DNA of 64,000 bases from Fimbriiglobus sp. (lineage in GTDB: Bacteria > Planctomycetota > Planctomycetia > Gemmatales > Gemmataceae). The stretch covers positions 2,932 to 66,931 of the forward strand of contig JAYSYN010000244.1 of assembly GCA_043727575.1 (NCBI GenBank), written 5' to 3'. This document shows positions 1 to 64,000 of this stretch, one piece after another; position 1 is the first letter of the stretch; each line of letters begins with the position of its first letter. The position numbers and the translations under genes were made by a program. The notes below the pieces were generated by a model. The model had not been told where the DNA came from, searched no databases, and worked only from the letters and a program-made list of their open reading frames with translations.

Positions 1-154
1 CATCGGGAACCATCGATTTCAACGACTGCTCGGCCAACGCGTAAAAACCCGCGGGCAATCGGGCGTTGAGACCTTTGCGTATCTCGACGAGAAACAGTGT
101 GTGGAAATCGTGGAACAACCAGGAATCCACTTTCGTCCAGTCGTGCATCGGCAT
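1..154 (-). CDS. N-terminal fragment of a conserved hypothetical protein (DUF4058-like); the gene runs off the left edge
   Basis: The reverse complement from 154 reads MPMHDWTKVDSWLFHDFHTLFLVEIRKGLNARLPAGFYALAEQSLKSMVPD with no stop. I recall the MPMHDWT..FHDFH N-terminus from a cyanobacterial/planctomycete family, but the family name is from memory. It is absent from the ORF track because it is open-ended. Confidence 0.5.
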   Translation of the reverse strand, partial: MPMHDWTKVDSWLFHDFHTLFLVEIRKGLNARLPAGFYALAEQSLKSMVPD

Positions 155-164
155 CGAATCGCCC

Positions 165-1238
165 CTAAAGTTTGGCCACCTTCATCCTAAGCAAGTGATC
201 CAACAGCACCAGCGCCATCATCGCTTCGCCCATGGGGACGAATCTCGGCAATAGGCATGGGTCGTGACGGCCCCGCACCAGAATTTCCGTCGGCTCGCCC
301 GCTTGTGTGACAGTTCGCTGCGGCCTCGGAATGCTGCTCGTCGGTTTGATCGCCACCCGGCAGACGATGGGCATGCCCGAGGAAATGCCACCGAGCATGC
401 CGCCGTGACGGTTGGTGTCGGTGCGGAACCCAGGCAGGTACAAGTCGTTGTTTTCACTGCCGCGGAGCAGGGCGGCGGCGAAGCCGTTGCCGTACTCGAA
501 GCCGGTGACGGCGGGGAGCGACAGCATGGCTTTGCCGAGGTCGGCCTTCAATTTGTCAAAGACCGGTTCGCCGAGTCCCGGTGGCACCCCGACGGCGACC
601 ACCTCGCAAATGCCGCCGATGGAATCGCGGTCTTTGCGGACGGCGTCGATCAGGGCGATCATCTCGGCCGCGCGGACGTGATCGGGGCAGCGGATCGGCG
701 TCGCTTCGACTTGTTCCATCGTCACGGCGGTCGGGTCGGGAACTTCTGCGCGGATCGACCCGACCTGCGTGACGTACCCTTGGATGCGGATGCCTTCGCG
801 CGCCAGCAATTTTTTGGCGATCGCCCCCGCCGCGACGCGGCAGATGGTTTCGCGGGCGCTGCTGCGACCGCCGCCGCGGTGATCGCGGAATCCGTACTTA
901 GCATCGAAGGTGTAGTCGGCGTGGCCGGGTCGATACTTATTTTGAATGTCGCCGTAGTCGGTGCTACGTTGATCCCCGTTGCGAAACAGAATACCGATGG
1001 GGGTGCCATCGGTGCGACCCTCGAAGATGCCGCTCCAGATTTCCGGGAGGTCGGCTTCGTCGCGCTGGGTGGTCAGTTTCGACTGCCCCGGTTTCCGGCG
1101 GCGCAAATCGGGGAGCAAATCGTCGATGTCGAGTTCCAACCCGGCGGGGCAACCGTCGACGATGCAGAGGTAACCCGGCCCGTGGCTGACGCCCGAGGTG
1201 GTCACGCGGAAGAGGGTGCCGAAGGTGTTTCCTGCCAT
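165..1238 (-). CDS. aroC: chorismate synthase
   Basis: MAGNTFGTLFRVTTSGVSHGPGY...RPGHADYTFDAKYG...RGGGRSSARET are AroC signatures. I trimmed ORF 165..1349 to the Met of MAGNTFG. Confidence 0.93.
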   Translation of the reverse strand: MAGNTFGTLFRVTTSGVSHGPGYLCIVDGCPAGLELDIDDLLPDLRRRKPGQSKLTTQRDEADLPEIWSGIFEGRTDGTPIGILFRNGDQRSTDYGDIQNKYRPGHADYTFDAKYGFRDHRGGGRSSARETICRVAAGAIAKKLLAREGIRIQGYVTQVGSIRAEVPDPTAVTMEQVEATPIRCPDHVRAAEMIALIDAVRKDRDSIGGICEVVAVGVPPGLGEPVFDKLKADLGKAMLSLPAVTGFEYGNGFAAALLRGSENNDLYLPGFRTDTNRHGGMLGGISSGMPIVCRVAIKPTSSIPRPQRTVTQAGEPTEILVRGRHDPCLLPRFVPMGEAMMALVLLDHLLRMKVAKL

Positions 1239-1364
1239 ACGCGGATTATACCGGCTCCGGCGGCGCGAAAAGGGCGAAGCGGTCGCGGGGAAATGGCCCG
1301 GCGGGGCGGGGCGGTCGAAAACTAAGGTTGTAGGGTATCTCCGTCCCACCCCAGGAATGCGCCC

Positions 1365-1982
1365 ATGCGCGGTTTATGGATTCTCCCGGTCGCGTTGATT
1401 ATCGGATCGCAAGCTCCGGCTCAGCCGAACGCGGATGAGAAGCCGCGTTACGGAATCGCGCCGAACACCGACCTCTACCCGCAGACCACGCCGAAGGCGG
1501 CGCTCGAATCGGCGATCAAACTGCTCGAGAACAAGCGCTACGATTATTTCGTCGCTCAGATTCTCGATCCGGGCGTATTGGAAGCGAAGATCCGAGATCG
1601 CGCGCAGCGGTTGGAGGCGGTCGTCGAACGGGACCTGTTGCGCAAACGGGACGAGCAGAAGGCGAGCCCCGATTCGGTGCCGGTGCGCGAGAAACTGTCG
1701 ATCGAGCCGAAGGCGTTCGCCGCCGCCATCGCAACGGAGGCGCAGGCCCGGTCGTTCAAGTTTGTCGTCAAGGATCTCCAAGCCCAACTCGATGAATACC
1801 CCGAGAACTTGAAAGTGTTCCGCAAGTTCCTCGCGGAGGGGCAAGTCGCCGAGGCCGGGGCGACCGCGAGCTTCACGCACAAAGACATTCCGGGGAAGAC
1901 GCTGTATTTCAAGAACAACGGCAAACGCTGGTTCCTCGAAGACAAACAAGCCGACGAGCCGAAGTCGACCCCCGAGAAGTGA
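1365..1982 (+). CDS. hypothetical secreted protein
   Basis: It has a signal-peptide-like N-terminus ([21 protein letters not shown]) and a coherent, non-low-complexity translation. It is divergent from aroC. I recognise no family. Confidence 0.6.
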
Positions 1983-1993
1983 GCCGACCGACG

Positions 1994-3019
1994 ATGATCG
2001 ACCTCCGCAGCGATACCGTGACGAAACCGACGCCCGGGATGATGGCGGCGATGCTGGCCGCGCCCGTCGGCGACGACGTCTACGGCGAAGACCCGACGAT
2101 CAACGCCCTCGAAGAGAAGTTGGCCGCGTACCTCGGCACCGAGGCGGCGGTGTTCGTGCCCTCCGGGACGATGGCGAATCAGATCGCCGTGCGGTTGCAC
2201 TGCCGGCCGGGGGACGAACTCCTCTGCGAGGCGACGAGCCACGTCGTCCTCTGGGAGGGCGGCGGCCCGGCTGCGCTCAGCGGAGTATCGGTTCATACCG
2301 TCGACGGCAAGAACGGCTTGCTCGACTTGTCCGCGGTTCAACGCGGCCTTCGGCCGAACGATATCCACAGCCCGCATACGCGCTTGATCTGGCTGGAGAA
2401 CACCCACAACCGCGGCGGTGGGACAGTGCAGTCGCTCGAATCGGTCGCCGGGATTTCGGCGTGGGCGCGATCGCAGAATCTGGCACTGCACCTCGATGGG
2501 GCGCGCTTGTGGAACGCGGTCGTGGCGTCGGGAACCGCGGCGAAAACTTGGGCGAGTCACTTCGACACAATCAGCGTCTGCTTCAGTAAGGGCCTCGGCG
2601 CCCCGGTCGGCTCGGCGCTCGCGGGCTCGGCGGAAATCATTCAGCGGGCGAGACGTTATCGCAAGCTGTTCGGCGGGGCGATGCGTCAAGCGGGCATCCT
2701 CGCGGCGGCGTGCGTCTATGCGATGAACCACCACATCGACCGCTTGCGAGACGATCACGCCAATGCCGCAGTGCTCGCCGATGCGATTCGCGCCGTGCCG
2801 GGGTTGAAGCTGGTACCCGATGAAGTCGAAACGAATCTCGTTTGGTTCGAGGTCGATGGTGCGCGGTTCAAAACCCCGCACGAGGTGACAGCGAAGCTGA
2901 AAGAGCGCGGGATTCTGATGTCTGCCCTCGGGGAGACCACGGTCCGGGCCTGCACCCACTACGGCGTCACCCGCGACGATTGCGAACACGCCGCGGCGGC
3001 GATCGCGGAGTTGAAGTAG
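1994..3019 (+). CDS. ltaE: low-specificity L-threonine aldolase
   Basis: [44 protein letters not shown] closely mirrors the E. coli LtaE N-terminus. I set the start at the ATG; the track ORF begins at GTG 1979. Confidence 0.9.
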
Positions 3020-3034
3020 CAAAGGTTTTCTTGC

Positions 3035-3063
3035 GTGGCGACAAGTTTCCGACTTGTCGCCAC
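3035..3063. terminator. 12-bp-stem hairpin between convergent ltaE and the RND gene (possible bidirectional terminator or REP-like element)
   Basis: GTGGCGACAAGT-ttccg-ACTTGTCGCCAC is a perfect inverted repeat. It lies in the 56-nt convergent gap. Confidence 0.5.
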
Positions 3064-3075
3064 GTCGGCAGGGCC

Positions 3076-6000
3076 TCACTCCGAGAACAGCTTCACCATG
3101 CCAATGTCGTAGCGGGCGCTGTGGGGGTCGTCCGGGTCGAGGCTCGGTCCGGCGATGCCTGCGCGGCGTTGAATCAGGCCGAAGATTGCGGGGAGGACGA
3201 ACAGCGTCGCCAAGGTGCTCGCCAGCAAGCCCCCGACCACCGCTCGGCCGAGCGGGGCGGTTTGATCACCGCCCGAGCCGAAGCCGAAGGCCATCGGCAG
3301 CATCCCGGCCACCATCGCGCAACTCGTCATGAGGATCGCCCGCAAGCGGGCGCTGCCGCCGTCGAGCGCGGCGCGCGGCGCGGATCCGTGGCTCAAACGG
3401 GCGCGTTCGGCGAAGGTCACGAGCAAAATCGCGTTCGCCACGGAGACGCCCAGCGACAGGATGGCCCCCATGAACGATTGCAAATTCAGGGTGGTCCCCG
3501 TCAGCAGCAAAGCGATTCCGACACCGCAGAGGGTCGCGGGGATCGAGGCGATCGAAATCAGCGCAAGTTTGATCGATTGAAAGTACGCCGTGAGCATCAG
3601 GAAAATCGTGAGGACGGCGATCCCGAGGCCGACCGTCAGGCTCTCTTGGACTTGATCGAGGGCATTCAACTGCCCGCGGACGTCGATGGCCGCACCGCCG
3701 GGGAGTTTGCCAATTTTCTTGTCCTCGGTGCGGGTGCGTTCGATCTTTTCCGCATCGGCCGAACTCTTATTCAACTCGGCGTCGAAATGTTGGTCGATGA
3801 TGTCGAGCTTCGCCGCCGCGAGTTCCCGCTTCACCGCCCGGCCGACGGCGCCGAGGTCGTCACCCGCGACGTTGGCCGTGATGCTCACGAAGCGCCGCAT
3901 GTTGTACCGGTCGACCTCGGCCGGGGTCGCGGTCAGTTTGATTTCGGCGACATCGCGGAGCAAAATCCCGCCCGCCACCATCGACGCGCTGGCGGTGCCT
4001 TGGCCGTTCGCCGTGGCACCGGAGTGGTCGCCGGTCATCGTCCCCGCCGAGCCGCGGATCGGCACTTGGCCGAGTTCGGTCAAGCTGTTCATCCGCGGTG
4101 GCGGCACCTGCACTTGCACGATATACCCTTGGCCCGTCTTTTGCTCGCGCCAGTAGATCGGCGTGACGTACCGGCTGCTCGCCGTGGCGGGGACGAGGGA
4201 TTGGCTGATATTCCGTGCGGTGAGGCCCATCGTCGCGGCCCGGGCCCGGTCGAGTTGAATGTCGGCGGTGGGGTAATCTTGGGCTTGGACAATCTGCAAG
4301 TCGCGCAGCTGGGGGATTGTTTTCAGGCGGGCGAGCACGACCCGGGAATTGGCGAGCGTGGCCTCGACGTTGTTACCGCCGATCTGCACTTCGATCGGCG
4401 TCGCGGATCCGAAACTCATGACATCGCTGACGAGATCGCCCGGTTCGAACGACAAGCGCAGCCCGGCGGCGCGTTTCTCCCGCTCTTCGGCCGGTACGCC
4501 ATCGCGAGTCCAACCGGCATTCAGGTAGGCCTTCAACTCGCAGTCGAGGATGTCGCGCAAGCGCGTTTTGAAATCTTCGACACGGATGCCACTGCCGGGC
4601 TTGAGGGCGACCTTCAACTGGGCTTCTTCCGGGCCGCTCGTCCACTGGTGCACGGCTTGGATGGGGTAGTTGGTCGGGAAGGAGCCGACGTAGCCGACGG
4701 TCATGCTCACGTTGCCCACCCCGGCTTCGCGGTCGATGATCCGCAGCGCTTCTTGGGCGAGTTCCTCGGTCCGCTCGATGCGGGTTCCCGTCGGGGCGCG
4801 CATCCGCAAAAGGAACTGGCCTTGGTCGGTCTTGGGGAACACCGCGGTGCCGAGGGACTGCGACAAAATGGCGATTCCGAGGCCCGCGAGGAGCAGATAG
4901 ACCGGCACGGCGAACCAACGCAGCGCGATGATGCGCGCGACGGCCCGGTCGTACAAGCGATGCACGAGGTTCGGTACCGGGACGGTGGCGTGCTGGCTCG
5001 GGAGCTTGAGAATCCAGACGCAGAGCACCGGGACAAACGTGCTGGAAAGGATGTACGACGCGATCATGGCGAAGCCGACGGCGAGCGAGAGCGGCACGAA
5101 CAGTTCGCGGGCGGCGCCGGTCATGAAGAACGACGGCACGAAAACCGCAAGGACGCAGAGCATCGCCAAGAGCCGGGGCACGGCCGTTTCTTGGTTCCCT
5201 TGCCGGACGGCTCGGGCGAGGTTGTCCGTCCGGTGCATCTGGCTGTGGATGTTCTCGACTTCGACGGTCGATTCGTCGACGAGGATCCCGACGGCGAGCG
5301 CGAGCCCGCCGAGGGTCATGAGGTTGATCGACTGCCCGCAGAGCCAAAGTGCGACAACCGACGCCAACAAGGCGAGCGGGATGTTCAACACGACGACGAT
5401 GACCGAGCGCCAATCGCGCAAGAAGAGCAATACCATCAGCCCCGTGAACAGGGCCCCGATCACCCCTTCGGTGCCGACGCCCCACATCGCTTCGGTCACG
5501 ATGGGCGATTGATCGAAGGCGAACTGGATGTCGACCTCCGGGGCGGCGTCGCGCATCTTCGGAAGGGCTTTGTTCAACTCGTTCACGACGCGGACCGTCG
5601 ACGCGTCGGAGCGTTTCATCACGAGCATGTACACCGACCGCCGGCCGTTGACCAGCGCGTACCCGGCCGTGATGTCGGCCCCGTCGGCGATGGTGGCCAC
5701 GTCCTTCAACAGCACCGGTGCCGCGCCCATCTTCACGGGGATCTGACCGAGTTCTTCGATCGGTTTTTGGCCGACCATGGCGTTGGTGTTGACCAGGAGG
5801 GTGCGGTCGTCGATGCGGACATTCCCCGACGGCGCGACGACGTTGCCGGCGGAGAGGGCTTCGGTGATCTGATCAGGCGTCAAGTTCCGCGAGCGGAGGG
5901 CGTCGGGATCGACGCTCACGACGATGGCCCGCTGGTTGCCCCCGAATGCGGGTGGCGTCGAGATGCCCGGGACATTGGCGAACGCGGGTCGGACGCGCGT

Positions 6001-6474
6001 CGAGGCGATGTCTTGGATTTCCTTGATGCTGAGTTTGTCCGAGTTCAACACCAAATACCCGACCGACGCGCTGCCGGTGTCGAGGCGCGAAATGAAAGGT
6101 GGCACCGTGCCGGGCGGCATCATGAAACGAGACCGATTCACGGCGGCGACGGTCTCGGCCAACGCTTCGGCCATATTCGTGCCGGGGTGAAAATGGAGTT
6201 TGATCAACGCCATCCCTTGAATGTTCTTCGATTCGATATGCTCGACACCGTTGACGTAGAGGAAGTGGTACTCGTAATAGCTCGTCAGCAATCCTTCCAT
6301 TTGTGCCGGGTTCATCCCGCCGTAGGGTTGGCAGACGTAAATGACGGGTTGATTCAGCGGTGGGAAGATGTCGACCTTCTGCCGGTAGCTCGCCAAACCG
6401 GAGCCGATGAGCAATGCGACGACGCCGACGAGGACGGAGTAGGGGCGACGCAGCGCGAAGACGATGGGGTTCAT
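3076..6474 (-). CDS. RND efflux transporter permease (AcrB/CzcA superfamily)
   Basis: The 1132-aa product starts MNPIVFALRRPYSVLVGVVALLI and has the 12-TM/two-large-loop RND layout. Length and N-terminus are typical. No membrane-fusion or outer-membrane partner gene is adjacent. Confidence 0.9.
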   Translation of the reverse strand: MNPIVFALRRPYSVLVGVVALLIGSGLASYRQKVDIFPPLNQPVIYVCQPYGGMNPAQMEGLLTSYYEYHFLYVNGVEHIESKNIQGMALIKLHFHPGTNMAEALAETVAAVNRSRFMMPPGTVPPFISRLDTGSASVGYLVLNSDKLSIKEIQDIASTRVRPAFANVPGISTPPAFGGNQRAIVVSVDPDALRSRNLTPDQITEALSAGNVVAPSGNVRIDDRTLLVNTNAMVGQKPIEELGQIPVKMGAAPVLLKDVATIADGADITAGYALVNGRRSVYMLVMKRSDASTVRVVNELNKALPKMRDAAPEVDIQFAFDQSPIVTEAMWGVGTEGVIGALFTGLMVLLFLRDWRSVIVVVLNIPLALLASVVALWLCGQSINLMTLGGLALAVGILVDESTVEVENIHSQMHRTDNLARAVRQGNQETAVPRLLAMLCVLAVFVPSFFMTGAARELFVPLSLAVGFAMIASYILSSTFVPVLCVWILKLPSQHATVPVPNLVHRLYDRAVARIIALRWFAVPVYLLLAGLGIAILSQSLGTAVFPKTDQGQFLLRMRAPTGTRIERTEELAQEALRIIDREAGVGNVSMTVGYVGSFPTNYPIQAVHQWTSGPEEAQLKVALKPGSGIRVEDFKTRLRDILDCELKAYLNAGWTRDGVPAEEREKRAAGLRLSFEPGDLVSDVMSFGSATPIEVQIGGNNVEATLANSRVVLARLKTIPQLRDLQIVQAQDYPTADIQLDRARAATMGLTARNISQSLVPATASSRYVTPIYWREQKTGQGYIVQVQVPPPRMNSLTELGQVPIRGSAGTMTGDHSGATANGQGTASASMVAGGILLRDVAEIKLTATPAEVDRYNMRRFVSITANVAGDDLGAVGRAVKRELAAAKLDIIDQHFDAELNKSSADAEKIERTRTEDKKIGKLPGGAAIDVRGQLNALDQVQESLTVGLGIAVLTIFLMLTAYFQSIKLALISIASIPATLCGVGIALLLTGTTLNLQSFMGAILSLGVSVANAILLVTFAERARLSHGSAPRAALDGGSARLRAILMTSCAMVAGMLPMAFGFGSGGDQTAPLGRAVVGGLLASTLATLFVLPAIFGLIQRRAGIAGPSLDPDDPHSARYDIGMVKLFSE

Positions 6475-6592
6475 GGGATCAGTCTAAGCCGAATTCGGCG
6501 CGCGGTGCCCGAAGAACCGGAGCGAAAGCGTTTGACGGGGGTTTCCCCTCCGTCATAAGATACGGGTGTCGACCCCGTTGCCGGAGATCCCC

Positions 6593-7765
6593 ATGCGCCT
6601 CGCCCGACTCCGCATCCCCCTGCTGGCCTTGGCCCTCATCGCCCTCGGTACCCCGGTGGCTTCCGCGGCCGATGCCAACCCGGAATACAACGGCAAAAAG
6701 TTGTCCGAGTGGGAGGACATGCTGCGGATGGAACAGAACGCCCGGCTGCGCCGGGTCGCGCTGATTTCGATGGGGCAAATCGCTTCGGACAACGCCCTCG
6801 ATTCCGCGCTCGTCCGAAAGATCATGGTCGCCGTGGGCCGGGCGCTGAAGATGGACAACACCGCGTCCGTCCGCAGGCAGGCGGCGGAAATCGTGAACGC
6901 GATGGCCGTGAAACTCCTCGAAGACATCAAAAACTCCGACACGGCTTCGGTCATCCTCGATCTCAGCGAGAACCTCCGCGTCGAGAAAGACACGGAAGTC
7001 CGCCGGGAAGTCGCGGTGGCTCTCGGCCGCTTCGGCGATAAGTCCAAAGGGGCCGCGACGACACTCGCGGACGTTTTGATGGACAAAGACCCGGCCACGC
7101 GCGCGGCCGCCGCCGACGCGCTCGGCCGCATCGGCGTCGGGGCCAGCGCAGCCGCCGATGCGTTGATCCTCCTCTTGAAAGACACCGACAAAGGCGTTCG
7201 CGCGGCCGCGATCTTCGCCCTCGGCCGCATCGACCCGGAAGAACCGGCCAAAGTGTCCACCGCGCTCGTGCCCCTTGTGAAAAGCGAGCCGGATGTCGAA
7301 CTCCGTCGCGCGGTCGTGGCTTCGCTCGGGATTTTGGGAGATCGCAGCCCCGCGACCGTACTCGGCACCGCGGCCGGGTTGCAAGACGCCGATGTCGACG
7401 TCCGCCGCCAAACGGCCATCGCTCTCGCCAAGTTCACCGGCGGCGGCAAACTCGTCGAGAAGGAATTGAAGAAAGCGTTCGAAGAAGACAAAGACAAGCA
7501 AGTCCGGGGAGCCGCGCTGCGGGCGCTCTGCGAAGGCTTCGGCGCCGACGCGAAACTGCTGATCCCGACTATCGTGGCGAGGATGAAGGTCGAGCCGGAG
7601 TTCGACGTGCGGATCGCGATGATCGAAGAACTGAGCGCGCTCGGCGCCGACGGGAAAGACGCGCTGCCCGCCTTGCGCGAAGCGCAGAAGGACCCGCAAA
7701 CCAAAGTGCGCGAGGCGGCCGGCGGGGCCATCAAACGGATCGTGAACCCGAAACCGAAGATGTGA
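6593..7765 (+). CDS. HEAT-repeat (PBS-lyase-type) protein with signal peptide
   Basis: It contains repeated ..D..VR..AA.ALG.. units (DPATRAAAADALGRIG, DKGVRAAAIFALGRI, DVDVRRQTAIALAKF). I chose the ATG at 6593, which is preceded by GGAG and gives the signal peptide MRLARLRIPLLALALIALGTPVASA. The track ORF starts at GTG 6566. Confidence 0.75.
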   Translation: MRLARLRIPLLALALIALGTPVASAADANPEYNGKKLSEWEDMLRMEQNARLRRVALISMGQIASDNALDSALVRKIMVAVGRALKMDNTASVRRQAAEIVNAMAVKLLEDIKNSDTASVILDLSENLRVEKDTEVRREVAVALGRFGDKSKGAATTLADVLMDKDPATRAAAADALGRIGVGASAAADALILLLKDTDKGVRAAAIFALGRIDPEEPAKVSTALVPLVKSEPDVELRRAVVASLGILGDRSPATVLGTAAGLQDADVDVRRQTAIALAKFTGGGKLVEKELKKAFEEDKDKQVRGAALRALCEGFGADAKLLIPTIVARMKVEPEFDVRIAMIEELSALGADGKDALPALREAQKDPQTKVREAAGGAIKRIVNPKPKM

Positions 7766-7959
7766 GTCGGTACGGCGGGAATACCTTGACATTTCAAACG
7801 CGCTTCGCGTTCTTGCGGGCGGGTTCCTTTCACGCTCCAACTTGCAAAAATCGGTTGACATCGTTTCGACCCGTTCTAAGTATCATGCAGACGAAAGAAT
7901 TCATGCCGTGCCAATGACCGATTCCAGCCCGTGTGGAATCGGGTTACGAGGGAGCGAGA

Positions 7960-9207
7960 ATGGCCCCGTCCGCCGGACTGACGAGCGGTCTCGCCTTTCT
8001 TCCCAGCTGGCTCACCGAAACGACCGACGCCGCGTCTCTGGAACTGTTCCTGGGCGGGTGGGCGCGTGCGTCCGGGTGGCGCACGGTCGGGTTGATTTGG
8101 CCGATCGACGAAAAACCGAACTTGATGCTCCAAGCCCGGCCGGACAGCGTGACGCCGCTGCCGAGCGCGCCGAGCGAACTTGCAGACGTGGCCCGCGCTC
8201 TGCGTGGCGGCGTGGCGACCGTGGTCTGGCAATTGCCGAATTCCTCCGGACGCCTCTATACGCTGTTCCAACCCGCCGGGCGACCGGCCGGGTTGCTGTG
8301 GGCCGAACGGGCAGCCGGGGAACCTTGGACCGAGGCCGACCGAAATTACTTGGTGCTATCGACCCGTTTGATCGAGCGATCCCCGGCCCTCGCGGCAAAG
8401 ATCGGACCGATTCTCGACCCGGCCCGCTTGCAACAACGCCTCGGCGATACGGCCGTGATCGCCGGTCGCATGGCCCACGACTTCGACAATATCTTGACGG
8501 GAATCATCGGTTTCGCCGACCTCAGCGTCCCGCTGTTGCCCGCCGGTTCCCAAGCCGCCAAGTTCGTCGGGGAGATCTCGAAAGTCGGGCAACGGGGAAT
8601 CGTCTTCACGCAACAACTGCACCAGTTCAACCGCAGTGGGCAAGCGAAACCACAGCCGTCATCGATTACCGCGACCTTGTTGAAAGAAGAACTCCGCTTG
8701 CGGGCGGCGCTGCCGGCGGGCACGCAAGTGTTCTCGAACTTGCCCGCGCACCTCGCCCCCGTGGGCGTCGAGAGCGGCCCGCTCGGAATCGTACTCGGGC
8801 ACCTGCTCGAAAACGCCATCGAAGCGAGCCCGCCGAACTCCCGCGTCGATGTGACGGCCACGGTCACCGAGCTGTCGAGCGCCGACGCGAAGAATTATCT
8901 CGGCAACGTCGGCCCCGGCGCGCACGTCGAAATCGCGTTCGCCGACCGCGGCCCCGGCATCAAGCCGGAGACGCGGGTTAAGCTGTTCGCCGAGCCGTTC
9001 TTCACCACCAAGGTGCGGCACCGCGGCCTCGGATTGGCGACCGTTTACCGGATTTTGTACGCCCACGGCGGCGGCATCCGCATCGAAACCGCCCACCCCC
9101 CGGAGACCGGCACGGTCGTCCGGATCGTCCTCCCGCCGGCCGCCGTTCGGCCGAGCGCGTCCACCCAGACCACACGCCCCGCCAATACGTTCCTCGTAGG
9201 AGGTTGA
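7960..9207 (+). CDS. sensor histidine kinase (N-terminal sensory region, HisKA and HATPase_c)
   Basis: The H-box is MAHDFDNILTGIIGFADL and the ATPase motifs are LLENAIEASP, DRGPGI, FTTK and GLGLATV. The ATG at 7960 follows GGGAG; an alternative GTG lies at 7933. Confidence 0.85.
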   Translation: MAPSAGLTSGLAFLPSWLTETTDAASLELFLGGWARASGWRTVGLIWPIDEKPNLMLQARPDSVTPLPSAPSELADVARALRGGVATVVWQLPNSSGRLYTLFQPAGRPAGLLWAERAAGEPWTEADRNYLVLSTRLIERSPALAAKIGPILDPARLQQRLGDTAVIAGRMAHDFDNILTGIIGFADLSVPLLPAGSQAAKFVGEISKVGQRGIVFTQQLHQFNRSGQAKPQPSSITATLLKEELRLRAALPAGTQVFSNLPAHLAPVGVESGPLGIVLGHLLENAIEASPPNSRVDVTATVTELSSADAKNYLGNVGPGAHVEIAFADRGPGIKPETRVKLFAEPFFTTKVRHRGLGLATVYRILYAHGGGIRIETAHPPETGTVVRIVLPPAAVRPSASTQTTRPANTFLVGG

Positions 9208-9213
9208 TCGCCC

Positions 9214-9903
9214 ATGACACTCGAAGTCGAAGACCGCATTCGCCAAACGCCCCGGCCCGCCCGGATGCCCTCGCCCCTGAGCGAGCTGCAAAGCAGCGGC
9301 GACATCCGCATCTTGATCGTCGACGACGACCCCGCGACGTGCGCCGTGATTCAAGCCGCGCTTTCCAACCGCGACTTCCTGATCGAAACGGTATCCGAAC
9401 CGTCCCTCGTGGAATCGGTACTGGCTCGCAAAGCGCAGTTCCACCTGATCATTATGGACTACGTGATCCCCGGTTTGGAACCGGAGCAAGTCTTCGCGTG
9501 GATCCGCGACAACCAACCCGAAGCGAACATCGTCGTCGTGACGGGCTACCCGTCGGTCGACAGCGCCTTGAGCTGCCTGCGGGCCCGCACCTACGACTAC
9601 GTGACCAAGCCGTTCCAAGTCGATCAACTCCGCGAGATCGTCATCCGCTGCTTGGAGAGCAAAGGCCTCCTCCGCATGACCGAAGAAGCCCTGCGGGAGT
9701 CGCTCGGCTCGGCGATCCGCGACCGACGCAAATCGCTCGGCTTCACGCTGTCGAACGTCTCGGAACGCACCGGGGTGTCGCTCGGGTATCTATCGCAGAT
9801 CGAACTCGGCAAGAACTCCGCGTCGATCGAAACGCTCTACCGGATCTGCTTGGCCTTGGGCATCAAGATGAGCGAACTGTTTACCTCGGTCCAACGGCAT
9901 TGA
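9214..9903 (+). CDS. response regulator: receiver domain fused to an XRE-type helix-turn-helix
   Basis: The receiver domain shows ILIVDDDPATC...IIMDYVIPG...VTGYPS...KPF. The C-terminal LSNVSERTGVSLGYLSQIELGKNSASIETLYRICLALGIKMSELF is a Cro/C1 (XRE) HTH. AGGAGG lies upstream of the ATG. Confidence 0.85.
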   Translation: MTLEVEDRIRQTPRPARMPSPLSELQSSGDIRILIVDDDPATCAVIQAALSNRDFLIETVSEPSLVESVLARKAQFHLIIMDYVIPGLEPEQVFAWIRDNQPEANIVVVTGYPSVDSALSCLRARTYDYVTKPFQVDQLREIVIRCLESKGLLRMTEEALRESLGSAIRDRRKSLGFTLSNVSERTGVSLGYLSQIELGKNSASIETLYRICLALGIKMSELFTSVQRH

Positions 9904-9910
9904 TTTTGGA

Positions 9911-9976
9911 TGTGGCGACACGTTTTTAACGTGTCGGAGATTAAGCGTTCCGACACGTTAAAAACGTGTCGCCACA
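9911..9976. repeat. perfect 28-bp inverted repeat with nested palindromes (possible bidirectional terminator or REP-like element)
   Basis: TGTGGCGACACGTTTTTAACGTGTCGGA (9911-9938) pairs perfectly with 9949-9976 across a 10-nt loop. Each arm also contains its own 9-bp/3-nt hairpin, CGACACGTT-TTT-AACGTGTCG. It sits between convergent genes. Confidence 0.85.
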
Positions 9977-10005
9977 ACATTCGACCCGCATCATGCGGGT
10001 CGATT

Positions 10006-11085
10006 TCATTTCCACTTGACGATCTTCACAATCCGATTGTTGTCGCTATCCGCAATATAGATCTCCCCGGTCTTCGGATGAACGCAAACCCCATGCGGTC
10101 GGCCCATCTCCAATTTCAACGGATCGCCGTCGAGCCCGCCCGATCCTTTTTTGCCGGTCCCCGCGATCAGTTCCATCGTCTCCGACTTGGGGACATACCG
10201 GAGAATCTGGTGGTTCTCGGTATCGGCGATCAACACGCTGTCGTCGGCCGGGTCGATGGAGATGGACTTCGGTCCATTCATCGCGGCCTTCAGCGCCGGG
10301 CCACCGTCGCCGCCGCTGCCGGCTTTGCCTGTCCCCGCGACCGTGCGGATCTTGCCGTCTTTGTCCACGACGCGCAGGGCGTGCCCGTTGCGTTCGAGGA
10401 TGTAGACGTTGCCGTTCTTGTCGGCCGCCACGGCCCGGGGATCGACGAGCGGCTGATCTTTGGCGAGTTCGCCGTCCTTGGGGATACCGGCTTTACCGGT
10501 GCCGGCGAAGGTTAGGATGGCACCCTTTTTCGGATCGAGATACCGGATGCGCTTGTTACCGATATCGGCGATGTACATTCTCGTTTGATCCGGGCTCATC
10601 GCGATACAGATGGGCTGTTTAAAATCGACTTTCGTCGGTGGTCCTCCGTCGCCGGCGTATCCTTCGGTCCCCGTTCCGGCGAGTGTCCGGACTTCATTTT
10701 GCGATGGTTTGTACATCCGCAAGCGGTGGTTAAACGTGTCCGCGAGGAAGATGAAATCGTCTGCGCAGATCAGATTGTGCATGCCGTTGAACTCGGCTTT
10801 GTCTCCGGCGATTTTATCGGCCGAACCCCCCTTCTTCCCCGTCCCGGCGAGCGTCGTCAGGATCCCCTTCGCGTCGATCTTGCGCAGCCGTTCGCCGCCG
10901 GCCATCTCGACGAAGAAGATGTTGCCGGCCTTGTCGAAATCGACCGCGAACGGTTGGATCAATTTGGCTTTTGTCGCTTCGGTCCCATCGGCCCCGTTTC
11001 CACCGCCGGCGACGAGGACGACCGTGTCCGCCGCCATTACTGCGGTCGAAACGAGGACAAGGCCGAGTGAAAATAGGAGCCGCAT
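10006..11085 (-). CDS. NHL-repeat beta-propeller protein, secreted
   Basis: It has a signal peptide (MRLLFSLGLVLVSTAVMA). Six repeats of the form ..LAGTGK.G..GDGG.A..A.L..P..v..D..GN.Yi.D..N.riR are visible. Confidence 0.75.
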   Translation of the reverse strand: MRLLFSLGLVLVSTAVMAADTVVLVAGGGNGADGTEATKAKLIQPFAVDFDKAGNIFFVEMAGGERLRKIDAKGILTTLAGTGKKGGSADKIAGDKAEFNGMHNLICADDFIFLADTFNHRLRMYKPSQNEVRTLAGTGTEGYAGDGGPPTKVDFKQPICIAMSPDQTRMYIADIGNKRIRYLDPKKGAILTFAGTGKAGIPKDGELAKDQPLVDPRAVAADKNGNVYILERNGHALRVVDKDGKIRTVAGTGKAGSGGDGGPALKAAMNGPKSISIDPADDSVLIADTENHQILRYVPKSETMELIAGTGKKGSGGLDGDPLKLEMGRPHGVCVHPKTGEIYIADSDNNRIVKIVKWK

Positions 11086-11109
11086 CGGAGAAACCTCGCA
11101 GGGTAGAGT

Positions 11110-12090
11110 TCAATCGTAGACCGACGGATTCACGCAATTCGGCAACCGTTCGCCGCGGACACCGGCCAACAGGTTCGCGGCGCACAAAGTCGCCATGGCG
11201 TCGCGGGTGTCGTGGGTGGCGCTGGCGATGTGCGGGGCGATCACGCAGTTCGGCAGCTTGTAAAGTTCGTGGTCGGCGGGCAGCGGCTCCGGTTCGGTCA
11301 CGTCGAGGCCGGCCGCAAAGATCGTCCCCGATCGCAGGGCGTCGGCCAATGCGACTTGGTCGACGTGCGGCCCGCGCGCGGTGTTCACGAAGACGGCGCT
11401 GCGCTTCATTTGCGCGAACTGCCCAGCGCCGAACATCCCTTTAGTGATCGGGTTCAAATCGGCGTGGACCGACACGAAATCGCTCCGGGCCAGCAGTGTG
11501 TCGAAGTCTACCGCGGAGGCGCCGAGTTCGGCGTCGATCTCCGGTTTCGGACTCCGGGCCGTGTAAATCACGCACATCCCCCACCCGAAGTGCAAGCGCT
11601 TGGCGACAGCGTGGCCGATGCGTCCCATGCCGACGATACCGACGGTGCGGCCGACGAGGTCGGCCCCGAGCCAGCCGCGCGGTTCCCAAGTCAGCCAACG
11701 GCCTTCCTTCGCGTCGGTCGAACTTTCGCCGAGTCGCCGCGCGGCCGCGAGGAGCAGGGTCACCGCGATGTCGGCGGTCGCTTCGGTGAGCACGCCCGGC
11801 GTGTTCCCAACCGGGATTTTGCGCTGCGTCGCCGCGGCGAGGTCGACGTTGTTGACGCCGACGGCGAAGTTGGACACGACCCGTAAGCGCGGTGCGGCCG
11901 CGAGGAGCGCGGCGTCGATGCGGTCCGTCAGCAGCGACATGAGTCCATCGCAATCGCGGACGCGCTCGCGCAGAATCTCCGGCGACGGCGGCAAACGCTC
12001 GGGCCAAACGTCGGCGTCGCAGGCGGCGCGGATCAATTCCAACCCCGCATCGGGGATCAGTCGGGTGACGAATACTTTCGGTTTGGGCAC
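11110..12090 (-). CDS. D-isomer-specific 2-hydroxyacid dehydrogenase (glyoxylate/hydroxypyruvate reductase-like)
   Basis: The NAD-binding motif is GRTVGIVGMGRIGHAVAKR, and the catalytic region is VNTARG...D...ALA.AL..G.I.AAGLDV...EP. The 326-aa length is typical. Confidence 0.88.
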   Translation of the reverse strand: MPKPKVFVTRLIPDAGLELIRAACDADVWPERLPPSPEILRERVRDCDGLMSLLTDRIDAALLAAAPRLRVVSNFAVGVNNVDLAAATQRKIPVGNTPGVLTEATADIAVTLLLAAARRLGESSTDAKEGRWLTWEPRGWLGADLVGRTVGIVGMGRIGHAVAKRLHFGWGMCVIYTARSPKPEIDAELGASAVDFDTLLARSDFVSVHADLNPITKGMFGAGQFAQMKRSAVFVNTARGPHVDQVALADALRSGTIFAAGLDVTEPEPLPADHELYKLPNCVIAPHIASATHDTRDAMATLCAANLLAGVRGERLPNCVNPSVYD

Positions 12091-12108
12091 GGGAATTTCC
12101 TGTTGGGG

Positions 12109-13131
12109 TCAACTCCGGATGACGGCTTCGGCGAAGCGTTCCATTTCTTCAAATTGCGGACTGCACTGGAGCAGAAGCAAACTCACGCCGACTTTCTCAA
12201 ACTCCGCGACGCGGTCGATCACCTTTTGTGGCGTGCCGATGAACCCGGATCGCAGTCCGCGATTGCTCACGGAATAATCTTCGAGCGAGACGCGTTGTTC
12301 GAGCTGCGTCCCCGACAGCCACTGCTGGTAGTTGTGGTAGCCGGCCTTCGATTGTTTCACGTCCGTGATGCGGGCGAGTTCTGCTTGCGCTTCCGCATCG
12401 GTGTTTCGCACGATCGAGTACCCCGCGACGCCGTAGATCATCGGCGGCAGTCCGAACTTCTCCCGCCGAGCGGCCATGTCGCGGATCCGCTCGCCGATCT
12501 TTTCGGGCGGGTCGCCGTGCATCACGTAGGCGTCGCAGGTCTTGGCAATGAGATTCTTCGCCGTCTCCGATTCGCCCCCGGCGTAGAGCGTCGGCCGGGG
12601 CTTCGTGAGCGGCTTCGGTTGTAGAATCGAATCGCCGAGCTGGTAGTACTTCCCGTCGAAATTGTACCCGTCGCGTTTCCACAACGTGTCGAGCACTTCG
12701 AGCCACTCGGCGGTGCGGGCGTAGCGATCGTCGTGCTGCTCGAAGTGGACTCCGAATTTGGTCGCTTCATCCTTCCACCAACTGCTGACGACGTTGAGCG
12801 ACAACCGGTTGCCACCGCCGATGTGGTCGATATTCGCCGCTTGCTTCGCCAGTAGCGCCGGATTGTGGAACGTCGGCCGCACGGCCACCATGAATTCGAG
12901 GCGCTCTGTCACTGCCGTCAATGCGGCCGCGGTACTCCACGCATCGAGCGACGGTTCGGCTTCGCCTTTGATATCGTTGAGATTCAACTCGGCGACGAGT
13001 GTGAGGTCGTAGCCGATTTGCTCGCTCCGCTGGGCTAGTTTCTTCGAATAGGCCCACGTCGCGGCCATGTTTTCGTCGTCGACATTCCGAAGCCAACCGC
13101 CGAAGACGGGGAGCCAGTATCCGTAGCGCAT
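12109..13131 (-). CDS. LLM-class (luciferase-like) flavin-dependent oxidoreductase
   Basis: MRYGYWLPVFGGWLRNV...LNVVSSWW...PTLYAGGESE is typical of luciferase-like monooxygenases. I trimmed to the Met 10 nt downstream of the preceding gene's stop. Confidence 0.8.
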   Translation of the reverse strand: MRYGYWLPVFGGWLRNVDDENMAATWAYSKKLAQRSEQIGYDLTLVAELNLNDIKGEAEPSLDAWSTAAALTAVTERLEFMVAVRPTFHNPALLAKQAANIDHIGGGNRLSLNVVSSWWKDEATKFGVHFEQHDDRYARTAEWLEVLDTLWKRDGYNFDGKYYQLGDSILQPKPLTKPRPTLYAGGESETAKNLIAKTCDAYVMHGDPPEKIGERIRDMAARREKFGLPPMIYGVAGYSIVRNTDAEAQAELARITDVKQSKAGYHNYQQWLSGTQLEQRVSLEDYSVSNRGLRSGFIGTPQKVIDRVAEFEKVGVSLLLLQCSPQFEEMERFAEAVIRS

Positions 13132-13141
13132 GGTGCTTCCT

Positions 13142-14119
13142 TTAACGATTTGGCGATTTCGTCCGCTCCGCAACGGCTTCGAGATAATCGACCAACTTCA
13201 CAAACGGGTCGAATCCGATGACATTCTTCGCATCGGCGACGAAGTTCGAGAGGGCATTGATGTCGTAGTAGACCAGCTTGCCGTCGCGGTCGTCGATCAT
13301 GTATTCGATACCGCCGACGTCGATGCCCGCTTCGCGCATGATCGCTTCGCAATCGGCGATCACTTTGTCCGGGGGCGTTACACCCGCGACTTTCAATTTC
13401 GTTTTCGGCGTGTCGACGGCGCACGCGGAGCGCTCGAGTGCGACGCCGTCGCTGCGCTGGCAGATGTCGGCCGGGCAGAGGTTGAAGGTGTCGCCGGTGG
13501 TGAAGACGTCGATGGCGTACAGAAACTTCCCGCCGAGGAGTTCGACGCGTGTGATCTTGCCGCCGCGATTCGGGACGAACTCTTGGACGAGGGCGGTGTG
13601 GTCGACGCCGAAGTCGAGCCGGCCTTCGTCCGCGGCGCGCGTCAAATCGTCGAGGGTCTCGAAGCGCACGATCCCCGCGCCGCTGCCGCCGATGTTTGCT
13701 TTTACGACCACCGGAAAACGCAGTCCCTCCGCCGCAGCAGCCACCTGATTCGGGTGGTTGACTACGACCGACTTGGGATACGGTAAACCGAGCGATTCCA
13801 ATAGAGTCAGCTGTCGGGCCTTCGAGGTCTCGGTGGTGAAGGCGCGGAGGCCGTTGACCGTCGGCACGCTCAAGCGGTCGAGGTGCGCGAGGTAGCCGAG
13901 GGTGTAGAACATCCCTTGTATACCGTCCCGAAGATACGCCGACGGGCTCATACGGTTGAAGACGAGCGCATAAGGCGTACCCGCTTCGGACGGATCGTAG
14001 CGGTGGGCGCGCGGATCGACCCGGTCGTAGGCGATTCCGCGTCGGTCGAGTTCCGCGAACAGCGGGCGGAACCAATCTGGGTGTTCGTGGTAAATCGCGA
14101 TGGGGCCGGGGACCGGCAT
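13142..14119 (-). CDS. ATP-grasp family ligase (RimK/glutathione-synthetase-like)
   Basis: FPVVVKANIGGSGAGIVRF...LVQEFVP...VELLGGKFLYA...GGIEYMIDDRDGKLVYYDINALSNF matches the ATP-grasp fold motifs. Confidence 0.75.
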   Translation of the reverse strand: MPVPGPIAIYHEHPDWFRPLFAELDRRGIAYDRVDPRAHRYDPSEAGTPYALVFNRMSPSAYLRDGIQGMFYTLGYLAHLDRLSVPTVNGLRAFTTETSKARQLTLLESLGLPYPKSVVVNHPNQVAAAAEGLRFPVVVKANIGGSGAGIVRFETLDDLTRAADEGRLDFGVDHTALVQEFVPNRGGKITRVELLGGKFLYAIDVFTTGDTFNLCPADICQRSDGVALERSACAVDTPKTKLKVAGVTPPDKVIADCEAIMREAGIDVGGIEYMIDDRDGKLVYYDINALSNFVADAKNVIGFDPFVKLVDYLEAVAERTKSPNR

Positions 14120-14151
14120 GGGGTTGGCTCCGAGTCGAGTTTCTCTATCGA

Positions 14152-15549
14152 GTGTATCAGGAATACTCCCCCGGGCACGGGAGCGAGGCGAGGATCGCGG
14201 GGGAGTTTCTCTTGAGCGCGGATGTCATTCCAGCGGGCGACGGGCGCGACGGTGAACCGGTGCGCCTGGACGATTTGCTCGCGTACTTCCACCGCGGGGC
14301 GAAGCCGCGGGGCGAGTGGCGCGTCGGCGCCGAATTCGAGAAGTTCGCCGTCGAGCGGTCGACGGGTCGGCACCTCTCTTACGGTGAAACATGCGGCATC
14401 CGTTCCATCTTGGAAGCGCTGGTCGCGCGATTCGGCTGGGTGCCGCATTTCGAAGGCGAACACCTCACGACTCTCAGCCGCGCCGGGGCGATGATCTCGC
14501 TCGAACCGGGTGGGCAGGTCGAGTTTTCGACACCGCCGTTGAAGACGCTCGCCGAGTTGAACGCGGCGCTGGATCAGCACCGGTCGGAACTCCGCGCGGT
14601 GACCGATCCCGCCCGGATCGCATGGATCGCGGCCGGCGTATCACCCTTCCGATCCGCCGAAGAGATTACGCTCGGCGTCCGCGCTCGGCATCGCTTGATG
14701 GCCGAATACTTACCGCGCAGTTGTCCGATGGCGTTGCCGATGATGAAGGCGACCGCGAGCACGCAGGTCGCCTTCGATTATTCGAGCGAAGCCGACGCGA
14801 TGCGGAAGTTCCGCGTCGCGCTGATGCTCAGCCCGATCATCAATGCCATCTGGGCGAACAGTTCCATCTACGCCGGCCAGCCGATGGGTTTCGCGTCGTA
14901 CCGCAGCCAAATCTGGCTCGGCATGGACCCCGCGCGCAGCGGTTTACTGACCGAGTTTCTGGTCCGCGGCCCGAGTTTCGACCGCTGGGTCGATTACCTC
15001 CTCCACGTGCCAATGCTATTCGTTTGCCACGGAGGCCACTACGCTCCCGCCGAGGGGATGACGTTCATCCAATTTCTGCGGCGCGGGCACAGTGGTCGAT
15101 TCCCGTCGTTGGCCGATTGGGAACTCCACCTGACGACGGTCTTCCCCGAAGTGCGGTTGAAGCACTTCCTCGAAATCCGCGGGGCCGATGCGAACCCGCC
15201 GGCGCTCGCGATGGCCGTACCCGCACTTTGGAAGGGACTGCTGTACGACGAAACCACTTTGGATAGTGCCGAGGGGCTTTGCGACGAATTCGATCCGCGC
15301 GAAATGCCCGGCCTGTTCGCCGACGTGAGCATCACCGGATTGGCCACAAAATTCGCGAGTACGACCGTCCTGAGTTTGGCCAAGACGCTGTCGGAGATGG
15401 CAGCCGAGGGCTTGCAGGAACAAGGCGAACTCGAAGGGGCTCCATTCCTCGATCCGGTTTTCGAGATTTTACAAAAGGGCACTTCGCCGGGCATGGCGTC
15501 GCAGAAGCAATTGCGAACTGTAGCCTTGTTTGGTACATCCGAATACTAA
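14152..15549 (+). CDS. gshA: glutamate--cysteine ligase, plant/proteobacterial GCS2 type
   Basis: LLAYFHRGAKPRGEWRVGAEFEKFAV...ISLEPGGQVEFS...EVRLKHFLEIRGAD is characteristic of the family. The start is uncertain. A TTG at 14212 is preceded by GGGGGAG (14199-14205) and would leave a more realistic divergent promoter gap. Confidence 0.85.
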   Translation: MYQEYSPGHGSEARIAGEFLLSADVIPAGDGRDGEPVRLDDLLAYFHRGAKPRGEWRVGAEFEKFAVERSTGRHLSYGETCGIRSILEALVARFGWVPHFEGEHLTTLSRAGAMISLEPGGQVEFSTPPLKTLAELNAALDQHRSELRAVTDPARIAWIAAGVSPFRSAEEITLGVRARHRLMAEYLPRSCPMALPMMKATASTQVAFDYSSEADAMRKFRVALMLSPIINAIWANSSIYAGQPMGFASYRSQIWLGMDPARSGLLTEFLVRGPSFDRWVDYLLHVPMLFVCHGGHYAPAEGMTFIQFLRRGHSGRFPSLADWELHLTTVFPEVRLKHFLEIRGADANPPALAMAVPALWKGLLYDETTLDSAEGLCDEFDPREMPGLFADVSITGLATKFASTTVLSLAKTLSEMAAEGLQEQGELEGAPFLDPVFEILQKGTSPGMASQKQLRTVALFGTSEY

Positions 15550-15689
15550 CTCCCAATTGTTCCCCTGTCAAGTTTTTATCATCGGAATCCCATCGATTGT
15601 TCTTTATGTCAGCGGCGTGACGGTATCCGGGTTCCCGCCGGGACTAACCGTGAGACCCCACGCTTGCCCTCGACTCCGAAGGATCGAAG

Positions 15690-17459
15690 ATGAAACCGTG
15701 TCGAACACCCGTTTGGATGCTGGCCACCGCAGGATTGATCAGTTCGGCGATCCCCGTCGCCGCCCAACCGGGCGGGGGCGGATTCCCAGGCGGACCCGGC
15801 GGCGGTTTCCCCGGCTCTCCCGGTGGACCCGGCGGGATCACGGGCCAGACCCGAAAAATCTTGAAGGACTACGACAAAGACAACGACGGCCGCTTGAATA
15901 CCGAGGAACGCAAAGTCGCGCTCGAAGTCCTGAAGAAAACACCGGGCGGTCGTCCCGGCGGCGGAAATACGCCGGCTCCGAAACCGGGTGCGCAAGTCAA
16001 AATCTCGGACGCCAAAACGTACCCCGACGCCAAACTTTTCGAGCCGACCGTCCTACGGACGATCTTCCTCGACTTCGAAAACAAAGACTGGGAATCGGAA
16101 CTCGAAACCTTCCACGGCACCGATGTCGATGTGCCTTGCCGAGTCACGGTCGACGGGAAGACCTACAAGGATGTCGGCATCCACTTCCGCGGGATGTCGT
16201 CGTACATGATGGTCCGCGCCGGCTCGAAACGGTCGATGAATTTGTCGTTCGACCACGCCGACCACAAGCAGCGCCTCTACGGAAATAAGACGATCAATCT
16301 TCTCAATGGCCACGAAGACCCAACGTTCCTGAGTACCGTTCTCTATTCGCACATTGCCCGCCAGTACATTCCGACGCCGCAGGCGAACCTCGTCAAGATC
16401 GTCATCAACGGTGAGAATTGGGGCATCTACACGAACGCCCAACAGTTCAACAAGGAATTCTTAATCGAGAATTTCAAGACGTCCCAAGGTGCGCGTTGGA
16501 AAGTACGCGGTAGCCCGGGCGGCCGCGGTGGCATGGAGTACCTCGGCGATAAAGTCGACGACTACAAACGGATCTTCGAGATCAAATCGAATGACGACGA
16601 GAAGTCGTGGAAAGCGCTCATCCAGTTCTGCAAAGTGCTGAACCAGACCCCGGCCGAGAAATTGGCGGAAGAGTTGAAACCGATCTGCGACGTCGACGGC
16701 TTGCTCTGGTTCCTCGCCCTCGATGTGGCCCTCCTCAACGGCGACGGCTTCTGGACACGGGCCAGCGATTACAGCCTTTACCTCGACGAGAAAGGCAAGT
16801 TCCACTTCATCCCGCACGATATGAACGAAGCCTTCCACCCCGCCGGCGGTCCCGGTACGGGCGGCGGTCGGCCCGGCGGCGGCGGTCGCCCGGGCGGCTT
16901 CGGACCACCCCCGACCCCCGGGGAGATCCTGCCGATGCCGGTGCAACAGCAATTGAAATTGACCGAGCAACAAAAGAAAGACGCCGCCGCGCTGCAGAAA
17001 GACGTCGACGCGACCATCGAGAAATTGCTCACGGCCGAACAACTCAAGCGATGGAAGGACATGAAGGCGGGTCCGGGCGGCTTCCCCGGCGGGCCGGGCG
17101 GAATGGGCGGCGGTGGTATCGATCTCGACCCTCTCGTCGGCGCGGCCGATTCCCGGAAGCCGCTCCGCAGCAAAGTGCTCGCGGTGCCGGAACTGAAAGC
17201 GAAGTACCTCGCCGATGTCAAAACCATCGCCGAGAAATCGCTCGATTGGAAAGTGCTCGGGCCGGTGGTGGCGCAATACCGCAAACTCGTCGAGAAGGAA
17301 ATCGAAGCGGACACGAAAAAGCTCGAACCGTTCGACGCATTCATGCGGACGACGGCCGACGACGCGGCGACGCCGAAGGGGCGCGAGTACCCACTCCGCG
17401 CGTTTGCGGACTTGCGGACGAAGTACTTGATCGACTACAAAGTACCCGTACCGAAGTGA
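15690..17459 (+). CDS. CotH-family (atypical kinase fold) protein, secreted, with an EF-hand-like motif and Gly/Pro-rich tracts
   Basis: The CotH core reads VTVDGKTYKDVGIHFRGMSS...KRSMNLSFD...INLLNGHEDPTFL...LVKIVINGENWGIYTNAQQFNKEFL. The N-terminus carries DYDKDNDGRLNTEE (DxDxDG) and a signal peptide. Confidence 0.8.
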   Translation: MKPCRTPVWMLATAGLISSAIPVAAQPGGGGFPGGPGGGFPGSPGGPGGITGQTRKILKDYDKDNDGRLNTEERKVALEVLKKTPGGRPGGGNTPAPKPGAQVKISDAKTYPDAKLFEPTVLRTIFLDFENKDWESELETFHGTDVDVPCRVTVDGKTYKDVGIHFRGMSSYMMVRAGSKRSMNLSFDHADHKQRLYGNKTINLLNGHEDPTFLSTVLYSHIARQYIPTPQANLVKIVINGENWGIYTNAQQFNKEFLIENFKTSQGARWKVRGSPGGRGGMEYLGDKVDDYKRIFEIKSNDDEKSWKALIQFCKVLNQTPAEKLAEELKPICDVDGLLWFLALDVALLNGDGFWTRASDYSLYLDEKGKFHFIPHDMNEAFHPAGGPGTGGGRPGGGGRPGGFGPPPTPGEILPMPVQQQLKLTEQQKKDAAALQKDVDATIEKLLTAEQLKRWKDMKAGPGGFPGGPGGMGGGGIDLDPLVGAADSRKPLRSKVLAVPELKAKYLADVKTIAEKSLDWKVLGPVVAQYRKLVEKEIEADTKKLEPFDAFMRTTADDAATPKGREYPLRAFADLRTKYLIDYKVPVPK

Positions 17460-17475
17460 CCCCCGGGACGGATCC

Positions 17476-18144
17476 ATGACCGATTGGTTGACGAAGCAAT
17501 TCAAGCACGCCCCGGAACTCGCCGCGCAGGTCGCCTTGTCCGTCGCATTCGGGTTCCTCGTGGCCGGGATTTTCCGCGCCACGATGGCCAAACGGGAACG
17601 ATCGGTGTCGCTGCTGACGACGCTGATCCTCTTGGCGGTCATGACGGCGATCTTGACGCTGACCATCGGAGAAAACACCGCCCGCGCCTTCGGCCTCGTG
17701 GGGGCGCTTTCGATCGTCCGGTTCCGCACCGTCGTCGAAGATACCCGCGACACCGCCTTCGTGATCTTCTCCGTCGTCGTCGGCATGGCGGTCGGCGCGA
17801 ACCAGATTTTACTGGCGGGTCTGACCTGCGCGGCCGTCGCGGTCGTCGCCGCGCTCATGCACTGGGTCGTGCCCGGCGGGCGGACGCCGACGGCCTGCAA
17901 ATTGCAACTCTGCATCCGCATCGGTTTGGGACGCGGCACGGATCAATTGATCGAAGTCATCCAACGGTACGCGGGGGAACTCAAAGCGATCGGCGCGGCG
18001 ACCGCCAAGCAGGGCGCCGCGATGGAAGTGACCTACTCGCTGCGATTGACCGGCGAACCGGAATCGATGATCCCGCTCTTCGCTGAGTTGAGCAAAATCG
18101 ACGGGGTGCAAGGGGTGGAATTGAAAGAAAATCCCAAGGCGTGA
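17476..18144 (+). CDS. DUF4956-domain membrane protein
   Basis: GLVGALSIVRFRTVVEDTRDTAFVIFSVVVGMAVG is the DUF4956 core as I recall it. It lies immediately downstream of CotH, a known pairing. Confidence 0.75.
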   Translation: MTDWLTKQFKHAPELAAQVALSVAFGFLVAGIFRATMAKRERSVSLLTTLILLAVMTAILTLTIGENTARAFGLVGALSIVRFRTVVEDTRDTAFVIFSVVVGMAVGANQILLAGLTCAAVAVVAALMHWVVPGGRTPTACKLQLCIRIGLGRGTDQLIEVIQRYAGELKAIGAATAKQGAAMEVTYSLRLTGEPESMIPLFAELSKIDGVQGVELKENPKA

Positions 18145-18151
18145 TGCGGGG

Positions 18152-19312
18152 TCACGCCGCTTTGGCGTACAAGTCCAATCGCAGTTGATTCAGGATTACG
18201 CCGAAGACTTGGCGGATTTGGTCGTGACCTTGCTTCAGCAGGAACTCGGAGCTGCGGCCGTGGCTCTTGGCCCCGAGGACGTAGTACTCCGGTTCGTCGG
18301 TGCGGAAGTCGCCGTGCGGTTCGCCGACGCGCAATTCCGCCGTCAGATTCGCGTCGGGCCGGTAGCCGACGTTGGCGATCACCTTTTCCACTTCCCAACT
18401 CATCGGTTTGCCGGCGATGCGCCCCGCGACGCGGAAACCTTTGTCGGGCCCGTGGCAAACCAGTTCATCGATCTGCGTTTGCGGGTGGTACTCGAGGTTG
18501 CCGTCGCAGCGGGTCGCCAGTTGATTCGCCCGTGCGGCCAGCCTGTCACGCTCTTTGAAGGGGTCGTTCGTCGAGCGCGTTAGCGGTTGCGTGCGGACCC
18601 CGTGCGTCAGCCAAATGGCCCACGTCGATTGGTTTTCTTGGGCCAAATCCGCGAGGCCGCACATCGTCGTCGCCGCGCTGTAGCCACTGCCGATGAGGAT
18701 GGTGCTCTTGCCCGAGTACGTGACTTTCTTTGCCCCCCGGACATCTTCGAGCCAGTACGGGACCTGCGGACGGGCCGCGATTTCCCCGGCGGCGGGAAGG
18801 CCCCCGTCGCCGACCCAGTTGGGGCGCGTGTAGGTGCCGGTGCAATCGAGGACGACGTCGGCGATTTCGAAACGCTCGACGTTGTTCGCCTCGCGCACGA
18901 GCAGGCGAAACGGCGGCGGCGATTTCTTCGGGTCGGGGCGGTCGGTCTTCCGCCAACCGGAGCGGCCGATGCCGAGAACGGCGGCGGGTATCCGAATGAC
19001 GTCTTTCAAAACACCGGTGGCGAGCGGTATCAAATACGCGTCGCGGAATTCGCGGCCGGTGAGGTATTCGGTATCGGCGGGGAGTTTGGCGACGCTGCGG
19101 TCGTCGCGCAGGATTTGCTTGCCGAGGCCGGTGGCGTTCAACCCGAACGGGGTGAACATTTTCGCGAAGCCCCAGCGGTTCACCGACTCCGCGATTTGCC
19201 CCTGCTCGAACAGGGCGACGGGGCAGCCGGTTTCTTTCGCGTAGAGCGCCGCTTCGAGGCCGATCGGCCCGCCGCCGAGGATCGCGATGCGCGGCAAGCC
19301 GGGTTTGCTCAT
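18152..19312 (-). CDS. FAD/NAD(P)-binding oxidoreductase
   Basis: The N-terminal dinucleotide fold is RIAILGGGPIGLEAALYA, and a second GxGxxA-type motif is ILIGSGYSAAT. Its ATG overlaps the stop of the FtsK-like gene (ATGA at 19309-19312). Confidence 0.75.
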   Translation of the reverse strand: MSKPGLPRIAILGGGPIGLEAALYAKETGCPVALFEQGQIAESVNRWGFAKMFTPFGLNATGLGKQILRDDRSVAKLPADTEYLTGREFRDAYLIPLATGVLKDVIRIPAAVLGIGRSGWRKTDRPDPKKSPPPFRLLVREANNVERFEIADVVLDCTGTYTRPNWVGDGGLPAAGEIAARPQVPYWLEDVRGAKKVTYSGKSTILIGSGYSAATTMCGLADLAQENQSTWAIWLTHGVRTQPLTRSTNDPFKERDRLAARANQLATRCDGNLEYHPQTQIDELVCHGPDKGFRVAGRIAGKPMSWEVEKVIANVGYRPDANLTAELRVGEPHGDFRTDEPEYYVLGAKSHGRSSEFLLKQGHDQIRQVFGVILNQLRLDLYAKAA

Positions 19313-22300
19313 GGTCGGTCGGTCGCCGGTGACAAGGGGCTGTCATCCGGTTGCATCGGCACTTCGCCCTTGGCGGCTTCAGTCGAAATCGTCGGAAGTT
19401 GCAACCAGAGTTTCGCCCCGATCTCTTTCAACCACACCGGACTCGCTTGGCCGTAGGGCCGGAATTTCTCGGGGCGCTCCGTGCCCTCTTCGACGAAGAG
19501 CGCCCGCGTCCGCCCCAGCCGGCTCGCGGCGGGCGTGTCGATCAACTGCGCCGAATCGTTCGCGCTCATTTGGAATAGCACGCGCAGTGTAAATTCCCGC
19601 ATCCCCTGACGATCCACGGCCCGCGTCAGGTTCATCACGCTGTCGCACCAGGCAATGACGTGGATGCCGACGGCCGGGCCTTCGCGCAGGATCGTGGCGA
19701 ACTGATCCCCCGGCGCCGCCACTTTCTCGCCGCGGCGGCCGTAGCCGAAATCCTCCTCGGCCTTGCGGAGTTCGCGCAGCCGGTGCAACCCGTGCACGAA
19801 CAAGAAGCGCGGCGCCCGCTCCGCGATGGTCCCGTTCAACCGGCCATCGACTTCCGCGGCGAACGCGGCGAGAGTCGCCGCGAGCCCGGCCCGTTCGACC
19901 AACGGCGCCAGCCGGAGCGCCGCGCAGACGCTGCGGAGGGTATCGGCGAATTCGGAATCGTCCGGCGTCCCGTCGAGCACCGCGGCAATATTCGGATCGC
20001 GGTACCGCGCCGCCAGCGACACCAGGCCGGCGCTGATGATAGCGAGGGCAGCGTCTTCGGATTGGCCGATGAGCAGCACATTCGCCCCCGATTGCGGGCG
20101 GAACACCGCGGCGGTGGGGTCTTTGATCGCGATGGCGTCGCCCAGCCAGAGGGTCGCGGGCCCGGTATCGCTCGGCGATGCCAGCAGATGTTGGAGAGTC
20201 GCATTGTCGGTGAGTTCCGCGGCGGCGCTTCCTTCGAAGACGAGGCACCGGCTCGGCGCGGCGGATCGTTCGTGCAGTTTTTCCAGAATCGCCTCGCGGC
20301 GATCCTCGGAAAGCCAGACGACTTGGAACGGGTTGTTCCCTTCTTGCAGGCCGTTGGCGTCGTTGTAAATCGCCTCGCCCGGCCGGGTGAGCAACCGCGC
20401 GGCGGAGTTGTCTTTGCTGAGGATCAACTGCGCGTCGGCCTCGCTGCATTGCAGAGCGATGCGTACCGCCATCTGGTCGATGGTGCTGCGCGGCAGCGAG
20501 TAGCCGCCGCCGAGGGTTTGCGATCCGAGGATGACGTGGACGCCGAAAGCCCGGCCCTGGCGGACGAGGCGGTCGATGAGCAAACCGGCTTCTTGAGACA
20601 GTTTGTCGTCTTCGACGAAGAATTCTTGGAATTCGTCGACGACGAGCAAGATGCGGGGCAGGGGTTCGCCGGGATGCGACTCGCGGAAGCTCGGGAAATC
20701 GTTGACGCCGAGGGCGCGGAAACGGTCGCCGCGCTCGCGCAAGATGCCGTCGAGACGCTGCAGCACGCTCAGGCCGAATTCGCGTTCGCTCTCGATGGCG
20801 ATGACCCGCGCATGCGGCAGGTGCATCTCGGCGTACATCTTGAATTCGACCCCTTTCTTGAAGTCGATCAAGTACAACTGGGCTTCCGCCGGGCTGTACG
20901 TCATCGCGAGATTCGTGATGAGCGCGTGCATTAGCGTCGATTTGCCGGAGCCGGTTTTCCCGGCGATGAGCGCGTGCTGCGCCGTGCCGCGACCGAGTGA
21001 AAGGACCTGCCGTTTCGTCGCTCCCGAACGACCGATGGGGATGTTGAACCCGATCTTCGTGCTGGCGGCCCAGATCTGATCGACCGCCGGTGCGATGAAC
21101 TCGAACGGCACTTCGACGCGGGCCGCATTCCGGCTCGCTTCGCCGATCTTGCGGACGATGGCCACGATGTCATCGCTGCCCGGCGGCCGGTCGAGCGTGA
21201 GCGGGAACGGGGCGAGCGCCGGATCGGCGGCGCGGAAGCCCCCGTCTTTCCAAGCGAGATTCAGTGAGACCTGCTCGAGGTCCGCGAGGCGGAAATCGCG
21301 CGGCAACGCCACCGCCGTATCGACTCCGAGCATCGTGCAGACGCCGCAGGCGGGGCCGCTGCTCATGATGCTGACGAGCCGGCGGGCCGCATCCGGCGTG
21401 AAATTCGTGGGGAAATTGGCGATGACGAGGACGCGATACGGCTCGGCCACTTCCCCGGCGGCGCGGTTATACTCCTCGATGCTCTTGTATTGGTTGCGGA
21501 GATACTTCTGGATCACGTTTTCCATGTGCTCGGTCAGGTCGGTCAGCTTCGCGTCGATCTGACTCGGCTCGGTCCAGATGCGGTTGGTCACGAGCAATTC
21601 GTCGAAATCGGCGAGGTGCATGAACGCGGCGAAGTTCTCGCCGAGACCGACGGGGTCGAAGATCGTGAACCGGACTTTGCCCGGTGGCAAGCCGGTGAGG
21701 AAGCGTAGCATCATCGCTTGGAGCGCATTCACGGTTGCGGCGCGACCTTCGTCACGGGCCTTCAGAACGACGGAGCAACCGTCGGGGAAGGGGAGGAACG
21801 CGGGCACGACGGCATCGACCGGATGTTCCGGTGTCAGTCGGCTGTCAGTGGGGACACCCTCGGGGAGCGCCGCGGCTTCGACTCGGTACTCGCCGAAGCG
21901 GATCCCGGCGGGGACTTCCGTTGGGAGTGCAGCAGTCCCGGACAGGACCGCCGGCCAATTCGGGAAGCTCGCTCCGGCACCTTGGGCGTCCCGCACACTC
22001 GCGCCGACATCGTTCAAACCCGATTGCCAGCGCTCCGAAAGTCGTTCCCAATTGCTGGCCCGCGCCGATTCGGCCGATTCGAGGGCCGCGGAATATTTGG
22101 CTTCGGCGCGCGCCAGTTGATCGTCAAAATCGGCGGCGAGCCCGGCCGCCTCGACTTCGTGCTTCCGGGCCGTTTCGAATTCGTCCGCCCGGCGCTTCAA
22201 TTTGGACACCGCGAATCCCGCTTCGTACCGTTCTTGGTTGTTGCGGAGGGTCGACGCGGCGCTCTTCACCGCGCGGGCCAGATTCGCGTGGTGCTGCTCC

Positions 22301-23247
22301 TCGATGCTGGCGCGATCGCGAGCGTGGGCTTTTTTCAGCGCGGCGTGACTGGTTTGGTAAGTCGCCTCCGCATGGGCCGCGAGGCTGGCGCCGGCGCGCT
22401 CGGCTTCCGAGAGGAACACCCCGAGGGCGGTCCCGCGGTCGCGGACTTGCCGGCGCGCTAAGAAGACGAGCAACTGCCGGAGCGCGAGTCCGACGAGGAT
22501 TGCCCCGGCGAGGCCGACGCCCAGAGCGGAGGGCACCGACAGCCCGGCCGCGGCCGCGATGCCGAAGGAAATCGCCCCGGCCGCGAAGACGCAGAGCATC
22601 GTACCGAGCAAACCCGCGAACTTCGTCAGCGGCGCTTGCCGTAGCTGCGCGAGCGCGGCGGTCGAATCTTCGAGGCACTTTTCGAGCTTGCCTTCGGGGT
22701 CGGTTTTAATGGCCGAGGGCAAACGGCTGGCGCGGAACTCCACGTCGTCGCGCGATAATTGCACCCGTCCGAGGACGGCTTCGGCTTCGGACCATTGCCG
22801 CTCGATTTGCGCGTCGCCCAATTTCGCCGTTCGCAATTGCGTGTCTTTCAATTCCGAAGCTTGTTTCTCGCCGGCTTCGTGGAGCGAATCGACCGTCCAA
22901 TAGCGGTCCTTCGTCTCGTTTTTGATCTGCGCTTCGGCGGCGCGCTGCGACTGCTCCGTCCGGTTTTTCGTCTCTTGGTACCCGGTGGCGGCGGTCCGCT
23001 CCGCGTCGCCCAGCGCCGATTGCAATTGCGCCTCCGCCGCGGACCGCTCGGCCGCTTGCTCCCCGAGCGCCCGCGCCTTCGCAGTCCCGAGGACGCGCCG
23101 AGATTTGGCCACCTCTTTTTCGGCGGCATCCACGGCGGCGGAAAAAGCATCGGTCAAAGCCTTTTCACCGGCGGCCCGCTCGCGTACCAGCGTCTGCAAG
23201 AGTTGCAAACTCGCGCGCTGCCGGTCGAACCAATTTTCCGCGGCCAT
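19309..23247 (-). CDS. membrane-anchored FtsK/SpoIIIE-family ATPase (EssC/EccC-like), 1312 aa
   Basis: Walker A LIAGKTGSGKST lies at 20935-20970, Walker B is ILLVVDEFQEF, and GVHVILGSQ follows. It has a roughly 200-aa Ala/Glu/Gln-rich predicted coiled coil and then two hydrophobic segments (LLGTMLCVFAAGAISFGIAAAAG / ALGVGLAGAILVGLALRQLLVFL). P-loop-less FtsK-like modules flank the active one. Confidence 0.88.
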   Translation of the reverse strand: MAAENWFDRQRASLQLLQTLVRERAAGEKALTDAFSAAVDAAEKEVAKSRRVLGTAKARALGEQAAERSAAEAQLQSALGDAERTAATGYQETKNRTEQSQRAAEAQIKNETKDRYWTVDSLHEAGEKQASELKDTQLRTAKLGDAQIERQWSEAEAVLGRVQLSRDDVEFRASRLPSAIKTDPEGKLEKCLEDSTAALAQLRQAPLTKFAGLLGTMLCVFAAGAISFGIAAAAGLSVPSALGVGLAGAILVGLALRQLLVFLARRQVRDRGTALGVFLSEAERAGASLAAHAEATYQTSHAALKKAHARDRASIEEQHHANLARAVKSAASTLRNNQERYEAGFAVSKLKRRADEFETARKHEVEAAGLAADFDDQLARAEAKYSAALESAESARASNWERLSERWQSGLNDVGASVRDAQGAGASFPNWPAVLSGTAALPTEVPAGIRFGEYRVEAAALPEGVPTDSRLTPEHPVDAVVPAFLPFPDGCSVVLKARDEGRAATVNALQAMMLRFLTGLPPGKVRFTIFDPVGLGENFAAFMHLADFDELLVTNRIWTEPSQIDAKLTDLTEHMENVIQKYLRNQYKSIEEYNRAAGEVAEPYRVLVIANFPTNFTPDAARRLVSIMSSGPACGVCTMLGVDTAVALPRDFRLADLEQVSLNLAWKDGGFRAADPALAPFPLTLDRPPGSDDIVAIVRKIGEASRNAARVEVPFEFIAPAVDQIWAASTKIGFNIPIGRSGATKRQVLSLGRGTAQHALIAGKTGSGKSTLMHALITNLAMTYSPAEAQLYLIDFKKGVEFKMYAEMHLPHARVIAIESEREFGLSVLQRLDGILRERGDRFRALGVNDFPSFRESHPGEPLPRILLVVDEFQEFFVEDDKLSQEAGLLIDRLVRQGRAFGVHVILGSQTLGGGYSLPRSTIDQMAVRIALQCSEADAQLILSKDNSAARLLTRPGEAIYNDANGLQEGNNPFQVVWLSEDRREAILEKLHERSAAPSRCLVFEGSAAAELTDNATLQHLLASPSDTGPATLWLGDAIAIKDPTAAVFRPQSGANVLLIGQSEDAALAIISAGLVSLAARYRDPNIAAVLDGTPDDSEFADTLRSVCAALRLAPLVERAGLAATLAAFAAEVDGRLNGTIAERAPRFLFVHGLHRLRELRKAEEDFGYGRRGEKVAAPGDQFATILREGPAVGIHVIAWCDSVMNLTRAVDRQGMREFTLRVLFQMSANDSAQLIDTPAASRLGRTRALFVEEGTERPEKFRPYGQASPVWLKEIGAKLWLQLPTISTEAAKGEVPMQPDDSPLSPATDRP

Positions 23248-23265
23248 CGTTCGACCCCGACTGAG

Positions 23266-23475
23266 TAGGACAGGCCTCCAGGCCTGTCCAAATCGATGAT
23301 GTCGACAGGCCCGGAGGCCTGCCGCTACATTAGCGTTTGTCCCGTTCGCCTATGTAGGACAGGCCTCCAGGCCTGTCCAAATCGATGATGTCGACAGGCC
23401 CGGAGGCCTGCAGCTACATTAGCGTTTATCCCGTTCGACTATGTAGGACAGGCCTCCAGGCCTGTCCAAATCGAC
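23266..23475. repeat. 89-bp tandem repeat, about 2.35 copies, each unit carrying two GC-rich hairpins
   Basis: Units are 23266-23354, 23355-23443 and partial 23444-23475. There are 3 mismatches between the two full units. The perfect palindrome GGACAGGCC-TCCA-GGCCTGTCC plus the imperfect GACAGGCC-CGGA-GGCCTGC occur in each unit. Confidence 0.9.
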
Positions 23476-23490
23476 TGCGACACCACCGGT

Positions 23491-23715
23491 TCATTCATCC
23501 GAATATTCGCAATCCTGCCGGATCTGCACGAAGAGCACCGACAGTTGATCGACGGCGCGCAGGACTTTGCTCGCGCCGTCGTCCCACGGCAACCAGACCT
23601 TTTCTTCATGCTCCTGCTTCGCGGTGTCGGTCCATGTCTCCGTCGCGGCCTGCCAATGGGCGCGGGCCGTTTTTTGAGCATCGTAAAGCTGACTGCGGGA
23701 CGCGCCGAATTTCAT
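23491..23715 (-). CDS. small helical protein (74 aa), WXG100-like paralog
   Basis: The product is MKFGASRSQLYDAQKTARAHWQAATETWTDTAKQEHEEKVW... Its ATG overlaps the upstream stop (ATGA at 23712-23715). A central TW-T-D...QEHEEK motif resembles that of the 90-aa protein at 24249-24521. Confidence 0.55.
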   Translation of the reverse strand: MKFGASRSQLYDAQKTARAHWQAATETWTDTAKQEHEEKVWLPWDDGASKVLRAVDQLSVLFVQIRQDCEYSDE

Positions 23716-24242
23716 GGCGCCCCCGGTGATGCGGACGCGGCCGGGGCCGGCGCGAGGTCGGCCCGCATCTCGGCGTATTGTTCCAGCGCTTCGATTTGCC
23801 GCTGCAACAGCGACAAACCTTTCGCCACGTCCCCTTCCAGTAACAGCGCGAAGCGGTGACCCGCCCCTGAAAAGGTCTCGTCGATGATTTTCGGCAAGTT
23901 CACCGACCATTTCTTGCAAACCGCGACGCGATCTTGGGCGTGCTCCAGTCTCGCGACGGCTCGCCGAAGGTTGCGTTCCTGCACGGTGGTGTCGGGCATT
24001 CGCCCGGTCGGGCCGGGGAATCGACGGGCCGAAAGCTCCGCCTTCGCCTGCACCACGGCGTCTTCGCAATCCCGGATCGAGCGCTGCCAGCGGTCGAGTT
24101 GTTGACTCACCCAATCGATGCCCCGGCGGATTTCGAGTCGGATGCTCGCCAGCGATTCTTCGGATTCGACCTTGAATACAGCGGCCGACGCGAGCCAGTC
24201 GCGCAGGCCGTCGATCTCGCGGACATCGGCGCCGACACTCAT
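23712..24242 (-). CDS. hypothetical helical protein (176 aa) in the T7SS-like operon
   Basis: The translation is coherent and charged/heptad-like. Its start is 7 nt downstream of the WXG100-like gene, and its stop overlaps the next start. I recognise no family. Confidence 0.6.
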   Translation of the reverse strand: MSVGADVREIDGLRDWLASAAVFKVESEESLASIRLEIRRGIDWVSQQLDRWQRSIRDCEDAVVQAKAELSARRFPGPTGRMPDTTVQERNLRRAVARLEHAQDRVAVCKKWSVNLPKIIDETFSGAGHRFALLLEGDVAKGLSLLQRQIEALEQYAEMRADLAPAPAASASPGAP

Positions 24243-24248
24243 GATCGC

Positions 24249-24521
24249 CTACCGCTGGGTGAGGTATTCTTCGATGCGCTCCGCCTTGCGCAGCAAGTAC
24301 GGCAGGTACAGATTCGAGTTCTCGAGGAAGTGTTCGAGCACCTTCATGGTCTCTTCGAACTCCTCGCGGAACTTGTCGTGTTCCTGATCCCGCCACGTGT
24401 CGCCCAGCGCCATCAACTGGGCGTGCAACCCGGCGAGGTTCACATGCAGGTCGGTGTTGAATCGCTTCAGACTCCCGGCGAAGCGCCGCAGTTCGGCCGG
24501 ATCGACGACGGCTTGGGCCAT
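24249..24521 (-). CDS. WXG100-like small helical-hairpin protein (90 aa)
   Basis: The product is about 90 aa, with two predicted helices around a central Trp turn (LMALGDTWRDQEHDKFREEFEE, W43). It is encoded in the same operon as an FtsK/SpoIIIE ATPase. The motif is W-R-D rather than canonical W-x-G. Confidence 0.6.
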   Translation of the reverse strand: MAQAVVDPAELRRFAGSLKRFNTDLHVNLAGLHAQLMALGDTWRDQEHDKFREEFEETMKVLEHFLENSNLYLPYLLRKAERIEEYLTQR

Positions 24522-24710
24522 GGGGAAACCCCTATTGCGGACATGAGCAAACTTTTACCAGTATAACCCGCGAGTACCGGAAGTGTTGACGGGACTACCG
24601 GAGATTCATCGAAGGACGCATGTGCGATTTCTTTCCCGTGGGTCGGGAGCCCATAAAACAATTCTCGATGGACTGCCGTCGATCCTCGGATTTCCTATTC
24701 GGACAACCTC

Positions 24711-26009
24711 ATGCTCGATGCCGGTTTCATCCGCGACAACCTCGCCGCCGTGAAGGCCAACTGCGCCAACCGGAATGCGACGCCCGACCTCGACCGCATC
24801 GTCGCGCTCGACGACGAGCGCAAGCGCTTGCAGCGCGTCGCCGATGAAACCAAGGCGAAGCAGAACGAGATCAGCAAGAAGTTCCCGACCGCGAAGACGC
24901 CCGACGAGAAGGCGGCGGTGAAAGAGGAAAGTGGCAAACTGAAGGAACGAGTCGGGGCGACCGAAGCGCTGTTGAAGCAGGTGCAACTCGATTTGCACGC
25001 GGCGCTGATGACCGTGCCGAACATGACCCACCCGGCCGCCCCGGTCGGCAGCGATCCGTCGTCGAACAAGGTCGTCGCGGAATTCGGCACCAAACCGACC
25101 TTCGATTTCAAACCGAAGGATCACTATGACCTCATCCACGAACTCGATCTCGCCGACTTGGAAGCCGGGGCCAAAGTCGCGGGGCAGCGCTTCTATTTCT
25201 TGAAGAACGAAGGCGTGCTACTCGAACTCGCGCTCGTTCAATACGCGATGCAGACGCTGATCCGCCACGGCTTCACGCCGATCATCACGCCCGATGTGGC
25301 CCGCGTCGAGGTCCTCGAAGGCATCGGCTTCATGCCGCGCGACAACACCGAGACCCGTCAGGTTTACACCATCGCCGACACCGACCTGTGCCTGATTGCC
25401 ACAGCCGAGATCACCCTCGGCGGCATGCACCGCGACCAAGTCTTCGACGAAGCCGATCTCCCGAGGAAATACGTCGGTCTGTCGCACTGTTTCCGCACCG
25501 AAGCCGGGGCCGCCGGACGCGACACGCGCGGACTGTACCGCGTCCACCAATTCACCAAAGTCGAGATGTTCACCTTCTGCACTCCGGAGCAGGGCGAGGC
25601 GATCCACGAAGAAATCCGAGCCATCGAAGAGGAAATCTTCAACGGCCTCGGGATCCCTTTCCACGTCATCGACACCTGCACCGGCGACCTCGGCGGCCCG
25701 GCCTACCGCAAGTACGACCTCGAAGCGTGGATGCCCGGCCGCGGCACCGCCGGCGACTACGGCGAGATCACAAGCACTTCGAATTGCACCGACTTCCAAG
25801 CCCGCCGGCTCGGCATCCGTTACCGGCCAAAAGAAAAGAAGGGCGGTGGTCTGCCGTTCCTCCATACCCTGAACGGCACCGCCGTGGCCTGCACCCGGGC
25901 GATGATCGCGATTCTGGAAAACTACCAGCAGGCCGACGGCACGGTGAAAGTGCCCGAGGTGCTGCAACCGTGGATCGGCAAGGATGTGATTCGGGCGAAG
26001 AAGGGGTGA
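24711..26009 (+). CDS. serS: serine--tRNA ligase
   Basis: MLDAGFIRDNLAAVKANCANR is followed by a coiled-coil arm and the class II motifs (FRTEAGAAGRDTRGLYRVHQFTKVE, GEITSTSNCTDFQARRL, LNGTAVA). Confidence 0.95.
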   Translation: MLDAGFIRDNLAAVKANCANRNATPDLDRIVALDDERKRLQRVADETKAKQNEISKKFPTAKTPDEKAAVKEESGKLKERVGATEALLKQVQLDLHAALMTVPNMTHPAAPVGSDPSSNKVVAEFGTKPTFDFKPKDHYDLIHELDLADLEAGAKVAGQRFYFLKNEGVLLELALVQYAMQTLIRHGFTPIITPDVARVEVLEGIGFMPRDNTETRQVYTIADTDLCLIATAEITLGGMHRDQVFDEADLPRKYVGLSHCFRTEAGAAGRDTRGLYRVHQFTKVEMFTFCTPEQGEAIHEEIRAIEEEIFNGLGIPFHVIDTCTGDLGGPAYRKYDLEAWMPGRGTAGDYGEITSTSNCTDFQARRLGIRYRPKEKKGGGLPFLHTLNGTAVACTRAMIAILENYQQADGTVKVPEVLQPWIGKDVIRAKKG

Positions 26010-26103
26010 TTCCCACAACCTTGGTTGTTCCGAGGCATTCTGCGCGCTAGAATTGTCTTAGAAGGTTGACTCTCCGCACCGCACTTTACCGAGCCGCGCT
26101 CCG

Positions 26104-28533
26104 ATGCCCAAGAAAGTCATTTTGTTCGCCATCGGATTCGCGGTGATGACCGTGCTGGCCGGCACGCTGTTCGGCGCCGTGTACTTTGCGAAGAAACTCA
26201 CGTCGAAATCCCCGACGCCAGCACCGGTCGAGAATCTAGCCGCACCGGTGAAGTCCGAACCGACGCCCGATGTCGGATCCGCCGAATTCATTCACGCCGA
26301 AGTGAAGCCGACCGGATTCGAGGAAAAACTCAAGCCGTTCCTCGGAAAGTTTTGCACCTCGTGCCACAACACCACCGACGTCGCCGGGGGCGTCGATTTG
26401 TCGGCGTATCTCAACGAAGCCCACGCCCGCAAAGACCGCAAGGCGTGGGAGATGGTCGCCGAAGTCATTTCCGCCGGTAGCATGCCACCGAAAAAGAGCA
26501 AGGCGCAACCGACCAAAGCCGACCGGGACAACGCCCTCGGATACATCGAGAACACGCTGATCAAAATCGACTGCACCGCGCCGAAGGACGCCGGCCGGGT
26601 GACGCTCCGCCGGTTGAATCGGGCCGAGTACAACAATACGATCCGCGATCTCTGCGGCGTCGATTTCAAACCGGCTGAAGGCTTCCCGTCCGACGATGTC
26701 GGCTACGGCTTCGACAACATCGGCGATGTGCTTTCCCTGCAACCGGTGCTGATCGAGAAATATCTCGCCGCCGCCGACGAGATCCTGACCAAGGCGATTC
26801 CGATTCTCGACCCGATCAAATCGTCGAAGCAGCGCTTCGGCCAGCAAAACCTGATCGTCTTCCCACGCGGCGTGAAGAAAGACAACAAGATCGTCTTCAC
26901 CGTAGAAGGCTCCGCGGCGCTCGAAAAATTCAATTTCCCGGCCGAGGGGGATTACGTCGTCCGCGTGAAAGCGTGGGGCAACAAAGTCGGCGGCGATGCG
27001 GCCAAATTCGCCCTCCGCATCGATTCCAAAGACGCCGAAGAGTATAGCGTCGCCGCCCGGCCCGACAAACCGGCAACGTTCGAGTACAAAGCGAAATTCG
27101 CGGCCGGGGAGCGCAAGATCGCGGTGTCCTTCAACAATCCGTTCGAAGATAAAAAAGCCACCGACGACAACTTGAAGTTGCGCAAACTCGGCATCGAAAG
27201 CATCGAAATCGAAGGCCCCATCGGCGGGGCCCACCCGCCGTTGTCCGACTCGGCCAGATTGATGATCGTGGAATTACCCAAAGGGCCGGACGACACCGTC
27301 GCGGCCGAGAAAATCATCGCCAACTTCGCCCGCCGCGCGTACCGTCGGCCGGTGAAGTCCGAAGAAATGACGCGGTTGATGAAGCTGTTTGCATTGGCAC
27401 AAGCCAAGAAGGAATCGTTCGATAAGTCGCTGAATCTGCCGCTCAAAGCGATCTTGGTCTCCCCGCACTTCCTCTTCCGTATCGAGGACGATGCCAAACT
27501 GCCCGCGACGAGTCGGTCGCTCAACGACTTCGAATTCGCCAGCCGGCTCAGCTACTTCCTTTGGAGCACCATGCCCGACGAGGAATTATTCCGACTCGCG
27601 GCCGAGGGTGACGTCCGCAAGCCGGCCGTCCTGACCGCCCAGATCAAGCGGATGCTCAAAGACAAAAAGAGCGTCGCCCTCACCGAGAACTTCGCCGGGC
27701 AATGGTTGATGCTCCGGAATATCCGCACGTTGACACCGGACAAAGAGACCTACCCAAATTGGGATGAAGCTCTCCGTAGCTCCATGATCCGCGAGACCGA
27801 ATTATTTTTTGAACACATCGTCAAAAACGACCGCAAGGTCACCGAATTCCTCGACGCCGATTACACCTTCATCAACGACCGCCTCGCCAAGCATTACGGC
27901 ATTGGCGGCGTCCGCGGCTCCGAATTCCAACAAGTGAAACTTCAAAGCCAACAGCGCGGTGGCCTCGTTTCGATGGCCAGCTTTTTGACGGTGACCTCCA
28001 ACCCGACCCGCACATCCCCCGTCAAACGCGGCAAATGGGTGCTCGACAACCTGCTCGGTCAACCGCCACCCCCGCCCGCCCCGGATGTCCCGCAGCTCGA
28101 AGCGACCCCGTTGAAGGGCACCCTGCGCCAGCAGATGGAACAACACCGGGCCAACCCGAGTTGCGCCGGTTGCCATGCCAAACTCGACCCCCTCGGGTTC
28201 GGCCTCGAAAATTACGACGGCATCGGCGGCTGGCGGACGACCGAGAAAGCCGACAAGATCGATTCCACCGGCGTCTTGCCCGATGGGAAGAAATTCGATG
28301 GCCCGGCCGAATTGCGAAAGGTACTCCTTGGGAAGTCCGATTTATTCCGGAGGTGCCTCGCGGAAAAATTGTTGACCTTCGCCCTCGGACGTGGTTTAGA
28401 ATACTACGATAGGTGTGTCCTCGACGAACTCGTGACCAAGTTGAAATCCGCCGACGATCAGTTTTCCGCCTTGATTCTCGCCATCGCGCAGTCCGACCCG
28501 TTCACCAAACGCCAAAGCCAGAGGAGCGAATGA
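26104..28533 (+). CDS. DUF1592/DUF1595/DUF1587/DUF1588/DUF1585 multidomain protein with an N-terminal CxxCH heme motif
   Basis: The motifs are CTSCHN near the N-terminus, NRAEYNNTIRDL, FLWSTMPDEEL and CAGCHAKLDPLGFGLENYD, typical of this planctomycete family. The stop overlaps the next start (ATGA at 28530-28533). Confidence 0.85.
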   Translation: MPKKVILFAIGFAVMTVLAGTLFGAVYFAKKLTSKSPTPAPVENLAAPVKSEPTPDVGSAEFIHAEVKPTGFEEKLKPFLGKFCTSCHNTTDVAGGVDLSAYLNEAHARKDRKAWEMVAEVISAGSMPPKKSKAQPTKADRDNALGYIENTLIKIDCTAPKDAGRVTLRRLNRAEYNNTIRDLCGVDFKPAEGFPSDDVGYGFDNIGDVLSLQPVLIEKYLAAADEILTKAIPILDPIKSSKQRFGQQNLIVFPRGVKKDNKIVFTVEGSAALEKFNFPAEGDYVVRVKAWGNKVGGDAAKFALRIDSKDAEEYSVAARPDKPATFEYKAKFAAGERKIAVSFNNPFEDKKATDDNLKLRKLGIESIEIEGPIGGAHPPLSDSARLMIVELPKGPDDTVAAEKIIANFARRAYRRPVKSEEMTRLMKLFALAQAKKESFDKSLNLPLKAILVSPHFLFRIEDDAKLPATSRSLNDFEFASRLSYFLWSTMPDEELFRLAAEGDVRKPAVLTAQIKRMLKDKKSVALTENFAGQWLMLRNIRTLTPDKETYPNWDEALRSSMIRETELFFEHIVKNDRKVTEFLDADYTFINDRLAKHYGIGGVRGSEFQQVKLQSQQRGGLVSMASFLTVTSNPTRTSPVKRGKWVLDNLLGQPPPPPAPDVPQLEATPLKGTLRQQMEQHRANPSCAGCHAKLDPLGFGLENYDGIGGWRTTEKADKIDSTGVLPDGKKFDGPAELRKVLLGKSDLFRRCLAEKLLTFALGRGLEYYDRCVLDELVTKLKSADDQFSALILAIAQSDPFTKRQSQRSE

Positions 28534-29885
28534 GTATGAACCCGAGCATGTCGCGGCGAACCGCCTTGAAGGGTCTGGGCACCATCGTGGCCATCCCGTG
28601 GCTCGAATCGCTGGCCGTCGCGGCCCCGGCGACGCCGAGCCTCGCGGCTCCCGCCGCGGCGAAACGGCTCGCGTTCCTCTACGTCCCCAACGGCGCCCAC
28701 ATGGCCGACTGGACCCCCGCCGCCGCGGGCAAGCTCGATAAACTGCCGGACATCCTCGCCCCGCTCGACGCCTTCAAAAACAACATCAACGTGATGACCG
28801 GGCTGAAGCTGGACAAAGCCAACGCCAACGGCGATGGCCCCGGCGACCACGCCCGCGCCATGTCGTCGTTCCTCACCGGCCGGCAGGTCCGCAAGACCCA
28901 CGGGGCCGACATCCGCGTCGGCATCTCGGCCGATCAACACGCCGCGTCCGTCATCGGCGACCAAACCCGCTTCCCGAGTTTGGAACTCGGCATCGAGCGC
29001 GGCGGCCAGTCGGGTAACTGCGACTCGGGTTACAGCTGCGCGTATTCCGCGAACTTGTCGTGGCGCTCGGAAACGACTCCCAACGCCAAGGAAACCGACC
29101 CCAAAGCCGTCTTCGAACGCCTCTTCGGCGGCAACGACCCCAAAGATGTGAGCGAAGCCCGCGCGAAGAAGGAACTCTACAACAAGAGCATCCTCGATTA
29201 CGTGATGGACGACGCCAAAGCCCTCAATACGCAACTGGGGCAGGGCGATCAGCGAAAGCTCGACGAATATCTGTCGGCCGTGCGCGAAGTCGAACAGCGG
29301 ATCGAAAAGACCAAGAAAATCAACGCCGATCGCAAACCGGCGGCCAAGCCGGACATGGCCGCGCCGACCGGCATCCCGAAGGAAATGAAGGACCACGTCC
29401 GCCTGATGAGCGACCTGATGGTGCTGGCCTTCCAAGCCGACCTGACGCGCGTCATCACGATGCCCTTCGCCAACGACGGCAGCAATCGGGCCTACCCCAC
29501 CATCGGCGTGCCGGACGGCCATCACGACTGCAGCCACCACGGCAAGAACGCCGATAAACAGGCGAAGATCAAGAAGATCAACACCTTCCACATCGAGCAA
29601 CTGGCTTACTTGGTCGGCAAACTGAAGGCGACCAAAGACGTCAACGGGACGAACCTGCTCGACTCGCTGCTCATGGTCTACGGCTCGGGTATCGGCGACG
29701 GCGACCGCCATAACCACGACGATTTGCCCATCGTCCTCATCGGCAACGGCGGCGGGAAAGTCGAAGGTGGCCGACACCTCAAGTACAACCGCGAACCGCT
29801 AATGAACCTCTACTTGACGATGTTCGAACACGCCGGCGCCCCGGCCAAGTCCTTCGGGGATAGCACCGGGTTGTTGAAAATTTAG
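28530..29885 (+). CDS. DUF1552-domain protein (Tat-type signal)
   Basis: The N-terminus MSMNPSMSRRTALKGLGTIVAIPWLESLA is Tat-like. The C-terminal DGDRHNHDDLPIVLIGNGGG motif marks it as the usual partner of DUF1592 proteins. Confidence 0.85.
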   Translation: MSMNPSMSRRTALKGLGTIVAIPWLESLAVAAPATPSLAAPAAAKRLAFLYVPNGAHMADWTPAAAGKLDKLPDILAPLDAFKNNINVMTGLKLDKANANGDGPGDHARAMSSFLTGRQVRKTHGADIRVGISADQHAASVIGDQTRFPSLELGIERGGQSGNCDSGYSCAYSANLSWRSETTPNAKETDPKAVFERLFGGNDPKDVSEARAKKELYNKSILDYVMDDAKALNTQLGQGDQRKLDEYLSAVREVEQRIEKTKKINADRKPAAKPDMAAPTGIPKEMKDHVRLMSDLMVLAFQADLTRVITMPFANDGSNRAYPTIGVPDGHHDCSHHGKNADKQAKIKKINTFHIEQLAYLVGKLKATKDVNGTNLLDSLLMVYGSGIGDGDRHNHDDLPIVLIGNGGGKVEGGRHLKYNREPLMNLYLTMFEHAGAPAKSFGDSTGLLKI

Positions 29886-29946
29886 GCAGAAGTTCGGGAA
29901 GTGACCTTTCCGAATCCGCCCGCCCCGCTAAGATTCTGGTACACGA

Positions 29947-30021
29947 CGCGGCGTGGAGCAGCCCGGTCAGCTCGCCAGGCTCATAACCTGGAGGTCATTG
30001 GTTCAAATCCAATCGCCGCAA
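29947..30021 (+). tRNA. tRNA-Met (CAT), initiator-like
   Basis: I folded the cloverleaf by hand: acceptor CGCGGCG/CGCCGCA, D stem GAGC/GCTC, anticodon stem CCAGG/CCTGG with loop CTCATAA, T stem ATTGG/CCAAT with loop TTCAAAT. It is near-identical in layout to E. coli tRNA-fMet, including the C1xA72 mismatch and A11:U24. CCA is not encoded. Confidence 0.92.
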
Positions 30022-30072
30022 CTTTAGGTGCAGTAGAATAACCTAGAATTTCTAGGTGCGCTAAAGATTTGT

Positions 30073-30112
30073 AGCCCACTCAACAACTACGTTTGTTGAG
30101 TGGGCTTTTTTT
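30073..30112 (+). terminator. rho-independent terminator downstream of the tRNA
   Basis: AGCCCACTCAACAA-ctacgt-TTGTTGAGTGGGCT is a 14-bp perfect stem. It is followed by TTTTTTT. Confidence 0.8.
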
Positions 30113-30165
30113 GTTATGTGTGATCACAGTCACTTTGCCACTCACCTAAAAGTTAAACTTTAAGT

Positions 30166-30615
30166 ATGAGAGCAATCAACCCTTGGATTATTAAACGGTA
30201 CCCTGTAAAGCCGGATACTTCGGACGAGAAGTGTTTGATTGCGGCAATGCTTCCAAACCGCACGACTGAGAGAGAGGTAGGAAGAATGATGCAATTTTTA
30301 TTGTCATCTGAAGACATATACACGCAGATCACTTTTGCGAAATCCAAACCATGCTGGAACTGGCATCGAAACGAATGCTTCCCATCGCTTTGGTGCGGTC
30401 AACCACCGAATCTACTTTACTCTCAACATGCCCTGAACTTAACGATGACTTCGGATGGTGAAGGTTTTGAAATGCTTGAGTGGGAGGAAATTGATTATCC
30501 GTGTCGACCGAAAGCTCTAGACCCCCTTGTGTTTATTACCACATTCATTGAAATACGTCGGCGCTTCAGGTATTCTCAAAAGACCAACGCAATTACGTGT
30601 CTTACCCCTCGGTGA
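30166..30615 (+). CDS. hypothetical protein (149 aa) inside the low-GC islet
   Basis: This is the only substantial ORF in the AT-rich stretch. The product is Cys/Trp-rich (KPCWNWHRNECFPSLWCGQPP). I see no family or RBS, so coding status is uncertain. Confidence 0.35.
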   Translation: MRAINPWIIKRYPVKPDTSDEKCLIAAMLPNRTTEREVGRMMQFLLSSEDIYTQITFAKSKPCWNWHRNECFPSLWCGQPPNLLYSQHALNLTMTSDGEGFEMLEWEEIDYPCRPKALDPLVFITTFIEIRRRFRYSQKTNAITCLTPR

Positions 30616-30633
30616 ATCGCGAAACACTTCTTG

Positions 30634-30744
30634 GTAGGGCGGGTGGAATCTTCGCACCCCGCCGCCGGAAGTTAGGCAACTCGACGGAAACAGCGGAGCG
30701 CACTCCGTCCCTGCGGCGGGTTCCGAAGACTACACCCGCCCTAC
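30634..30744. repeat. long imperfect hairpin (about 110 nt) at the 3' end of the S1/P1 nuclease gene
   Basis: The outer 12-bp arms GTAGGGCGGGTG (30634-30645) and CACCCGCCCTAC (30733-30744) pair perfectly. Inner complementary blocks are CCCGCCGC/GCGGCGGG and CTTCG/CGAAG. Confidence 0.6.
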
Positions 30745-30763
30745 GAAGAGACCTCCGACAGTC

Positions 30764-31765
30764 TCAATAAGCCGACCGGATTCGCCACAACTCGATGCTG
30801 GGCATACCGTGCCGGGACGATTCCAGCTTTTTGCAATGGTTCCACGGAAGGCTGTGTGGAATGGCGCTGGAATCATTTTTCACTTCACCCTCGGCTTCCC
30901 GCTCCTCGTCGTCCGCGAAGGCGTCGTTGAGGAATTTCGCCAGCCGGAGCCCGCCGCGGATCAGTTGGAGTTCCGCGACCTCGGCCCCCTCCTTCAGGTA
31001 GTCCTCGGAGAGGGTGTGCCCCTCGGCCTCCAGCGCTTCGCCTTTGTCTTGGTAAACTTTCGCCCGCGCGAGTTTGTGGCTTTCCACAATCCATTCTTCG
31101 AGCGTCCCCTTTTGGTGGACCTCGGTTTTCTCGGCGTCGAGTCGGCCGATCAACCGCGCGGCGTAGTCCTCGCTCGACAGTGCGCCCATCGCCCGGGCGA
31201 CGACGACCGAATCCCAAACCTTGTGGAGATTCGGCGCGTCTTTGTCCCCGGCCTTCACGAACACCTTGACGAGGTTGCCGCCTTTGTCTTTGTTGCGCTC
31301 GGCGCAGTGCAGCGGCTGGTGGAAGTCGCCGACGAAGTGGGCGATGAAGAAGAGCGCCTCCCGACGCTCTTGGAGCGGCTTCTTCGGATCGGTCACGATG
31401 GCCCGGAATTTGAGGAGCGCAGAATAGACGCAGTCGGTGTCGGCGAACGATTTCGCGACGTCGATCTTGGCGACATCGGACTCGATGTCGATGTCGACGT
31501 AGTGCCACTGCGGCGCCTTCGGGTATTTGTCTTTGTAGACGGAGCTCCCACGGATCGCATCGGCCCAGTTGACGAGTTTGGTATCGGCGAGGTTTTTGAA
31601 TTGGTGGTCTTTCAGCAATTCGCCGATCGCGTCGCGGGCTTGTTTATTCAAATGCTTCTCGGCGATCGCCCCGACGACCTCGTGCCCTTCCTTGCCCCAC
31701 GCGTGCGCCCGATTCGGCGCGAGGCCGGCCAATGCGATCGCCAATACCGGTATCCACTTCGCCAT
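30764..31765 (-). CDS. S1/P1-family nuclease, secreted
   Basis: The mature N-terminal Trp follows the signal peptide (...APNRAHAWGKEGHEVVGAIAE). Also present are WADAIR, WHYVDI, HFVGDFHQPLHC and GGN. I trimmed to MAKWIPVLAIALAGLA. It has a roughly 48-aa C-terminal extension. Confidence 0.85.
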   Translation of the reverse strand: MAKWIPVLAIALAGLAPNRAHAWGKEGHEVVGAIAEKHLNKQARDAIGELLKDHQFKNLADTKLVNWADAIRGSSVYKDKYPKAPQWHYVDIDIESDVAKIDVAKSFADTDCVYSALLKFRAIVTDPKKPLQERREALFFIAHFVGDFHQPLHCAERNKDKGGNLVKVFVKAGDKDAPNLHKVWDSVVVARAMGALSSEDYAARLIGRLDAEKTEVHQKGTLEEWIVESHKLARAKVYQDKGEALEAEGHTLSEDYLKEGAEVAELQLIRGGLRLAKFLNDAFADDEEREAEGEVKNDSSAIPHSLPWNHCKKLESSRHGMPSIELWRIRSAY

Positions 31766-31886
31766 CGGGTATCCCTCGCGGCGTCCCACCGAAAAGCGGG
31801 ACACAGAATTTGAGTATCTCCGCTCTCCTGTTGTATGGCGGGTATACTATCCCGGTGAGAATGGGAACTTCGGAAGGGCCTCCGCC

Positions 31887-33029
31887 GTGTCGCAAACGCT
31901 GTCGCGCTGGAAAGCGATTTTGCTGGGGTCGACGGTCGTCGCACTGCTGGCCTGCGCCGGCTACAGCCTCATGCGGGCGGCGAATAAGAACGGCCTTTGG
32001 GCCGAGACCGCCGAAGTCACGGTCGCGTTCCCCGAAGCGCACGACCTCGCCCCCGGGACGCCGGTCCGTATCCGCGGCGTGGATGCCGGGAAGATCGTCG
32101 CCATCGAGTATCCGGATCACGATGGCGACGGCGCGGCCGTGACGGTGCGGATGCAAATCGACGCCAAATATTCGTCCCGCCTCTACGCCGACGCCAGTGC
32201 CCAGGTGCATTCCACCGGATTGCTCGGGGCGAAGGTGATCTCGATCCAACCGGGAAATCCGAAGACCGGGCCGCTGACGGACGGCCGGTTGACGCCCAAA
32301 GAAACGCCCGACATCGCGATGGCTGCGGCCAAGATCGGCGACACTGCCGACGAAGCCAAGCTGCTGTTGAAGGAAGTCCGCACCGGCAACGGCACGCTGT
32401 CCAAGTTGCTCCAAGACGACAAACTTTACACCGAAATGACCGGCCTCGCGGGGGATTCTCGCAAGATGATCCGCCGGGCCGATTCCGCCGTCGGCACCGT
32501 CGAAGAGAAGTCCGCGGACGTCGATAAATTCGTGAAGGACGGCCGCGAGACGCTGAAGAGCGTGAAGCAGGGGACGGACGCGGTGCAGAAGATGCCGTTG
32601 ATCCGGAGTTACGTCACCGACGCCGCGGCAATCTTGGTTCGGCCCGACCAGCGCCGGGAACTCGTGACTTACAGCACCGCGGATCTCTTCGAAAGCGACA
32701 CGGCGATTTTGACCGAGAGCGGCAAAGATCACTTGGGTCAAGTGGCGGCGTGGTTGAAGGGGTTGCGGAACGACAAGGCCGATGTGGTCGTCGCAGCGCT
32801 CTGCGATCCGGGCCACGTCGGCCAAACGCCCTCCTCGGCCGGGGAACTGACGAAGAAGCAATCGGAGACGGTCGTCGAGTTTTTGAAGGGCCAGAAAGCC
32901 TTCAAAACGGGGTTGGTATCCTCCCGAAAGGTCACGCCGCTCGGGATGGGACAAGGCCCGTCGCCGGTGATCGAGAAAGGGCCGATGCCACCGTCGTATT
33001 TGCAAATTGTGGTCTTCACACCGCAGTGA
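31887..33029 (+). CDS. MlaD/Mce-domain protein with a C-terminal OmpA-like region
   Basis: A TM segment (ILLGSTVVALLACAGYSL) is followed by an Mce-like VTVAFPEAHDLAPGTPVRIRGVDAGKIVAIE. The GTG start at 31887 follows GGAAGG. The upstream part of the track ORF 31569..33029 overlaps the nuclease gene and is rejected. Confidence 0.7.
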   Translation: MSQTLSRWKAILLGSTVVALLACAGYSLMRAANKNGLWAETAEVTVAFPEAHDLAPGTPVRIRGVDAGKIVAIEYPDHDGDGAAVTVRMQIDAKYSSRLYADASAQVHSTGLLGAKVISIQPGNPKTGPLTDGRLTPKETPDIAMAAAKIGDTADEAKLLLKEVRTGNGTLSKLLQDDKLYTEMTGLAGDSRKMIRRADSAVGTVEEKSADVDKFVKDGRETLKSVKQGTDAVQKMPLIRSYVTDAAAILVRPDQRRELVTYSTADLFESDTAILTESGKDHLGQVAAWLKGLRNDKADVVVAALCDPGHVGQTPSSAGELTKKQSETVVEFLKGQKAFKTGLVSSRKVTPLGMGQGPSPVIEKGPMPPSYLQIVVFTPQ

Positions 33030-33049
33030 CTCAGCCTCGGCACGGAACT

Positions 33050-33994
33050 ATGCCCGACACCGCGACCGCCCCGTTCCCATCCGCCGTTTGCACGACCCGG
33101 GACTCGGCGCGCATCGCGGCGCTCTATCGCCACGGGCGCATCCAATACCCGTCGCTGACGTTTCCCGAAGCCGCGTACCGCGCTCATCTGGAACGGGCCT
33201 ACAGCACCTACGACGCCAAGGTCGAAGGGCCTGCCATCGCTTGGGGGGCTTTTCTAGAAAGCTTGTACGCTTTCGATTGGTTCGTCACCTGCGGTTGCGC
33301 CGAAGGCCTCGACGCCGCTTGGGAAATCTTGTTCAACACCCGTACCGGTCGCAGCGATTGTCTTTTGCTCGATGCCTTGCGGGCCCGGGCGTGCCGGTTG
33401 TATCCGCGCGACGATGAGAAGCAGGAGAGCGCCGTCGCCGAGTTCTGGAGCCACTTGATCGTTCCCGATGCCGAGGGACGGACGCCGACGCTGTTGCGTT
33501 ACGACGGCCAACGGCCGCTCGCCCCCTGGTTGATCCGCGTCTTTCAAAACTGGCATTTGTCGAAGCTGCGCAAGCACCCCGGCGCCACCGCGCTGCCGGA
33601 CGACGACTTGGCGATGGAACTGCCGTCGAAGACCAAGACCGAGACGCGCTGGCACGAAGCCTTCTGCACCGCCGCGCGCGAGTGGCTCGGCGGCATGGCC
33701 GACGGCGAACGCCTGCTTCTAGGTCTGCGTTGGCGCTACCGCATGAGTCAGCGCGACGTGGCCGCGCTGCTCGGCGTCCACGAAGGGACGATATCTCGCC
33801 AGACCGACAAACTGAGGGACGGCGCGCTCGAATCGATCCGGGCGAAATTGATCGCCGAAGGCTGGACCGAAGACGACCTCGAAGGCTACATCCTCACCGA
33901 AATGGGGGGCCTATTGCTCGACGACCCGCGTTTGTCGGCGGATCAATTGGGCCGACTGCTGCATGCGAAAGGGAAGGCGTTGCCGGTGGGGTGA
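33050..33994 (+). CDS. sigma-70-family-like protein (region-4 HTH)
   Basis: ERLLLGLRWRYRMSQRDVAALLGVHEGTISRQTDKLRDGAL resembles a sigma region 4.2 HTH. The N-terminal part is only weakly region-2-like. The ATG at 33050 is aa 101 of the track ORF. Confidence 0.55.
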   Translation: MPDTATAPFPSAVCTTRDSARIAALYRHGRIQYPSLTFPEAAYRAHLERAYSTYDAKVEGPAIAWGAFLESLYAFDWFVTCGCAEGLDAAWEILFNTRTGRSDCLLLDALRARACRLYPRDDEKQESAVAEFWSHLIVPDAEGRTPTLLRYDGQRPLAPWLIRVFQNWHLSKLRKHPGATALPDDDLAMELPSKTKTETRWHEAFCTAAREWLGGMADGERLLLGLRWRYRMSQRDVAALLGVHEGTISRQTDKLRDGALESIRAKLIAEGWTEDDLEGYILTEMGGLLLDDPRLSADQLGRLLHAKGKALPVG

Positions 33995-34118
33995 AAAGTA
34001 TCAGGTGGTTTGATCGCATGGGAAAACAGACAGTTTCCCGGGGTTCGCTATACTGTTGGAGTCGCGGGGTCTGCCTCTTCCCACCCGCCCGTCAAATCGA
34101 TCGTATCATCCGAGAGGG

Positions 34119-35537
34119 ATGCCCGTGACCCCGCGTGAAGTCTTGGCGCTACTGCGCGAAAAAGAAGTGCGTGCCGTCGATCTGCGCTTCATGGACTTCC
34201 CCGGTCTCTGGAAGCACTTCACCGTCCCGGCCGAGATGATCACCGAAGAAACCTTCGAAGAAGGCATCGGCTTCGACGGCTCCGGTCTGCGCGGCTGGCA
34301 GAAGATCAATGAGTCGGACATGCTCGTGGTGCCGCAACCCGAGACGCTCTTCCTCGACCCCTTCGCGCGCGAAATCACCCTCGGTATCTTGTGCAATATC
34401 CAAGATCCTAGTACCCGCGAAGACTACTCGAAGGACCCGCGCAACGTCGCCCGCAAGTCGGTCAACTACATGAAATCGACGGGGCTGGCCGACACGGCGC
34501 AGTTCGGCCCGTCGCTCGAGTTCTTCGTCTTCGACGACGTGAAGTACGACCAAACGAGCCACAGCGCGTTCTACTACGTCGACAGCAACGAAGCCGTGTG
34601 GAACACGGGGCGCGACGAGAAGCCGAACCTCGGGTATAAAATCCCGAAGGGGCAGGGCTACTTCCCCTGCACGCCCGCCGATTCGATGAACGACCTGCGC
34701 ACCGAAATGATGCTCGCGATGGGCGGCATCGGCATGACGGTCGAAAGCCACCACCACGAGAAAGCCAGCGGCGGGCAGTGCGCCATCGACATCCGCTACA
34801 GCGATCTCGTTGCCATGGCCGACAACGTGTTGAAGTACAAATACGTGGTGAAGAACGTGGCCCGCCGGCACGGCAAGACCGCGACCTTCATGCCGAAGCC
34901 CTTGTTCGACGAGTTCGGAAGCGGCATGCACATCCACTCATCCCTGTGGAAAAACGGCACCAACCTCTTCGCCGGCTCGGGATACTCGGGACTGTCCGAC
35001 GCGGCCCGCTACGCCATCGGCGGGATTTTGAAACACGCCCGGGCGCTCTGCGCGATCACGAACCCGACGACGAACAGCTACAAGCGATTGGTCCCCGGTT
35101 TCGAAGCGCCGACGAGCCTGGCCTACAGCCAGCGCAACCGCTCCGCAGCGATCCGCATCCCGGTCTATTCGAGCCGGCCGAAATCGAAGCGCATCGAGTA
35201 CCGATTGCCCGACGGCGCGGCGAACCCCTACCTCGCTTTCGCCGCGATGCTCATGGCCATGCTCGACGGCATGCGCAACAAGATCGACCCAGGCGAACCG
35301 CTCGACAAAGACATCTACGACCTGCAACCGGAAGAATTGAAGGACGTGCCCAGCACCCCCGCGACCTTGGACGATGCTCTCGTGGCCCTCGAGAAGGACC
35401 ACGAGTTCTTATTGCACGGCGGCGTCTTCACGGAGGATGTGATCGAAACTTGGGTGCGGTACAAGCGTACGGAGGAAGTCACGGCGGTACGGATGCGGCC
35501 GCATCCGTATGAATTTGCGCTGTATTACGATAGTTAG
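34119..35537 (+). CDS. glnA: glutamine synthetase, type I
   Basis: MPVTPREVLALLREKEVRAVDLRFMDFPGLWKHFTVP...FDGSGLRGW...KPLFDEFGSGMHIHSSLW...NSYKRLVPGFEAP. GAGAGGG precedes the ATG. Confidence 0.95.
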   Translation: MPVTPREVLALLREKEVRAVDLRFMDFPGLWKHFTVPAEMITEETFEEGIGFDGSGLRGWQKINESDMLVVPQPETLFLDPFAREITLGILCNIQDPSTREDYSKDPRNVARKSVNYMKSTGLADTAQFGPSLEFFVFDDVKYDQTSHSAFYYVDSNEAVWNTGRDEKPNLGYKIPKGQGYFPCTPADSMNDLRTEMMLAMGGIGMTVESHHHEKASGGQCAIDIRYSDLVAMADNVLKYKYVVKNVARRHGKTATFMPKPLFDEFGSGMHIHSSLWKNGTNLFAGSGYSGLSDAARYAIGGILKHARALCAITNPTTNSYKRLVPGFEAPTSLAYSQRNRSAAIRIPVYSSRPKSKRIEYRLPDGAANPYLAFAAMLMAMLDGMRNKIDPGEPLDKDIYDLQPEELKDVPSTPATLDDALVALEKDHEFLLHGGVFTEDVIETWVRYKRTEEVTAVRMRPHPYEFALYYDS

Positions 35538-35541
35538 CCCC

Positions 35542-36142
35542 ATGGATATTCTGCTCGTCCACGGCTTGGGCCGCACTCCTGTTTCGCTGTTTATGATGGC
35601 CGCGGCTTTCCGGCGCGAGGGGCACCGCACCCAATTCTTCGGCTATTCGCCGACCTTTGAATCTCTGCCTCGGATCGTCCGCCGATTGACGGCTCGGCTC
35701 GAAACCCTTGCGGGTGAACCGGTCGGGCTCATCGGCCATTCGCTCGGCGGGCTTCTACTGCGGATGGCGATCCCCGAGGTACACCCTCCGTGTCCGACGG
35801 CTCGTCATGCTCGGGACGCCCAATCGCCCTCCGCGATTGGGCCGGCGCGCTTGGAAGTTTTTCGCGTTCCGTTGGCTGACGGGCGATTGCGGCTCGTTGC
35901 TGGCTCATCCCGATCTATACGCCGCGATTCCGATCCCCCGTGTGCCGTACACGTTGATCGCGGGAACCGCCGGGCCGTGCGGGCGATGGTCCCCGTTCGG
36001 CGATGACCGGAACGACGGAATCGTCGCCGACGATGAAGTGCCACTCGGCGACGGGGATGAACCGCTGCTCTTCCCAGTCTGGCACACATTCATGATGAAC
36101 GACCGCCACGTGCAGGAAACAGTGGTCGCTGCATTTCGTTAG
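35542..36142 (+). pseudogene. alpha/beta hydrolase (lipase-like, GHSLGG) interrupted by a +1 frameshift near 35782-35792
   Basis: In frame 1 the sequence reads MDILLVHGLGRTP...LIGHSLGGLLLRMAIPEV and then becomes nonsense. Homology-like sequence resumes in the next frame with RVRRLVMLGTPN...YTLIAGT...NDGIVADDEV...HTFMMND and runs to the stop at 36142. Confidence 0.6.
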
Positions 36143-36182
36143 AGCGGATTTCGATTTTTCCTACCGGTCCTGTTTCTTATTT

Positions 36183-36232
36183 GCCCCGAAGGGGCCGGCT
36201 TCGTTTGTGTGGTAAGCCGGCCCCTTCGGGGC
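36183..36232. repeat. REP-like 19-bp perfect inverted repeat between convergent genes; a second hairpin lies at 36254-36273
   Basis: GCCCCGAAGGGGCCGGCTT (36183-36201) pairs with AAGCCGGCCCCTTCGGGGC (36214-36232). Downstream is CCCAGGGC-ttcc-GCCCTGGG. Confidence 0.8.
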
Positions 36233-36317
36233 GGAAGATTCTTATCCGCGGTCCCCAGGGCTTCCGCCCTGGGCTGTAAAAGTCGGCCCTGTTGGGGCGA
36301 AGAACAGAAGGGCACTT

Positions 36318-39218
36318 TCACCCCCGCAGCGGCGCTTGCCAAGCTTCTTTCAATTCGCTCAGCTTTGTCCAGATGAGCCATTCCCCGTTCGCATCGGCAA
36401 TGCGCAGGCGTTGTTCCTTCACGGTGATTCCCACCTTCGCGAAGGGCAGTCCGGCAAAAATGCGCTCGAGTGCCCCGGCGTTGTCGGGGATCGCTTCGAT
36501 CACGAAGCGCGTTGCCGATTCGCTAAAGAGCTTCGTGCCGTCCGGCAACCCCGCCGCCCCCGGCAGCACTGACAACCCGGTGACATCGGCGCCGACTTCC
36601 CCGGCGAAGGCCATCTCCGCGAGCGTCACCGCCAAGCCCCCTTCGCTGCAATCGTGGCACGCCCGGATCAGCCCTGCCCGGATCGCAGCGTGCAGGGCGG
36701 TGAAGATCTTCGGGGCAAGTGCCAGATCCACCGCAGGAGGCACTCCGCCTTGTAATTTCAGCAGTTCATGGAGGTGCGAACCGCCGAGTTCGTCATTCGT
36801 ATTCCCGAGTACGTAGACGTCGTTCCCCGGCGATTTGAAATCCATCGTGATGCAGTGACGGACATCGGGCACCACCGCCAGCGACGAAATCAGCAGCGTG
36901 TGCGGGATCGAAATCTTCGTGCCGTCTTTGGCGACGAAGCTGTTGTTCAAACTGTCCTTGCCCGAGATGAACGGCGTGCCGAAGGCGAGGGCGACATCCC
37001 GGCAGGCCTCGGCCGTGCGGACGAGCGCCCCGAGCATCGCCGGTTCGGTGACGTTGCCCCAACAGAAGTTGTCGAGGATCGCGGTGCGGCTCGGATCGCC
37101 GCCGACCGCGACGACGTTGCGCAGCGCTTCGTCGATCGCCGCGGCCGCACCCGCGTACGGATCGAGGTCGGCGTAGCGCGGGTTGATGCCGTTGCCCACC
37201 GCGAAGCCCATCATCGAACCGAGCACCGGCATCACCACGGCCGCGTCGCTGGGGCCGTCGTTGCGGACGCCCGTCAGCGGTTTGATCACGCTGCCGCCTT
37301 GCACTTCGTGGTCGTACTGCCGGATCACCGATTCCTTCGAGGCCACCGATGGCATCTCCAGAATCTCCAGCAGCATCTCTTGCGAGATGAATTTCGGCAG
37401 GGCCACCGGTTCGGTGACAACGGCTTGCCACTCGGCTTGCAACACGATCTTCGGCCGGCCGTCGTGGAGGAAGTGCATGTCGACGTTGCCGACGGTCTGC
37501 CCGCGGAATTTGAGGATCAACCGGCCACTCGCTTCGAACGTCCCGAGGCACGCGGCTTCGACATCTTCCGCTTCGCAGAGCGCCTTCAATGCGGGCCATT
37601 TCTCGGGGCGCACGGACACCACCATCCGCTCCTGCGATTCGGAAATCCAGATCTCGGTGTAGCTGAGCCCTTCGTATTTCAGGGGTGCGGCGTCGAGATT
37701 GACCGTCGCGCCGAGTTCGGCCCCCATCTCGCCGACGGCGCTGCTGAACCCGCCGGCGCCGCAGTCGGTGATGGCCGTATACAAACCGAGGTCGCGGGCT
37801 TGCAGGATGACGTCGAGGACTTTCTTCTCGGTGATCGCGTTGCCGATCTGCACGGCCCCGCCGCTGACTTTCTCCGATTCGTCGTGCAATCCTTCGCTCG
37901 AAAACGTCGCGCCGTGGATGCCGTCGCGCCCGGTGCGCCCGCCGACGGCGACGATCAAATCCCCCGGCAGCACCTCTTTGAATTCCATGCCGACGGGGAT
38001 CAGCCCGACGGTGCCGCAGAAGACGAGCGGGTTGGCGAGGTAGCGATCCTCGAACACGATGGCCCCGTTGACCGTGGGGATGCCCATGCGATTGCCGTAG
38101 TCGCGGACGCCGGCGACGACGCCACTCATGGTGCGACGGGGATGGAGCACTCCCGCCGGCAGTCTCTCGATGGGGAAGTCGGGTCGGGCGAAGCAGAAAA
38201 CGTCGGTATTGCAGACGGGTTTGCCGCCGAGGCCGGTGCCGAGGACATCGCGGATGACGCCGCCGAGGCCGGTGTTGGCCCCGCCGTAGGGTTCGATGGC
38301 GCTCGGCCGATTGTGCGTTTCCACCTTGAAGCAGAGGTGAAAGTCGGGGTGGAACTTCACGATGCCAGCGTTGTCCGAAAAGACGCTGACGCACCAATCG
38401 TCGGCTCCGAGGCAGGTTCGGATGGTCTGCGTCGCCCCGAAGATCGTCTCTTTCAGCAGGTTTTTGTAGTGACGGTGGGTTGTCACTCCGCCGATCGTCT
38501 CGCTGTATTGCACTTCGCCTTTGAGTGTCTTGTGCGAACAGTGTTCGCTCCAAGTTTGGGCGATGCTCTCGAGTTCGATGTCGGTCGGAGCCCGACCTTG
38601 ACTGACGAAGTGATCTCGGATCGTCCGCATTTCTTCGAGGGTCAGCGCGAGCGTTCCCGACTTGCTGACGTGCATCAACCCCGCATCGTCGAGGTCGGCG
38701 AGTGGCACCGGCATCAGTCGGAAGTCGCGCGGTTGGCCGAGAGCGAGGTGCGACGCGTGCACCGGGCCGACCACCACTTGTTCGATCGCGTCGTTGGCCA
38801 GCACCTTGCGGAGGAGCGTCTCGCGCTCCGTCGAACCGATCCCGTCGCGTCCGTAGTAGCGGCGGAACGTCCGCACGGCGCTCAGGGGCACTTTCAAATC
38901 GGAGGCGGCCTTCGACACGCTCTCGGCGGTCGGGTCCATCACACCCGGTTTGAAAAGCACGGTGTACACCGGTGAATCGAGCATCGCCCCGAGTTCGCGC
39001 ACCGCCCCCGTTTCGACGATGGCATCGACCAAGAGAACATCCGTTAACTTCTGCGCATCGGATCGAGTCAGCCCTTCACTTTCTAACAGGAAACCGCGAG
39101 CGGATCGCGCGACGTAGTCGCCGCCGCGGTTGGAGTGCGTGATCAGATCGAATTCGGCGCGCACCCGATCGCGCTCGCCGTCGTGGCCCAGCGGAACGAT
39201 TTCAACTTCCCAGAGCAT
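36318..39218 (-). CDS. purL: phosphoribosylformylglycinamidine synthase subunit PurL with an N-terminal PurS-like extension
   Basis: HCSHKT, ETHNRPSAIEPY(G)GA.TG.GGVIRD, GIPTV.G and DCGAGG are AIR-synthase-related repeats typical of PurL. The 966-aa product is about 220 aa longer than stand-alone PurL. The first roughly 80 aa (MLWEVEIVPLGHDGERDRVRAEFDL...) look PurS-like. Confidence 0.9.
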   Translation of the reverse strand: MLWEVEIVPLGHDGERDRVRAEFDLITHSNRGGDYVARSARGFLLESEGLTRSDAQKLTDVLLVDAIVETGAVRELGAMLDSPVYTVLFKPGVMDPTAESVSKAASDLKVPLSAVRTFRRYYGRDGIGSTERETLLRKVLANDAIEQVVVGPVHASHLALGQPRDFRLMPVPLADLDDAGLMHVSKSGTLALTLEEMRTIRDHFVSQGRAPTDIELESIAQTWSEHCSHKTLKGEVQYSETIGGVTTHRHYKNLLKETIFGATQTIRTCLGADDWCVSVFSDNAGIVKFHPDFHLCFKVETHNRPSAIEPYGGANTGLGGVIRDVLGTGLGGKPVCNTDVFCFARPDFPIERLPAGVLHPRRTMSGVVAGVRDYGNRMGIPTVNGAIVFEDRYLANPLVFCGTVGLIPVGMEFKEVLPGDLIVAVGGRTGRDGIHGATFSSEGLHDESEKVSGGAVQIGNAITEKKVLDVILQARDLGLYTAITDCGAGGFSSAVGEMGAELGATVNLDAAPLKYEGLSYTEIWISESQERMVVSVRPEKWPALKALCEAEDVEAACLGTFEASGRLILKFRGQTVGNVDMHFLHDGRPKIVLQAEWQAVVTEPVALPKFISQEMLLEILEMPSVASKESVIRQYDHEVQGGSVIKPLTGVRNDGPSDAAVVMPVLGSMMGFAVGNGINPRYADLDPYAGAAAAIDEALRNVVAVGGDPSRTAILDNFCWGNVTEPAMLGALVRTAEACRDVALAFGTPFISGKDSLNNSFVAKDGTKISIPHTLLISSLAVVPDVRHCITMDFKSPGNDVYVLGNTNDELGGSHLHELLKLQGGVPPAVDLALAPKIFTALHAAIRAGLIRACHDCSEGGLAVTLAEMAFAGEVGADVTGLSVLPGAAGLPDGTKLFSESATRFVIEAIPDNAGALERIFAGLPFAKVGITVKEQRLRIADANGEWLIWTKLSELKEAWQAPLRG

Positions 39219-40047
39219 CGCGCACCCTCTTCCCTTCGGCCAACCAGCGGATCAACGCGGCGCGATCGCCTTCCGCGACGATCCGCCGAAAGTCCCGAAT
39301 CCGCAGTAGAAATTGATCGATGGCCCCGAGGACCGCCGGGCCGTTGGCCTCGAAGATCGCGGCCCACAAGTCCGGGTCGCCCGCGGCGATGCGCGTGCTA
39401 TCCCGAAAGCCCCCGGCCGTGAGGTTCAACCATCCGGTCGGCGTGACGGCGGCGAGCGCACTGGCCACGGCGTGGGGCAAATGGCTCGTGAAGGCCAGGG
39501 CACGGTCGTGTTCTTCGGGCGTCATCCGCAGGACGCGGGCGCCGAGTTGTCGCCAGAAAAATTCCACGGCCGCGGTCGCTTCGCCATCGGTGTCCGCCGT
39601 GGGGGTCGTGATGACCAGGCGGTCGTCGAACAGATCGGCACTGGCATTCGAGCTGCCGCGCTTTTCGGAACCGGCCAACGGATGCGCGGGGACGAATGTC
39701 GGGCCGGTCGCGCTCAATTTCCCGGCGAGGGCCGCGAGGATATTCCCCTTCGTACTGCCGACATCGGTGATGAGGCAGTGCGGCGGCGCGGCTTTCGCCA
39801 CGGCCAGCACATCGTCGGCGATGCGATCCACCGGCGTGCAGATGACGACGATGTCCGCGTCGGCCACGGCTTCGGTCACATCGGTGGAGAACGAATCGAT
39901 GGCGCCGGAACTCAAAGCGCGGGCGAGGTTGCGTTCGTCCCGACCGACGCCCCTGACGCGCAGGGCAGCGCCGCGCGCTTTGGCCGCGAGGCCGACGGAA
40001 CCGCCGAGCAATCCGACGCCGAGGATGGTGAGCTGAGCGACGGTCAT
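39202..40047 (-). CDS. tyrA: prephenate/arogenate dehydrogenase
   Basis: LTILGVGLLGGSVGLAAK is the NAD fold. It is followed by VVICTPV, DVGSTK, FVPAHPLAGSEK and SHLPH. The gene overlaps the purL start by 17 nt. Confidence 0.85.
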   Translation of the reverse strand: MTVAQLTILGVGLLGGSVGLAAKARGAALRVRGVGRDERNLARALSSGAIDSFSTDVTEAVADADIVVICTPVDRIADDVLAVAKAAPPHCLITDVGSTKGNILAALAGKLSATGPTFVPAHPLAGSEKRGSSNASADLFDDRLVITTPTADTDGEATAAVEFFWRQLGARVLRMTPEEHDRALAFTSHLPHAVASALAAVTPTGWLNLTAGGFRDSTRIAAGDPDLWAAIFEANGPAVLGAIDQFLLRIRDFRRIVAEGDRAALIRWLAEGKRVRDALGS

Positions 40048-40172
40048 AGAAATTTTATAGAAGTGCTCGCCCGGACTTCACCGCCGATTTTCCGGAAGCG
40101 TTCGCGCGGGCTCGATGGTACGATCTCCCACCGCCCCCGTCCGCTCCTCCGTTTCTCTGCCCGGAGTTCTCC

Positions 40173-41207
40173 ATGCGTCTCGTACCCCGCTCCGCGCGAT
40201 CGGCGTTCACGCTGATCGAATTACTGGTTGTCATAGCGATCATCGCCATCCTCATCGGCCTGCTGCTACCCGCGGTGCAGAAAGTGCGCGAGGCCGCCGC
40301 GCGGATGAGCTGCAGCAATAATCAGAAGCAGATCGGTATCGCCTGCCACGCCCACCACGACAACCTCGGCACGCTGCCGCCGTCGGTGCTCATGCACCGC
40401 AACGTCACCAACCCGGCCGACTTCAACCAGAACTTCGGCCCGAACTGGGCGGTGCTCATCCTGCCGTACTTGGAACAGGGGAATTTGTACAACGCCGTGA
40501 GCGCCAGCGTGCAGAACTATCCGGTGAACGGGGATTCGAGCTGGCGGTCACTCGCGGCGACGGCGCTCAAAGCGTATCGTTGCCCATCGGACACCGGCGG
40601 TGACACGCCGAGCACCCGGGTCGGCACGTGGGCGCGGGGGAATTACGGCGCCAACGCCGGCCCGGGAATGTTCTGGCTGGGCGGGAATGACGCGGCGATC
40701 GCGTCTAGCGGCGGCGTAATGGGGGATAACAGCCCGACCTTCTCCGGCGTCTTCGGCTACAACGCAACACCGTATCCCGGCGGTGGCGTCATGCCGGTGA
40801 ATCGTGGGATCACACTACTGTCGATCACCGACGGCACGTCGAACACCGTGTTGGTGGACGAACTGCGGATCGGGCCGAGCCAGAACGATATCCGCGGCAC
40901 GTGGGCCATGGGTCAAGCGGGCGCGAGCATCAGCGCCGGCAGCGGTCGGGACGACACGCCGACGCCGAACTTCTCGTGCTCCGGGTGCGACGACATCCTC
41001 GGTTCCGACGACCGCCCGGACATCGGGATGGGTTCGTGCAGCGGCTGCGGCAGTTGGCAGGTCACGGCAAAAAGCCGGCACACCGGCGGTGTGATGACGG
41101 CCTTCTCGGACGGCAGCGTCCGGTTCATCCGCAACTCCGTCGGTCAGCGGACCTGGTTCTTGCTCCACAGCCGCAACGACGGCAACACCTTCAACAACGA
41201 TTTCTAG
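40173..41207 (+). CDS. DUF1559 protein with prepilin-type N-terminal cleavage/methylation domain
   Basis: [54 protein letters not shown]...[11 protein letters not shown]...HTGGVMTAFSDGSVRFI. Confidence 0.88.
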   Translation: MRLVPRSARSAFTLIELLVVIAIIAILIGLLLPAVQKVREAAARMSCSNNQKQIGIACHAHHDNLGTLPPSVLMHRNVTNPADFNQNFGPNWAVLILPYLEQGNLYNAVSASVQNYPVNGDSSWRSLAATALKAYRCPSDTGGDTPSTRVGTWARGNYGANAGPGMFWLGGNDAAIASSGGVMGDNSPTFSGVFGYNATPYPGGGVMPVNRGITLLSITDGTSNTVLVDELRIGPSQNDIRGTWAMGQAGASISAGSGRDDTPTPNFSCSGCDDILGSDDRPDIGMGSCSGCGSWQVTAKSRHTGGVMTAFSDGSVRFIRNSVGQRTWFLLHSRNDGNTFNNDF

Positions 41208-41212
41208 TTCGC

Positions 41213-41419
41213 TCACTTCGGCGGTAGGACTTTGGGCGAAGCGTCCGGAAGTGCGGTTGGACCTTTCTGCTTTTGCATCGCCCCCGGCGGTGGCGGGGGA
41301 GTGCCGATGGGCGGCAGATTCGGCTGTTCTTGGTCCCGCGTGCCGCACCCGGCCGCGGGCAACAGCAGCGCGAGCCCGAGTGCCACGGCACAGCTACGCG
41401 GGAATACGTTCCGGGTCAT
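41213..41419 (-). CDS. small lipoprotein (68 aa), Pro-rich
   Basis: The product is MTRNVFPRSCAVALGLALLLPAAGCGT, with lipobox LPAAGC. It lies 25 nt downstream of a DUF1559 gene. I took the internal Met of the track ORF. Confidence 0.5.
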   Translation of the reverse strand: MTRNVFPRSCAVALGLALLLPAAGCGTRDQEQPNLPPIGTPPPPPGAMQKQKGPTALPDASPKVLPPK

Positions 41420-41444
41420 CGCGGGCTCCTGGGGACGGATGCGT

Positions 41445-42296
41445 TCAGTCGGGGAGGGCGACGACCAAGCCGTCGTTATAGGTCCAGAGTCGGAATAGCA
41501 TTTCGGCGTCCACACCGACGCGCACGCCGCGGACCGAGCCGTCCGCATTCGCGCAGGGCATCGTGTTGGTGTGCGGGGTGCTCATGTAGTACTGCATGTT
41601 TTCCGGGTCGTAGTTATCGGGCACCACAAAACCCGGTTGCCGTTTGTGTTCCCAGTGATCGCCGACCGTGCTGCCGCCATCCCAGCAGGCCCAGTTGAAG
41701 TCTGTGCGCGTCTGACCGTACGCCGCCGGACTGCCGCCGTTGTAATACTTCGGGGCGACGCCCTTGTGCCCCAAGAACAGGGTGTTGGAAGTCCCGTCGG
41801 TGATGCCGACGATGGTCGGCGACCGGTGATTTGGTCCGCTCGCCAAGTAAGGCCCACCGAGAATGGTGTACCACCCCGAAGCCCCGCTGCGGAAACCCCA
41901 ATCGACGTGGTGTACGGCGCCATAATCGTCGAATGCGCCCGTGGCTCCCGGACGCCGGCTCGGGCAGAGAAAAGTCTTGATCGGTTTGACCGCTGCCGGC
42001 GACTGATTCCCCTGTTCGATGTACGGCAAAAGGGCGGAAAAGACCGTGAGCGGCTTTCCGGTCGGATTCTGACCACCATAGTCGTCGTCGATCGGCATCC
42101 GTCCATTCGCATCGTGGTAAGCGTGGCTGCCCAGCGCCAACTGTTTCAAGTTGTTCGTGCAGCTCATCCGCGCGGCGGCTTCACGGACCTTCTGGACCGC
42201 GGGCAGCAGAAGGCCGATAAGTATGGCGATGATGGCGATCACCACCAGCAGTTCGATCAGCGTGAACGCCGATCTCCGACGCGAGATTTTGGACAT
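41445..42296 (-). CDS. DUF1559 protein with prepilin-type N-terminus
   Basis: [62 protein letters not shown]...[13 protein letters not shown] trimmed to Met26 of the track ORF. Confidence 0.88.
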
Positions 42297-42449
42297 GGCG
42301 GGGACCTTTACGAATTTGGATGAATTGGAAGAATTGGAAGAATTGCAACGCCCTGCGACTGCCGACATCACGGGTGCGGACCTCGGCGATCAATTTTGAA
42401 GGCCATCCGCGCGTTCGCCGGAAGCCGCGCGGATGCCTCCAATGGATGC

Positions 42450-43487
42450 TCAGTCCAAAGGAAATCCCGCGACGCCGTCGTTGCGACAGTTGGCCCAGTG
42501 CCACGCGGCCGGGGTGACCGAGTCGCGTACGAAACGCACGCTCCCATCGCTCATGCAAGCGTTCACCCCGCCGATGTGCCGGCTGCGGGCATCGGCTTGC
42601 CAGTTCGGCCAGTTGTTCGGCAGGTTGTCGTTCGAACACCCCATCTTGAGCTTCCCGAGGCCGCTGTTGCCCACGCCCATCGACGTACGGATGTCGTTGC
42701 AGTTTTCGATATCGTCCGAGTATTCGTTGGCGTCGTTCGGGGCGGCGCAATCCCCGAATCCGACGGCTCCGGTCAAACTCGAACCGCCGACCCCCATCGC
42801 CCAAGCGCCGCGTCGGTCGCTCGAGGTCAGCCCGATTCGGAGTTCGTTGATCATCACCGTGTTCGACGTCCCGTCGGTGATGTCGGTGAATCTGGCACCC
42901 CAGTTGACACCCATGACCCCGCCCCGGAAACCGTCTTGTCCGGAACTCCCGATGCTCCAGTTGATGAACCCGCCCCCGGCATTCGCCCCATAATTGCCCC
43001 GCGCCCAGTTGCCGCCGTTGAGCGCGAAAGCAATCTCGCTCCCGGTGTCGCTCGGGCAGAGCATGCTGGGGACTTTCGTACCGCGGATGTTCCGCCAGTT
43101 TTGGTTGGTCCCATTCGACGGCATGAAATTGTTGATGTCCGTGGCAAACTGGTTGTATAGATTCCCCTGTTCGATTTGCGGGAGGACGAGAACGACCCAG
43201 TTCGGCCCGAAGCCGGGGGTCCGGTAGACGCTCAGCACGTTCGCCGTACCCGGTGCACCCGGGTTGTAAACCTGCACGGCGGGCGGCAGTGCACCGTTCG
43301 TGTCGTGGTAATTGTGGCACCCCAACCCGAGCTGCTTGAGATTGTTGCTGCACTTCATCCGCGCGGCGGCTTCGCGCACTTTCTGGACCGCCGGCAATAG
43401 CAGGCCAATGAGGATGGCGATGATCGCAATCACGACCAGAAGTTCGATCAGCGTGAACGCCGACCGTCGGGGTGAGACGGGACGCAT
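42450..43487 (-). CDS. DUF1559 protein with prepilin-type N-terminus
   Basis: [62 protein letters not shown]...[11 protein letters not shown]...HIGGVNACMSDGSVRFV. I trimmed to Met89 of the track ORF. Confidence 0.88.
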   Translation of the reverse strand: MRPVSPRRSAFTLIELLVVIAIIAILIGLLLPAVQKVREAAARMKCSNNLKQLGLGCHNYHDTNGALPPAVQVYNPGAPGTANVLSVYRTPGFGPNWVVLVLPQIEQGNLYNQFATDINNFMPSNGTNQNWRNIRGTKVPSMLCPSDTGSEIAFALNGGNWARGNYGANAGGGFINWSIGSSGQDGFRGGVMGVNWGARFTDITDGTSNTVMINELRIGLTSSDRRGAWAMGVGGSSLTGAVGFGDCAAPNDANEYSDDIENCNDIRTSMGVGNSGLGKLKMGCSNDNLPNNWPNWQADARSRHIGGVNACMSDGSVRFVRDSVTPAAWHWANCRNDGVAGFPLD

Positions 43488-43695
43488 GAGAAGTACCTCG
43501 ACCAAAACGGGAAGAAAGGATCCGTCAGATAGGGCGAGATCGGAATCTACCAGTCGCTCGCACCGCGTGCAAGCGCTAAACAAATACATTTCAAATCGCC
43601 GCCGGGTTTCCGGACATTCCGAGTTCCCCCGCGTCGACCGGCGTGCTAATCTACTAGAATAATAACGTGTGTCATTTCGCGGGTGAGGTTTCACC

Positions 43696-43995
43696 ATGAG
43701 CCGTATGAGTCGGGAATTCGGGTTGGTTCTGCTCGGGGCAGGCATCCTCACCGCCGGCTACTTCTTGGCGCCGTCGCCGGAAGACGAAATGGAAAAGAAA
43801 GCCGACGACCAAGCCGCGGACCGCACCGGGCACGACCGCACGCATCACCGCCACGGGATGGTGCCGCTGTTCTTGTTCATTCATAGCCCGGCTTACGCGG
43901 GGAATGCGTCGGGCCGACCGTCGGCCTACTCGCCGACCACGCGGGCCGGCGGCTTCGGTTCCGCCGGGCGGGCCTTCTCGGGCGGCGGTAGCTGA
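43696..43995 (+). CDS. small membrane protein, YgiB/YjfM (DUF1190)-like C-terminus
   Basis: It has an N-terminal TM (FGLVLLGAGILTAGYFL) and a C-terminal TRAGGFGSAGRAFSGGGS. That tail resembles the TRGGFG...GG tail I recall for E. coli YgiB. It lies directly upstream of a YgiC-like gene. Confidence 0.5.
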   Translation: MSRMSREFGLVLLGAGILTAGYFLAPSPEDEMEKKADDQAADRTGHDRTHHRHGMVPLFLFIHSPAYAGNASGRPSAYSPTTRAGGFGSAGRAFSGGGS

Positions 43996-43996
43996 T

Positions 43997-45127
43997 ATGC
44001 ACCGCATGGCGGTCGAACCCCGGGCCGATTGGCAGCGGAAAGTCGAGGCCTTGGGACTCCATTTTCACACCCTCGGCGGCGAGCCGTACTGGGATGAATC
44101 GGCCTGTTACACCCTCTCGAAGTTCGAAGTCGATAGCATCGAACGCGCGACCTACGGCTTGTGGGAAATGTGCCTCGAACTCGTACAGCACGTCATCGAC
44201 AACCGCATGTTCGGTCTGTTTTTGATTCCGCCCGAATTCGAAGAAATTGTGATCCGCAGTTGGGACGAAGACTGGCCTTCGATTTACGGGCGCTTCGATC
44301 TCGCATTCGACGGCGTCGGCCCGCCGAAGTTGCTCGAATTCAACGCCGATACGCCGACCGGTTTGGTCGAAGCGTCCGTAGCCCAATGGCATTGGCTGAA
44401 GGAGACCGACGAGCGCGGCGACCAGTTCAACAGCATCCACGACCGGCTGCTCGAAGCGTGGGCCGCGGCCAAAGCATTCGACCCCGCCCCGATCCACTTC
44501 GCGGCCATCGAAGGCAACGTCGAAGATTACATCACGGTCGAATACCTCCGCGACACGGCCATCCAAGCCGGGATTCAAACCGCGTACCTCGATATCGAAG
44601 CCATCGGCTACGACACGGCCCGGAAGCGGTTCACCGATCCGCAAAACCGCGTGATCCAGAACATCTTCAAGCTCTACCCGTGGGAATGGCTGACGAAAGA
44701 CACCTTCGGTCAACACGTCCCCGCTTCGGGGACGAAGTGGATCGAACCGCCTTGGAAGATGATTCTCTCGTGCAAATCGATTTTGCCGCTGCTCTATCAG
44801 TTGAACCCCGATTCGCCGTTTCTGTTGCCGGCGTGGTTCGAGGCGCCGAGCTTCGGCAGCTACGTGAAGAAGCCAATCCACGCGCGTGAAGGCGCGAACA
44901 TCCAAGTCGTCCGCAACGGTGTCGCCGAGCAAGAAACGGCGGGAACATACGACACGTCCGTCTGCGTCTACCAGCAGTTGGCGAACCTGAAAGAGCACGA
45001 CGGCATGTACCCGATCGTCGGCAGTTGGGTCGTCCACGGCTGGGCCTGCGGCATCGGCATCCGCGAAGATCGCAACCTGATCACGCAGAACACGAGCCGG
45101 TTCATCCCGCACAAACTGTCGGATTGA
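43997..45127 (+). CDS. glutathionylspermidine-synthase-family ATP-grasp protein (YgiC/YjfC-like)
   Basis: RADWQRKVEALGLHFHTLGGEPYWDES..Y.L...LLEFNADTPTGLVEA...FKLYPWEWL...KPIHAREGANI...GIGIREDRNLITQNTSRFIPH parallels E. coli YgiC along its whole length. Confidence 0.9.
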   Translation: MHRMAVEPRADWQRKVEALGLHFHTLGGEPYWDESACYTLSKFEVDSIERATYGLWEMCLELVQHVIDNRMFGLFLIPPEFEEIVIRSWDEDWPSIYGRFDLAFDGVGPPKLLEFNADTPTGLVEASVAQWHWLKETDERGDQFNSIHDRLLEAWAAAKAFDPAPIHFAAIEGNVEDYITVEYLRDTAIQAGIQTAYLDIEAIGYDTARKRFTDPQNRVIQNIFKLYPWEWLTKDTFGQHVPASGTKWIEPPWKMILSCKSILPLLYQLNPDSPFLLPAWFEAPSFGSYVKKPIHAREGANIQVVRNGVAEQETAGTYDTSVCVYQQLANLKEHDGMYPIVGSWVVHGWACGIGIREDRNLITQNTSRFIPHKLSD

Positions 45128-45146
45128 CGATTCCCGGAGACCGACG

Positions 45147-46574
45147 ATGATCGAATCGTTCGATTACGCACAGCTCGATCCCGAGGCGAAGAAGTACCTC
45201 GCCGACGTGCGCCGCGGCCGGGGTCGGGGCGCGCCGGGGATATTCGAAGAGGTCTCCGATAAACGACCACTTTGGGCCGGGCTCGTCGGTATTTGCGTAA
45301 TCCCACTCTTTCTTTGGATCGGGTACACGTCCAGCAAAGCCCCTTGGGCCATGGCCATGCTCCAGACCGCCGGCGTCTTGGTCGGCGGTTGGCTACTTTG
45401 GTTCGCCGTCCGGCGCAAGGTGGCGATTCCGGACAACTACGCCGGCTACTTTTTCTACTTCGATGCCGACCGCGCCTATATCGGCGAAGGCGAGACGCTC
45501 CGCATCGCGAACATCTTGCCATCGGCGAAGCTCGTCCCGCGGTCTCCGGACATCCACATCGTCACCGAACTCGATCGATTTGCGCTGCCGGTGCCGAATC
45601 AAGTCTTCGCCGAAAAGGTCGCCGACTTCTACCACGCGCTCACGTGGGTCCGCGACCGCGAAGACGGCCCGTTCGCCCACCTGGCGTCCGACGAAGCCGG
45701 GGCCGTCGCCCGGTACATGGCGTTCGAAGACGAAGCCCCCGCCAACCTCGCCGAAGCCGATTTGCGCATCGATTCGATGCCCGACCGCGCCCGCGCCGTC
45801 GGCCGGTCGAAAACCGGAATCCTCGGCCTGCTGATATGGACGGCCATCGGGGCCGCGGCGTTCGCCTTCTTCTTTGCCACCGACGGAATGATCCAAGACG
45901 ACATAGCCTTCGCCGCCGCCCGCGACAACCTCGGCAAGGAGAAAACCGAGAAATTCACCGGCGCCCACGGACTGCGCGATTACCTGCTGAACGAACGAAA
46001 CACCCGCAACCGCGACGAAGCCAAGGTGCTATTGGCCAAGCTTTACGACGAGCCGGTCGCGCAGGTGCAAAACAACCAGAACGCCGACCCCGAGCTGCGC
46101 GCGGGCATGGTTGCGCTACTCAATTCCCTGCGCGGTCCCGAGACTCCGGCCGTCTCCGTCTCGGTGACGATGTTGGGGCCGCAGGCCGTCACGGGCCTTT
46201 CCAACGGCCTCCGCTCGCGCTTCGCGGACGGCATCGCCACGGCCATCGGCAAAGACTTGATCGTCTTCGGGCAAGCGCCTGCGGACAAACCGGCGTTGAT
46301 CACGATTGTCTATTCGCCGACGCAAGAAGGGGCCGAGTGGACCGTCGAAATCCGGTTGAAGCCGGATGATACCGCGGTGTGGAAGGCGTCGGGTTCGGTC
46401 GGACTCGGTCTCCAAGGCTTTCAACCGACTCCGCAGAGCGGCTTCGGCCAAACGACCGATTTGCCCGCGTCGCAGACCGACGCCCTCGGCGAGGCCGTCT
46501 ACTATGCGGTGATGCTAAAACTGATCGGCCAAGTGCCGCCAAAACCGACGGTCGTGTTCAACGAGGATTGGTGA
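45147..46574 (+). CDS. hypothetical membrane protein (475 aa)
   Basis: Hydrophobic segments are LWAGLVGICVIPLFLWIGY, LQTAGVLVGGWLLWFAV and ILGLLIWTAIGAAAFAFFFA. The translation is coherent, and the gene lies 19 nt downstream of the YgiC-like gene. I recognise no family. Confidence 0.6.
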   Translation: MIESFDYAQLDPEAKKYLADVRRGRGRGAPGIFEEVSDKRPLWAGLVGICVIPLFLWIGYTSSKAPWAMAMLQTAGVLVGGWLLWFAVRRKVAIPDNYAGYFFYFDADRAYIGEGETLRIANILPSAKLVPRSPDIHIVTELDRFALPVPNQVFAEKVADFYHALTWVRDREDGPFAHLASDEAGAVARYMAFEDEAPANLAEADLRIDSMPDRARAVGRSKTGILGLLIWTAIGAAAFAFFFATDGMIQDDIAFAAARDNLGKEKTEKFTGAHGLRDYLLNERNTRNRDEAKVLLAKLYDEPVAQVQNNQNADPELRAGMVALLNSLRGPETPAVSVSVTMLGPQAVTGLSNGLRSRFADGIATAIGKDLIVFGQAPADKPALITIVYSPTQEGAEWTVEIRLKPDDTAVWKASGSVGLGLQGFQPTPQSGFGQTTDLPASQTDALGEAVYYAVMLKLIGQVPPKPTVVFNEDW

Positions 46575-46581
46575 AATCGAC

Positions 46582-47151
46582 TCACGCCATGATCCAGTCC
46601 ACAGACACATTCCAACCCGGTACTGCGGGCTCCGCATCGGCGAACTCTCCGGTCGCAAATGTGACGAACCGAGTCGGATCGGCGGCCGAATATTTCCGGA
46701 TCGTGCCGCTGTCCGGATCCACGTCCCAGACGACACGCGTGCCCGCTTCGAAGTAGTCCTCCCGCTTCGCGGCCATCTCCCGTTCTGCTGCTAGGCCGTA
46801 ATCCCCTTCGCTCCGGACTTCCACGGCGAAATCGGGCGGTGCCGCTACAAACTTCATCGGCTTCGCGGGCGCCGGGCCCGAATAGTACGAAGCATCCGGT
46901 GAAAAGGACTCCCGGCCCGATGACAATACCGGCACGGCGAAGCCCATCATATCGGTGAAGGCGAAACCGCGTCCGGGAACATCGCAATAGTCCGCCAGGC
47001 TGCGAAAAATTCGTCCCGCGACGATGTTCGGGCGGAATCCTGTTGCCATAGATTTCACGATTCTTCCACGGATCAATTCCGCTTTCTCGGGGATTCGGAG
47101 AAGATCGTCGATCGTGGTTTTGCGGACGGGAAGGGGAGTGGCGATGCTCAT
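46582..47151 (-). CDS. Uma2-family (DUF820) endonuclease
   Basis: TIDDLLRIPEKAELIRGRIV...PDASYY...PDFAVEVRSEGD...KREDYFEAGTRVVWDVDP matches the Uma2 PD-(D/E)xK-type pattern. I trimmed to MSIATPL. Confidence 0.8.
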   Translation of the reverse strand: MSIATPLPVRKTTIDDLLRIPEKAELIRGRIVKSMATGFRPNIVAGRIFRSLADYCDVPGRGFAFTDMMGFAVPVLSSGRESFSPDASYYSGPAPAKPMKFVAAPPDFAVEVRSEGDYGLAAEREMAAKREDYFEAGTRVVWDVDPDSGTIRKYSAADPTRFVTFATGEFADAEPAVPGWNVSVDWIMA

Positions 47152-47235
47152 GCGATATCTCCTTCTAACAGTTTGCATTGTACCGGTGATCGTCCCGCGA
47201 CTCAATTCCGCCTGCCCGACGGGTGTCCGTTTCTT

Positions 47236-48282
47236 TCAAGACTGCAAATTCGATGTCAACCGCTGCCGCAGTTCGTAGGCGGCTTTCTCCGGGGGGACGG
47301 CGTTCAAGAAACAACCGCTGCCCCATTCGAATCCGGCGGCGCGGGCCGTGCGCGGGATCACTTCCCAGTGCCAGTGGTAGTGCGGGTTCAACTTCGCCCG
47401 CAGCGGGCTCGTGTGCAGGTAGGCGTTGTACGCCGGCTCGTCGAGCACTCGGTCGAGGGCCGCGAGCAGATCGAGAAACAACAACGCCAGTTCTTTCAGC
47501 GCCGCGTCGCCGGTGATCTCGAAGTGGCTGGCGTGATACCGCGGCATCACCCAAAATTCGTAGGCGAAACGGGGGGCGAACGGACAGACCGCGATGAAGT
47601 GTTCGGTCTCGCAAACGACCCGCGACCGGGCCGTGCGCTCCTTGGCGATGAGGTCGCAGTAGACGCAATGCCCGCGATCGCCGTGGTACGTTTTCGCGAA
47701 ATCCCATTCCGACCGCACGGCGTCGGGCACCATCGGCAGCGCGATGATTTGCGCGTGCAAGTGGGCCAGCGACGCCCCGGCTTCCGCCCCGACGTTTTGG
47801 AAGACCTGCGCGTAGTGCCAGAGCGCATCCGCCGAAAAAGCCCGGATCCGTTCTCTATAGGCCACGAGGAGATCGGCGTATTGATCGGGAGATAGATTCG
47901 CCGGGTTCGGTTCGTGCTCGCGGCACGGGACGACCACTTCGTGCGCCCCGAATCCCGGGCGGGCTTCGAAAAACGGATCGAGCAGCGGAAGCGTCGAAGT
48001 CATTTCCGAGCGCAGCGCGGGGAACTTGTTCGGGATCACCCGCAATTGCCATCCGGGCGAATCCTTCGCCGAACCGTCGGGTCGCACGGCGTAGACTTCG
48101 TCGGCGGCCAGTTTTTCGTTCCCCTCGCAGAACGGGCAGACGGTACCGGGCTTCACGCGGTCGCGGTGGTGAGGCTCGGTGTGGGCCAGCATGATCGGCC
48201 GGCGGGCCCGCTCCGGCGCGAAGATGACCCAGCGTCCGGTCGCGGGGCAGCGGCGAAACTCGGGCAAAGGATCGTAGTTCAT
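47236..48282 (-). CDS. galT: galactose-1-phosphate uridylyltransferase (HIT superfamily)
   Basis: The Zn motif is CPFCEGNE, the catalytic motif is SLAHLHAQIIAL (HxHxQ), and CVYCDL is present. The 348-aa length is typical. Confidence 0.85.
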   Translation of the reverse strand: MNYDPLPEFRRCPATGRWVIFAPERARRPIMLAHTEPHHRDRVKPGTVCPFCEGNEKLAADEVYAVRPDGSAKDSPGWQLRVIPNKFPALRSEMTSTLPLLDPFFEARPGFGAHEVVVPCREHEPNPANLSPDQYADLLVAYRERIRAFSADALWHYAQVFQNVGAEAGASLAHLHAQIIALPMVPDAVRSEWDFAKTYHGDRGHCVYCDLIAKERTARSRVVCETEHFIAVCPFAPRFAYEFWVMPRYHASHFEITGDAALKELALLFLDLLAALDRVLDEPAYNAYLHTSPLRAKLNPHYHWHWEVIPRTARAAGFEWGSGCFLNAVPPEKAAYELRQRLTSNLQS

Positions 48283-48368
48283 AAGTCCGTTCCGAAGCGC
48301 TCACGGCAGCTGCTAAACGACCGACGCGGAGGGACAACCCTCCGCGCCAGTGTATCCGGTATTCGACT

Positions 48369-48608
48369 TCAGATCACCGGCATCGCCGCCAACCTCGCGG
48401 CCAATACTTCTTCGTCGGGGAACTCTCCCGTCTTCAACTTCGAGTGGATCAATTTGCCGTCCACCGTCAGTTCGAAGCAGCCGCCGCGCGACGGTACCAA
48501 TTGGAAATCGGTCACCCGTTTGCCGAGCGCGTCCATCAACGTGTCCCTCAGACCGAGGGCTTTGTTGTAGTAGCCTCAGGCCGTGCAGTACATCAACTCG
48601 ATCTTCAT
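48369..48608 (-). CDS. Rdx-family (SelW/SelT/SelH-like) selenoprotein, 79 aa, with in-frame UGA (Sec) at 48576-48578
   Basis: The reverse strand reads MKIELMYCTA-U-GYYNKALGLRDTLMDALGKRVTDFQLVPSRGGCFELTVDGKLIHSKLKTGEFPDEEVLAARLAAMPVI. The CxxU redox motif and the GG.FE..VDG.LI.SK...G.FP block are the Rdx signature. It is invisible in the ORF track because of the TGA. Confidence 0.8.
48545..48578 (-). promoter_or_regulatory. candidate bacterial SECIS hairpin following the UGA
   Basis: The RNA reads UGA-GGCUACUACAACAAAG-CCCUC-GGUCU-GAGGG. This is a 5-bp stem whose apical loop starts GG, 21 nt after the UGA. That falls within the spacing and loop rules I recall for bacterial SECIS, but the stem is short. 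Confidence 0.45.
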
Positions 48609-48689
48609 CGCCGAATCTCCGCGTGGGAATGGAACGGGCCCCGGCGAATCCGGGGCCCGAACAATTCTAGGCGGCGATCGATCCGGCCG

Positions 48690-49427
48690 TCACGCTTTCG
48701 GCGGGTCGGGCCGCTTCAAAAACGGTTCGAGGGTGTCGCTGGTGCAGACGATGACGTACGCGATGTCGGGTCGGGTCGGATGGGATTTCACGGTCACGCG
48801 GACCAGGCTCGCTTGGGCTTCCTTCAATTGGAGGAGTTTGAACCGCGACTCCTCCACGACGTACACCCGAGCGGTGTGGGTTTCGACCGTTCCGAATTCG
48901 TTCGTGAATCGGCCGTGGAACACGACCACCGGGGCGTCGCGGCCGGCCAGTTCGCCTTTGCCGTGGAAGGCGTAATAGCGGTAGTCGAAGTCGTAGGGCA
49001 AATCCCCGGGCAGATCTTGTTGCGTCAACCATTCGCGGACGGGCGCCTCGCGGAATTCCCAATCGCGCTCGGCGGCGATGGCGACGGCGTCGGTATCGAT
49101 CGTCGGGCGGTTCCGCAAGTACCCGCTGAACCCGACGCCGATGGCCAAAAGCAATCCGGCCGCGAGGGCCGACCATTGGTAGAGTTGCCGGCGGTGACGG
49201 GCTCCGCGGAGTGCGAACCCTTCGCGGAGTAATTTGGAATGCAAGCCGGCCGGGACCGGCACCGATTGCATCGCTTTGGCGAGGGCTCCATGGAAAGCGG
49301 CTTCGTCCGCCGAGATCGCGGCGCAGTGCGGACAAGAGGCGACGTGGCCGGCGAGTGAGGCGCGGTCGTCCGCGGCCAAGTCGGCGGCCGGAAATTCCAA
49401 AAGTATGCGGGCGAGATTGCAATTCAT
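48690..49427 (-). CDS. anti-sigma factor (zf-HC2) with one TM segment
   Basis: The N-terminal HVASCPHC is an Hx3Cx2C motif, and the TM is WSALAAGLLLAIGVGF. Its ATG overlaps the stop of the ECF sigma gene (ATGA at 49424-49427). Confidence 0.75.
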   Translation of the reverse strand: MNCNLARILLEFPAADLAADDRASLAGHVASCPHCAAISADEAAFHGALAKAMQSVPVPAGLHSKLLREGFALRGARHRRQLYQWSALAAGLLLAIGVGFSGYLRNRPTIDTDAVAIAAERDWEFREAPVREWLTQQDLPGDLPYDFDYRYYAFHGKGELAGRDAPVVVFHGRFTNEFGTVETHTARVYVVEESRFKLLQLKEAQASLVRVTVKSHPTRPDIAYVIVCTSDTLEPFLKRPDPPKA

Positions 49428-49972
49428 GGTGACTCCTCCGACTGACCGGGCGAGGCGACTTTCGGGACCGCTTCCGGATCGATTCCGGAAGAGAGCCGGC
49501 CCTTCAAGTAACCTTTGGCCCGCGCCAAACGCGACATCACGGTACCGATCGGCAAATCCATCTGTTCGGCGATGTCGCGGTAACTGAAATCTTCAAAATA
49601 GAACAAGATTAAAGGCGTCCGGAACGTTTCATCCAATTCGTCGAGCGCCGCTTGCAAAGCCGCCGCGTCGATCTCCGGCGGCGCATCGGGCGCGGCCGAA
49701 GCCAAATCGCCGATCGATTCGAGCGGTACCAACTTCTTCCGCCGCTCGTCCCGAATGCGGTGAAGGTACCCGTTCCGCAGAATCCGGAATAGCCAAGGTT
49801 TGGCCCGCTCCGGATTTCGCAACTGTCCGAGCCGCGCAATCGCCTTGCCGAAGGCATCCTGCGTCAAATCCTCGGCATCGGAGGAATTCCCCGCCAACCG
49901 ATAGGCGTAGCGGTAGAGCGCGTCGTAATGAGCATCGATCAGATCGCGCACGCCGAGTTGGGGCGCAGTCAT
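49424..49972 (-). CDS. ECF-type RNA polymerase sigma factor
   Basis: Region 2 is LYRYAYRLAGNSSDAEDLTQDAFGKA...PWLFRILRNGY. Region 4 is FRTPLILFYFEDFSYRDIAEQMDLPIGTVMSRLARAK. Confidence 0.88.
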   Translation of the reverse strand: MTAPQLGVRDLIDAHYDALYRYAYRLAGNSSDAEDLTQDAFGKAIARLGQLRNPERAKPWLFRILRNGYLHRIRDERRKKLVPLESIGDLASAAPDAPPEIDAAALQAALDELDETFRTPLILFYFEDFSYRDIAEQMDLPIGTVMSRLARAKGYLKGRLSSGIDPEAVPKVASPGQSEESP

Positions 49973-50046
49973 GCCGCGGAACTCCTTAGTAATGGGAACC
50001 CGGAGAGAGTGGTTTTATTCCCGACGAATGGAAATTGTTCGCGGGA

Positions 50047-52680
50047 TCACCGTCGCACCGTCGTCGCCGTGACGCCCTCCTCGGTTTTTTGCAGTCGGAT
50101 CACGACCGGGAAATGGTCGGTAAATTCTTCTTGGTGGCTGACGAGGATGATCCGCTTGAGGTGCCTTTTGAGGCGGTTGAGCTCTTCGGCGGCCGCGCGC
50201 AAGCCTTCTTTGTCGAGCGACCCGAATCCCTCGTCGATGATGACGCATTCGAGGGGACGGGTTTGGCCCGAGGCAAATTGGCCGATGCCGAGAGCGAGGG
50301 CGAGAGCCACGCGGAATTTTTCGCTGCCCGACAGAAAAGCCACCGGCGTCGGTTCCGAAGATTCGGCCCGCCGTACCAACAGGACGAGCGCTTCGCCATC
50401 TCGTCGGGGCTCGCGGCTGAGTTCCAACGCCAAGTCGCCTTCGCTGAGTTTGTGCAAAGTGTCGGTGGCGAAGCGGACGATTTCCACTTCGGCGATGCGG
50501 ACCAATTCGCGCAACAGGCCGGCGTTGCCCAGGAGTCCGTTCAAAGCCGTGTGAATTTTGAGTGCGAATTCCGCCGCCGAAATCTCGGCCACGAGCACGG
50601 CGAAGGCGCGGCCTCGCCGTTGGAGATCGGCCGAAATGTCCCGCGCCGTCTGCCAGTTCGCCTCGGCGTTCAGGGCCGCTTTCTTGGCCGCATCGTGGGC
50701 GAGTTCGGCGTCGCGGATCGGTCTCCGGGCCGCCGGGGGAATGGCGTCGATCCGCGCGGCGAGTTCGCGCGATTGAACTTGCCACTCTTCTCGGCGGGCA
50801 CCGTCCCGCTGGAGGTCTTCGAATACTTCGACGATCTTTCCGCGCAGAAGCCCGGCGAAGTCGATCTCCAGCGCCGCCAGTTCCGCTGTGGTCGTGCCGT
50901 GGCGTCCGACCGGGATCCGTTCGAGCAGCAGGGTCCGGCCGACCCGGTCGGCGTCGAAGCCCTTCTCGGCGGTGGTGAAGTCGCGGGCCGAGTTGCTCGC
51001 CCGAGCCGCGGCGAGGTCCGATTCGACCGCGATCTCGGCGATCCGCACGTCGATCATTGCCAATCCGGCCCGCGCCGCCTCCGCCGCGCGTTCGGACGCC
51101 GCGGTGGATTCCACGAGTCCGGCGATCCGATTTTTCAACAGGCCCGCATCCGAAGTGCCGCCGAAGGATTCGAGGTCGAGGCGTTTGCCCGCGAGCTCCC
51201 GGACGAGCCCGGCGCATTCGCGGGCCTCGCCTTCGAGTTTGGCGCGGCGCGCCCCGCTTTCCTCGGCCGAGGACTTGGCCGCGGACAACGCGCGTTCGCG
51301 TTCCGCCCCGAGCGCGCGCATGGTCGCCACACCGGCTTCGGCGGCCGCGCGTTCCTTCCGGGCGTGCTCCTCCGTAACTTCTTGCCCGCAGGCGGAGCAA
51401 TTCACCCCGATGGTGAGGTCGTCGAACTTGGCCCGCGCTTCCAGGCAGCGAGCCAAGTCGCGGTCGCACCCGTCTTTGTCGACTCGGGCTTGGGTGAACG
51501 CCTCCACCGCGACGGGGTCGGCGGCGACGGCCGTCGCGGTGTCCCCCTCGAGGTCCGCCGGGAATGCCGCGTGCCGAGCGGCGAGTGTCGCCACCGACTC
51601 CGCCATGATCAGAAACTTGGATTGCCCGTCGTGCGCCCGGCGCCCGGCCTCAGCTTCGCGTTCGTGGAGGCCGCAGTCCGACTGCAGCGCGAGTTTCCGC
51701 TCCGCCGCCGCGGTCGCTTCCGCGTGCGTGCGGGCCTTCTCCCCTTCGGCTCGCAAGGTCGCAATTCTCAATCGTTCCAAGGCCGGTTCCGCGTCGATCA
51801 ACGAGATCCGGAGTGGGACGAATGGGCGCAGGTCCGGCAAAATGCCCGCCAGTTCGGAGTACGCCGCGAAGTCGGCGCGGATGCGCCCCGCCTCGGCGGA
51901 ACGCGCCGTCGCTTCCGCGATCTTGCATTCCAACGCGATTCGCATCGGTTCTGCGGTCACCCACACTTCGGATTGGTTCAACCCCGCGGCGGCGGTATCG
52001 CGGGCCTCCGCCGCCTGCTCTTTCAAAAGGGCGGCCGAAACTTCGGCGGCTTCCGCATCGAGGAGTTGCCCCGCCGTGACCTCGGCCATCGCGTTCCGTT
52101 TGTCTTGGAGCGATTTCAGTTCGCCCTTTCGGGCCTTCCATTCTTCCGCGATCCGCGCGGACAATCCTTCGAAGCGCTCCAGGCCCAGCACGCTCTTGAG
52201 GATCGTCATGCGCTCTTTGCCCGTGGCGACGAGGATGGCCTCCGCTTCGCCTTGCCGGAGCAGCACGGACGCTTGGAACGACGCGAAGTTCAATCCGATC
52301 GTATCGACGACCCAGTTTTTCACGGCCGAGACGCTGTCGACGCCGTCCTCGCATTTCCATTGCCCGCCCGTCATCCGTTCGACCGATTGCTTCGGCCCCG
52401 TCGACGACCGTGTCCGGCTGATCCGGTAATCGGCCCCGCCGAATTCGAATTCGAAGCTCACGGCAAAGCGATCCCGCCCGTGGTGGATCAGCGAGTCGGC
52501 GTTGTCGGCCCCGCCGCGGTGCTGGGCGAACAGGCAGTAGGTCATGGCGTCGAACACGGCCGACTTGCCGATGCCGTTGGGTCCGCCGAGCACCCAGAGC
52601 GGCTCGTCGTCCGCGAACTCGATCACGGTTTTGTCGCTGAAACTCAGGAAATTCTCGACGGTCACGCGCTTGGGGATCAT
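50047..52680 (-). CDS. sbcC: SbcC/Rad50-family SMC-like ATPase (877 aa)
   Basis: The N-terminus is MIPKRVTVENFLSFSD and Walker A is GGPNGIGKSAVFDAM. There is a long Ala/Glu-rich coiled coil with a central CxxC zinc hook (VNCSACGQE). The signature motif is LSGSEKFRVALALAL and Walker B is LECVIIDEGFGSLD. I trimmed to Met57 of the track ORF, whose ATG overlaps the sbcD stop. Confidence 0.88.
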   Translation of the reverse strand: MIPKRVTVENFLSFSDKTVIEFADDEPLWVLGGPNGIGKSAVFDAMTYCLFAQHRGGADNADSLIHHGRDRFAVSFEFEFGGADYRISRTRSSTGPKQSVERMTGGQWKCEDGVDSVSAVKNWVVDTIGLNFASFQASVLLRQGEAEAILVATGKERMTILKSVLGLERFEGLSARIAEEWKARKGELKSLQDKRNAMAEVTAGQLLDAEAAEVSAALLKEQAAEARDTAAAGLNQSEVWVTAEPMRIALECKIAEATARSAEAGRIRADFAAYSELAGILPDLRPFVPLRISLIDAEPALERLRIATLRAEGEKARTHAEATAAAERKLALQSDCGLHEREAEAGRRAHDGQSKFLIMAESVATLAARHAAFPADLEGDTATAVAADPVAVEAFTQARVDKDGCDRDLARCLEARAKFDDLTIGVNCSACGQEVTEEHARKERAAAEAGVATMRALGAERERALSAAKSSAEESGARRAKLEGEARECAGLVRELAGKRLDLESFGGTSDAGLLKNRIAGLVESTAASERAAEAARAGLAMIDVRIAEIAVESDLAAARASNSARDFTTAEKGFDADRVGRTLLLERIPVGRHGTTTAELAALEIDFAGLLRGKIVEVFEDLQRDGARREEWQVQSRELAARIDAIPPAARRPIRDAELAHDAAKKAALNAEANWQTARDISADLQRRGRAFAVLVAEISAAEFALKIHTALNGLLGNAGLLRELVRIAEVEIVRFATDTLHKLSEGDLALELSREPRRDGEALVLLVRRAESSEPTPVAFLSGSEKFRVALALALGIGQFASGQTRPLECVIIDEGFGSLDKEGLRAAAEELNRLKRHLKRIILVSHQEEFTDHFPVVIRLQKTEEGVTATTVRR

Positions 52681-53885
52681 GCGGTCCTCGATTCGGTCAA
52701 GAAGGTTTCGGCGAGGGCGAGGACCGCGGCCGCATCGGCATCGCCGGCGAGCCGGTCGCTCAAAAACGTCCGCACCGTGGAATCGAATCCGGCCCGGGAG
52801 TCGTAGCGCTGCGCTGGGGCCGCGGCGGTCGATTCCTCTGCGCACCAACGGATCTCGTGATACCGCGGGAAGGTCCGCTTGAGTTGCCGGGTGATTTCGT
52901 CCCGACTGGCCCCTTCGCCCATTCCTTTGATGAAAATGCGGACGATCGCGGTCTCGCGATCGGGGTATTTTTCGGTCAGCGCGGCGATGTCGTCGAGCGT
53001 CGGGTCCGTCAGTTCCACCGTGTGGAACGGCGTCGGCGGAATCGGCAATCGCACCGGATCGACCGAGTTCGCCCCGAGGATTTCCAGCAGCAGCACGCCG
53101 TGCTCGTCGTGCGTCTCGCCGAAATCGAGACGGTCCAAACTACCGGAGTAGCGCACGTGTGCGGCGCCGCCAAGCATCTGTGGCAAGTGGATATGACCGA
53201 GGGCAACGTAGCTCCACATCGGGTTGAGGTCGCCGAATTGAAATTGGTGATCTTTCGATGCATCCCACTTGGAATACGGTGCGTGGGGGGAGTGGCCCAC
53301 AACGTGCAAATGGGCCATCAAGACGGTCGGCAGGGTGAGGTCGATCTCACCGGATTTTTTCTGGATCCAGTTGGCGATGATCGATTGGACTCGCGTGTTA
53401 GCCGCTTCGGGGGTCGGGAAGTCGGCCGCCGAGACATTGAATCGGCTGCCGAACGGGTAAGGCACCAAAACGAACTGCACGCGTTGTCCGCCGCGATCCG
53501 GCAGTACGACCACCGCAGGTCCATTGGCTAGGTAGAGTCGGCCGCCGGCGAGGTGTGCTCCCGACTTCACCGGCACGGCCAACTTCATGCCAGTCAAGAA
53601 TGCGTCGATGCGCACGTCGCGGTCGTGGTTTCCCGTGATCGCGAGGATCGTGCCGCCGCGTTCGAAGAATGGTAGGAACGCTTCGTGCAAGTGTCGGAAC
53701 GCCGCGGTCATTTTCGGCACCGAGGCTTGCTCGCTGAAGAGATCGCCCGCGATCAGCAGCAACTCGGCGTCGTGTTCGACGCAGAGCGCCGCGACCCGTT
53801 CGACGCGAGTTTCAAGGTCCTCCGTGCGGTCGTTGCGGCCCAGTTCGTCGCACAGGTGCCAGTCGGCCGTGTGGATGATCTTCAT
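52677..53885 (-). CDS. sbcD: SbcD/Mre11-family metallophosphoesterase nuclease
   Basis: MKIIHTADWHL, LLLIAGDLF, ILAITGNHD and MAHLHV are calcineurin-like phosphoesterase motifs in Mre11 order. GGAG lies in the 8-nt gap after herA. Confidence 0.9.
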   Translation of the reverse strand: MKIIHTADWHLCDELGRNDRTEDLETRVERVAALCVEHDAELLLIAGDLFSEQASVPKMTAAFRHLHEAFLPFFERGGTILAITGNHDRDVRIDAFLTGMKLAVPVKSGAHLAGGRLYLANGPAVVVLPDRGGQRVQFVLVPYPFGSRFNVSAADFPTPEAANTRVQSIIANWIQKKSGEIDLTLPTVLMAHLHVVGHSPHAPYSKWDASKDHQFQFGDLNPMWSYVALGHIHLPQMLGGAAHVRYSGSLDRLDFGETHDEHGVLLLEILGANSVDPVRLPIPPTPFHTVELTDPTLDDIAALTEKYPDRETAIVRIFIKGMGEGASRDEITRQLKRTFPRYHEIRWCAEESTAAAPAQRYDSRAGFDSTVRTFLSDRLAGDADAAAVLALAETFLTESRTA

Positions 53886-53893
53886 GGCGCTCC

Positions 53894-55648
53894 TCAGAAA
53901 ATGTCCCGTTCGGGCACGGTGTAGGTTTTGGCCGCGGCGCCGGCTTCGGCCGGTTCGGCGTCGCCTTCGCTCAGGGCGAAGGGCGGGAAGGGGATCTTCG
54001 CGAGCATCGGCTCGCGGAAGCTCGGCTGGTAAAGCAGTTTCTCTTCCGGCAGCAATTGCGACGCCGCGTTGCGGGTTGAGTGACCGAGGAATTTCCACAC
54101 TTCGTGGTTGAGTTCGAGAGTGCCCGAGCGGCCGACGGCGCGCACGGCGGCGTTCTCGATCACGCGCGGCTTCACGAGGCTCGCCTGCTGCTGGGCTCCG
54201 AGCAGGATCACCCCTTGGCTGCGACCTTCGGCGGCGACCGTCTCCAATTGTTGCGTGATCGCGTCGGAGCTATCTTTGGGCGCGAAGCGGTTGAGTTCGT
54301 CGAGCGTGATGAGGTACTTCAACCCGATGACTTGCTTCGCGCTCTGCGTCGCCATGATCTGGTGGAAGACCGCCGCGACGACGAACCGCTGCAAGCTCGG
54401 CGTCCGGTGGATACCGTTGAGATCGATGACCAGCGGCGACTCGATGCCCGTCCGCGGGATCTTCAGCGGATGGCCTTTATTGTCTTCGCGGCGCAGAACC
54501 CCGTTGCCCTCCATCACGATGTATTTCAATCGGCGGAAGAAGCTGCCTTTCGTGGCCAAGACGAAGTCGCCGAAGAAGACTTTCTCGTTCTTGTTCAGTT
54601 TGAACCAGTCGAGCATTTCCTGAAAAGTCTGCGGGTAATCGTCGCCGCCGACTTTGAGTTTCGGATCGTCGGAGGAGCCGCCCGTCAAGTATTCTTCGAC
54701 TTCCCCGACGAGTCCGCCGAGGTTGGCGTTGCCGAGGTCGTCCCCCGCGAACAGGTACTTGAACAAGCCCCCTTCGATGATGTCCGACAGCGACCAACTG
54801 TACGGGGCCACGTCGCTGCTGCGGCCGCCGGTCGCCACCGGAGTCGTCAAACCCCTCTCTTGGGGTGCGAAGAATTGCGGTTTCACGAACGGCCGCGGGT
54901 CGTCGACACCGAGCGCGCGCCAATCCCCGCGATTGGCCGATTCGTTCTTGCGGAACTCCGTGTTCCAGCGGTCGATGAAGAACAAGTCGGAGTTCTTCAC
55001 GTTGAAGATCACCGGCACCAGTTGCAATCGCTTGACGTCACCGGGCTTCTCCCGTTTCTGTTTCGCCGCTTCCCGCAGCAAGAGCCAGTTCACCGTCAGC
55101 AGCAGTGTCGATTTGGTGCCCAGCCCGGCGATGCCGTTGACGTTCAAGTGCCCGCCGTTTTTCCCCAAGAGGAAGTCCAAATCGACGCTCGCGGTCCCGG
55201 CGAACGCTTCGCCGCCGTTCCGCAGCAACCCCACGGCGAGTTTGTGCCCCATGCGGTCCACCCCGTACCCTTTGGCCGCTTCCTCCGGCGTCGCCAGAAA
55301 GACTTCGCTCTCTTCGGTGGGGGGCGTGTGGGCGACCGGGTCGGTCCGCAAGATTGCCACCTCGGCGAAGGTGACCCCTTCGGATTCGAATGGCGGTTGC
55401 TCGCCGGTGCGGCCGTCGAACCGCGCGGCCTCTTCGCCGATGTCCTTCTGCCGGCTGCGGCGGTACACCTCTTGGACGATGCCGACGAACGACACGGTCC
55501 GCGTGCCGACGGTCGATTTGGTGACGACGATCTGCGTGCGCTCCACGCTCTTGGCCCGATCGACCCAAAAGTAGAACACGCCGCTGGTCGACTCGTGCTC
55601 GGCCGGGCAGGCCACGCGGCCCAATGACTCGCGGGGGGATTCGCTCAC
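53894..55648 (-). CDS. herA: HerA-like (FtsK/HerA superfamily, DUF87) ATPase, 584 aa
   Basis: The N-terminal barrel-like GVFYFWVDRAKSVERTQIVVTKSTVG..VSFVGIVQEV is followed by the P-loop region NGIAGLGTKSTLLL and Walker B YLITLDELNRFAP. The GTG start overlaps the nurA stop (GTGA at 55645-55648). The upstream 283 codons of the track ORF overlap nurA and are rejected. Confidence 0.72.
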   Translation of the reverse strand: MSESPRESLGRVACPAEHESTSGVFYFWVDRAKSVERTQIVVTKSTVGTRTVSFVGIVQEVYRRSRQKDIGEEAARFDGRTGEQPPFESEGVTFAEVAILRTDPVAHTPPTEESEVFLATPEEAAKGYGVDRMGHKLAVGLLRNGGEAFAGTASVDLDFLLGKNGGHLNVNGIAGLGTKSTLLLTVNWLLLREAAKQKREKPGDVKRLQLVPVIFNVKNSDLFFIDRWNTEFRKNESANRGDWRALGVDDPRPFVKPQFFAPQERGLTTPVATGGRSSDVAPYSWSLSDIIEGGLFKYLFAGDDLGNANLGGLVGEVEEYLTGGSSDDPKLKVGGDDYPQTFQEMLDWFKLNKNEKVFFGDFVLATKGSFFRRLKYIVMEGNGVLRREDNKGHPLKIPRTGIESPLVIDLNGIHRTPSLQRFVVAAVFHQIMATQSAKQVIGLKYLITLDELNRFAPKDSSDAITQQLETVAAEGRSQGVILLGAQQQASLVKPRVIENAAVRAVGRSGTLELNHEVWKFLGHSTRNAASQLLPEEKLLYQPSFREPMLAKIPFPPFALSEGDAEPAEAGAAAKTYTVPERDIF

Positions 55649-56739
55649 AACTCGCCTCCGCGAAAGAGCCCCGCCGTCCGGTAGAGCCGATTGGCCAACA
55701 CGGGGAAGGGGGTGAACAAGGGTTTGAGACAATCTTCGGCGCGGACGATCGGGTCGAGGGACACGGGCATGCGGGCGTAGCTTTGGCTGCGGCAGCGGGC
55801 GTCGATCAACCAGCGCGAGAGGCGGTTGACGAATCCGAAGTCGCCGCGGAACTGGACTTCGAACTGGTCCCAAGGCACCTCGGCGCGGACGTAGCCCCAG
55901 TTCGGCGCGAGCTGCGAACCGCCGCTGAGTTTCAAGAACCATGTGGCGACGGCGATCCGGCCTTCGTTCTTGCCGTCGACCCCGGCAATCTTGAACACGG
56001 GCGTGCGTTGGCCGGGTCGCAGGTTCAACAGCGTCCGCCAGCCGGCGTCGTGCAAGTAGGCGGCTTCTTGCATCTTGGCGATACCGATGAGCAGCGGGGA
56101 ATCGGCCGGGGGGTTCCCGGTGACGCGGCTCAGCGGGCCGTCGACCAGCGTCGGCACACCGCGGTCCACGGCCAGGGCCAACCGTTCCAGATTCTTCATC
56201 TCTTCGACGGCGCGGACGCGGGCTTGGGATCGCATCGCCTCGTAGTCGAACGGGCTGAACTCGGTGAGGTCCGGGAGATTCGCGGGCAAAATGCGGAGCT
56301 TCAATTCCGGCGTGTTGGCCAAGTCGTGTGCGAAGGCTTCGACCTCTTCCCACGGAAACGGATCGGCGACGAAACTGAGCACGCGGTCGACGGCGGCGAA
56401 CTCGCGCTCGAAACGCCGGCCGACACTGCGGAGGGCCACGGCGCCGACCTCCGAAAGCAACAGGGGAATGGGCCAGCCGAGTTCGGTTTTCACGCACAGC
56501 ACCGGATGACCCGTGTGAGAGCCGTCGATGAAGCGGATGGGGTACTCGCCCGGCCGCGCCGGCGCCTCGGCTACGGAAACCGGCGCCCAGTCCGCTTCGG
56601 CCATTTCCACCGCGCGCTCGACGGCCGGCTTGGACTTCTCATCCCCCTCCGGTACCAACGGGATGTTCGGCTGCGGCGGGGTGGCGCCGACGGCCGCGGC
56701 CCCGTACTTCTTCAGAAAGGGGCTCGGCTCATTCCGCAT
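55645..56739 (-). CDS. nurA: NurA-like nuclease (364 aa)
   Basis: IRFIDGSHTG (DGS motif), a later PTLVDGPLSR, and an IGIAK block occur in the order I recall for NurA domains. The gene sits directly upstream of herA. This assignment rests on motifs and context only. Confidence 0.6.
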   Translation of the reverse strand: MRNEPSPFLKKYGAAAVGATPPQPNIPLVPEGDEKSKPAVERAVEMAEADWAPVSVAEAPARPGEYPIRFIDGSHTGHPVLCVKTELGWPIPLLLSEVGAVALRSVGRRFEREFAAVDRVLSFVADPFPWEEVEAFAHDLANTPELKLRILPANLPDLTEFSPFDYEAMRSQARVRAVEEMKNLERLALAVDRGVPTLVDGPLSRVTGNPPADSPLLIGIAKMQEAAYLHDAGWRTLLNLRPGQRTPVFKIAGVDGKNEGRIAVATWFLKLSGGSQLAPNWGYVRAEVPWDQFEVQFRGDFGFVNRLSRWLIDARCRSQSYARMPVSLDPIVRAEDCLKPLFTPFPVLANRLYRTAGLFRGGEL

Positions 56740-57325
56740 CGGTCACCCCCAAGTTTTTGAGGCGGTAGCGGATCGCTTCGCGGCTCACGAGCAGTTCCGC
56801 CGCCAGCCGGTAGGCCAGTACCCCGGGCGGGCAGACGCCGTGCTCGGATCTCAGTTCTTCGGCCCGCGCCCGCAGCACGGCCTCGGGCATCAACAATTCC
56901 GCGGCGAAGCGATTGGCTTCGCGTTCGAGAACATCGGTCGCTTCGTCCGTCTCGAGCATCGTCTTCTGGCTATCGGCCCGGTAGCGGCCCATGCTCTCCC
57001 GGTGGAGGACCGCGTGGCCGAGTTCGTGCGCCGCGCTGAAGCGCCGCCTCGGCAGAATGTCGTCGGCGTTCACGAACGCATGACCGATCCGCCCGGCGAA
57101 ATACAAGAAGCCCGCGAGCGGTTCCGCCGGATCATCGAACGGTTCGACCGTGGAGCCTTCGGCTTGCAAATGTTCGATCACGCGACCGCAGTTGAGCCCC
57201 GACAGCGCGACGTGCGAGAGGCCGAACTCTTGGAAGAAACGATTCAAAGGCACCGGCCCGCGCATAGCCGGGTCGACGGGCAATCCGAGTTCCGTCCGGA
57301 GGCGGGCGATGGCATCGGCGATCAC
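56729..57325 (-). CDS. ImmA/IrrE-family zinc metallopeptidase (DUF955)
   Basis: RRRFSAAHELGHAVLH (HExxH) is followed by EREANRFAAELLMP, the family hallmark. The GTG start overlaps the upstream stop (GTGA at 57322-57325). Confidence 0.85.
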   Translation of the reverse strand: MIADAIARLRTELGLPVDPAMRGPVPLNRFFQEFGLSHVALSGLNCGRVIEHLQAEGSTVEPFDDPAEPLAGFLYFAGRIGHAFVNADDILPRRRFSAAHELGHAVLHRESMGRYRADSQKTMLETDEATDVLEREANRFAAELLMPEAVLRARAEELRSEHGVCPPGVLAYRLAAELLVSREAIRYRLKNLGVTDAE

Positions 57326-57858
57326 TTCGGCGCCTCCGGTTTGGACCCGCGGCGGGCGGCGAGTTGATATTCCACGGCCGAGGCTCGACGGCGTTCCAGC
57401 TTCAATGCCGCCCGCTGAAAGACGGGCCGGTACTCGACGGGGACCGCACCGAACCGCGCCTCCAACCAGGCGGTGAGCTTCGATAGTCCGAGGTTGTCCG
57501 GGAGCGCTTCCGACGAGCTTTGCAAGGCGGCGTTGAACGCGTGCGATTCCGCCGCCAATCCATCGGGCGTGTGTCGGAACAATTCCCGCGCCACATCGCC
57601 GACGGTGATCGGACCGCCGTCCGGCCGGACAATCGCTGCGCTTTTCAAATGCGTTTCCACCGCCGAACCGACGGTCCGCGCCGCCGCCCGCTCTTCGCGC
57701 TCGGCGTTGTCGGCGTCGAGGGCGGCTTCGATTTCGAACAGGGCCCGTTCGAGTTCGGGATCGAACGTGGCGGCTTCCCACATCCGGTCGAGGGCCGGAA
57801 AATCGCCGGCGTCCAGTGCCGCGAGGTACGCTTCTGTCATTCGGTCGAGGTCGTTCAC
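57322..57858 (-). CDS. hypothetical soluble protein in anti-sigma position (172-178 aa)
   Basis: It lies immediately after an ECF sigma gene. Either GTG 57858 overlaps the sigma stop (GTGA), or ATG 57840 is the start. The N-terminus MTEAYLAALDAGDF resembles the ..AYLDGEL.. opening of many anti-sigma factors. It has no TM and no zf-HC2. Confidence 0.45.
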   Translation of the reverse strand: MNDLDRMTEAYLAALDAGDFPALDRMWEAATFDPELERALFEIEAALDADNAEREERAAARTVGSAVETHLKSAAIVRPDGGPITVGDVARELFRHTPDGLAAESHAFNAALQSSSEALPDNLGLSKLTAWLEARFGAVPVEYRPVFQRAALKLERRRASAVEYQLAARRGSKPEAPK

Positions 57859-58439
57859 GATGGCCCCCCGCGCAGGGTCGGCGACAACAATTGGAACAAT
57901 TCCTTCTTGGCCCGGTAGAGTTTGACGCGGACGTTCGCCGCCGTCAGCCCGACGACGCCGGCGACTTCCTCGGACTTCAACCCGTCGAAGAACGTCAGTT
58001 CGAGGATTTGCCGGTTCAACGGGTCGAGCAAACCGAGAGCCCTGCGGACCGCGGTTCGATCCGCCTCGCGGATGAATCGATCTTCCACCGCCTCGGTTCG
58101 ATCCGGCAGCGCATCGACCGAGTGATCGGCCCGGTGCTTTCGGACTTTCGCGAAAGCTCGCTTGGCGATGTTCCGGACGAACCCGTGGATCCAACCCGCG
58201 ACACCGCCGTTGCGCGTGGGATCGAAACTCGACGCTTTGGCCAACGCCGCGGCTTGCGCTTCGGCCGCAAAATCCTCGGCGTCGCGTTCCAGTCCCGACC
58301 GGGTCGGGTAAGTTTTCACTCTGCCGAGATAGATCCGGGTACTGGTCAAAATTTTGCGGACCGTGTCGGGATCGCCGAGTGCTGTCCGCACGGGGCACGG
58401 CTCCGCCAATGTCGGTGGCGGGTCGAGGAGATGGGCCAT
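57855..58439 (-). CDS. ECF-type RNA polymerase sigma factor
   Basis: Region 2 is DAEDFAAEAQAAALAK...GWIHGFVRNIAKRAF. Region 4 is LDPLNRQILELTFFDGLKSEEVAGVVGLTAANVRVKLYRAKKEL. Confidence 0.85.
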   Translation of the reverse strand: MAHLLDPPPTLAEPCPVRTALGDPDTVRKILTSTRIYLGRVKTYPTRSGLERDAEDFAAEAQAAALAKASSFDPTRNGGVAGWIHGFVRNIAKRAFAKVRKHRADHSVDALPDRTEAVEDRFIREADRTAVRRALGLLDPLNRQILELTFFDGLKSEEVAGVVGLTAANVRVKLYRAKKELFQLLSPTLRGGPS

Positions 58440-58542
58440 GGAGGGAACACCCGGGCGAACGTGGGGGGCGATCAGCGTTCTATTCCCATTCGCGCCGGGT
58501 GTGTTACGAATAATTGTGGAGAAGTGAGTTTTGGGTCGCGGG

Positions 58543-60006
58543 TCACCCCTTGATGACGCCGATGGGCCGCATGCGGGCGACCTTCTTGCTCAATCCCGCG
58601 TCGTGGACTACTTCCACGACGTGATCGACGTTCTTGTACGCCTTCGGTTGCTCTTCGGCCAAGCCCTGCCGGCTGCTGCTCATCGCGATCACGCCGCGCG
58701 CTTCCAGCTCTTTGTCGATCCGGCGGCCGACAGCGTCCTTCACCGCGGCGGTGCGGCTCATCGCGCGTCCGGCCCCGTGGCAGGTCGTGCCGAAAGTGCG
58801 TTCCATGCTGCCCGGCAGGCCCACGAGGACCCACGACGCCCGCCCCATGTCGCCGGGGATAATCACGGGTTGACCGGTTTTTTGGAACGCGGCCGGCAAC
58901 TCCGGGTGCCCGGCCGGGAAGGCCCGCGTGGCCCCCTTGCGGTGGACCCAGACCTTCTTGAGCTTCCCTTCGACCGTATGCTCTTCGAGCTTCGCGATGT
59001 TGTGGGCGACATCGTAAAGCAGGTCCATGCCGAGGTCGGTCCACGGGCGACCGAAGACGCCGGCGAAGACTTCGCGCGTTTGTTGCATGAGCAACTGCCG
59101 GTTCGTGAAACCGAAGTTCGCGGCGGCCCGCATCGCGGCGATGTACTTCTTCCCTTCGGGAGAATCGACCGGGGCGCAGGCCAACTGGCGGTCCGGCAGC
59201 ACGATGCCGTACTTGCCCGGCGCATCGCGAAACGCGGCGAGCGCGTCGTCGCAGACTTGGTACCCGAGGCCGCGCGATCCGGAGTGGATCATCACGCAAA
59301 TTTGGTTCAATTCCAGCCCGAAAGCTTCCGCGACTTCCGCGTCGCAGACTTGATCGACGACCTGCACTTCGAGGAAGTGGTTGCCGCTACCCAGGGTGCC
59401 GCACTGATCGCTGCCGCGCTTCACGGCGTGATCGCTGACTTGCTCGGGGTCGCCGCCGTCGATGTGCCCGTTGGCCTCGGTGTGCAGTAAATCTTGGGGC
59501 ACGCCGAGATCGCGGTCGATGGCGAACGCCACGCCCTCGCCCATGAGCTTGCGCGTCTCTTTCGAGTCAAACTTATACTTGCCGCTGCGCCCGACGCCGG
59601 CGGGGACACTGTAAAAGAGCGCCTTGATAAGTTCGCGCAAATGCGGCTTCACGTCGTCGAGGAACAGATTCGTCTTCACCAAACGAACGCCGCAGTTGAT
59701 GTCGTAGCCGACGCCGCCGGGGGAAATGACGCCGCCCTCGGCCGGGTCGGTGGCGCAGACGCCGCCGATGCAGAATCCGTAGCCCCAGTGGATGTCCGGC
59801 ATGGCGAAGCTGCCGACCTGAATCCCCGGCAGCGTGGCGACGTTCGCCACTTGATCGAGGGCTTGGTCGTTGCGGATCGATTCCATGAGCCGCGCGTTGG
59901 CGAAGACGATCCCGTCGACGCGCATGTCGCTGCGGTACGACTTCGGAATCCGGTAGGAGTTCGCATCGATCGATTCGAGCGGCCCGCTGTATATGCCTTT
60001 GGCCAT
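58543..60006 (-). CDS. rtcB: RNA-splicing ligase RtcB
   Basis: PDIHWGYGFCIGGV, GGVGYDINCGVR, GTLGSGNHFLE, IHSGSRGLG and CHGAGR are canonical RtcB motifs. I trimmed to MAKGIYSGPLE (Met80 of the track ORF). Confidence 0.95.
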   Translation of the reverse strand: MAKGIYSGPLESIDANSYRIPKSYRSDMRVDGIVFANARLMESIRNDQALDQVANVATLPGIQVGSFAMPDIHWGYGFCIGGVCATDPAEGGVISPGGVGYDINCGVRLVKTNLFLDDVKPHLRELIKALFYSVPAGVGRSGKYKFDSKETRKLMGEGVAFAIDRDLGVPQDLLHTEANGHIDGGDPEQVSDHAVKRGSDQCGTLGSGNHFLEVQVVDQVCDAEVAEAFGLELNQICVMIHSGSRGLGYQVCDDALAAFRDAPGKYGIVLPDRQLACAPVDSPEGKKYIAAMRAAANFGFTNRQLLMQQTREVFAGVFGRPWTDLGMDLLYDVAHNIAKLEEHTVEGKLKKVWVHRKGATRAFPAGHPELPAAFQKTGQPVIIPGDMGRASWVLVGLPGSMERTFGTTCHGAGRAMSRTAAVKDAVGRRIDKELEARGVIAMSSSRQGLAEEQPKAYKNVDHVVEVVHDAGLSKKVARMRPIGVIKG

Positions 60007-60020
60007 GGTGAATCCCCATA

Positions 60021-60443
60021 TCAAATATCGACGATGACTTCCGCGAGGAAGCCGCCGTCGGTTTCTTCCAATTTCAAACCGTGGTAGGTGATCGCTTTCA
60101 CTTCCCGACTGAGCAGATGCCGCACAGGGTCGAAAGGTTCGCCCGAAATCGTCGCAGTCAATCCGGTCGCCGTCACGGCGACCTCGAACCGACACCACAG
60201 CATCCGCGCTTCGTCGGAGCGGTGCAGCAATTCCCGCAGCCAATCGAACAACAGGTATTCCCGGTCCGTCCCCGCAATGGCGAGTATTTGCGATTCGGTC
60301 GGTCGCACGGCCCCGGGCTCATCGACCATACACGCGAGCAGGCACGCCCCCGCCTCGGCGAAGAGGGTGTTCAAGTCCGCCGCGCGGATGCGCAACCCGA
60401 TGTCGGCGGTGTGGTCGAACAACTCGTGCATACGGTGAATCAT
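60021..60443 (-). CDS. archease (RtcB activator)
   Basis: MHELFDHTADIGLRIRA...EVKAITYHGLKLEE is the archease pattern. It is about 140 aa and lies 14 nt upstream of rtcB. The start could be 60443 or 60431. Confidence 0.85.
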   Translation of the reverse strand: MIHRMHELFDHTADIGLRIRAADLNTLFAEAGACLLACMVDEPGAVRPTESQILAIAGTDREYLLFDWLRELLHRSDEARMLWCRFEVAVTATGLTATISGEPFDPVRHLLSREVKAITYHGLKLEETDGGFLAEVIVDI

Positions 60444-60496
60444 GGCCCAGCGGAGAGACTTCCGCAATGGTGGAACTTTCCGGCTACACTCACCCC

Positions 60497-60982
60497 ATGG
60501 CCGACACCCCGATCGCAGCCGTGTACGACGAACTCCGAGCGCTGGCCGAGCACCGGCTCGCCGACGACCCGGCTGGGTGGTCGCTCGGGGCGACGGCCCT
60601 CGTCCACGAGGCCTATTTGAAGCTCCACGGCAAGGCGTTGTGGGAATCGGACCGGCACTATTTCCACGCCGCGGCGCAGGCGATGCGGCGGATCCTCGTG
60701 GACCGCGCCCGCGCCGCAAAAGCGGACAAACGCGGCGGCGAACGTTCCCGAGAACCGCTCTCCGACATCGCCGGTTCCCCGGTCGATTATGTCGCACTCG
60801 ACGAAGCTTTGACTCTGTTCGCATCCGAGGATCCGGAGGCTGCCGGATTGGTTCAACTCAGGTTTTTCGCCGGACGTACGCGGGATGAATCGGCGTCGCT
60901 GTTGGGCATATCCCCACGCCAGGCGGACCGACTATGGGCATTCGCCAAAGCCTGGCTATTTCAACGACTTTCGGAAATCTGA
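60497..60982 (+). CDS. ECF sigma factor of the kinase-associated planctomycete type (TIGR02999-like)
   Basis: YDELRALAEHRL...ATALVHEAYLKL...W.DR.HYFHAAAQAMRRILVDRARAAKADKRGG...LVQLRFFAGRTRDESASLLGISPRQADRLW. I chose Met11 of the track ORF. Confidence 0.85.
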   Translation: MADTPIAAVYDELRALAEHRLADDPAGWSLGATALVHEAYLKLHGKALWESDRHYFHAAAQAMRRILVDRARAAKADKRGGERSREPLSDIAGSPVDYVALDEALTLFASEDPEAAGLVQLRFFAGRTRDESASLLGISPRQADRLWAFAKAWLFQRLSEI

Positions 60983-61044
60983 GAATCATCGGCGCGAAGC
61001 GATCACAAATCTCGCATTCTGGTCAAACGCTTTGGGAGTCACCG

Positions 61045-64000
61045 ATGCCGAGCGACCGCGATCTATTCCAATCCGCCGTCGACATCCCCGACGCCGGCGC
61101 CCGCGCCGAGTACCTGTCCGCCAACGCGCCGGACTCGGATCAGCGGGCGCGTGTGGAGCGCTTGCTAATCGCCCACGCCGCCGCGGGTGGGTTCTTGGAA
61201 CAGCCGCCCGACGAGGGCAACCTGACCCGCAGCGGTGCCTTCGGGGCTGAGACCGGTACGTACATCGCAGGGGATGCCGGGGCCACCGTCGATCGGCCCG
61301 GCCGCGACGAACACGTCGGCGCCGTCTTGGCGGGCAAATACAAGTTGATCGAAGCCATCGGGGAAGGGGGCATGGGCAGTGTTTACATGGCCCAACAGAC
61401 GGAACCGGTGAAACGGGCGGTCGCGGTGAAGGTCATCAAAGCGGGGATGGATTCGAAAGCGGTCCTCGCGCGGTTCGAGGCCGAGCGGCAAGCGCTGGCG
61501 ATGATGGATCACCCGAACATCGCCAAGGTGCTCGACGCGGGAACGACCGACAGCGGCCGGCCGTTCTTCGTGATGGAGTTGGTGAAGGGCGTGCCGATCA
61601 CGCAGTATTGCGACGAGCGGAAGCTGACCCCGCGGCAACGCCTCGAATTGTTCGTGCCGGTGTGCAACGCCATTCAACACGCCCACCAAAAGGGGATCAT
61701 CCACCGCGATATCAAGCCGAATAACGTCCTCGTGGCACTGTACGACGACCGGCCGGTGCCGAAGGTCATCGACTTCGGCGTGGCGAAAGCGGCGGGACAA
61801 TCGCTCACGGATCTGACGCTGGTGACCGGCTTCGGCGCCGTCGTCGGCACGCCAGAGTACATGTCCCCCGAACAGGCCAATCTGAACAATTTGGACATCG
61901 ACACGCGCAGCGATGTGTATTCCCTCGGCGTACTGCTCTACGAACTACTGACCGGGTCCACCCCGGTGGATCGGAAGAGTCTCGGCAAAGCCGCGCTGCT
62001 GGAAATCCTGCGGATCGTGCGCGAAGTGGAAGCGCCGAGGCCGAGCGCGAAACTCAGCACCATCGACGCGCTGCCGAACGTCGCGGCGAACCGGGGCACC
62101 GAGCCGGCGAAGCTGTCGAAGTTGATGCGCGGCGAACTCGACTGGGTCGTGCTCAAGGCGCTCGAGAAGGATCGCACGCGCCGATACGAGAGTGCCAACG
62201 GGTTGGCGAGGGACATCCAGCGGTACTTGGCCGACGAGATCGTGGAAGCCCGCCCGGCGAGCGCGGGTTACCGGTTGCGGAAACTGGTTCGCAGGCACAA
62301 GGGCCGCGTGATCGCCGCGGGGTCGGTGTTCGCGGCGCTGCTCGCGGGCATCGTCGGAACGACGTGGGGTTTGATTCGCGCGGAAAACGCCCGGGAGGAT
62401 CAAGAGCATCAGCGGCGGATCGCCGAAAGCAAAGAAGCCGCGGCCAAGGAGTCCGAAGCGCGGGCGGTGAAAGCGAGCGAGACGGCGAAAGAATCGGCCC
62501 GGCAAGCGCGACTCGCGTTGGGCAGCGCCGATAAAATGCTCGATTTTCAAGCGGAAATCCGCCGCGGGAAGCAGGAACCGTTGCTCCCCGCCGAGGCGGA
62601 GTATTTGGCCGAGTTGGCGGGGCAGCTCGAAGCGCAAGCGAAAGCCGGCCGCGGGGCCAACGAAGCCGAGGCGTACACCCGGTTGGCGGCGGTGCAATTC
62701 CGGCAAGGCAAAACCGCGGACATCGAGACATCGTTCGAGGCCGCGTTCTCGATACTGACAACGCTCTGTCAGTCGGATCCCGAGAACGCCCCGGAGCACG
62801 TGATCCAACTGGCGAAGACGCGGAGCAAATTGGCGAAAAAGTTTTTCTACCCGTTCACGCCCGAGAATTTGAAGAAGTGCGAGTCGGTGATGCGGCGGGC
62901 GGACGCGGAATGGATCCGCGCCGGGGAATTTAATCCGCAAAACGCCGATGTCTTCGCGACGCGCGCGGCGGAGTTGGATCAGCTGCATGGAAATGTGATT
63001 CCCATGTTGATTAATCAACCGTACACGCCGGAGAATCAGTCGCGCTCCGAGGCGGCTCGGTTGCCGGTTCGCCGGGCCGCGGCGGAGTGTTGGGCGAAAG
63101 CGGTCGAATTGCGTCCGGACAACCCGACGTACCGCAAATGGTTGCAAAAAGCGCTCCCGCCGGATTTCAAAACGGGCCTGCGATGGGACCTCGCGGCGGC
63201 TTTGCGATTCCCTGATCAACCCGTCGAAAAGCCCGGTTGGGTTTTCGAACGCGGATTCGGCGAATTGGTCCGCGACGGCGAGACGTGGGACACTTTGCTA
63301 TTGGAACGCTTGGTGAAAGGGATCGACGGTTTGCCGGATGGTCCGACATGGGTATCCGAAGAGCGGGTGCTCCGCGAAGTCGCAGCGCCGTGGCGCGAAC
63401 TCCTGCTCGAATTCCCCGGGTACAAGTACGCGACGGGCGCGGAGATCGTTTTGAAAATTCGCCAAGCGTATGCGGCGGTATGGACCAAACACAACGTCGG
63501 CGAAGTGCCGCCGGCACCGACGCGGGAACAAGAAAAACGCCGGCGCGAATTGCTGATCGAAGCGACGGCGCTGGCCCGGCGACCCGACACGCAACTGCCC
63601 CCGGAATATTTGAGCTTCCGCTACCGCGAGAAACGGTTCGACGAGTCCGAGGGGAAGAAGTCGGCGCGGTCGAAGTCTCCGGTCACACCCGAGGAATACA
63701 TTTGGTTCCACCGATTGGGCCGCTCGTGGTACGAGGCCGATGCGGGCGAACTCGCCGCGTTGGAACAGGCACTCGCGGGGCGAAAAGATTGGAAACCGAC
63801 GCCGTTGTTCCGCGTCCGATTGATGGCGGCGTTTCTCCCGTCCACAGTGATGGATGACCCGAACGCGGCCCGGGAAAAATTGACCGCGGGTTGGGACCGC
63901 GCCGACGAGCAATTCGCGCTCTACCGCTCGGAAGTGCCGCACGATCGCGATTACCAAGATGCGGCGATGCGACATTCGACGCTAGCCCTCGCGATGGCCA
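61045..64000 (+). CDS. Ser/Thr protein kinase with TM and a long C-terminal helical-repeat region (3' end outside the window)
   Basis: I hand-translated the frame from the ATG at 61045, which follows GGGAG. I checked it codon by codon to about 61980 and in the final line, and read the rest by eye with no stop seen up to 64000. Motifs are GEGGMGSVYMA, VAVKVIK, IIHRDIKPNNVLV, DFGVAK and GTPEYMSPEQ. A TM segment is VIAAGSVFAALLAGIVGTTWGL. It is absent from the ORF track because it has no stop. Confidence 0.9.
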   Translation, partial: MPSDRDLFQSAVDIPDAGARAEYLSANAPDSDQRARVERLLIAHAAAGGFLEQPPDEGNLTRSGAFGAETGTYIAGDAGATVDRPGRDEHVGAVLAGKYKLIEAIGEGGMGSVYMAQQTEPVKRAVAVKVIKAGMDSKAVLARFEAERQALAMMDHPNIAKVLDAGTTDSGRPFFVMELVKGVPITQYCDERKLTPRQRLELFVPVCNAIQHAHQKGIIHRDIKPNNVLVALYDDRPVPKVIDFGVAKAAGQSLTDLTLVTGFGAVVGTPEYMSPEQANLNNLDIDTRSDVYSLGVLLYELLTGSTPVDRKSLGKAALLEILRIVREVEAPRPSAKLSTIDALPNVAANRGTEPAKLSKLMRGELDWVVLKALEKDRTRRYESANGLARDIQRYLADEIVEARPASAGYRLRKLVRRHKGRVIAAGSVFAALLAGIVGTTWGLIRAENAREDQEHQRRIAESKEAAAKESEARAVKASETAKESARQARLALGSADKMLDFQAEIRRGKQEPLLPAEAEYLAELAGQLEAQAKAGRGANEAEAYTRLAAVQFRQGKTADIETSFEAAFSILTTLCQSDPENAPEHVIQLAKTRSKLAKKFFYPFTPENLKKCESVMRRADAEWIRAGEFNPQNADVFATRAAELDQLHGNVIPMLINQPYTPENQSRSEAARLPVRRAAAECWAKAVELRPDNPTYRKWLQKALPPDFKTGLRWDLAAALRFPDQPVEKPGWVFERGFGELVRDGETWDTLLLERLVKGIDGLPDGPTWVSEERVLREVAAPWRELLLEFPGYKYATGAEIVLKIRQAYAAVWTKHNVGEVPPAPTREQEKRRRELLIEATALARRPDTQLPPEYLSFRYREKRFDESEGKKSARSKSPVTPEEYIWFHRLGRSWYEADAGELAALEQALAGRKDWKPTPLFRVRLMAAFLPSTVMDDPNAAREKLTAGWDRADEQFALYRSEVPHDRDYQDAAMRHSTLALAMA

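Follow-up and report, generated by a model that had tools for sequence, protein, structure and literature searches.

A chromosomal WXG100-ATPase cassette of Planctomycetota as a putative minimal type VII secretion-like module

Gene content and conservation of the locus

The window analyzed here, a 64,000-nucleotide stretch of DNA from Fimbriiglobus sp. (contig JAYSYN010000244.1), carries on its minus strand, from position 24521 down to 18152, five genes encoding, in order, a 90-aa WXG100 protein (WXG90), a 176-aa protein (p176), a 74-aa protein (p74), a 1312-aa ATPase, and a 386-aa FAD oxidoreductase. The features of the locus are listed below.

24560..24589, minus strand: sigma-70-like promoter candidate, TCAACA-18-TATACT, ~40 bp 5' of the WXG100 gene (weak; consensus scan only, 9/12 matches)
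24249..24521, minus strand: WXG90, 90 aa, WXG100 superfamily (Pfam PF06013, 35 bits)
23712..24242, minus strand: p176, 176 aa, predicted long antiparallel helical hairpin (AlphaFold2 model)
23491..23715, minus strand: p74, 74 aa, predicted divergent WXG100-like hairpin (AlphaFold2 and weak WXG100 matches)
23258..23474, no strand assigned: 89-bp tandem repeat in the p74-ATPase spacer (Tandem Repeats Finder, 2.4 copies, 95% matches)
19309..23247, minus strand: ATPase, 1312 aa, FtsK/SpoIIIE-type (Pfam FtsK_SpoIIIE, E 2.3e-31)
18152..19312, minus strand: FAD/NAD(P)-binding oxidoreductase, 386 aa (Pyr_redox_2/3 matches)

All five ORFs were found at the coordinates, on the strand, and in the order given by a first-pass annotation of this DNA, as were both of the ATGA overlaps it had described, in which the start of p74 (an internal ATG within a longer frame) overlaps the stop of p176 at 23712-23715 and the start of the oxidoreductase overlaps the stop of the ATPase at 19309-19312. 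The first four genes, which are co-oriented and tightly packed, form a conserved cassette: 56 of 84 related loci contain all four in this order, and the cassette is complete in 53 of the 59 loci that have at least 1.7 kb of upstream sequence. Because the homologues of each gene of the locus number in the hundreds and the order is conserved, we conclude that these genes are real and not chance ORFs. The 80 retained loci are all labelled Planctomycetota except two, which are probably mis-binned MAGs, and the ATPase occurs in the genomes of at least 590 GTDB species. Translational coupling of p74 to the ATPase is common; loci L003, L027, and L074 are examples. The genes flanking the cassette are housekeeping genes (serS in the window) that differ between loci and are unrelated, mobile-element genes lie beside it only in L003, and sequence identity declines roughly with taxonomy, which suggests vertical descent. 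In the window and the 84 loci, the cassette is not linked to any gene for a toxin, an immunity protein, a kinase, or a phosphatase, nor to Ter or VWA genes. Further, none of the other T7SSa or T7SSb components EccB/D/E, MycP, EssA/B, EsaA, and YukD, which the first-pass annotation had already failed to see, occurs in the cassette or its variable flanks.

Two features that had been counted with the system are present, the oxidoreductase being ATGA-coupled as claimed, but neither belongs to the conserved unit. Each unit of the 89-bp repeat folds as a long GC-rich hairpin (RNA fold energy, -147.7 kcal/mol; z-score, -12.5). The window has no further copy of the motif, which is absent from other loci, including that of a 94%-identical relative (L085), and on this comparison the repeat is a strain-specific insertion outside the conserved system. 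Of the 84 loci, only 15, nearly all labelled Gemmatales, have the oxidoreductase 3' of the ATPase, and it is missing in L003; its Pyr_redox_2/3 matches are restricted to the N-terminal dinucleotide-binding motif. It is a neighbor almost confined to Gemmatales-labelled loci and not a core component.

Three small helical proteins and their plasmid relatives

The 90-aa protein, annotated at first pass as WXG100-like, scores above the gathering cut-off of the Pfam WXG100 family (35 versus 27.3 bits), carries W43-R-D45 as its turn motif, and has no signal peptide. Its nearest solved relative is Helicobacter pylori HP0062 (E 1.7e-4 over 84 residues), a WXG-like protein linked to the FtsK-like HP0066, followed by EsxB. 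WXG90 is present in 56 of the 84 related loci, and its sequence conservation across the phylum is good and includes the C-terminal helix (consensus ...IPFLLRKAERIEEYLQQR); since it is so well conserved across the sampled Planctomycetota, a role as a machine component fits better than one as an effector. No canonical YxxxD/E signal was recognized on reading the sequences.

For p74, the AlphaFold2 model (mean pLDDT 89.6) predicts a helix at residues 7-27, an invariant W28-x-D30 turn (here W-T-D), and a second helix at residues 31-70. The top Foldseek matches of this model were Mycobacterium abscessus EsxEF (TM-score 0.66, rmsd 1.9) and Thermomonospora curvata EsxA/B (TM-score 0.70), with non-significant E-values. 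At the sequence level, 24 of 89 members of the p74 family matched Pfam WXG100 weakly (E ≤ 1), and the p74 HMM scored 25.9 bits against the Caballeronia WXG100 protein and 13.4 bits against WXG90 of the window. The earlier description of p74 as "WXG-like" is weakly supported by sequence and by the predicted fold, a WxD hairpin nearest to Esx structures.

The third protein, p176, had been called helical, and AlphaFold2 indeed predicts a long hairpin (mean pLDDT 90.9) comprising a helix at residues 7-72, a conserved tip loop at residues 73-85, and a helix at residues 86-163. It has no curated family in Pfam or NCBIfam, carries no toxin domain, and shows no sequence similarity to LXG detectable with Pfam; Foldseek searches with the model returned generic coiled-coil hairpins only, with non-significant E-values. 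In a library of 1.84 billion proteins, we found 2220 p176-like cluster representatives, among which rare fusions carry extra C-terminal domains, including an Imm33-like domain, and in a single protein WXG100 is fused to p176.

The closest non-planctomycete relatives of the cassette are found on plasmids, near VWA/PP2C/kinase (TerY-P), CARF, or TerD genes or near an HNH toxin with SUKH immunity. On the Helicobacter plasmid, the order is WXG, WHH/HNH toxin, SUKH immunity, 77-aa protein, and ATPase, so that the middle gene carries a WHH nuclease with its SUKH immunity gene next to it. The p176 HMM matched the positionally equivalent longer proteins of the Rhodococcus plasmid (19.5 bits, compared with 2.4 bits for the best of ~300 shuffled controls) and the Deinococcus plasmid (18.2 bits) and, marginally, that of the Caballeronia plasmid; no match to the N terminus of the Helicobacter plasmid toxin was detected. 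Although this homology is weak, p176 appears to be a toxin-less counterpart of the N-terminal carrier domain that the larger middle gene encodes in the plasmid relatives.

Domain organization and phylogeny of the ATPase

The regions of the ATPase, all on the minus strand, are as follows.

22648..23247, minus strand: N-terminal cytoplasmic coiled-coil region, aa 1-200 (alignment; no Pfam family)
22453..22626, minus strand: TM hairpin of two TM helices, aa ~208-265 (Kyte-Doolittle windows >1.6)
21928..22440, minus strand: second coiled-coil or stalk, aa 270-440 (poorly conserved helical sequence; no Pfam family)
21073..21930, minus strand: D0, aa 440-725, degenerate FtsK-like (Pfam FtsK_SpoIIIE, 24.3 bits, E 2.4e-5)
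20278..21072, minus strand: D1, aa 726-990, P-loop domain (Pfam, NCBIfam, and PDB matches center here)
19438..20277, minus strand: D2, aa 991-1270, conserved, C-terminal, without P-loop (hhalign versus D1)

The two TM segments reported at first pass are borne out by a hydrophobic pair kept in 13 of 13 aligned family members. D0 matches FtsK_SpoIIIE when searched alone, and the position of its P-loop reads ARDEGRAAT, with no G..G.GK[ST] motif. The sole Walker A of the protein (GKTGSGKS, at aa 763) lies in D1 together with the Walker B VVDEFQ, the alignment has invariant columns in this domain, and D1 is predicted to be the only catalytically competent domain. D2 alone matched nothing in Pfam and the PDB; aligned to D1 with hhalign, it matched over the post-Walker B (C-terminal) part (probability 57%, E 1e-4) and is probably a degenerate FtsK-like domain, which we propose as a candidate substrate receptor.

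Against NCBIfam models, the ATPase scored 108.8 bits for EccCa, 98.3 for EccCb, and 87.8 for EssC compared with 23.5 for FtsK, and against PDB sequences it scored 125.7 bits for EccC and 98.5 for EccC5 compared with 41.6 for FtsK. No Ftsk_gamma (KOPS-binding) domain was matched. Among PADLOC models, LeoBC (dynamin-like) matched aa 25-383 weakly, and SspH and mad8 matched the ATPase domain, at the domain level only. The plasmid ATPases align across D0-D2 with 29-32% identity, and those of the Caballeronia, Helicobacter, Rhodococcus, and Deinococcus plasmids lack the ~440-aa N-terminal extension and its TM hairpin. A neighbor-joining tree of ATPase domains included EssC/EccC D1 and D2, two FtsK sequences, and one TcpA-like ATPase. 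In this tree, the WXG-linked ATPases of planctomycetes and plasmids formed one clade (bootstrap 100), within which the Rhodococcus plasmid ATPase was sister to the planctomycete clade. This WXG-linked clade joined EssC/EccC D1 and D2 (bootstrap 100), and the TcpA-like ATPase and both FtsK sequences fell outside. The phylogenetic placement that the first-pass annotation had suggested as a check thus groups the ATPase with EssC/EccC and not with FtsK or the conjugation-type ATPase. The ATPase is nevertheless no orthologue of EssC/EccC: it has three FtsK-like domains with a single Walker A and falls, together with the WXG-linked ATPases of plasmids, in a clade of its own.

Proposed function and relation to known systems

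The cassette is a member of a known but uncharacterized class and not a canonical T7SSa or T7SSb. We estimate a probability of roughly 55% that, as a chromosomal representative of the "solo-WXG plus three-domain FtsK/HerA ATPase" class, it works as a minimal T7SS-like module, with its ATPase exporting a bundle of the small proteins. Zhang et al. 2012 (PMC3482391) described this architecture, listed planctomycetes among its lineages, and called such loci "mobile versions of T7SS"; a review (PMC10765036), in which a WXG100 protein and an FtsK/SpoIIIE membrane ATPase are the two components common to all T7SS, also notes the class and its occurrence in planctomycetes, with export demonstrated for no member. 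In Gram-negative bacteria, this minimal type VII-like class is known from bioinformatics and not from experiments. Of the minimal T7SS-like locus claimed at first pass, the WXG100-type protein and the EssC/EccC-related membrane ATPase stand, with hairpin or WXG100 similarity in the small proteins and an ATPase that does not group with FtsK or a TcpA-like conjugation ATPase, whereas EssC/EccC orthology does not, and the locus is less novel than had been assumed.

We infer an ATP-driven export of a helical complex of WXG90, p176, and p74 over the cytoplasmic membrane. FtsK/EccC-type ATPases assemble as hexamers, and a hexamer of the planctomycete ATPase would be anchored by the two-helix TM hairpin flanked by coiled coils, its 12 TM helices forming or gating a pore in the cytoplasmic membrane. 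Because T7SSa and T7SSb accessory membrane components are absent, we have to assume that the ATPase makes the channel by itself; in the structures of ESX-5 and ESX-3, the central pore is lined by EccC TM helices, which makes such a pore conceivable. Either a WXG90 homodimer or a WXG90-p74 pair would join p176, the proposed toxin-less, LXG-like carrier or trafficking subunit, in an elongated helical bundle comparable with EsxA/B pairs and LXG-Lap1-Lap2 pre-secretion complexes. The conserved C-terminal helices of WXG90 and p176, which both finish in a ...L/I-E-x-Y motif, may dock on the degenerate D2, and ATP hydrolysis by D1 would then drive the folded bundle through the cytoplasmic membrane into the periplasm.

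The same components could form a non-secreting housekeeping machine, with the ATPase and helical proteins working on the cytoplasmic side of the membrane, perhaps in membrane remodelling, cell division or budding, or developmental control (the phylum is not known to have FtsZ), and with the small proteins as regulators or stalk-like subunits of the ATPase and not as substrates. A phylum-wide cassette with housekeeping flanks and no toxin or immunity genes, the conservation of WXG90, and the coupling of p74 to the ATPase would suit such a role, and the plasmid ATPases without TM helices, some in TerY-P or TerD neighborhoods, leave room for a non-secretory function. Likewise, p176 resembles the FliJ/YscO/HrpB7-type coiled-coil hairpins that plug export ATPases, and the N-terminal coiled-coil and TM region of the ATPase matches LeoBC weakly. 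However, the coiled-coil matches of p176 are generic and non-specific (E ≥ 0.004), the sister group of the ATPase clade is EssC/EccC, which are protein-secretion ATPases, WXG100 proteins are hallmark substrates or co-substrates of such ATPases, and in plasmid relatives these components come with a nuclease toxin and its immunity protein, which implies export. We regard a housekeeping machine as unlikely. The chances are slimmer for a conflict or defense module like the mobile WXG-FtsK pairs (TerY-P triads, TerD, polymorphic toxins), whether domesticated or active in inter-bacterial competition or against phages: the plasmid neighborhoods, the sister position of the Rhodococcus ATPase, the Imm33-like domain in rare p176 fusions, and the SspH and mad8 matches point that way, but those matches are domain-level, no conflict gene is linked to the cassette, its flanks are variable housekeeping genes, and its descent appears vertical. 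Finally, a DNA translocase of the FtsK/SpoIIIE/TraB type, acting in segregation or conjugative transfer beside unrelated small proteins, is highly improbable, for although the ATPase shares the P-loop motor fold, the FtsK_SpoIIIE domain, and membrane anchoring with these proteins and its homologues are annotated "DNA segregation ATPase FtsK/SpoIIIE" by their sources, FtsK models score far below EccC/EssC models, FtsK and the TcpA-like ATPase lie outside the clade, no gamma domain is matched, three tandem domains, two of them degenerate, with one active site are unlike a single-motor DNA pump, and strict phylum-wide synteny with three helical proteins argues against chance neighbors.

As a minimal T7SS-like module, the cassette can be set against the established secretion systems. 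As in ESX/T7SSa, its small proteins are helical hairpins, like ESX substrates, and the best solved-structure match of its ATPase is T. curvata EccC (4nh0, 1.3e-35), followed by EccC5; unlike ESX/T7SSa, it lacks EccB, EccD, EccE, MycP, and a recognizable YxxxD/E motif, only one of the three ATPase domains aligns to EccC, and the scores fall far below the model cut-offs (EccCa, 108.8 versus 509; EccCb, 98.3 versus 347). With T7SSb (EssC/YukB, EsxA/YukE), it shares a WXG100 protein and a membrane ATPase with two TM helices whose ATPase domain is sister to EssC/EccC, and its small helical proteins beside a longer hairpin recall LXG with Lap1 and Lap2. It differs from the T7SSb of Bacillota in its diderm host, in an ATPase without FHA domains, with three and not four P-loop-type domains and a single Walker A, that reaches 87.8 bits against the TIGR03928 cut-off of 778, and, compared with a real T7SSb locus, in lacking EssA, EssB, EsaA, and YukD. 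Like the LXG-Lap1-Lap2 and EatA-TapA pre-secretion complexes (PMC9600955; bioRxiv 10.64898/2026.08.24.746431), it encodes a long hairpin and two small WXG100-like candidate partners beside an ATPase, and relatives of p176 carry extra C-terminal domains; unlike them, p176 has neither a toxin domain nor Pfam-detectable LXG similarity. The closest parallel is with the class of Zhang et al. 2012, exemplified by H. pylori HP0062/HP0066: shared features are a WXG protein standing on its own, whose W-x-D turn reads "WRD" in HP0062 as in WXG90, and an adjoining ATPase that has three FtsK-like domains, of which the middle one holds the only Walker A. Unlike the mobile members of that class, the planctomycete cassette is free of attached toxin, immunity, or TerY-P genes, is chromosomal, with housekeeping flanks and an occurrence in at least 590 species, and, unlike the plasmid ATPases, its ATPase bears the ~440-aa N-terminal extension with a TM hairpin.

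Gene order and the conserved four-gene unit

The first-pass annotation had described five minus-strand genes between 24521 and 18152, and ORF calling placed all five, tightly packed, exactly where it had put them. They are listed here with the repeat that lies among them and the genes that bound the region.

Features of the cassette and its borders
24711-26009, plus strand (opposite to the cassette): serS, which bounds the region upstream
24249-24521, minus strand: gene for WXG90, a 90-aa protein (ORF call)
23712-24242, minus strand: gene for p176, a 176-aa protein (ORF call)
23491-23715, minus strand: gene for p74, a 74-aa protein (ORF call)
23258-23474, spacer between the p74 and ATPase genes: 89-bp tandem repeat, 2.4 copies, 95% matches
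19309-23247, minus strand: gene for the ATPase, 1312 aa (Pfam FtsK_SpoIIIE, E 2.3e-31)
18152-19312, minus strand: gene for an FAD/NAD(P)-binding oxidoreductase, 386 aa (Pfam Pyr_redox families, via the N-terminal dinucleotide-binding motif)
17476-18144: DUF4956 gene, which bounds the region at the oxidoreductase side

A weak sigma-70-like site was found ahead of the WXG90 gene. The junctions between the 176- and 74-aa genes and between the 1312- and 386-aa genes are 4-nt ATGA overlaps, in agreement with the coupling claimed at the 74-aa gene and at the oxidoreductase. Elsewhere in the 64 kb, a tRNA-Met (CAT) at 29947-30022 was the sole RNA gene detected by Rfam and ARAGORN, and a plus-strand ORF of 589 aa (15690-17459) contains several Gly/Pro-rich low-complexity stretches, e.g. 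PGGGGFPGGPGGGFPGSPGGPGG.

The distribution of the ATPase was determined by a pattern scan covering a single genome for each GTDB species, which confirmed ATPase loci in at least 590 species genomes; the closest ATPase listed, from a Fimbriiglobus sp. MAG, is 95% identical. The label Planctomycetota was attached to 78 of the 80 loci retained, which came from Gemmatales (Fimbriiglobus, Gemmata, Limnoglobus, Frigoriglobus, and Zavarzinella), Isosphaerales (including a complete Singulisphaera genome), Pirellulales, Thermoguttaceae, Phycisphaerales, and one Kuenenia-labelled MAG. Singulisphaera sp. Ch08 (L030) is an isolate in whose genome the cassette occurs. The two exceptions (loci L011 and L062), labelled "uncultured Alcaligenaceae," have typical cassettes or ATPases and are probably mis-binned planctomycete contigs. 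Identity to the window ATPase was 95-56% within Fimbriiglobus, ~51% in Gemmata, 44-46% in Isosphaeraceae, and 41-45% for full-length matches in Pirellulales and Phycisphaerales; because identity drops roughly with taxonomic distance, these sequences fit a cassette that has been inherited mainly vertically. Further, we note that two differing cassettes (L042 and L074) occur in one Isosphaeraceae MAG (GFS_7813), and some genomes may thus contain two paralogous copies.

Synteny was examined by calling ORFs in 84 related loci and searching them with phmmer and jackhmmer. Homologues of WXG90, p176, p74, and the ATPase were all present in 56 of the 84, always in the same order and on one strand, with the WXG90 gene thereby sharing an operon with an FtsK/SpoIIIE-family ATPase. 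The full cassette was found in 53 of the 59 loci having at least 1.7 kb upstream of the ATPase, and the genes missing elsewhere were mostly lost to contig ends. Four loci (L012, L044, L066, and L080), as well as L054, encode the ATPase with none of the three small-protein genes lying within 3-6 kb. The upstream ORFs of L066 and L054 are alike; L066 is labelled Candidatus Kuenenia, yet its ORFs look GC-rich, and the bin assignment may be wrong.

Neighboring genes vary between loci, and two elements annotated as part of the cassette do not belong to its core. First, the oxidoreductase gene is present and ATGA-coupled as described, but it lies downstream of the ATPase in only 15 of the 84 loci, nearly all Gemmatales-labelled, and locus L003 has unrelated genes in its place; we therefore rejected it as a core component. 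Matches of the oxidoreductase to known families are confined to the N-terminal Rossmann motif (YpdA/thioredoxin-reductase-like, E about 1e-3 to 1e-7), and we can only speculate that it is linked to conserved cysteines of p74 or, in other lineages, of the p176 tip. Second, the 89-bp repeat array exists where it was annotated but is missing from a relative with a 94%-identical ATPase, in which the spacer is unrelated in sequence. With no second site in the 64-kb window and no Rfam family matched, the repeat was rejected as a system element, a known RNA, or an array of the CRISPR type. Every unit is itself an almost perfect inverted repeat (about 30 bp) and forms long hairpins (-147.7 kcal/mol, z-score -12.5); the array may be a MITE/REP-like insertion of small size, or it may stabilize or attenuate RNA between the cistrons. 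Because the repeat is strain-limited and the oxidoreductase is found in so few loci, we regard both elements as lineage-specific additions to a functional unit of four genes.

The ATPase and its plasmid relatives

From the N to the C terminus, the ATPase consists of a coiled coil of ~200 aa, a TM hairpin, a second coiled coil of ~170 aa, and three well-conserved globular regions. The hairpin is formed by two adjacent hydrophobic segments at aa ~208-265, which are conserved in 13 homologues, and the earlier description of an FtsK/SpoIIIE ATPase with two TM segments is thus sound. We also noted that aa 25-383 (window positions 22099-23175) match the dynamin-like LeoBC of PADLOC (35.3 bits, E 1.8e-9), which may reflect coiled-coil bias or a true likeness to the stalk/paddle of bacterial dynamin-like proteins. 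The protein was divided into three FtsK-like domains (D0, D1, and D2). When searched alone, D0 (aa 440-725) matched Pfam FtsK_SpoIIIE at 24.3 bits and contains no P-loop; D1 (aa 726-990) has the motifs GKTGSGKS (with the Walker A lysine, K769) and VVDEFQ and is the sole region of the ATPase bearing a Walker A motif; and D2 (aa 991-1270), which also contains no P-loop, displays modest similarity to D1 (hhalign probability 57%). PDB sequence searches with D0 alone and with D2 alone gave no match, and the designation of D2 as a putative FtsK-like domain, made by sequence comparison, is the weakest link in the three-domain assignment. Under the same test, two G..G.GK[ST] motifs were detectable in EssC and in EccC as opposed to one in the window ATPase.

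Against NCBIfam models, the ATPase scored 108.8 bits for EccCa, 98.3 for EccCb, and 87.8 for EssC compared with 23.5 for FtsK, and against PDB sequences, it scored 125.7 bits for T. curvata EccC, 98.5 for EccC5, and 70 for YukB compared with 41.6 for FtsK. All the type VII NCBIfam scores fall far short of the equivalog cut-offs (TIGR03924, 108.8 versus 509 bits; TIGR03925, 98.3 versus 347 bits; TIGR03928, 87.8 versus 778 bits). No Ftsk_gamma domain was found in the ATPase with Pfam, and the 23.5 bits for the FtsK model (PRK10263) compare with a cut-off of 1566. In a bootstrapped NJ tree of the ATPase domains, which is small, distance-based, and limited in taxon sample, the planctomycete and plasmid proteins formed one clade (bootstrap 100) that is sister to D1 and D2 of EssC/EccC (joint node 100), with one TcpA-like conjugation ATPase and two FtsK sequences outside the joint EssC/EccC node. 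The tree and the score gaps agree that the ATPase is EssC/EccC-like, as the first-pass annotation had proposed, and clustering with FtsK or conjugative proteins was not seen.

A tblastn search of plasmids revealed a few ATPases, from Caballeronia, Rhodococcus, Deinococcus, and Helicobacter, that align with the window protein across D0-D2 at 29-32% identity; in the same search, the alignment of EssC and EccC was confined to the surroundings of D1. None of these four plasmid ATPases (loci L086, L087, L088, and L092) has a TM segment. In Deinococcus, a coiled-coil protein ending in a TM helix is encoded as a separate gene directly upstream of the ATPase.

Gene order at the four plasmid loci
Caballeronia: VWA, WXG100, 436 aa, 113 aa, 76 aa, ATPase, CARF, VWA, PP2C, kinase (a TerY-P-type neighborhood)
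Helicobacter: WXG, 340 aa with a C-terminal WHH/colicin-DNase nuclease, SUKH (SMI1/KNR4) immunity, 77 aa, ATPase
Rhodococcus: ATPase with an N-terminal TerD fusion, then 314, 73, and 87 aa (WXG)
Deinococcus: 142-aa coiled-coil protein ending in a TM helix, ATPase, then 88, 94, 326, and 144 aa

The three small helical proteins

WXG90 matched Pfam WXG100 (PF06013) at 35 bits, above the gathering cut-off of 27.3, and the WXG100 label that it had been given can be retained; its score against the narrower TIGR03930 model lies below the cut-off (27.3 bits versus 44.85). Of the solved relatives, H. pylori HP0062 was the nearest (E 1.7e-4, residues 2-85), with B. anthracis EsxB second. The crystal structure of HP0062 is a helical-hairpin dimer with "WRD" instead of WXG (PMC3397514), and its gene clusters with that of the FtsK-like HP0066 (PMC4978471). 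WXG90 has the same variant, W43-R-D45 (W-x-D and not W-x-G), at the turn, where it is nearly invariant among 54 family members, and the end-to-end alignment of its 90 aa with HP0062 leads us to expect a hairpin by homology. No N-terminal hydrophobic segment and no signal peptide were found in the WXG90 sequence, which is well conserved phylum-wide, including the C-terminal helix (consensus ...IPFLLRKAERIEEYLQQR). The WXG90 HMM also matched WXG proteins from all four plasmids (25-83 bits).

No curated family in Pfam or NCBIfam covers p74, and the window protein itself has no Pfam match. The AlphaFold2 model (89 sequences, pLDDT 89.6) predicts a helix-turn-helix with an invariant W28-x-D30 at the turn, for which the best Foldseek matches were M. 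abscessus EsxEF and T. curvata EsxA/B (TM-scores 0.66-0.70, rmsd 1.9 Å); the non-significant E-values (E>1) are expected for a hairpin of 70 residues. Across the family, 24 of 89 members matched Pfam WXG100 at E<=1 (best 0.0032), more than matched any other family, and the p74 and WXG90 families aligned in register with hhalign, although non-significantly (probability 9%). The p74 HMM scored 25.9 bits against the Caballeronia WXG100 protein and 13.4 bits against WXG90 of the window, gave weak matches to the Deinococcus 144-aa and Rhodococcus 73-aa proteins, and missed the Caballeronia 76-aa and Helicobacter 77-aa proteins. We regard p74 as a likely divergent, shortened WXG100 paralogue.

Curated families in Pfam and NCBIfam likewise gave no match to p176, Pfam LXG included. 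Its AlphaFold2 model (pLDDT 90.9) predicts one very long antiparallel hairpin, with helices at 7-72 and 86-163 and a conserved tip. Foldseek was uninformative for this fold and returned generic coiled-coil hairpins alone (best E 0.055); similarly, the 86 family members scanned against Pfam matched only weak coiled-coil families, e.g. DUF4407, FliJ, and HrpB7. The p176 and WXG90 families aligned in register but non-significantly (hhalign probability 8%), and in the HMM alignments, a terminal ...E-x-Y-type motif is common to both. Searching 1.84 billion cluster representatives with a p176 profile revealed 2220 relatives, which are mostly stand-alone proteins of 160-225 aa. Rare fusions (P0370, P0375, and P0385) were noted, two ending in an Imm33-like domain (PF24719, a family of immunity proteins) and one with an N-terminal WXG100 domain followed by a C-terminal p176 domain. 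Further, the p176 HMM matched proteins at the equivalent position of three of the four plasmids, namely the N-terminal part of the Rhodococcus 314-aa protein (19.5 bits; best of about 300 shuffled controls, 2.4), the Deinococcus 326-aa protein (18.2 bits), and, marginally, the Caballeronia 436-aa protein (13.5 bits; best shuffled control, 15.4). The Rhodococcus and Caballeronia alignments cover the hairpin tip, with the common motif P-x-C-[ST]-x-[EQ]...A..RL..A[EQ]; the N terminus of the Helicobacter WHH toxin was not found by this HMM. By these comparisons, the putative homology between p176 and carrier domains is a weak link.

Proposed function and comparison with known systems

Overall, the locus is real, ordered, and conserved, and its first reading as a minimal T7SS-like locus was largely correct. 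Because the components, the gene order, the ATPase phylogeny, and the toxin/immunity pair in one relative agree, we propose, with a probability of roughly 55%, that the cassette is a WXG100-type, ATP-driven protein export module. The middle gene would encode a carrier or cargo, reduced in planctomycetes to the helical carrier p176, and the planctomycete ATPase would have gained its own membrane anchor. We infer that the ATPase could assemble from six subunits, with the 12 TM helices together making or gating a channel, that WXG90, p74, and p176 would associate in a helical bundle, that D2 would recognize this bundle through the conserved C-terminal helices of the small proteins, and that D1 would drive export into the periplasm. 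Pore formation of the type described for WXG100 pairs, e.g. the mycobacterial EsxE/EsxF (PMC7810871), may by analogy be one route over the outer membrane.

Several observations count against export. The homologies of D2, of p176 to carrier domains, and of p74 to WXG100 are weak, and a review of T7SS describes minimal WXG/FtsK-like pairs as functionally unconfirmed, with no member of the class shown to secrete (PMC10765036). The phylum-wide conservation of WXG90 better suits a machine part or housekeeping factor than an effector, and the same conservation favors a membrane machine that does not secrete at all, which we nonetheless consider unlikely. The plasmid ATPases, moreover, are soluble, and some lie in conflict-type neighborhoods, as a conflict module would predict; we hold such a module to be improbable for the planctomycete cassette. 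Membership in a PADLOC defense system was rejected, since the PADLOC matches were at the level of the P-loop domain alone. Least of all do we expect a DNA translocase, the FtsK and conjugative types having been rejected by the score gaps, the missing gamma domain, and the NJ tree.

A more specific form of the export reading, which we put forward only tentatively and regard as doubtful, is a working type-VII-like pathway in a diderm phylum, inherited vertically and present throughout it. Here, a TM ATPase with a single active site would by itself be the inner-membrane channel and would export a ternary complex of WXG90, p74, and a toxin-less LXG-like p176; this complex would then either function periplasmically or assemble in the outer membrane, like the pore-forming EsxE/EsxF pair of mycobacteria. 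If true, this ATPase-only pathway would be the simplest T7SS known, possibly near the ancestral form, and would belong to core planctomycete envelope biology and not to weaponry. Whether Gram-negative pairs of WXG and FtsK-like proteins secrete has been a question since they were first noticed in ~2002-2012, and the planctomycete cassette is perhaps the cleanest test case, being chromosomal, phylum-wide, and of four genes, with an ATPase that, unlike the plasmid versions, has its own membrane anchor. Export, if shown, would establish what type VII secretion needs at the least and would give a phylum with an unusual envelope a further secretion route; a demonstration of no export would instead suggest that WXG100 proteins have a new role in the cell.

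Compared with known systems, the window ATPase shares with EssC/EccC two N-terminal TM helices ahead of cytoplasmic ATPase domains. It differs in the 200-aa coiled coil before the TM pair, which EccC does not have, and in having three FtsK-like domains with one Walker A motif, whereas EssC/EccC have a DUF domain and P-loop domains D1-D3, of which several are nucleotide-binding. The first-pass annotation had seen no other T7SSa/b membrane component, and we likewise detected none of EccB/D/E, MycP, or EssA/EssB/EsaA/EsaB in the operon, in the neighborhood examined in the 64-kb window, or in the flanks of related loci. With these accessory components absent and the equivalog cut-offs widely missed, canonical T7SSa and T7SSb were rejected; the ATPase is outside the EssC/EccC equivalogs, and the locus is outside both systems. 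FtsK/SpoIIIE translocases differ in having a single motor and a C-terminal gamma (winged-helix) domain, for which the window ATPase gave no match. LXG carriers combine a long N-terminal helical domain with C-terminal cargo and have small WXG-like partners; p176 is modelled as a long hairpin and has no Pfam LXG match.

The closest counterpart is the class of Zhang et al. 2012 (PMC3482391), in which a stand-alone WXG gene adjoins an ATPase with three HerA/FtsK domains, the middle one alone being active; the authors termed these loci "mobile versions of T7SS" and named planctomycetes among them. The literature on this class cites Sutcliffe 2011 and Unnikrishnan et al. 2017. The window has the solo WXG gene and three FtsK-like domains, of which D1 alone has Walker A and B, and the plasmid members align with its ATPase throughout these domains. 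In contrast to that class, the cassette is chromosomal, between serS and the DUF4956 gene, and neither mobile nor patchy, so that the locus fits on every feature save mobility. The class itself is thus already known from bioinformatics, planctomycetes included. What is added to the published footnote, to judge by the literature searched, is the four-gene composition, with two extra helical proteins that have detectable plasmid counterparts, the planctomycete-specific TM extension of the ATPase, and the wide spread of the cassette within the phylum.

Follow-up and report, generated by a model that had tools for sequence, protein, structure and literature searches.

The window, a stretch of 64,000 nucleotides from Fimbriiglobus sp., carries a cassette of seven genes that is apparently undescribed as a self-regulated module attacking or repairing broken DNA ends. 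We consider the chances slightly better than even that this horizontally mobile cassette is a protease-triggered sigma switch joined to a machine for the resection and degradation of linear DNA, with a role in conflict or defence. An earlier note on this DNA had proposed a self-contained inducible DNA-end-processing module, serving either a damage response or the restriction of phages and plasmids. Our analysis supports that proposal, and neither the fold searches nor the survey of gene adjacency refutes it.

Seven open reading frames were confirmed in the sequence on the minus strand at 50047-58439 (Table 1), and the junctions read by the earlier note proved exact. These comprise GTGA at 57855-57858, 57322-57325, and 55645-55648, the first two being the 4-nt stop/start overlaps of the sigma/X and X/M78 gene pairs, and ATGA at 52677-52680. 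The M78 and NurA genes overlap by 11 nt (ATGCGGAATGA, 56729-56739), and the HerA and SbcD genes are separated by 8 nt (GGAGCGCC, 53886-53893). No terminator-like site was found on the minus strand within the operon, nor any sigma-70-like promoter inside it, and the genes are probably co-transcribed. Gene lengths are consistent with those of homologues called elsewhere: NurA-like homologues span 357-377 aa and HerA-like genes 580-585 aa (364 and 584 aa here), and one 178-aa homologue is 100% identical to protein X. The neighbours of the cassette in the window are ordinary genes, namely RtcB/archease and another ECF pair.

Table 1. Features of the cassette, in order of transcription (positions within the window).
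Feature	Position	Strand	Basis
Predicted ECF-type promoter	58481..58507	-	Conserved motif upstream of sigma gene
g1, ECF-type sigma factor, 194 aa	57855..58439	-	TIGR02937, Sigma70_r4_2
g2, protein X, 178 aa, putative anti-sigma and protease substrate	57322..57858	-	New family, position
g3, M78 (ImmA/IrrE/CapP-type) zinc metallopeptidase, short form, 198 aa	56729..57325	-	Peptidase_M78, HELGH
g4, NurA-type nuclease, 364 aa	55645..56739	-	Foldseek of AF2 model, IDGS
g5, HerA-type hexameric translocase/ATPase, bacterial type, 584 aa	53894..55648	-	phmmer vs 7f6d_B
g6, SbcD/Mre11 nuclease, 402 aa	52677..53885	-	TIGR00619, Metallophos
g7, SbcC/Rad50 ABC-type ATPase, coiled coil and zinc hook, 877 aa	50047..52680	-	AAA_23, SMC_N

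Sequence profiles and predicted structures establish the identities of the six recognisable proteins, with catalytic motifs intact. The fold search bore out the assignment of g4 as NurA: in Foldseek its AF2 model (pLDDT 82) matched D. radiodurans NurA best (7f6d_G, E 2.5e-13), with TM1739 and Sulfolobus NurA next. A profile search retrieved 7f6d_H NurA (E 0.006), and D72 in the catalytic IDGS motif is invariant. Likewise, g5 was confirmed as HerA by phmmer against D. radiodurans HerA (7f6d_B, E 3.4e-46, two stretches); it has the deviant Walker A GIAGLGTKS, as in DrHerA (GISGVATKT), and the Walker B LDEL. SbcD scored 101 bits against TIGR00619 (NCBIfam, cutoff 77.65) and 7e-11 against Pfam Metallophos, and its phosphoesterase motifs DWH, GDL, GNHD, and HIH are all present. 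SbcC matched Pfam AAA_23 (1.7e-17) and SMC_N over residues 4-871, while its 177 bits against TIGR00618 fall under the cutoff of 478. It carries Walker A GPNGIGKS, the hook CSAC at residue 428, the signature LSGSE, and Walker B VIIDEGF.

The earlier note held that these genes reproduce the archaeal quartet. The part of this claim that stands is that the same four activities are united in one operon, as in the herA-mre11-rad50-nurA operon of thermophilic archaea. However, the order here is nurA-herA-sbcD-sbcC, NurA and HerA are nearest to the bacterial Deinococcus proteins, with which they have the deviant Walker A in common, and SbcCD is likewise bacterial, SbcD clearing the cutoff of the bacterial SbcD model. 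The quartet is therefore a parallel to the archaeal operon and not a copy of it. The cassette also differs in having its own sigma/X/protease switch and in its range, which takes in plasmids as well as mesophilic phyla of soil and freshwater. For both proteins the closest match in sequence and fold is the Deinococcus-Thermus nurA-herA operon (PDB 7f6d), which has the same protein types in overlapping genes, nurA then herA; in Deinococcus, however, the pair has no link to sbcCD or a dedicated regulator. The searchable literature on bacterial herA-nurA describes mainly Deinococcus-Thermus (PMC12977600).

Of the three genes heading the operon, g1 is an ECF-type sigma factor (NCBIfam TIGR02937 69.1 bits, cutoff 42.9; Pfam Sigma70_r4_2 3e-12). 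Protein X had no match in Pfam, NCBIfam, PADLOC, or PHROG, its AF2 model (pLDDT 82.5) had no structural match in the PDB, and we detected no likeness to an anti-sigma domain, an HTH, or a solved structure. It is predicted to be a new all-helical cytoplasmic family, whose members fall into 159 clusters at 90% identity and 402 clusters at the 50% level, always in the context of the cassette. The earlier description of X as anti-sigma-like thus keeps its position beside the sigma gene and loses any family or structural match; that X binds the sigma factor we infer purely from position. The third gene encodes an M78 peptidase (Pfam Peptidase_M78 1.1e-21; PADLOC capP 5.8e-22; PDB CapP 7t5t 2.2e-5, with HELGH, at residue 100, aligned). 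The proposed IrrE/ImmA class holds as regards M78 and HELGH, but the protein is a short form: it lacks the second, GAF-like domain that IrrE and CapP possess and that, in CapP, binds ssDNA in its groove. The analogy to damage sensing is therefore a lead and not a result.

The arrangement resembles ImmA/ImmR, IrrE(PprI)/DdrO, and CapP/CapH, in which an M78 HExxH peptidase likewise adjoins the gene of a small regulator at the start of a stress or immune operon and natural regulator-peptidase fusions also exist. Here, four divergent clusters consist of proteins in which X and M78 are fused, QLAA[TR]R marking the boundary of the two domains, and the conserved C-terminal motif of separate X proteins is QLAA-R(R). 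The fusion genes, one of which is present in two independent samples, have an ECF sigma gene upstream and, contig permitting, NurA-like, SbcD, and SbcC genes downstream. The peptidase also matches the HTH-M78 fusions PADLOC RmrA and PDB 9vzy, and the X-M78 fusions thus place X in the slot that XRE-type repressors occupy there. Here the peptidase has the helical X with an ECF sigma as its partner, where those systems have a DNA-binding repressor of the XRE type; the switch would therefore act by activation through the freed sigma factor and not by de-repression. In Myxococcus DdvS/DdvA, a dedicated ECF sigma with a co-encoded negative partner (putative in our case) similarly drives the neighbouring nucleic-acid defence locus. 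However, DdvA is transmembrane and has a recognisable anti-sigma domain, whereas X is predicted to be cytoplasmic, has no such domain, and is tied to a cytoplasmic metallopeptidase.

A different switch is decidedly unlikely in our estimation. The peptidase might trim the conserved N-terminal extension from the sigma factor, much as Bacillus sigma-E/K arise by pro-sigma processing, while X inhibits or adapts the protease, or X and M78 might be a hitch-hiking toxin-antitoxin-like pair of the COG2856 type. Such readings draw on the sigma extension of ~45 residues with a PV..AL motif conserved in the orthologue alignment, on the missing anti-sigma fold of X, on fusions that tie X to the protease rather than to sigma, and on the frequency of M78 domains in predicted antitoxin/repressor fusions (NCBIfam spr1629 match). 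However, the PV..AL motif is not kept in the Acidobacterial copies, the sigma gene always lies immediately 5' of X (fusion versions included) and overlaps it by 4 nt in the window, and X has no HTH and belongs to a family confined to the cassette.

The predicted promoter fits the proposed anti-sigma switch. It consists of a -35 GTAAC (58507-58503), a 16-nt spacer, and a -10 GGAATA (58486-58481), ~41 nt upstream of the ATG, and the pattern TTTyyGTMAC-N16/17-[GC][CG]AA[GT][TA] recurs at a fixed distance 5' of the sigma gene in 36/37 non-redundant loci. When both strands of the 64-kb window were scanned with a weight matrix trained without the window sequence, the operon site was the single top match (score 23.3; runner-up 15.7). 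Upstream of the sigma gene, motifs of this type are present in most loci of planctomycetes and on the Chloroflexota and cyanobacterial plasmids, so the predicted promoter travels with the cassette onto both plasmids. The box upstream of the Acidobacterial copies differs from it, which counts against the reading we favour.

An identical order of all seven genes was found in 34 of the 39 non-redundant related loci whose flanking DNA is long enough to judge; these loci derive from Gemmataceae, Isosphaeraceae, other Planctomycetota, and Pyrinomonadaceae (Acidobacteria). The three regulators are present in 50/54 loci and SbcD-SbcC in 41/44, an arrangement far beyond chance. Adjacency of regulators and quartet is thus a property not of one genome but of dozens, in several phyla and on two plasmids, and this recurrence in the same order indicates a real module. 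One complete cassette lies on a Ca. Chlorohelix (Chloroflexota) plasmid beside HEPN, TIR, and kinase genes and an IS; another makes up about a quarter of a 40-kb MOBV-mobilizable Aulosira (cyanobacterial) plasmid. Full-length X homologues hold the same position in Acidobacteria and on both plasmids. Phyla are intermixed in the HerA tree, from which cross-phylum transfer of the cassette is evident.

On the one hand, the cassette might be a housekeeping, damage-inducible operon for double-strand-break repair, in which sigma, X, and M78 run an SOS-like response without an immune role and NurA-HerA and SbcCD resect ends instead of or beside RecBCD/AddAB. We regard this as possible but rather unlikely. 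In its favour, the effector proteins all count as classical repair enzymes, NurA-HerA stimulates recombination in D. radiodurans (PMC9960219, PMC12977600), and the Deinococcus radiation response is controlled by the M78 peptidase IrrE (PMC10904395). The cassette is a single locus amid housekeeping genes in many loci, the window included, and its flanks are conserved in Pyrinomonadaceae; both observations count against a defence role. Selection on NurA and HerA is strongly purifying (dN/dS 0.06-0.11), and these three features are just as compatible with a stable chromosomal role in repair. A phage collection yielded no homologue, which also counts against defence. On the other hand, repair accounts poorly for the two plasmid copies, cross-phylum transfer, and recurrent defence-type neighbours. 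Moreover, an insertion interrupts herA in the cultured, viable Fimbriiglobus ruber, and SbcCD is missing in Limnoglobus roseus. Divergence from a near-identical MAG indicates mosaic alleles, with allele exchange in the regulators and SbcD (dS 0.5-0.95 for g1-g3 and g6; 0.2-0.39 for flanking genes, NurA, HerA, and SbcC), which likewise speaks against repair.

PADLOC recognised no named system at the locus, in agreement with the earlier note, and no system or candidate covering NurA or X; comparison with known defence systems and the literature gave no match to the cassette. The negative PADLOC result counts for the repair reading and against the one we favour. SbcC partially matched Lamassu LmuB and MADS mad3, a similarity reflecting the generic ABC/SMC head, and the mandatory mad6-8 and methyltransferase of MADS are absent. 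HerA matched PADLOC only at E 0.003. Sir2-HerA and DUF4297-HerA likewise couple a HerA ATPase to a nuclease-type effector, but the cassette has neither Sir2 nor DUF4297.

A DpdC/DpdA-like (DUF6884/TGT-like) pair flanks the cassette in 5-6 loci, and in seven loci scattered over the HerA tree type I cas genes (cas4-cas1 fusion, cas2, cas3) begin 27-160 nt past sbcC on the same strand. The latter raise the idea, very unlikely in our view, that the cassette serves type I CRISPR-Cas adaptation as an accessory: once induced, its nucleases would break invader DNA into fragments for the neighbouring Cas4-Cas1/Cas2 to capture as spacers, in the role that RecBCD/AddAB plays elsewhere. Sulfolobus Csa3a, which co-activates adaptation cas genes and nurA-herA-mre11-rad50 (PMC5587795), counts for it. 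However, only 7 of ~40 judgeable loci have cas neighbours, none stand beside the cassette in the window or at the plasmid or Acidobacterial copies, and the adjacency could be mere defence-island clustering.

We therefore return to the inducible switch and its favoured role in conflict. The M78 peptidases IrrE/PprI and CapP are activated by ssDNA (PMC10904395, PMC13228613), CRISPR-Cas and CBASS can be under ECF sigma/anti-sigma control (PMC6061681, PMC11506125), and HerA-NurA degrades both strands, with an antiviral role proposed (PMC12977600, PMC3326311). In the proposed mechanism, X, whose translation would be in step with that of the sigma gene, would keep the sigma factor inactive until a signal leads the peptidase to cut X at or near the C-terminal QLAA|R(R); by analogy with IrrE and CapP, the signal is probably tied to damaged or invading DNA. 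The freed sigma would then transcribe the entire operon from the GTAAC-N16-GGAATA site 5' of its own gene, its self-activation producing a positive autoregulatory burst. SbcCD would open or trim blocked and hairpin DNA ends, after which the NurA2-HerA6 translocase-nuclease would processively resect or degrade the duplex. The net function would be an inducible, RecBCD-like processing of linear DNA ends, which may serve these bacteria as an accessory conflict system destroying phage or plasmid DNA and, in some lineages, may feed or cooperate with CRISPR adaptation.

All seven minus-strand open reading frames described in the earlier note (50047-58439 in the window) were recovered at the same coordinates, and each of the six gene junctions it had claimed was exact. 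The genes encode, in order of transcription, an ECF sigma factor (g1), a 178-aa protein of a new family (g2, hereafter X), an M78 peptidase (g3), NurA (g4), HerA (g5), SbcD (g6) and SbcC (g7). The last four are contiguous in the window, where they overlap or sit 8 nt apart. Neither a terminator-like hairpin on the minus strand nor a sigma-70-like promoter was found within the operon, and the seven genes are probably co-transcribed. Scanning the genome collection with a NurA-like alignment retrieved 56 related loci (numbered with L below), while single-homologue look-ups, among them those of contigs L067-L070 with X fused to the peptidase, and two plasmid matches added a further 14. The seven-gene order extends beyond this genome, as the earlier note's reading implied: all seven genes occurred in the same order in 34 of the 39 non-redundant loci that could be judged on both sides, and the three regulators were found in 50 of 54 loci. 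The cassette puts known families together in a new way and adds one new protein family; it is both conserved and mobile.

Features of the cassette, its junctions and its surroundings; positions refer to the window unless a related locus is named
Feature	Position	Strand	Basis or remark
g1, ECF-type sigma factor	57855-58439	minus	TIGR02937, 69.1 bits (cutoff 42.9)
g2, protein X	57322-57858	minus	New family; all-helical two-lobe model, pLDDT 82.5
g3, M78 ImmA/IrrE-type zinc peptidase	56729-57325	minus	Peptidase_M78 1.1e-21; PADLOC capP 5.8e-22
g4, NurA-type nuclease	55645-56739	minus	Fold and motif
g5, HerA, bacterial type	53894-55648	minus	7f6d_B DrHerA, E 3.4e-46
g6, SbcD	52677-53885	minus	TIGR00619, 101 bits (cutoff 77.65); phosphoesterase motifs DWH, GDL, GNHD and HIH all present
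g7, SbcC/Rad50-type ATPase		minus	Walker A, signature, Walker B; CSAC zinc hook at mid-point
g1/g2 junction	57855-57858	minus	GTGA stop/start overlap
g2/g3 junction	57322-57325	minus	GTGA stop/start overlap
g3/g4 junction	56729-56739	minus	11-nt overlap ATGCGGAATGA
g4/g5 junction (nurA-herA)	55645-55648	minus	GTGA stop/start overlap
g5/g6 junction	53886-53893	minus	8-nt spacer GGAGCGCC
g6/g7 junction	52677-52680	minus	ATGA overlap
Candidate ECF promoter	GTAAC 58507-58503, 16 nt, GGAATA 58486-58481	minus	About 41 nt before g1 ATG
Tandem promoter-like motifs, Aulosira plasmid	L066 6685-6730 and 6780-6825		Upstream of sigma gene
cas blocks, examples	L063 16816-21104; L004 16830-21104
DUF6884/TGT pair	L066 5850-6626 and 16265-17326; L041 6397-7939; L048 17322-18877; L053 17465-18480; L069 3-863
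Split herA, Fimbriiglobus ruber	L002 11101-14559		NIDE01000014.1
RtcB RNA ligase and archease	58543-60243 and 60021-60824	minus	RNA-repair pair
Second ECF sigma and putative anti-sigma	49424-49972 and 48690-49427	minus	Anti-sigma weakly DUF3379-like
Uma2-family putative endonuclease	46582-47205
HIT/GalT-like nucleotidyl transferase	47236-48282
Ser/Thr kinase with TPR repeats	60934-63999		Large; runs off window end

The 364-aa product of g4 gave no match to Pfam and NCBIfam at E <= 0.1 and none to PADLOC, and its sole sequence-level match was a profile alignment to DrNurA (E 0.006). An AlphaFold (AF2) model built on 33 homologues (pLDDT 82) was queried with Foldseek, and the top matches were DrNurA (7f6d_G, E 2.5e-13), TM1739 (1zup, 1.5e-9) and SsoNurA (2ygk, 4e-5), with nothing else. 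Residues D72 (the catalytic Asp of IDGS, within RFIDGS), E97 and D200 were invariant in the 33 sequences. The placement of g4 in the NurA family rests on this predicted fold and motif, and agrees with the earlier proposal of a NurA-type nuclease. The 584-aa product of g5, which had been called HerA-like, aligned with DrHerA over residues 18-321 and 366-573, including its Walker A (GIAGLGTKS) and Walker B (LDELN) motifs; the unusual Walker A form G..G.[GA]TK[ST] is common to g5 and the Deinococcus radiodurans protein. For g7, the SMC_N match spanned residues 4-871, and the score against the curated SbcC model TIGR00618 was 177 bits (cutoff 478.5). Bacterial SbcD and SbcC models outscored the archaeal Mre11 and Rad50 models on g6 and g7. 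SbcCD opens DNA ends that are hairpinned or blocked by protein. The NurA dimer and HerA hexamer thread duplex DNA and degrade one or both strands (PMC3326311, PMC9960219, PMC12977600). For the window's own pair, the adjacency and overlap of nurA and herA give indirect support to a putative HerA hexamer with a bound NurA dimer. Together, SbcCD and NurA-HerA would form an end-dependent resection or degradation machine comparable to RecBCD.

On the one hand, the cassette resembles the archaeal herA-mre11-rad50-nurA operon in that four genes share one operon, with SbcD-SbcC found in 41 of 44 loci. On the other hand, the order here is nurA-herA-sbcD-sbcC and the orthologues are of bacterial type, with DrNurA and DrHerA as the best matches. 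The description of the locus as reproducing the archaeal quartet is therefore right about the company the four genes keep and wrong about orthologue type and gene order. Bacterial-type parts in another order argue for parallel assembly rather than membership of the archaeal operon. Specifically, g4 and g5 are members of the Deinococcus-type NurA/HerA pair, and in recent literature bacterial herA-nurA is placed mainly in Deinococcus-Thermus (PMC12977600).

The ECF factor g1 consists of sigma regions 2 and 4 only. Its region 4 passes the Pfam cutoff, and region 2 lies slightly under it (21.7 versus 24). At a fixed distance 5' of the sigma gene, 36 of 37 non-redundant loci carry the motif TTTyyGTMAC-N16/17-[GC][CG]AA[GT][TA]. 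A weight matrix was trained on the related loci with the window left out, and both strands of the 64-kb window were scanned with it. The candidate promoter of g1 scored 23.3, equal to the training median, and the runner-up site in the window scored 15.7. The same motif also precedes the sigma gene on both cassette-bearing plasmids (Chlorohelix and Aulosira), where the Aulosira plasmid has two tandem promoter-like copies that read GTAAG/GTAAT-N17-GCAATT. The same box was not found when the planctomycete matrix was applied to the Acidobacterial loci; four Pyrinomonadaceae loci (L055, L056, L064 and L054) have a conserved box of their own 5' of the sigma gene, ACTGTCCGAATTCGGCT...CAAA. Judged by sequence, the motif, with AAC in its -35 element, looks as an autoregulated ECF promoter should if it moves together with its sigma factor.

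Like ImmA/ImmR, IrrE/DdrO and CapP/CapH, the cassette has an M78 zinc peptidase with HExxH, and the HELGH of g3 aligns with that of the solved CapP structure (7t5t). Unlike in these systems, the partner X has no HTH and is not an XRE-type repressor. The peptidase also differs from IrrE and CapP themselves, being a short single-domain form (198 aa, spanning positions 32-152 of the 242-position capP profile) without the second, GAF-like domain, which supplies the ssDNA-binding groove in the CapP mechanism (PMC13228613) and in IrrE. End processing generates ssDNA, and one could therefore imagine a feed-forward loop that acts by way of an ssDNA-sensing protease, although g3 is devoid of that second domain.

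Protein X matched no family in four libraries (including Pfam, NCBIfam and PADLOC). Foldseek of its confident model against the PDB yielded no match with E under 2, and profile searching of the same database returned noise only. No family, fold or profile result supports equating X with an HTH protein or with an anti-sigma factor already known. Because of this, the label "anti-sigma-like" given to g2 in the earlier note is a positional one: the place beside the sigma gene was upheld, and a corresponding domain was found neither by sequence nor by fold. The X family is narrow, with 159 clusters at 90% identity and 402 at 50% among 1.84 billion representatives. Full-length homologues nevertheless occupy the same position in distant cassettes, with hhalign probabilities of 96.9% for Acidobacteria, 96.8% for the Chloroflexota plasmid and 99.3% for the cyanobacterial plasmid. 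In Planctomycetes the C-terminal motif reads YQLAARR, in which A167, A168 and R169 are invariant; the plasmid copies have QLAAARE or QLAAARRQ and the Acidobacterial ones ATRAKR.

Natural fusions of X with the peptidase were found in four mutually divergent representatives. Metagenome contigs L067, L068, L069 and L070 have six-gene cassettes, in which X and M78 form one polypeptide of 427-452 aa. One fusion was recovered from two independent samples and is therefore not an assembly error. An ECF sigma gene precedes the fusion gene in every contig examined, and NurA-like (hhalign 99.9%), SbcD and SbcC genes follow wherever the contig continues. The motif is QLAA[TR]R in three fusions and QVAAAR in the fourth, and it falls precisely on the domain boundary ahead of the peptidase linker. 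X thus appears to hold the place of the XRE-type repressors in HTH-M78 pairs and fusions. We propose that X, whose translation is coupled to that of the sigma gene by a 4-nt GTGA overlap, would act as an anti-sigma on the co-translated factor and would be the substrate of the protease, the QLAA-type motif, at residues 165-170 of g2, marking the cut. More speculatively, cleavage after LAA might give planctomycete X an end resembling ssrA. The anti-sigma role, the cleavage site and an inducing signal that would trigger the protease are all putative. When the seven genes were compared by the mirror-tree method, correlation was mainly between neighbouring blocks; recombination would yield the same, so this comparison does not discriminate interaction partners. 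The switch is also reminiscent of DdvS/DdvA, in which defence loci are under ECF/anti-sigma control (PMC6061681, PMC11506125), but the cassette has no recognisable anti-sigma domain.

Hosts of the cassette include Gemmataceae, Isosphaeraceae, other Planctomycetota and Pyrinomonadaceae (Acidobacteriota). A Dormibacterota contig carries the four effectors beside a relaxase-type gene, with no detectable regulators. Two plasmids also carry complete cassettes. On that of Ca. Chlorohelix allophototropha (Chloroflexota; 241 kb), Swt1-HEPN, TIR, kinase and DUF4258 genes lie before the cassette and an IS200/IS605 element lies behind it. On that of the cyanobacterium Aulosira laxa, which is MOBV-mobilizable and 40 kb long, the cassette makes up about a quarter. 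In the HerA neighbour-joining tree the phyla are intermingled: the cyanobacterial plasmid joins Acidobacteria, and the Chloroflexota plasmid joins a planctomycete branch, so the cassette moves as a unit. A phage origin is unsupported, as no NurA-like match was found in 50,697 phage records. The window's closest locus belongs to a Fimbriiglobus-like MAG (L005). Between the two, the flanks, NurA, HerA and SbcC share about 92% DNA identity (dS 0.2-0.39), and g1-g3 (56729-58439) and g6 share 54-85% (dS 0.5-0.95) with higher dN/dS. This raised divergence indicates recombinational replacement of the regulator and SbcD alleles. In cultured Fimbriiglobus ruber, herA is split into pieces of 280 and 303 aa by an insertion of about 1.7 kb with an opposite-strand 428-aa ORF, which had no match in Pfam; an independent read-assembly contig (L003) stops at the insertion point. 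SbcCD is missing in Limnoglobus roseus, whose cassette consists of five genes.

Seven loci, dispersed over the HerA tree (L002, L004, L037, L041, L043, L045 and L063), carry a cas4-cas1 fusion, cas2 and cas3 (type I) on the same strand 27-160 nt past sbcC. At five or six loci from different phyla, the cassette directly adjoins a DUF6884 and TGT-superfamily pair, whose copies are 52-58% identical between phyla; this pair brackets the seven cassette genes on the Aulosira plasmid and also adjoins the fusion cassettes L069/L070. The DUF6884 protein matches PDC-M57A, a PADLOC candidate, at 7e-11; its likeness to DpdC is weak, as is that of the TGT protein to DpdA. From these similarities, the pair may be a DNA-modification partner of the 7-deazaguanine type. 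Neither the cas block nor the DUF6884/TGT pair was found in the window.

In the window, RtcB and archease genes lie directly upstream of the cassette. In L005, about 2.1 kb, including a DUF1559/N-methyl (type IV pilin-like) gene, separate RtcB from the cassette promoter, which places RtcB outside the cassette. The second, unrelated ECF sigma gene and its putative anti-sigma begin 74 nt downstream of sbcC, and are kept in L005 and not in other loci. The remaining window neighbours are a putative endonuclease, a nucleotidyl transferase and a kinase (see table). The four Pyrinomonadaceae loci have common flanks: a LysR gene on the upstream side, and on the downstream side a gene for a 2Fe-2S protein.

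The PADLOC run gave generic matches only (the M78 peptidase to capP/RmrA, the SbcC head to mad3/LmuB, and HerA with E 0.003) and none for NurA, X, the sigma factor or SbcD, in line with the earlier statement that this is no named defence system. The SbcC C-terminus matches mad3 of MADS (2e-26), but the cassette was rejected as a MADS system, as the mandatory mad6-8 and a methyltransferase are absent. Lamassu, Sir2-HerA and DUF4297-HerA were also rejected, since the resemblance to them amounts to generic ATPase similarity. A full-text literature search for the sigma/M78 triad or a bacterial NurA-HerA-SbcCD operon found no description, and the main text of the ECF classification paper mentions none of M78, IrrE, NurA and HerA.

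As to biological role, we favour an accessory or conflict function. Plasmid carriage, cross-phylum transfer, the TIR and HEPN genes beside the Chlorohelix copy, the cas block, the DUF6884/TGT pair, the split herA, the absent SbcCD and the allele mosaicism were counted toward it. A housekeeping role in DNA repair would accord with the ordinary neighbours at many loci, the window included (archease/RtcB upstream and the second ECF pair downstream), with the conserved flanks in Pyrinomonadaceae, with the strong purifying selection that acts on both NurA and HerA, and with the absence of recognised defence-system matches and of phage homologues. Plasmid carriage, cross-phylum transfer and cas or DUF6884/TGT adjacency count toward conflict instead, and we regard the repair role as rather unlikely. 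Within the favoured accessory or conflict reading, a more specific and tentative possibility, itself doubtful in this full form, is that the cassette represents a bacterial immune or conflict system of a class not recognised before. In such a system M78 would destroy the anti-sigma X at QLAA|R, and a mobile, RecBCD-like NurA-HerA-SbcCD would shred linear invader DNA, with a lineage-dependent link to CRISPR acquisition or to DpdA/DpdC-like marking. If true, this would constitute a new mode of ECF sigma control by a cytoplasmic M78 metallopeptidase; the downstream cas4-cas1/cas2 would serve CRISPR spacer acquisition in some lineages, and DpdA/DpdC-like 7-deazaguanine marking would make the cassette resemble a restriction-modification system.

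Overall, the finding reported in the earlier note is real, and the reading given there withstood the note's own tests of NurA and HerA identity and of conserved gene order. NurA-HerA biology would reach well past archaea and Deinococcus-Thermus, and bacteria would have independently assembled the archaeal four-enzyme end-processing set and packaged it as a transferable unit. The cassette switch offers a testable new regulatory logic, in which an M78 protease set against a new partner family would provide a directly testable new mechanism of sigma activation, and the natural X-M78 fusions point to the cleavage site. The cassettes on small plasmids could be moved into model hosts, and in some lineages they come with CRISPR adaptation or putative DNA-modification neighbours. 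These systems bear on the question of whether HerA-NurA serves repair or acts as an antiviral nuclease.

Follow-up and report, generated by a model that had tools for sequence, protein, structure and literature searches.

The locus described here raises the question of how an ECF-type sigma factor might be controlled when its gene is followed by one for a small protein (called X here) and by one for a zinc metallopeptidase of the M78 (ImmA/IrrE/CapP) class. The M78 enzymes IrrE, ImmA and CapP cleave a gene-neighbour regulator after DNA damage; CapP, for example, cuts CapH before an arginine, at F82|R83 (bioRxiv 10.1101/2022.04.27.489752). In the window (the whole 64,000-nt stretch of Fimbriiglobus sp. 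DNA that was analysed), an adjoining XRE-type HTH repressor that could serve as substrate is absent, and X has no HTH. An earlier note on this DNA had proposed that the peptidase may cleave X, which would release the sigma factor to drive the downstream NurA-HerA-SbcDC genes. The three genes head a seven-gene operon on the minus strand:

58481..58507, minus strand: predicted ECF-type promoter, beginning 68 nt upstream of the sigma start codon
57855..58439, minus strand: ECF-type sigma factor, 194 aa, pI 9.8 (TIGR02937 sigma70-ECF, E=3e-19)
57858..57322, minus strand: X, 178 aa, GTG start overlapping the sigma stop codon as GTGA
56729..57325, minus strand: M78 (ImmA/IrrE/CapP-class) zinc metallopeptidase, 198 aa (PF06114, E=1e-21), GTG start overlapping the X stop codon as GTGA
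55645..56739, minus strand: NurA-like nuclease, 364 aa, 11-nt overlap with the M78 gene
53894..55648, minus strand: HerA-type ATPase/translocase, 584 aa, start overlapping the stop codon of the NurA-like gene as GTGA
52677..53885, minus strand: SbcD/Mre11-like phosphoesterase, 402 aa (Metallophos, 7e-11)
50047..52680, minus strand: SbcC/Rad50-like SMC ATPase, 877 aa, start overlapping the stop codon of sbcD as ATGA

X is the sole small gene between those of the sigma factor and the peptidase. It lies directly downstream of sigma and is translationally coupled to it, as anti-sigma genes are placed, and this coupling is kept across loci. An alternative ATG start at 57840 would give 172 aa. With a maximum 19-aa hydropathy of 0.79, X has no transmembrane-like segment; the soluble protein of 172-178 aa, start/stop-coupled to the protease and occupying the slot after the sigma gene, is thus as the earlier note described it.

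The cargo genes also bear out what had been claimed for them. A HerA ATPase, a NurA-like nuclease, an Mre11-type phosphoesterase and a Rad50/SbcC SMC ATPase are encoded together in one operon. HerA matches PDB 7f6d_B at E=3.4e-46, and SbcC carries the Pfam domains AAA_23 (2e-17), SMC_N (7e-14) and SbcC_Walker_B, with a hook-like CSAC motif at residue 428. The NurA-like protein, which finds no match in Pfam, may be a remote NurA relative: its top two PDB matches (profile of 17 orthologues) are both NurA-type, namely NurA 7f6d_H (E=0.028) and TM1739 1zup, and its FIDGS motif, which holds the IDGS signature, is invariant. In PADLOC 2.0, the operon corresponds to no single described anti-phage system. 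Matches are scattered over single proteins (capP for the peptidase at 6e-22, mad3/LmuB for SbcC, and HerA at 3e-3), and the sigma factor, X, the NurA-like protein and SbcD have none.

The sigma-X-M78 cassette is conserved across phyla, with ~40 loci retrieved from Gemmataceae, from cyanobacteria and from other bacteria. Its three genes always stand together, most loci keep the 4-nt overlaps at both junctions, and the seven-gene order is identical in every locus long enough to display it. Since order and overlaps recur in this way, the arrangement is not due to chance. A profile search with X gave 415 representatives at 50% clustering, and those examined are all unnamed or annotated ‘hypothetical protein’. 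Five homologues of odd length (P0088, P0105, P0112, P0143 and P0206) look like frameshifted translations and were discarded as informative fusions. The distribution of the cassette is patchy and its neighbours vary, with AbiEii and type I CRISPR-Cas beside it in locus L001 and DUF6884 in loci L003 and L040.

The sigma factor has the σ2 and σ4 domains only and ~190 aa, as in ECF (group 4) proteins. The TIGR02937 match spans residues 36-181; in Pfam, Sigma70_r4_2 is found at 3e-12 and region 2 weakly, at 1.8e-4, below the Pfam cut-off. Conserved blocks are present in both σ2 (FDP...W..G) and σ4 (RVRL.RA). Ahead of the first σ2 helix lies an N-terminal extension of ~20 aa with the conserved motif PPP...DP-VRAAL-xDP, in which P16, A20 and L21 reach 86-92%. 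Sigma is the fastest-evolving gene of the cassette, with a mean pairwise identity of 0.33.

Upstream of sigma, the earlier note had called for an autoregulated promoter of ECF type, conserved in orthologous loci. A predicted one is found, with GTAAC (58507..58503) as its -35 element and, after a spacer of 17 nt, a -10-like GAATA (58485..58481). Its AAC-type -35, short -10 and fixed spacing are those of ECF promoters, and the pattern occurs only once within the 64-kb window. Of 30 orthologous loci, about 28 carry the form GT(A/C)AC-N17-(C/G)AA(T/G) 56-68 nt upstream of the sigma start codon, and a relaxed GTAA[G/T]-N17-18-CAAT is seen in distant loci with a GC content from 37% to 62%. A second copy precedes sbcD in eight loci, and within each of these two-copy loci the -35 variant (GTAAC or GTCAC) is identical at both promoters. 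A scan of 49800-58800 for sigma-70-type promoters found none across the operon. Collectively, the promoters before sigma and sbcD and their matching -35 variants indicate that the sigma factor very probably drives the NurA-HerA-SbcDC genes, as had been suggested. Of the four GTCAC loci, three (L027, L032 and L034) fall into a single sigma clade and L031 stands alone. Co-variation of the σ4 recognition helix with the -35 variant was also considered: the helix reads RQRF, RMRF or RTRI in GTCAC loci, but L023 and L016 carry Q or T with GTAAC. This pattern is suggestive without being clean, and it is not relied on.

The peptidase has the expected zinc-binding signature, HELGH at residues 100-104 (57028..57014), and a downstream Glu in EREAN at 134. 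The PDB match to CapP (7t5t, 2e-5) covers residues 92-149 only, that is, the catalytic region. The protein has neither a GAF or other sensor domain nor the ssDNA groove of IrrE/CapP, and its size of 198 aa resembles that of the short ImmA type. X and M78 are fused in more than 30 natural protein clusters, with the sigma gene still ahead. One modelled fusion homologue (pLDDT 88, pTM 0.80) has a peptidase half that matches PprI/IrrE (8sln_A, 3dti; probability 1.0).

X is acidic (pI about 5) and has no match at E<=1 in Pfam, NCBIfam or PADLOC. Searches with these three resources, with PDB profiles and with Foldseek, which returned nothing at E<1, detect in X neither an HTH nor an anti-sigma domain (zf-HC2/RskA-type, class I/II or ZAS), and its sequence shows no Cys/His zinc motif. 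In 31 diverse family members, too, Pfam, NCBIfam and PADLOC give no match; no HTH (at E<=10) or other DNA-binding family appears among them. The reported lack of a recognisable XRE HTH is thereby borne out, and identification of X as an ordinary HTH repressor or an unrelated enzyme, which would have spoken against the proposal, is rejected for the window protein and for these homologues alike. A PDB profile match to MazG at 6e-4 looks compositional and was set aside. The opening of X, earlier called anti-sigma-like, is a conserved motif (Y11, A14 and D19) but matches no anti-sigma profile; ‘Y..AL..GD’ is a common helix-hairpin pattern, and a weak PDB match to the uncharacterised protein 3cnx spans the same motif. 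The searches thus lend no support to X as a canonical anti-sigma domain.

Two helical domains and one short motif can be delineated in X:

57634..57858, minus strand: X N-domain, residues 1-75, acidic module of 3-4 helices, proposed sigma binder
57325..57609, minus strand: X C-domain, residues 84-178, helical, proposed docking module for the peptidase and target of its cleavage
57352..57363, minus strand: LAAR motif, X residues 166-169, candidate cleavage site

In the AF2 model, helices span residues 3-17, 20-31 and 34-70 of the N-domain (the fusion homologue shows four helices in this region) and residues 86-95, 103-112, 125-136 and 143-171 of the C-domain. The N-domain has a net charge of -11 (from -14 to -7 across the family), opposite to that of the basic sigma factor. 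Over 183 members, Y11, A14, D19, A30 and L36 are conserved at 93% or more, and T85, V89 and P120 are conserved in the C-domain. In the LAAR motif, L166 reaches 80%, A167 92% and A168 98%, with R within 1-2 residues after. LAAR may be the site of cleavage; a cut at this place, within a predicted helix and 10 residues short of the C-terminus, would not suffice to part the two domains. The C-terminal tails of distant family members are basic.

The two halves of X follow different partners despite belonging to one gene. In partial Mantel tests over 26 cassettes, sigma co-varies with the X N-domain (r=0.67, p=5e-4) and the X C-domain with M78 (r=0.46, p=5e-4), whereas the values are -0.03 for sigma with the C-domain and 0.14 for the two X domains with each other. 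Part of this co-variation could come from physical linkage and from a recombination hotspot in the X linker; locus L014 is a mosaic, with recombination in this linker.

Given these features, it is tempting to propose that sigma, X and M78 constitute a self-contained proteolytic sigma/anti-sigma switch for an operon of Mre11-Rad50-HerA-NurA type, a reading to which we give even chances. The ECF sigma factor would read its own promoter, GTAAC-N17-GAATA (58507..58481), leading to positive feedback, and in many relatives also the second copy before sbcD. X would be a two-module adaptor, its acidic N-domain keeping the basic sigma factor inactive and its C-domain docking on the peptidase. The role of antagonist would fall to X because an autoregulated sigma factor needs one and X is the only cassette protein without an assigned role. 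Upon a cytoplasmic signal, most plausibly ssDNA or DNA damage (genotoxic stress, or phage or foreign DNA) by analogy with IrrE/PprI and CapP, the peptidase would cut X. LAA|R is a possible cut site; X would then end in -LAA, much like a ClpXP degron. Once freed, the sigma factor would induce all seven genes. Points that weigh against this reading are the lack of a recognisable anti-sigma domain in X, the missing GAF domain and ssDNA groove of the peptidase, the place of LAAR in a helix near the C-terminus, and the share that linkage and recombination may have in the co-variation. The fuller version, in which X represents a new class of soluble anti-sigma factors cut site-specifically at LAA|R by an ImmA/IrrE-type peptidase that is dedicated to them and encoded in their operon, and the trio a cytoplasmic DNA-damage/phage-sensing switch for a horizontally mobile machine of Mre11-Rad50-HerA-NurA type in Planctomycetota, Cyanobacteria and further phyla, is put forward more tentatively, at somewhat under even chances.

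The alternative that survives best, although unlikely, casts X as a DNA-binding repressor of non-canonical type at the operon promoter, analogous to CapH, DdrO or ImmR and cleaved by M78, with the sigma factor as an extra activator. M78 peptidases characteristically cleave a neighbouring repressor, and the X–M78 fusions have their counterpart in known fusions of CapH with CapP (bioRxiv 10.1101/2022.04.27.489752); sigma, CapH and CapP genes even stand together in 24 CBASS systems. The basic tails of distant members would suit DNA binding, as would homeodomain-like Foldseek matches to the X C-domain, which are very weak (E of 4-9). Against this stand the failure of HTH profiles in the 31 diverse members, the lack of a significant fold match, and the acidity of X, above all in its N-domain. 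In addition, no conserved palindrome or inverted repeat surrounds the promoter, the best arms being those of shuffled expectation, and a DNA-binding domain would have no reason to co-vary with sigma as the X N-domain does.

Rather improbable is also that the genes are co-transcribed without forming a switch, as independent accessory genes of a mobile NurA-HerA-SbcCD cassette for defence or repair, where X and M78 might be, for instance, a toxin-antitoxin-like or anti-phage sensing pair. This would suit the patchy distribution and the changing neighbours, and antitoxin-like proteins can carry M78 domains as well, with RmrA and spr1629 among the matches. However, the three genes never separate in ~40 loci and keep their 4-nt overlaps, the co-variation of sigma with the X N-domain is strong after controlling for the other genes, and the promoter evidence ties the sigma factor to the cargo. 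Least probable is that X is a scaffold bringing the peptidase to the sigma factor, itself the substrate (a pro-sigma trimmed at its N-terminus, or a sigma degraded to end the response): to our knowledge no M78-family enzyme cleaves a sigma factor, only ~20 aa precede the first σ2 helix, and LAA-R, the best-conserved short motif of the module, sits in X and not in sigma, even if the sigma N-terminal motif is conserved and X co-varies separately with both partners. Proteolysis of an ECF sigma factor does have a precedent in AntA/ClpXP (PMC8999054).

If the proteolytic switch proves true, ImmA/IrrE/CapP-type proteolytic de-repression and ECF sigma/anti-sigma control, never shown working together, would be united; X would be a new protein family, and its cleavage a fourth way of relieving inhibition by a soluble anti-sigma factor, next to the only three named in a 2022 review, namely conformational change, partner switching and a mechanosensing complex (PMC8999054). 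The operon would be a bacterial counterpart of the archaeal HerA-NurA-Mre11-Rad50 end-resection system, with regulation of its own and horizontal spread. Its cargo may serve double-strand-break repair (Gemmata is reported to be radiation tolerant) or anti-phage defence. Being compact (promoter, sigma, inhibitor and protease) and endowed with natural orthogonal variants (GTAAC versus GTCAC), the module lends itself directly to tests in a heterologous host and might find use as a synthetic switch. The earlier claim of an undescribed regulatory logic has to be toned down: neither the cassette nor an ECF + M78 mechanism is described in the literature found, but a one-line remark by Lau et al. records capH and capP beside a predicted sigma70-family sigma factor in 24 CBASS systems, with the HTH substrate present and no mechanism given (bioRxiv 10.1101/2022.04.27.489752).

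Among known systems, the archaeal herA-mre11-rad50-nurA operon and Deinococcus/Thermus HerA-NurA share the same four cargo activities. HerA is clearly homologous to that of D. radiodurans (7f6d, 3e-46), and the NurA-like protein keeps IDGS; unlike the archaeal operon, the present one is bacterial, horizontally spread and equipped with its own sigma-based regulator, and the NurA kinship is very remote (E=0.028). Sigma factors dedicated to an adjacent nucleic-acid-targeting operon are known from Myxococcus xanthus, where the ECF sigma DdvS and the transmembrane anti-sigma DdvA control a CBASS-CRISPR defence island (PMC11506125), and from the 24 CBASS operons, in which a sigma gene likewise co-occurs with an M78 peptidase. 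However, DdvA is a membrane protein in a system devoid of M78 peptidase, and the CBASS operons keep the HTH repressor CapH.

Like RseA-DegS/RseP-ClpXP, RsiW, RsiV, the soluble RsrA, ChrR and NepR/PhyR, the locus combines a small, presumably autoregulated sigma factor with a translationally coupled downstream partner, and it shares with ECF sigma/anti-sigma pairs an ‘AAC’-containing -35 element. Cleaved RseA ends in -VAA, which the hypothetical -LAA end of X would parallel. Unlike known anti-sigma factors, X has no recognisable anti-sigma domain, zinc motif or membrane span, and unlike in the release from RseA, RsiW or RsiV, the protease would be a dedicated, operon-encoded cytoplasmic M78 enzyme.

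A further likeness is to IrrE(PprI)/DdrO of Deinococcus, ImmA/ImmR of Bacillus ICEBs1 and CapP/CapH of CBASS and other immune operons, with which the peptidase shares PF06114 and HExxH. Here, as there, a small partner is encoded directly beside the peptidase where the regulated operon begins, the two also occur fused, and the cargo relates to DNA damage or defence. As at F82|R83 of CapH, the candidate site in X has a conserved Arg after a hydrophobic or small residue. In contrast to the partners in these systems, X is acidic and without HTH, and the minimal 198-aa peptidase lacks the GAF domain of IrrE and CapP as well as the CapP cysteine-switch loop. Finally, an ECF sigma factor is the obligatory third component here, so that the output would be sigma release instead of de-repression.

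The operon headed by the ECF sigma gene comprises seven tightly packed genes, all on the minus strand of the window. Delimited by ORF listing and inspection of start codons, they are as follows.

58439..57855, minus strand: sigma, ECF-type sigma factor, 194 aa (TIGR02937, 3e-19; Sigma70_r4_2, 3e-12)
57858..57322, minus strand: X, 178 aa; its GTG start and the stop codon of sigma overlap in GTGA
57325..56729, minus strand: M78 peptidase (ImmA/IrrE/CapP class), 198 aa; GTGA overlap with X; PF06114, E=1e-21
56739..55645, minus strand: NurA-like protein, 364 aa; 11-nt overlap with the M78 gene
55648..53894, minus strand: HerA, 584 aa; GTGA overlap; PDB 7f6d_B, 3e-46
53885..52677, minus strand: SbcD-like protein
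52680..50047, minus strand: SbcC-like protein; ATGA overlap

An in-frame ATG at 57840 provides an alternative start for X, giving 172 aa. In the M78 peptidase, HELGH occupies residues 100-104 and the best PADLOC model is capP (6e-22). For the 364-aa protein, in which a FIDGS motif is invariant, the two best PDB matches of a profile search are NurA (7f6d_H, E=0.028) and TM1739, which is NurA-like. The window X has no match in Pfam, NCBIfam or PADLOC; together with the family assignments of its neighbours, this makes the earlier note's sequence description of sigma, X, the peptidase and the four cargo genes correct.

X belongs to a conserved but unclassified protein family. A word-indexed search recovers 66 clusters of homologues, all of 178-185 aa, unnamed and devoid of Pfam domains, and an exhaustive profile search yields 415 representatives at E<=1e-3 (197 at E<=1e-10). 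An alignment of 183 members is most conserved at Y11, A14, D19, A30, L36, T85, V89, P120, A167 and A168, and shows an L-A-A-(R or A/T-R) motif near the C-terminus. With a maximum hydropathy of 0.79 the protein is soluble, and with a pI of about 5 it is acidic (net charge of the N-terminal module -11, range -14 to -7), sigma having a pI of 9.8. AF2 predicts (pLDDT 82.5) an all-helical fold in two parts, an N-terminal module (X-N; helices 3-17, 20-31 and 34-70) and a C-terminal module (X-C; helices 86-95, 103-112, 125-136 and 143-171), joined by a disordered linker (residues 71-85). No PDB structure matches this model with E<1 in Foldseek, and a profile search of the PDB returns nothing relevant. 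Likewise, 31 diverse members compared with Pfam at E<=10 match no HTH and no anti-sigma family, in line with the earlier remark that no XRE HTH is recognizable. As a known anti-sigma domain X thus fails the tests of sequence and fold, though it sits in the anti-sigma genomic slot.

Conservation of the cassette extends across phyla. When one genome per species was scanned, 29 loci emerged, all but one of the contigs being Gemmataceae/Gemmatales MAGs (Fimbriiglobus, Limnoglobus, Gemmata and Urbifossiella). The exception, L023 (CAYUHJ010000095.1), is binned as 'uncultured Alcaligenaceae bacterium', but its cassette is typical of the Gemmataceae set, with an X 51% identical to that of the window, and the label probably reflects mis-binning and not a true presence in Betaproteobacteria. 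Both tblastn and gene calling find the order sigma-X-M78-NurA-HerA-SbcD-SbcC complete in every contig that is long enough, with the 4-nt sigma-X and X-M78 overlaps kept in most loci. The same seven genes surround more distant X homologues, including that of the cultured cyanobacterium Mastigocoleus testarum (WP_027843494.1, annotated 'hypothetical protein'), where they adjoin photosystem genes. GC contents of carrier loci span 37% to 73%. Flanking genes vary between loci, so the cassette moves as a unit: in L037 they encode RuvC, RadC and LigA; in L001, an AbiEii/DUF6088 toxin-antitoxin pair and type I CRISPR-Cas proteins (Cas6/Cas3; 7233-8872 and 18805-20555); and in the window, ordinary chromosomal proteins (RtcB, archease, a PF07638 sigma, Uma2 and DUF1559 proteins).

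The context of L001, a metagenomic relative, resembles a defence island, whereas most other loci, like the window, have ordinary chromosomal neighbours. In the window, the genes for RtcB RNA ligase (58543-60243, minus strand; PF01139, 3e-168; the true start probably lies some 130 codons into the listed ORF) and archease (60021-60500, minus strand) lie directly upstream of the operon on the same strand and end 36 nt before its -35 element. Divergent from archease is a second, unrelated ECF sigma gene of the Planctomycete-specific PF07638 type (60467-60982, plus strand; 1e-38). Also present in the window (46582-47205 and 41445-43751, both minus strand) are genes typical of Planctomycetes, one for a putative endonuclease of the Uma2 family and two of the DUF1559/N-methyl (type IV pilin-like) kind, which agrees with the Gemmataceae origin that the related loci indicate. 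The unrelated carriers L003 (1634-2092) and L040 (8398-9147) both have a DUF6884 gene just upstream of sigma, in L003 on the opposite strand and in L040 on the same strand; this gene may have an accessory role, or its presence may be coincidental.

An ECF-type promoter upstream of 58439, which the earlier note had proposed to look for, is indeed present: about 28 of 30 orthologous loci carry GT(A/C)AC-17 nt-(C/G)AA(T/G)(A/T) before the sigma gene. The GT(A/C)AC pentamer is separated from the start codon by 56-68 nt and stands in otherwise non-conserved sequence, and distant loci retain a relaxed form, GTAA(G/T)-N17-18-CAAT. The window copy, GTAACACACCCGGCGCGAATGGGAATA (58507..58481), is the sole match in 64 kb. 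A pattern search of all loci reveals second copies (GT(A/C)AC-N17-CAA), every one of them in the herA-sbcD spacer of loci where this spacer is at least 41 nt.

L003, 6998-7040: second promoter copy, herA-sbcD spacer, GTAAC
L005, 7187-7213: the same, GTAAC
L011, 5504-5530: the same, GTAAC
L020, 8221-8247: the same, GTAAC
L022, 13937-13963: the same, GTAAC
L027, L032 and L034: second copies in the herA-sbcD spacers, GTCAC

The -35 variant of the second copy always equals that of the sigma-upstream promoter in the same locus, and these three GTCAC loci together form one sigma clade. Within a cassette, then, the two promoters vary in concert and follow the lineage of sigma, which strongly indicates that they are read by the cassette sigma and that it drives the cassette. 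The second copy is absent from several other loci and from the window, where the herA-sbcD spacer is only 9 nt and a single promoter is thus expected to serve the whole operon. Neither a sigma-70-type promoter nor a minus-strand terminator-like site is found across 49800-58800. Just downstream of the -10-like element, AGAACGCTGATCGCCC, which contains GATC (58460-58480; equivalent positions in L011 and L013-L016), is conserved among closer Gemmataceae relatives beyond the needs of the promoter motif; the region may serve as a discriminator, as a 5'-UTR element or as a binding site.

Pairwise-identity matrices from 26 cassettes give mean identities of 0.33 for sigma, 0.43 for X-N (residues 1-75), 0.60 for X-C (residues 84-178), 0.63 for M78, 0.64 for NurA and 0.68 for HerA.

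Partial Mantel tests, each controlled for the remaining cassette proteins tested
sigma and X-N: partial r 0.67, p 5e-4
X-C and M78: partial r 0.46, p 5e-4
sigma and X-C: partial r -0.03, p 0.67
sigma and M78: partial r -0.09, p 0.94
X-N and X-C: partial r 0.14, p 0.03

Thus, the two halves of X track different partners more closely than each other. A comparison of L014 (7294-15692) with the window (50047-58439) gives identities of 0.75 for sigma, 0.81 for X-N, 0.47 for X-C and 0.69 for M78, and of 92-96% for NurA, HerA and SbcC (NurA and HerA both 0.96) and 76% for SbcD. The L014 cassette is thus a mosaic, which suggests that patchwise recombination replaced X-C together with the peptidase. 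Linkage and a recombination hotspot in the X linker could add to the co-variation, which is therefore supportive but not conclusive. Natural X-M78 fusion proteins (427-460 aa, more than 30 clusters) independently support the link between X and the peptidase.

L035, 707-2011: fusion gene
L036, 840-2198: fusion gene
L040, 10001-11335: fusion gene

These genes encode P0157, P0186 and P0235; about 30 more clusters belong to the same subfamily. In the loci examined sigma still precedes the fusion, and in L040, whose 1.86-Mb contig is long enough to show it, NurA-HerA-SbcD-SbcC follow. One fusion, P0157, modelled by AF2 with a 72-row alignment (pLDDT 88.3, pTM 0.80) has an X N-module of four helices and a peptidase half matching PprI/IrrE, including the ssDNA complex 8sln (probability 1.0).

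Most economically, the three proteins would form a sigma/anti-sigma/protease switch. The N-module of X would sequester sigma and the C-module would present X to the peptidase; a cytoplasmic signal would set off cleavage, and freed sigma would activate its own promoter and, in some relatives, that of sbcD, inducing the end-resection machinery. Single-stranded DNA or DNA damage is the obvious candidate trigger, because IrrE/PprI and CapP respond to it, although the M78 peptidase lacks their GAF domain. The LAA-R motif of X is a putative cut site. DdrO is cut before Arg (L106/R107). For CapH, the cut falls at F82/R83 (Lau et al., bioRxiv 10.1101/2022.04.27.489752). Speculatively, a cut before Arg would leave an -LAA end like ClpXP C-terminal degrons. 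Cleaved RseA, which ends in -VAA, offers a parallel. AntA has a C-terminal AA degron (PMC8999054).

Less probably, sigma itself is the peptidase substrate, although no more than about 20 aa extend ahead of its sigma2 region. Mere co-transcription of sigma, X and M78 is hard to square with the invariance of the trio and with the promoter data. That X is a CapH-like repressor is counted against by its acidity, the lack of any HTH signal, the lack of a conserved palindrome at the promoter and its co-variation with sigma. The switch model agrees with the earlier proposal that an ImmA-class protease may cleave an anti-sigma-like X, releasing sigma to express NurA-HerA-SbcDC; that proposal gains partial support from the position of X after sigma, the ECF-type promoter and the X-N/sigma and X-C/M78 co-variation, but not from any known anti-sigma domain in X.

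The seven-gene cassette has no description in the literature searched, and its sigma-X-M78 module is worth experimental follow-up. By family the enzyme belongs with ImmA/IrrE/CapP, but the module lacks the HTH substrate that defines the CapH/CapP, ImmR/ImmA and DdrO/IrrE systems and so is none of these. Sigma is an ECF factor and X shares the slot of anti-sigmas without their known domains; a 2022 review of non-canonical ECF regulation names no mechanisms for soluble anti-sigmas other than conformational change, partner switching and a mechanosensing complex (PMC8999054). ECF control of a defence island is already known from DdvS/DdvA (PMC11506125). In 24 CBASS operons, a gene for a sigma70-family sigma accompanies capH and capP (Lau et al., bioRxiv 10.1101/2022.04.27.489752), so that the co-occurrence of sigma and M78 is also on record, with no mechanism given and in the presence of an HTH, whereas X has none. 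Collectively, the regulator of the cassette is a combination of two known regulatory kinds around a new protein family.
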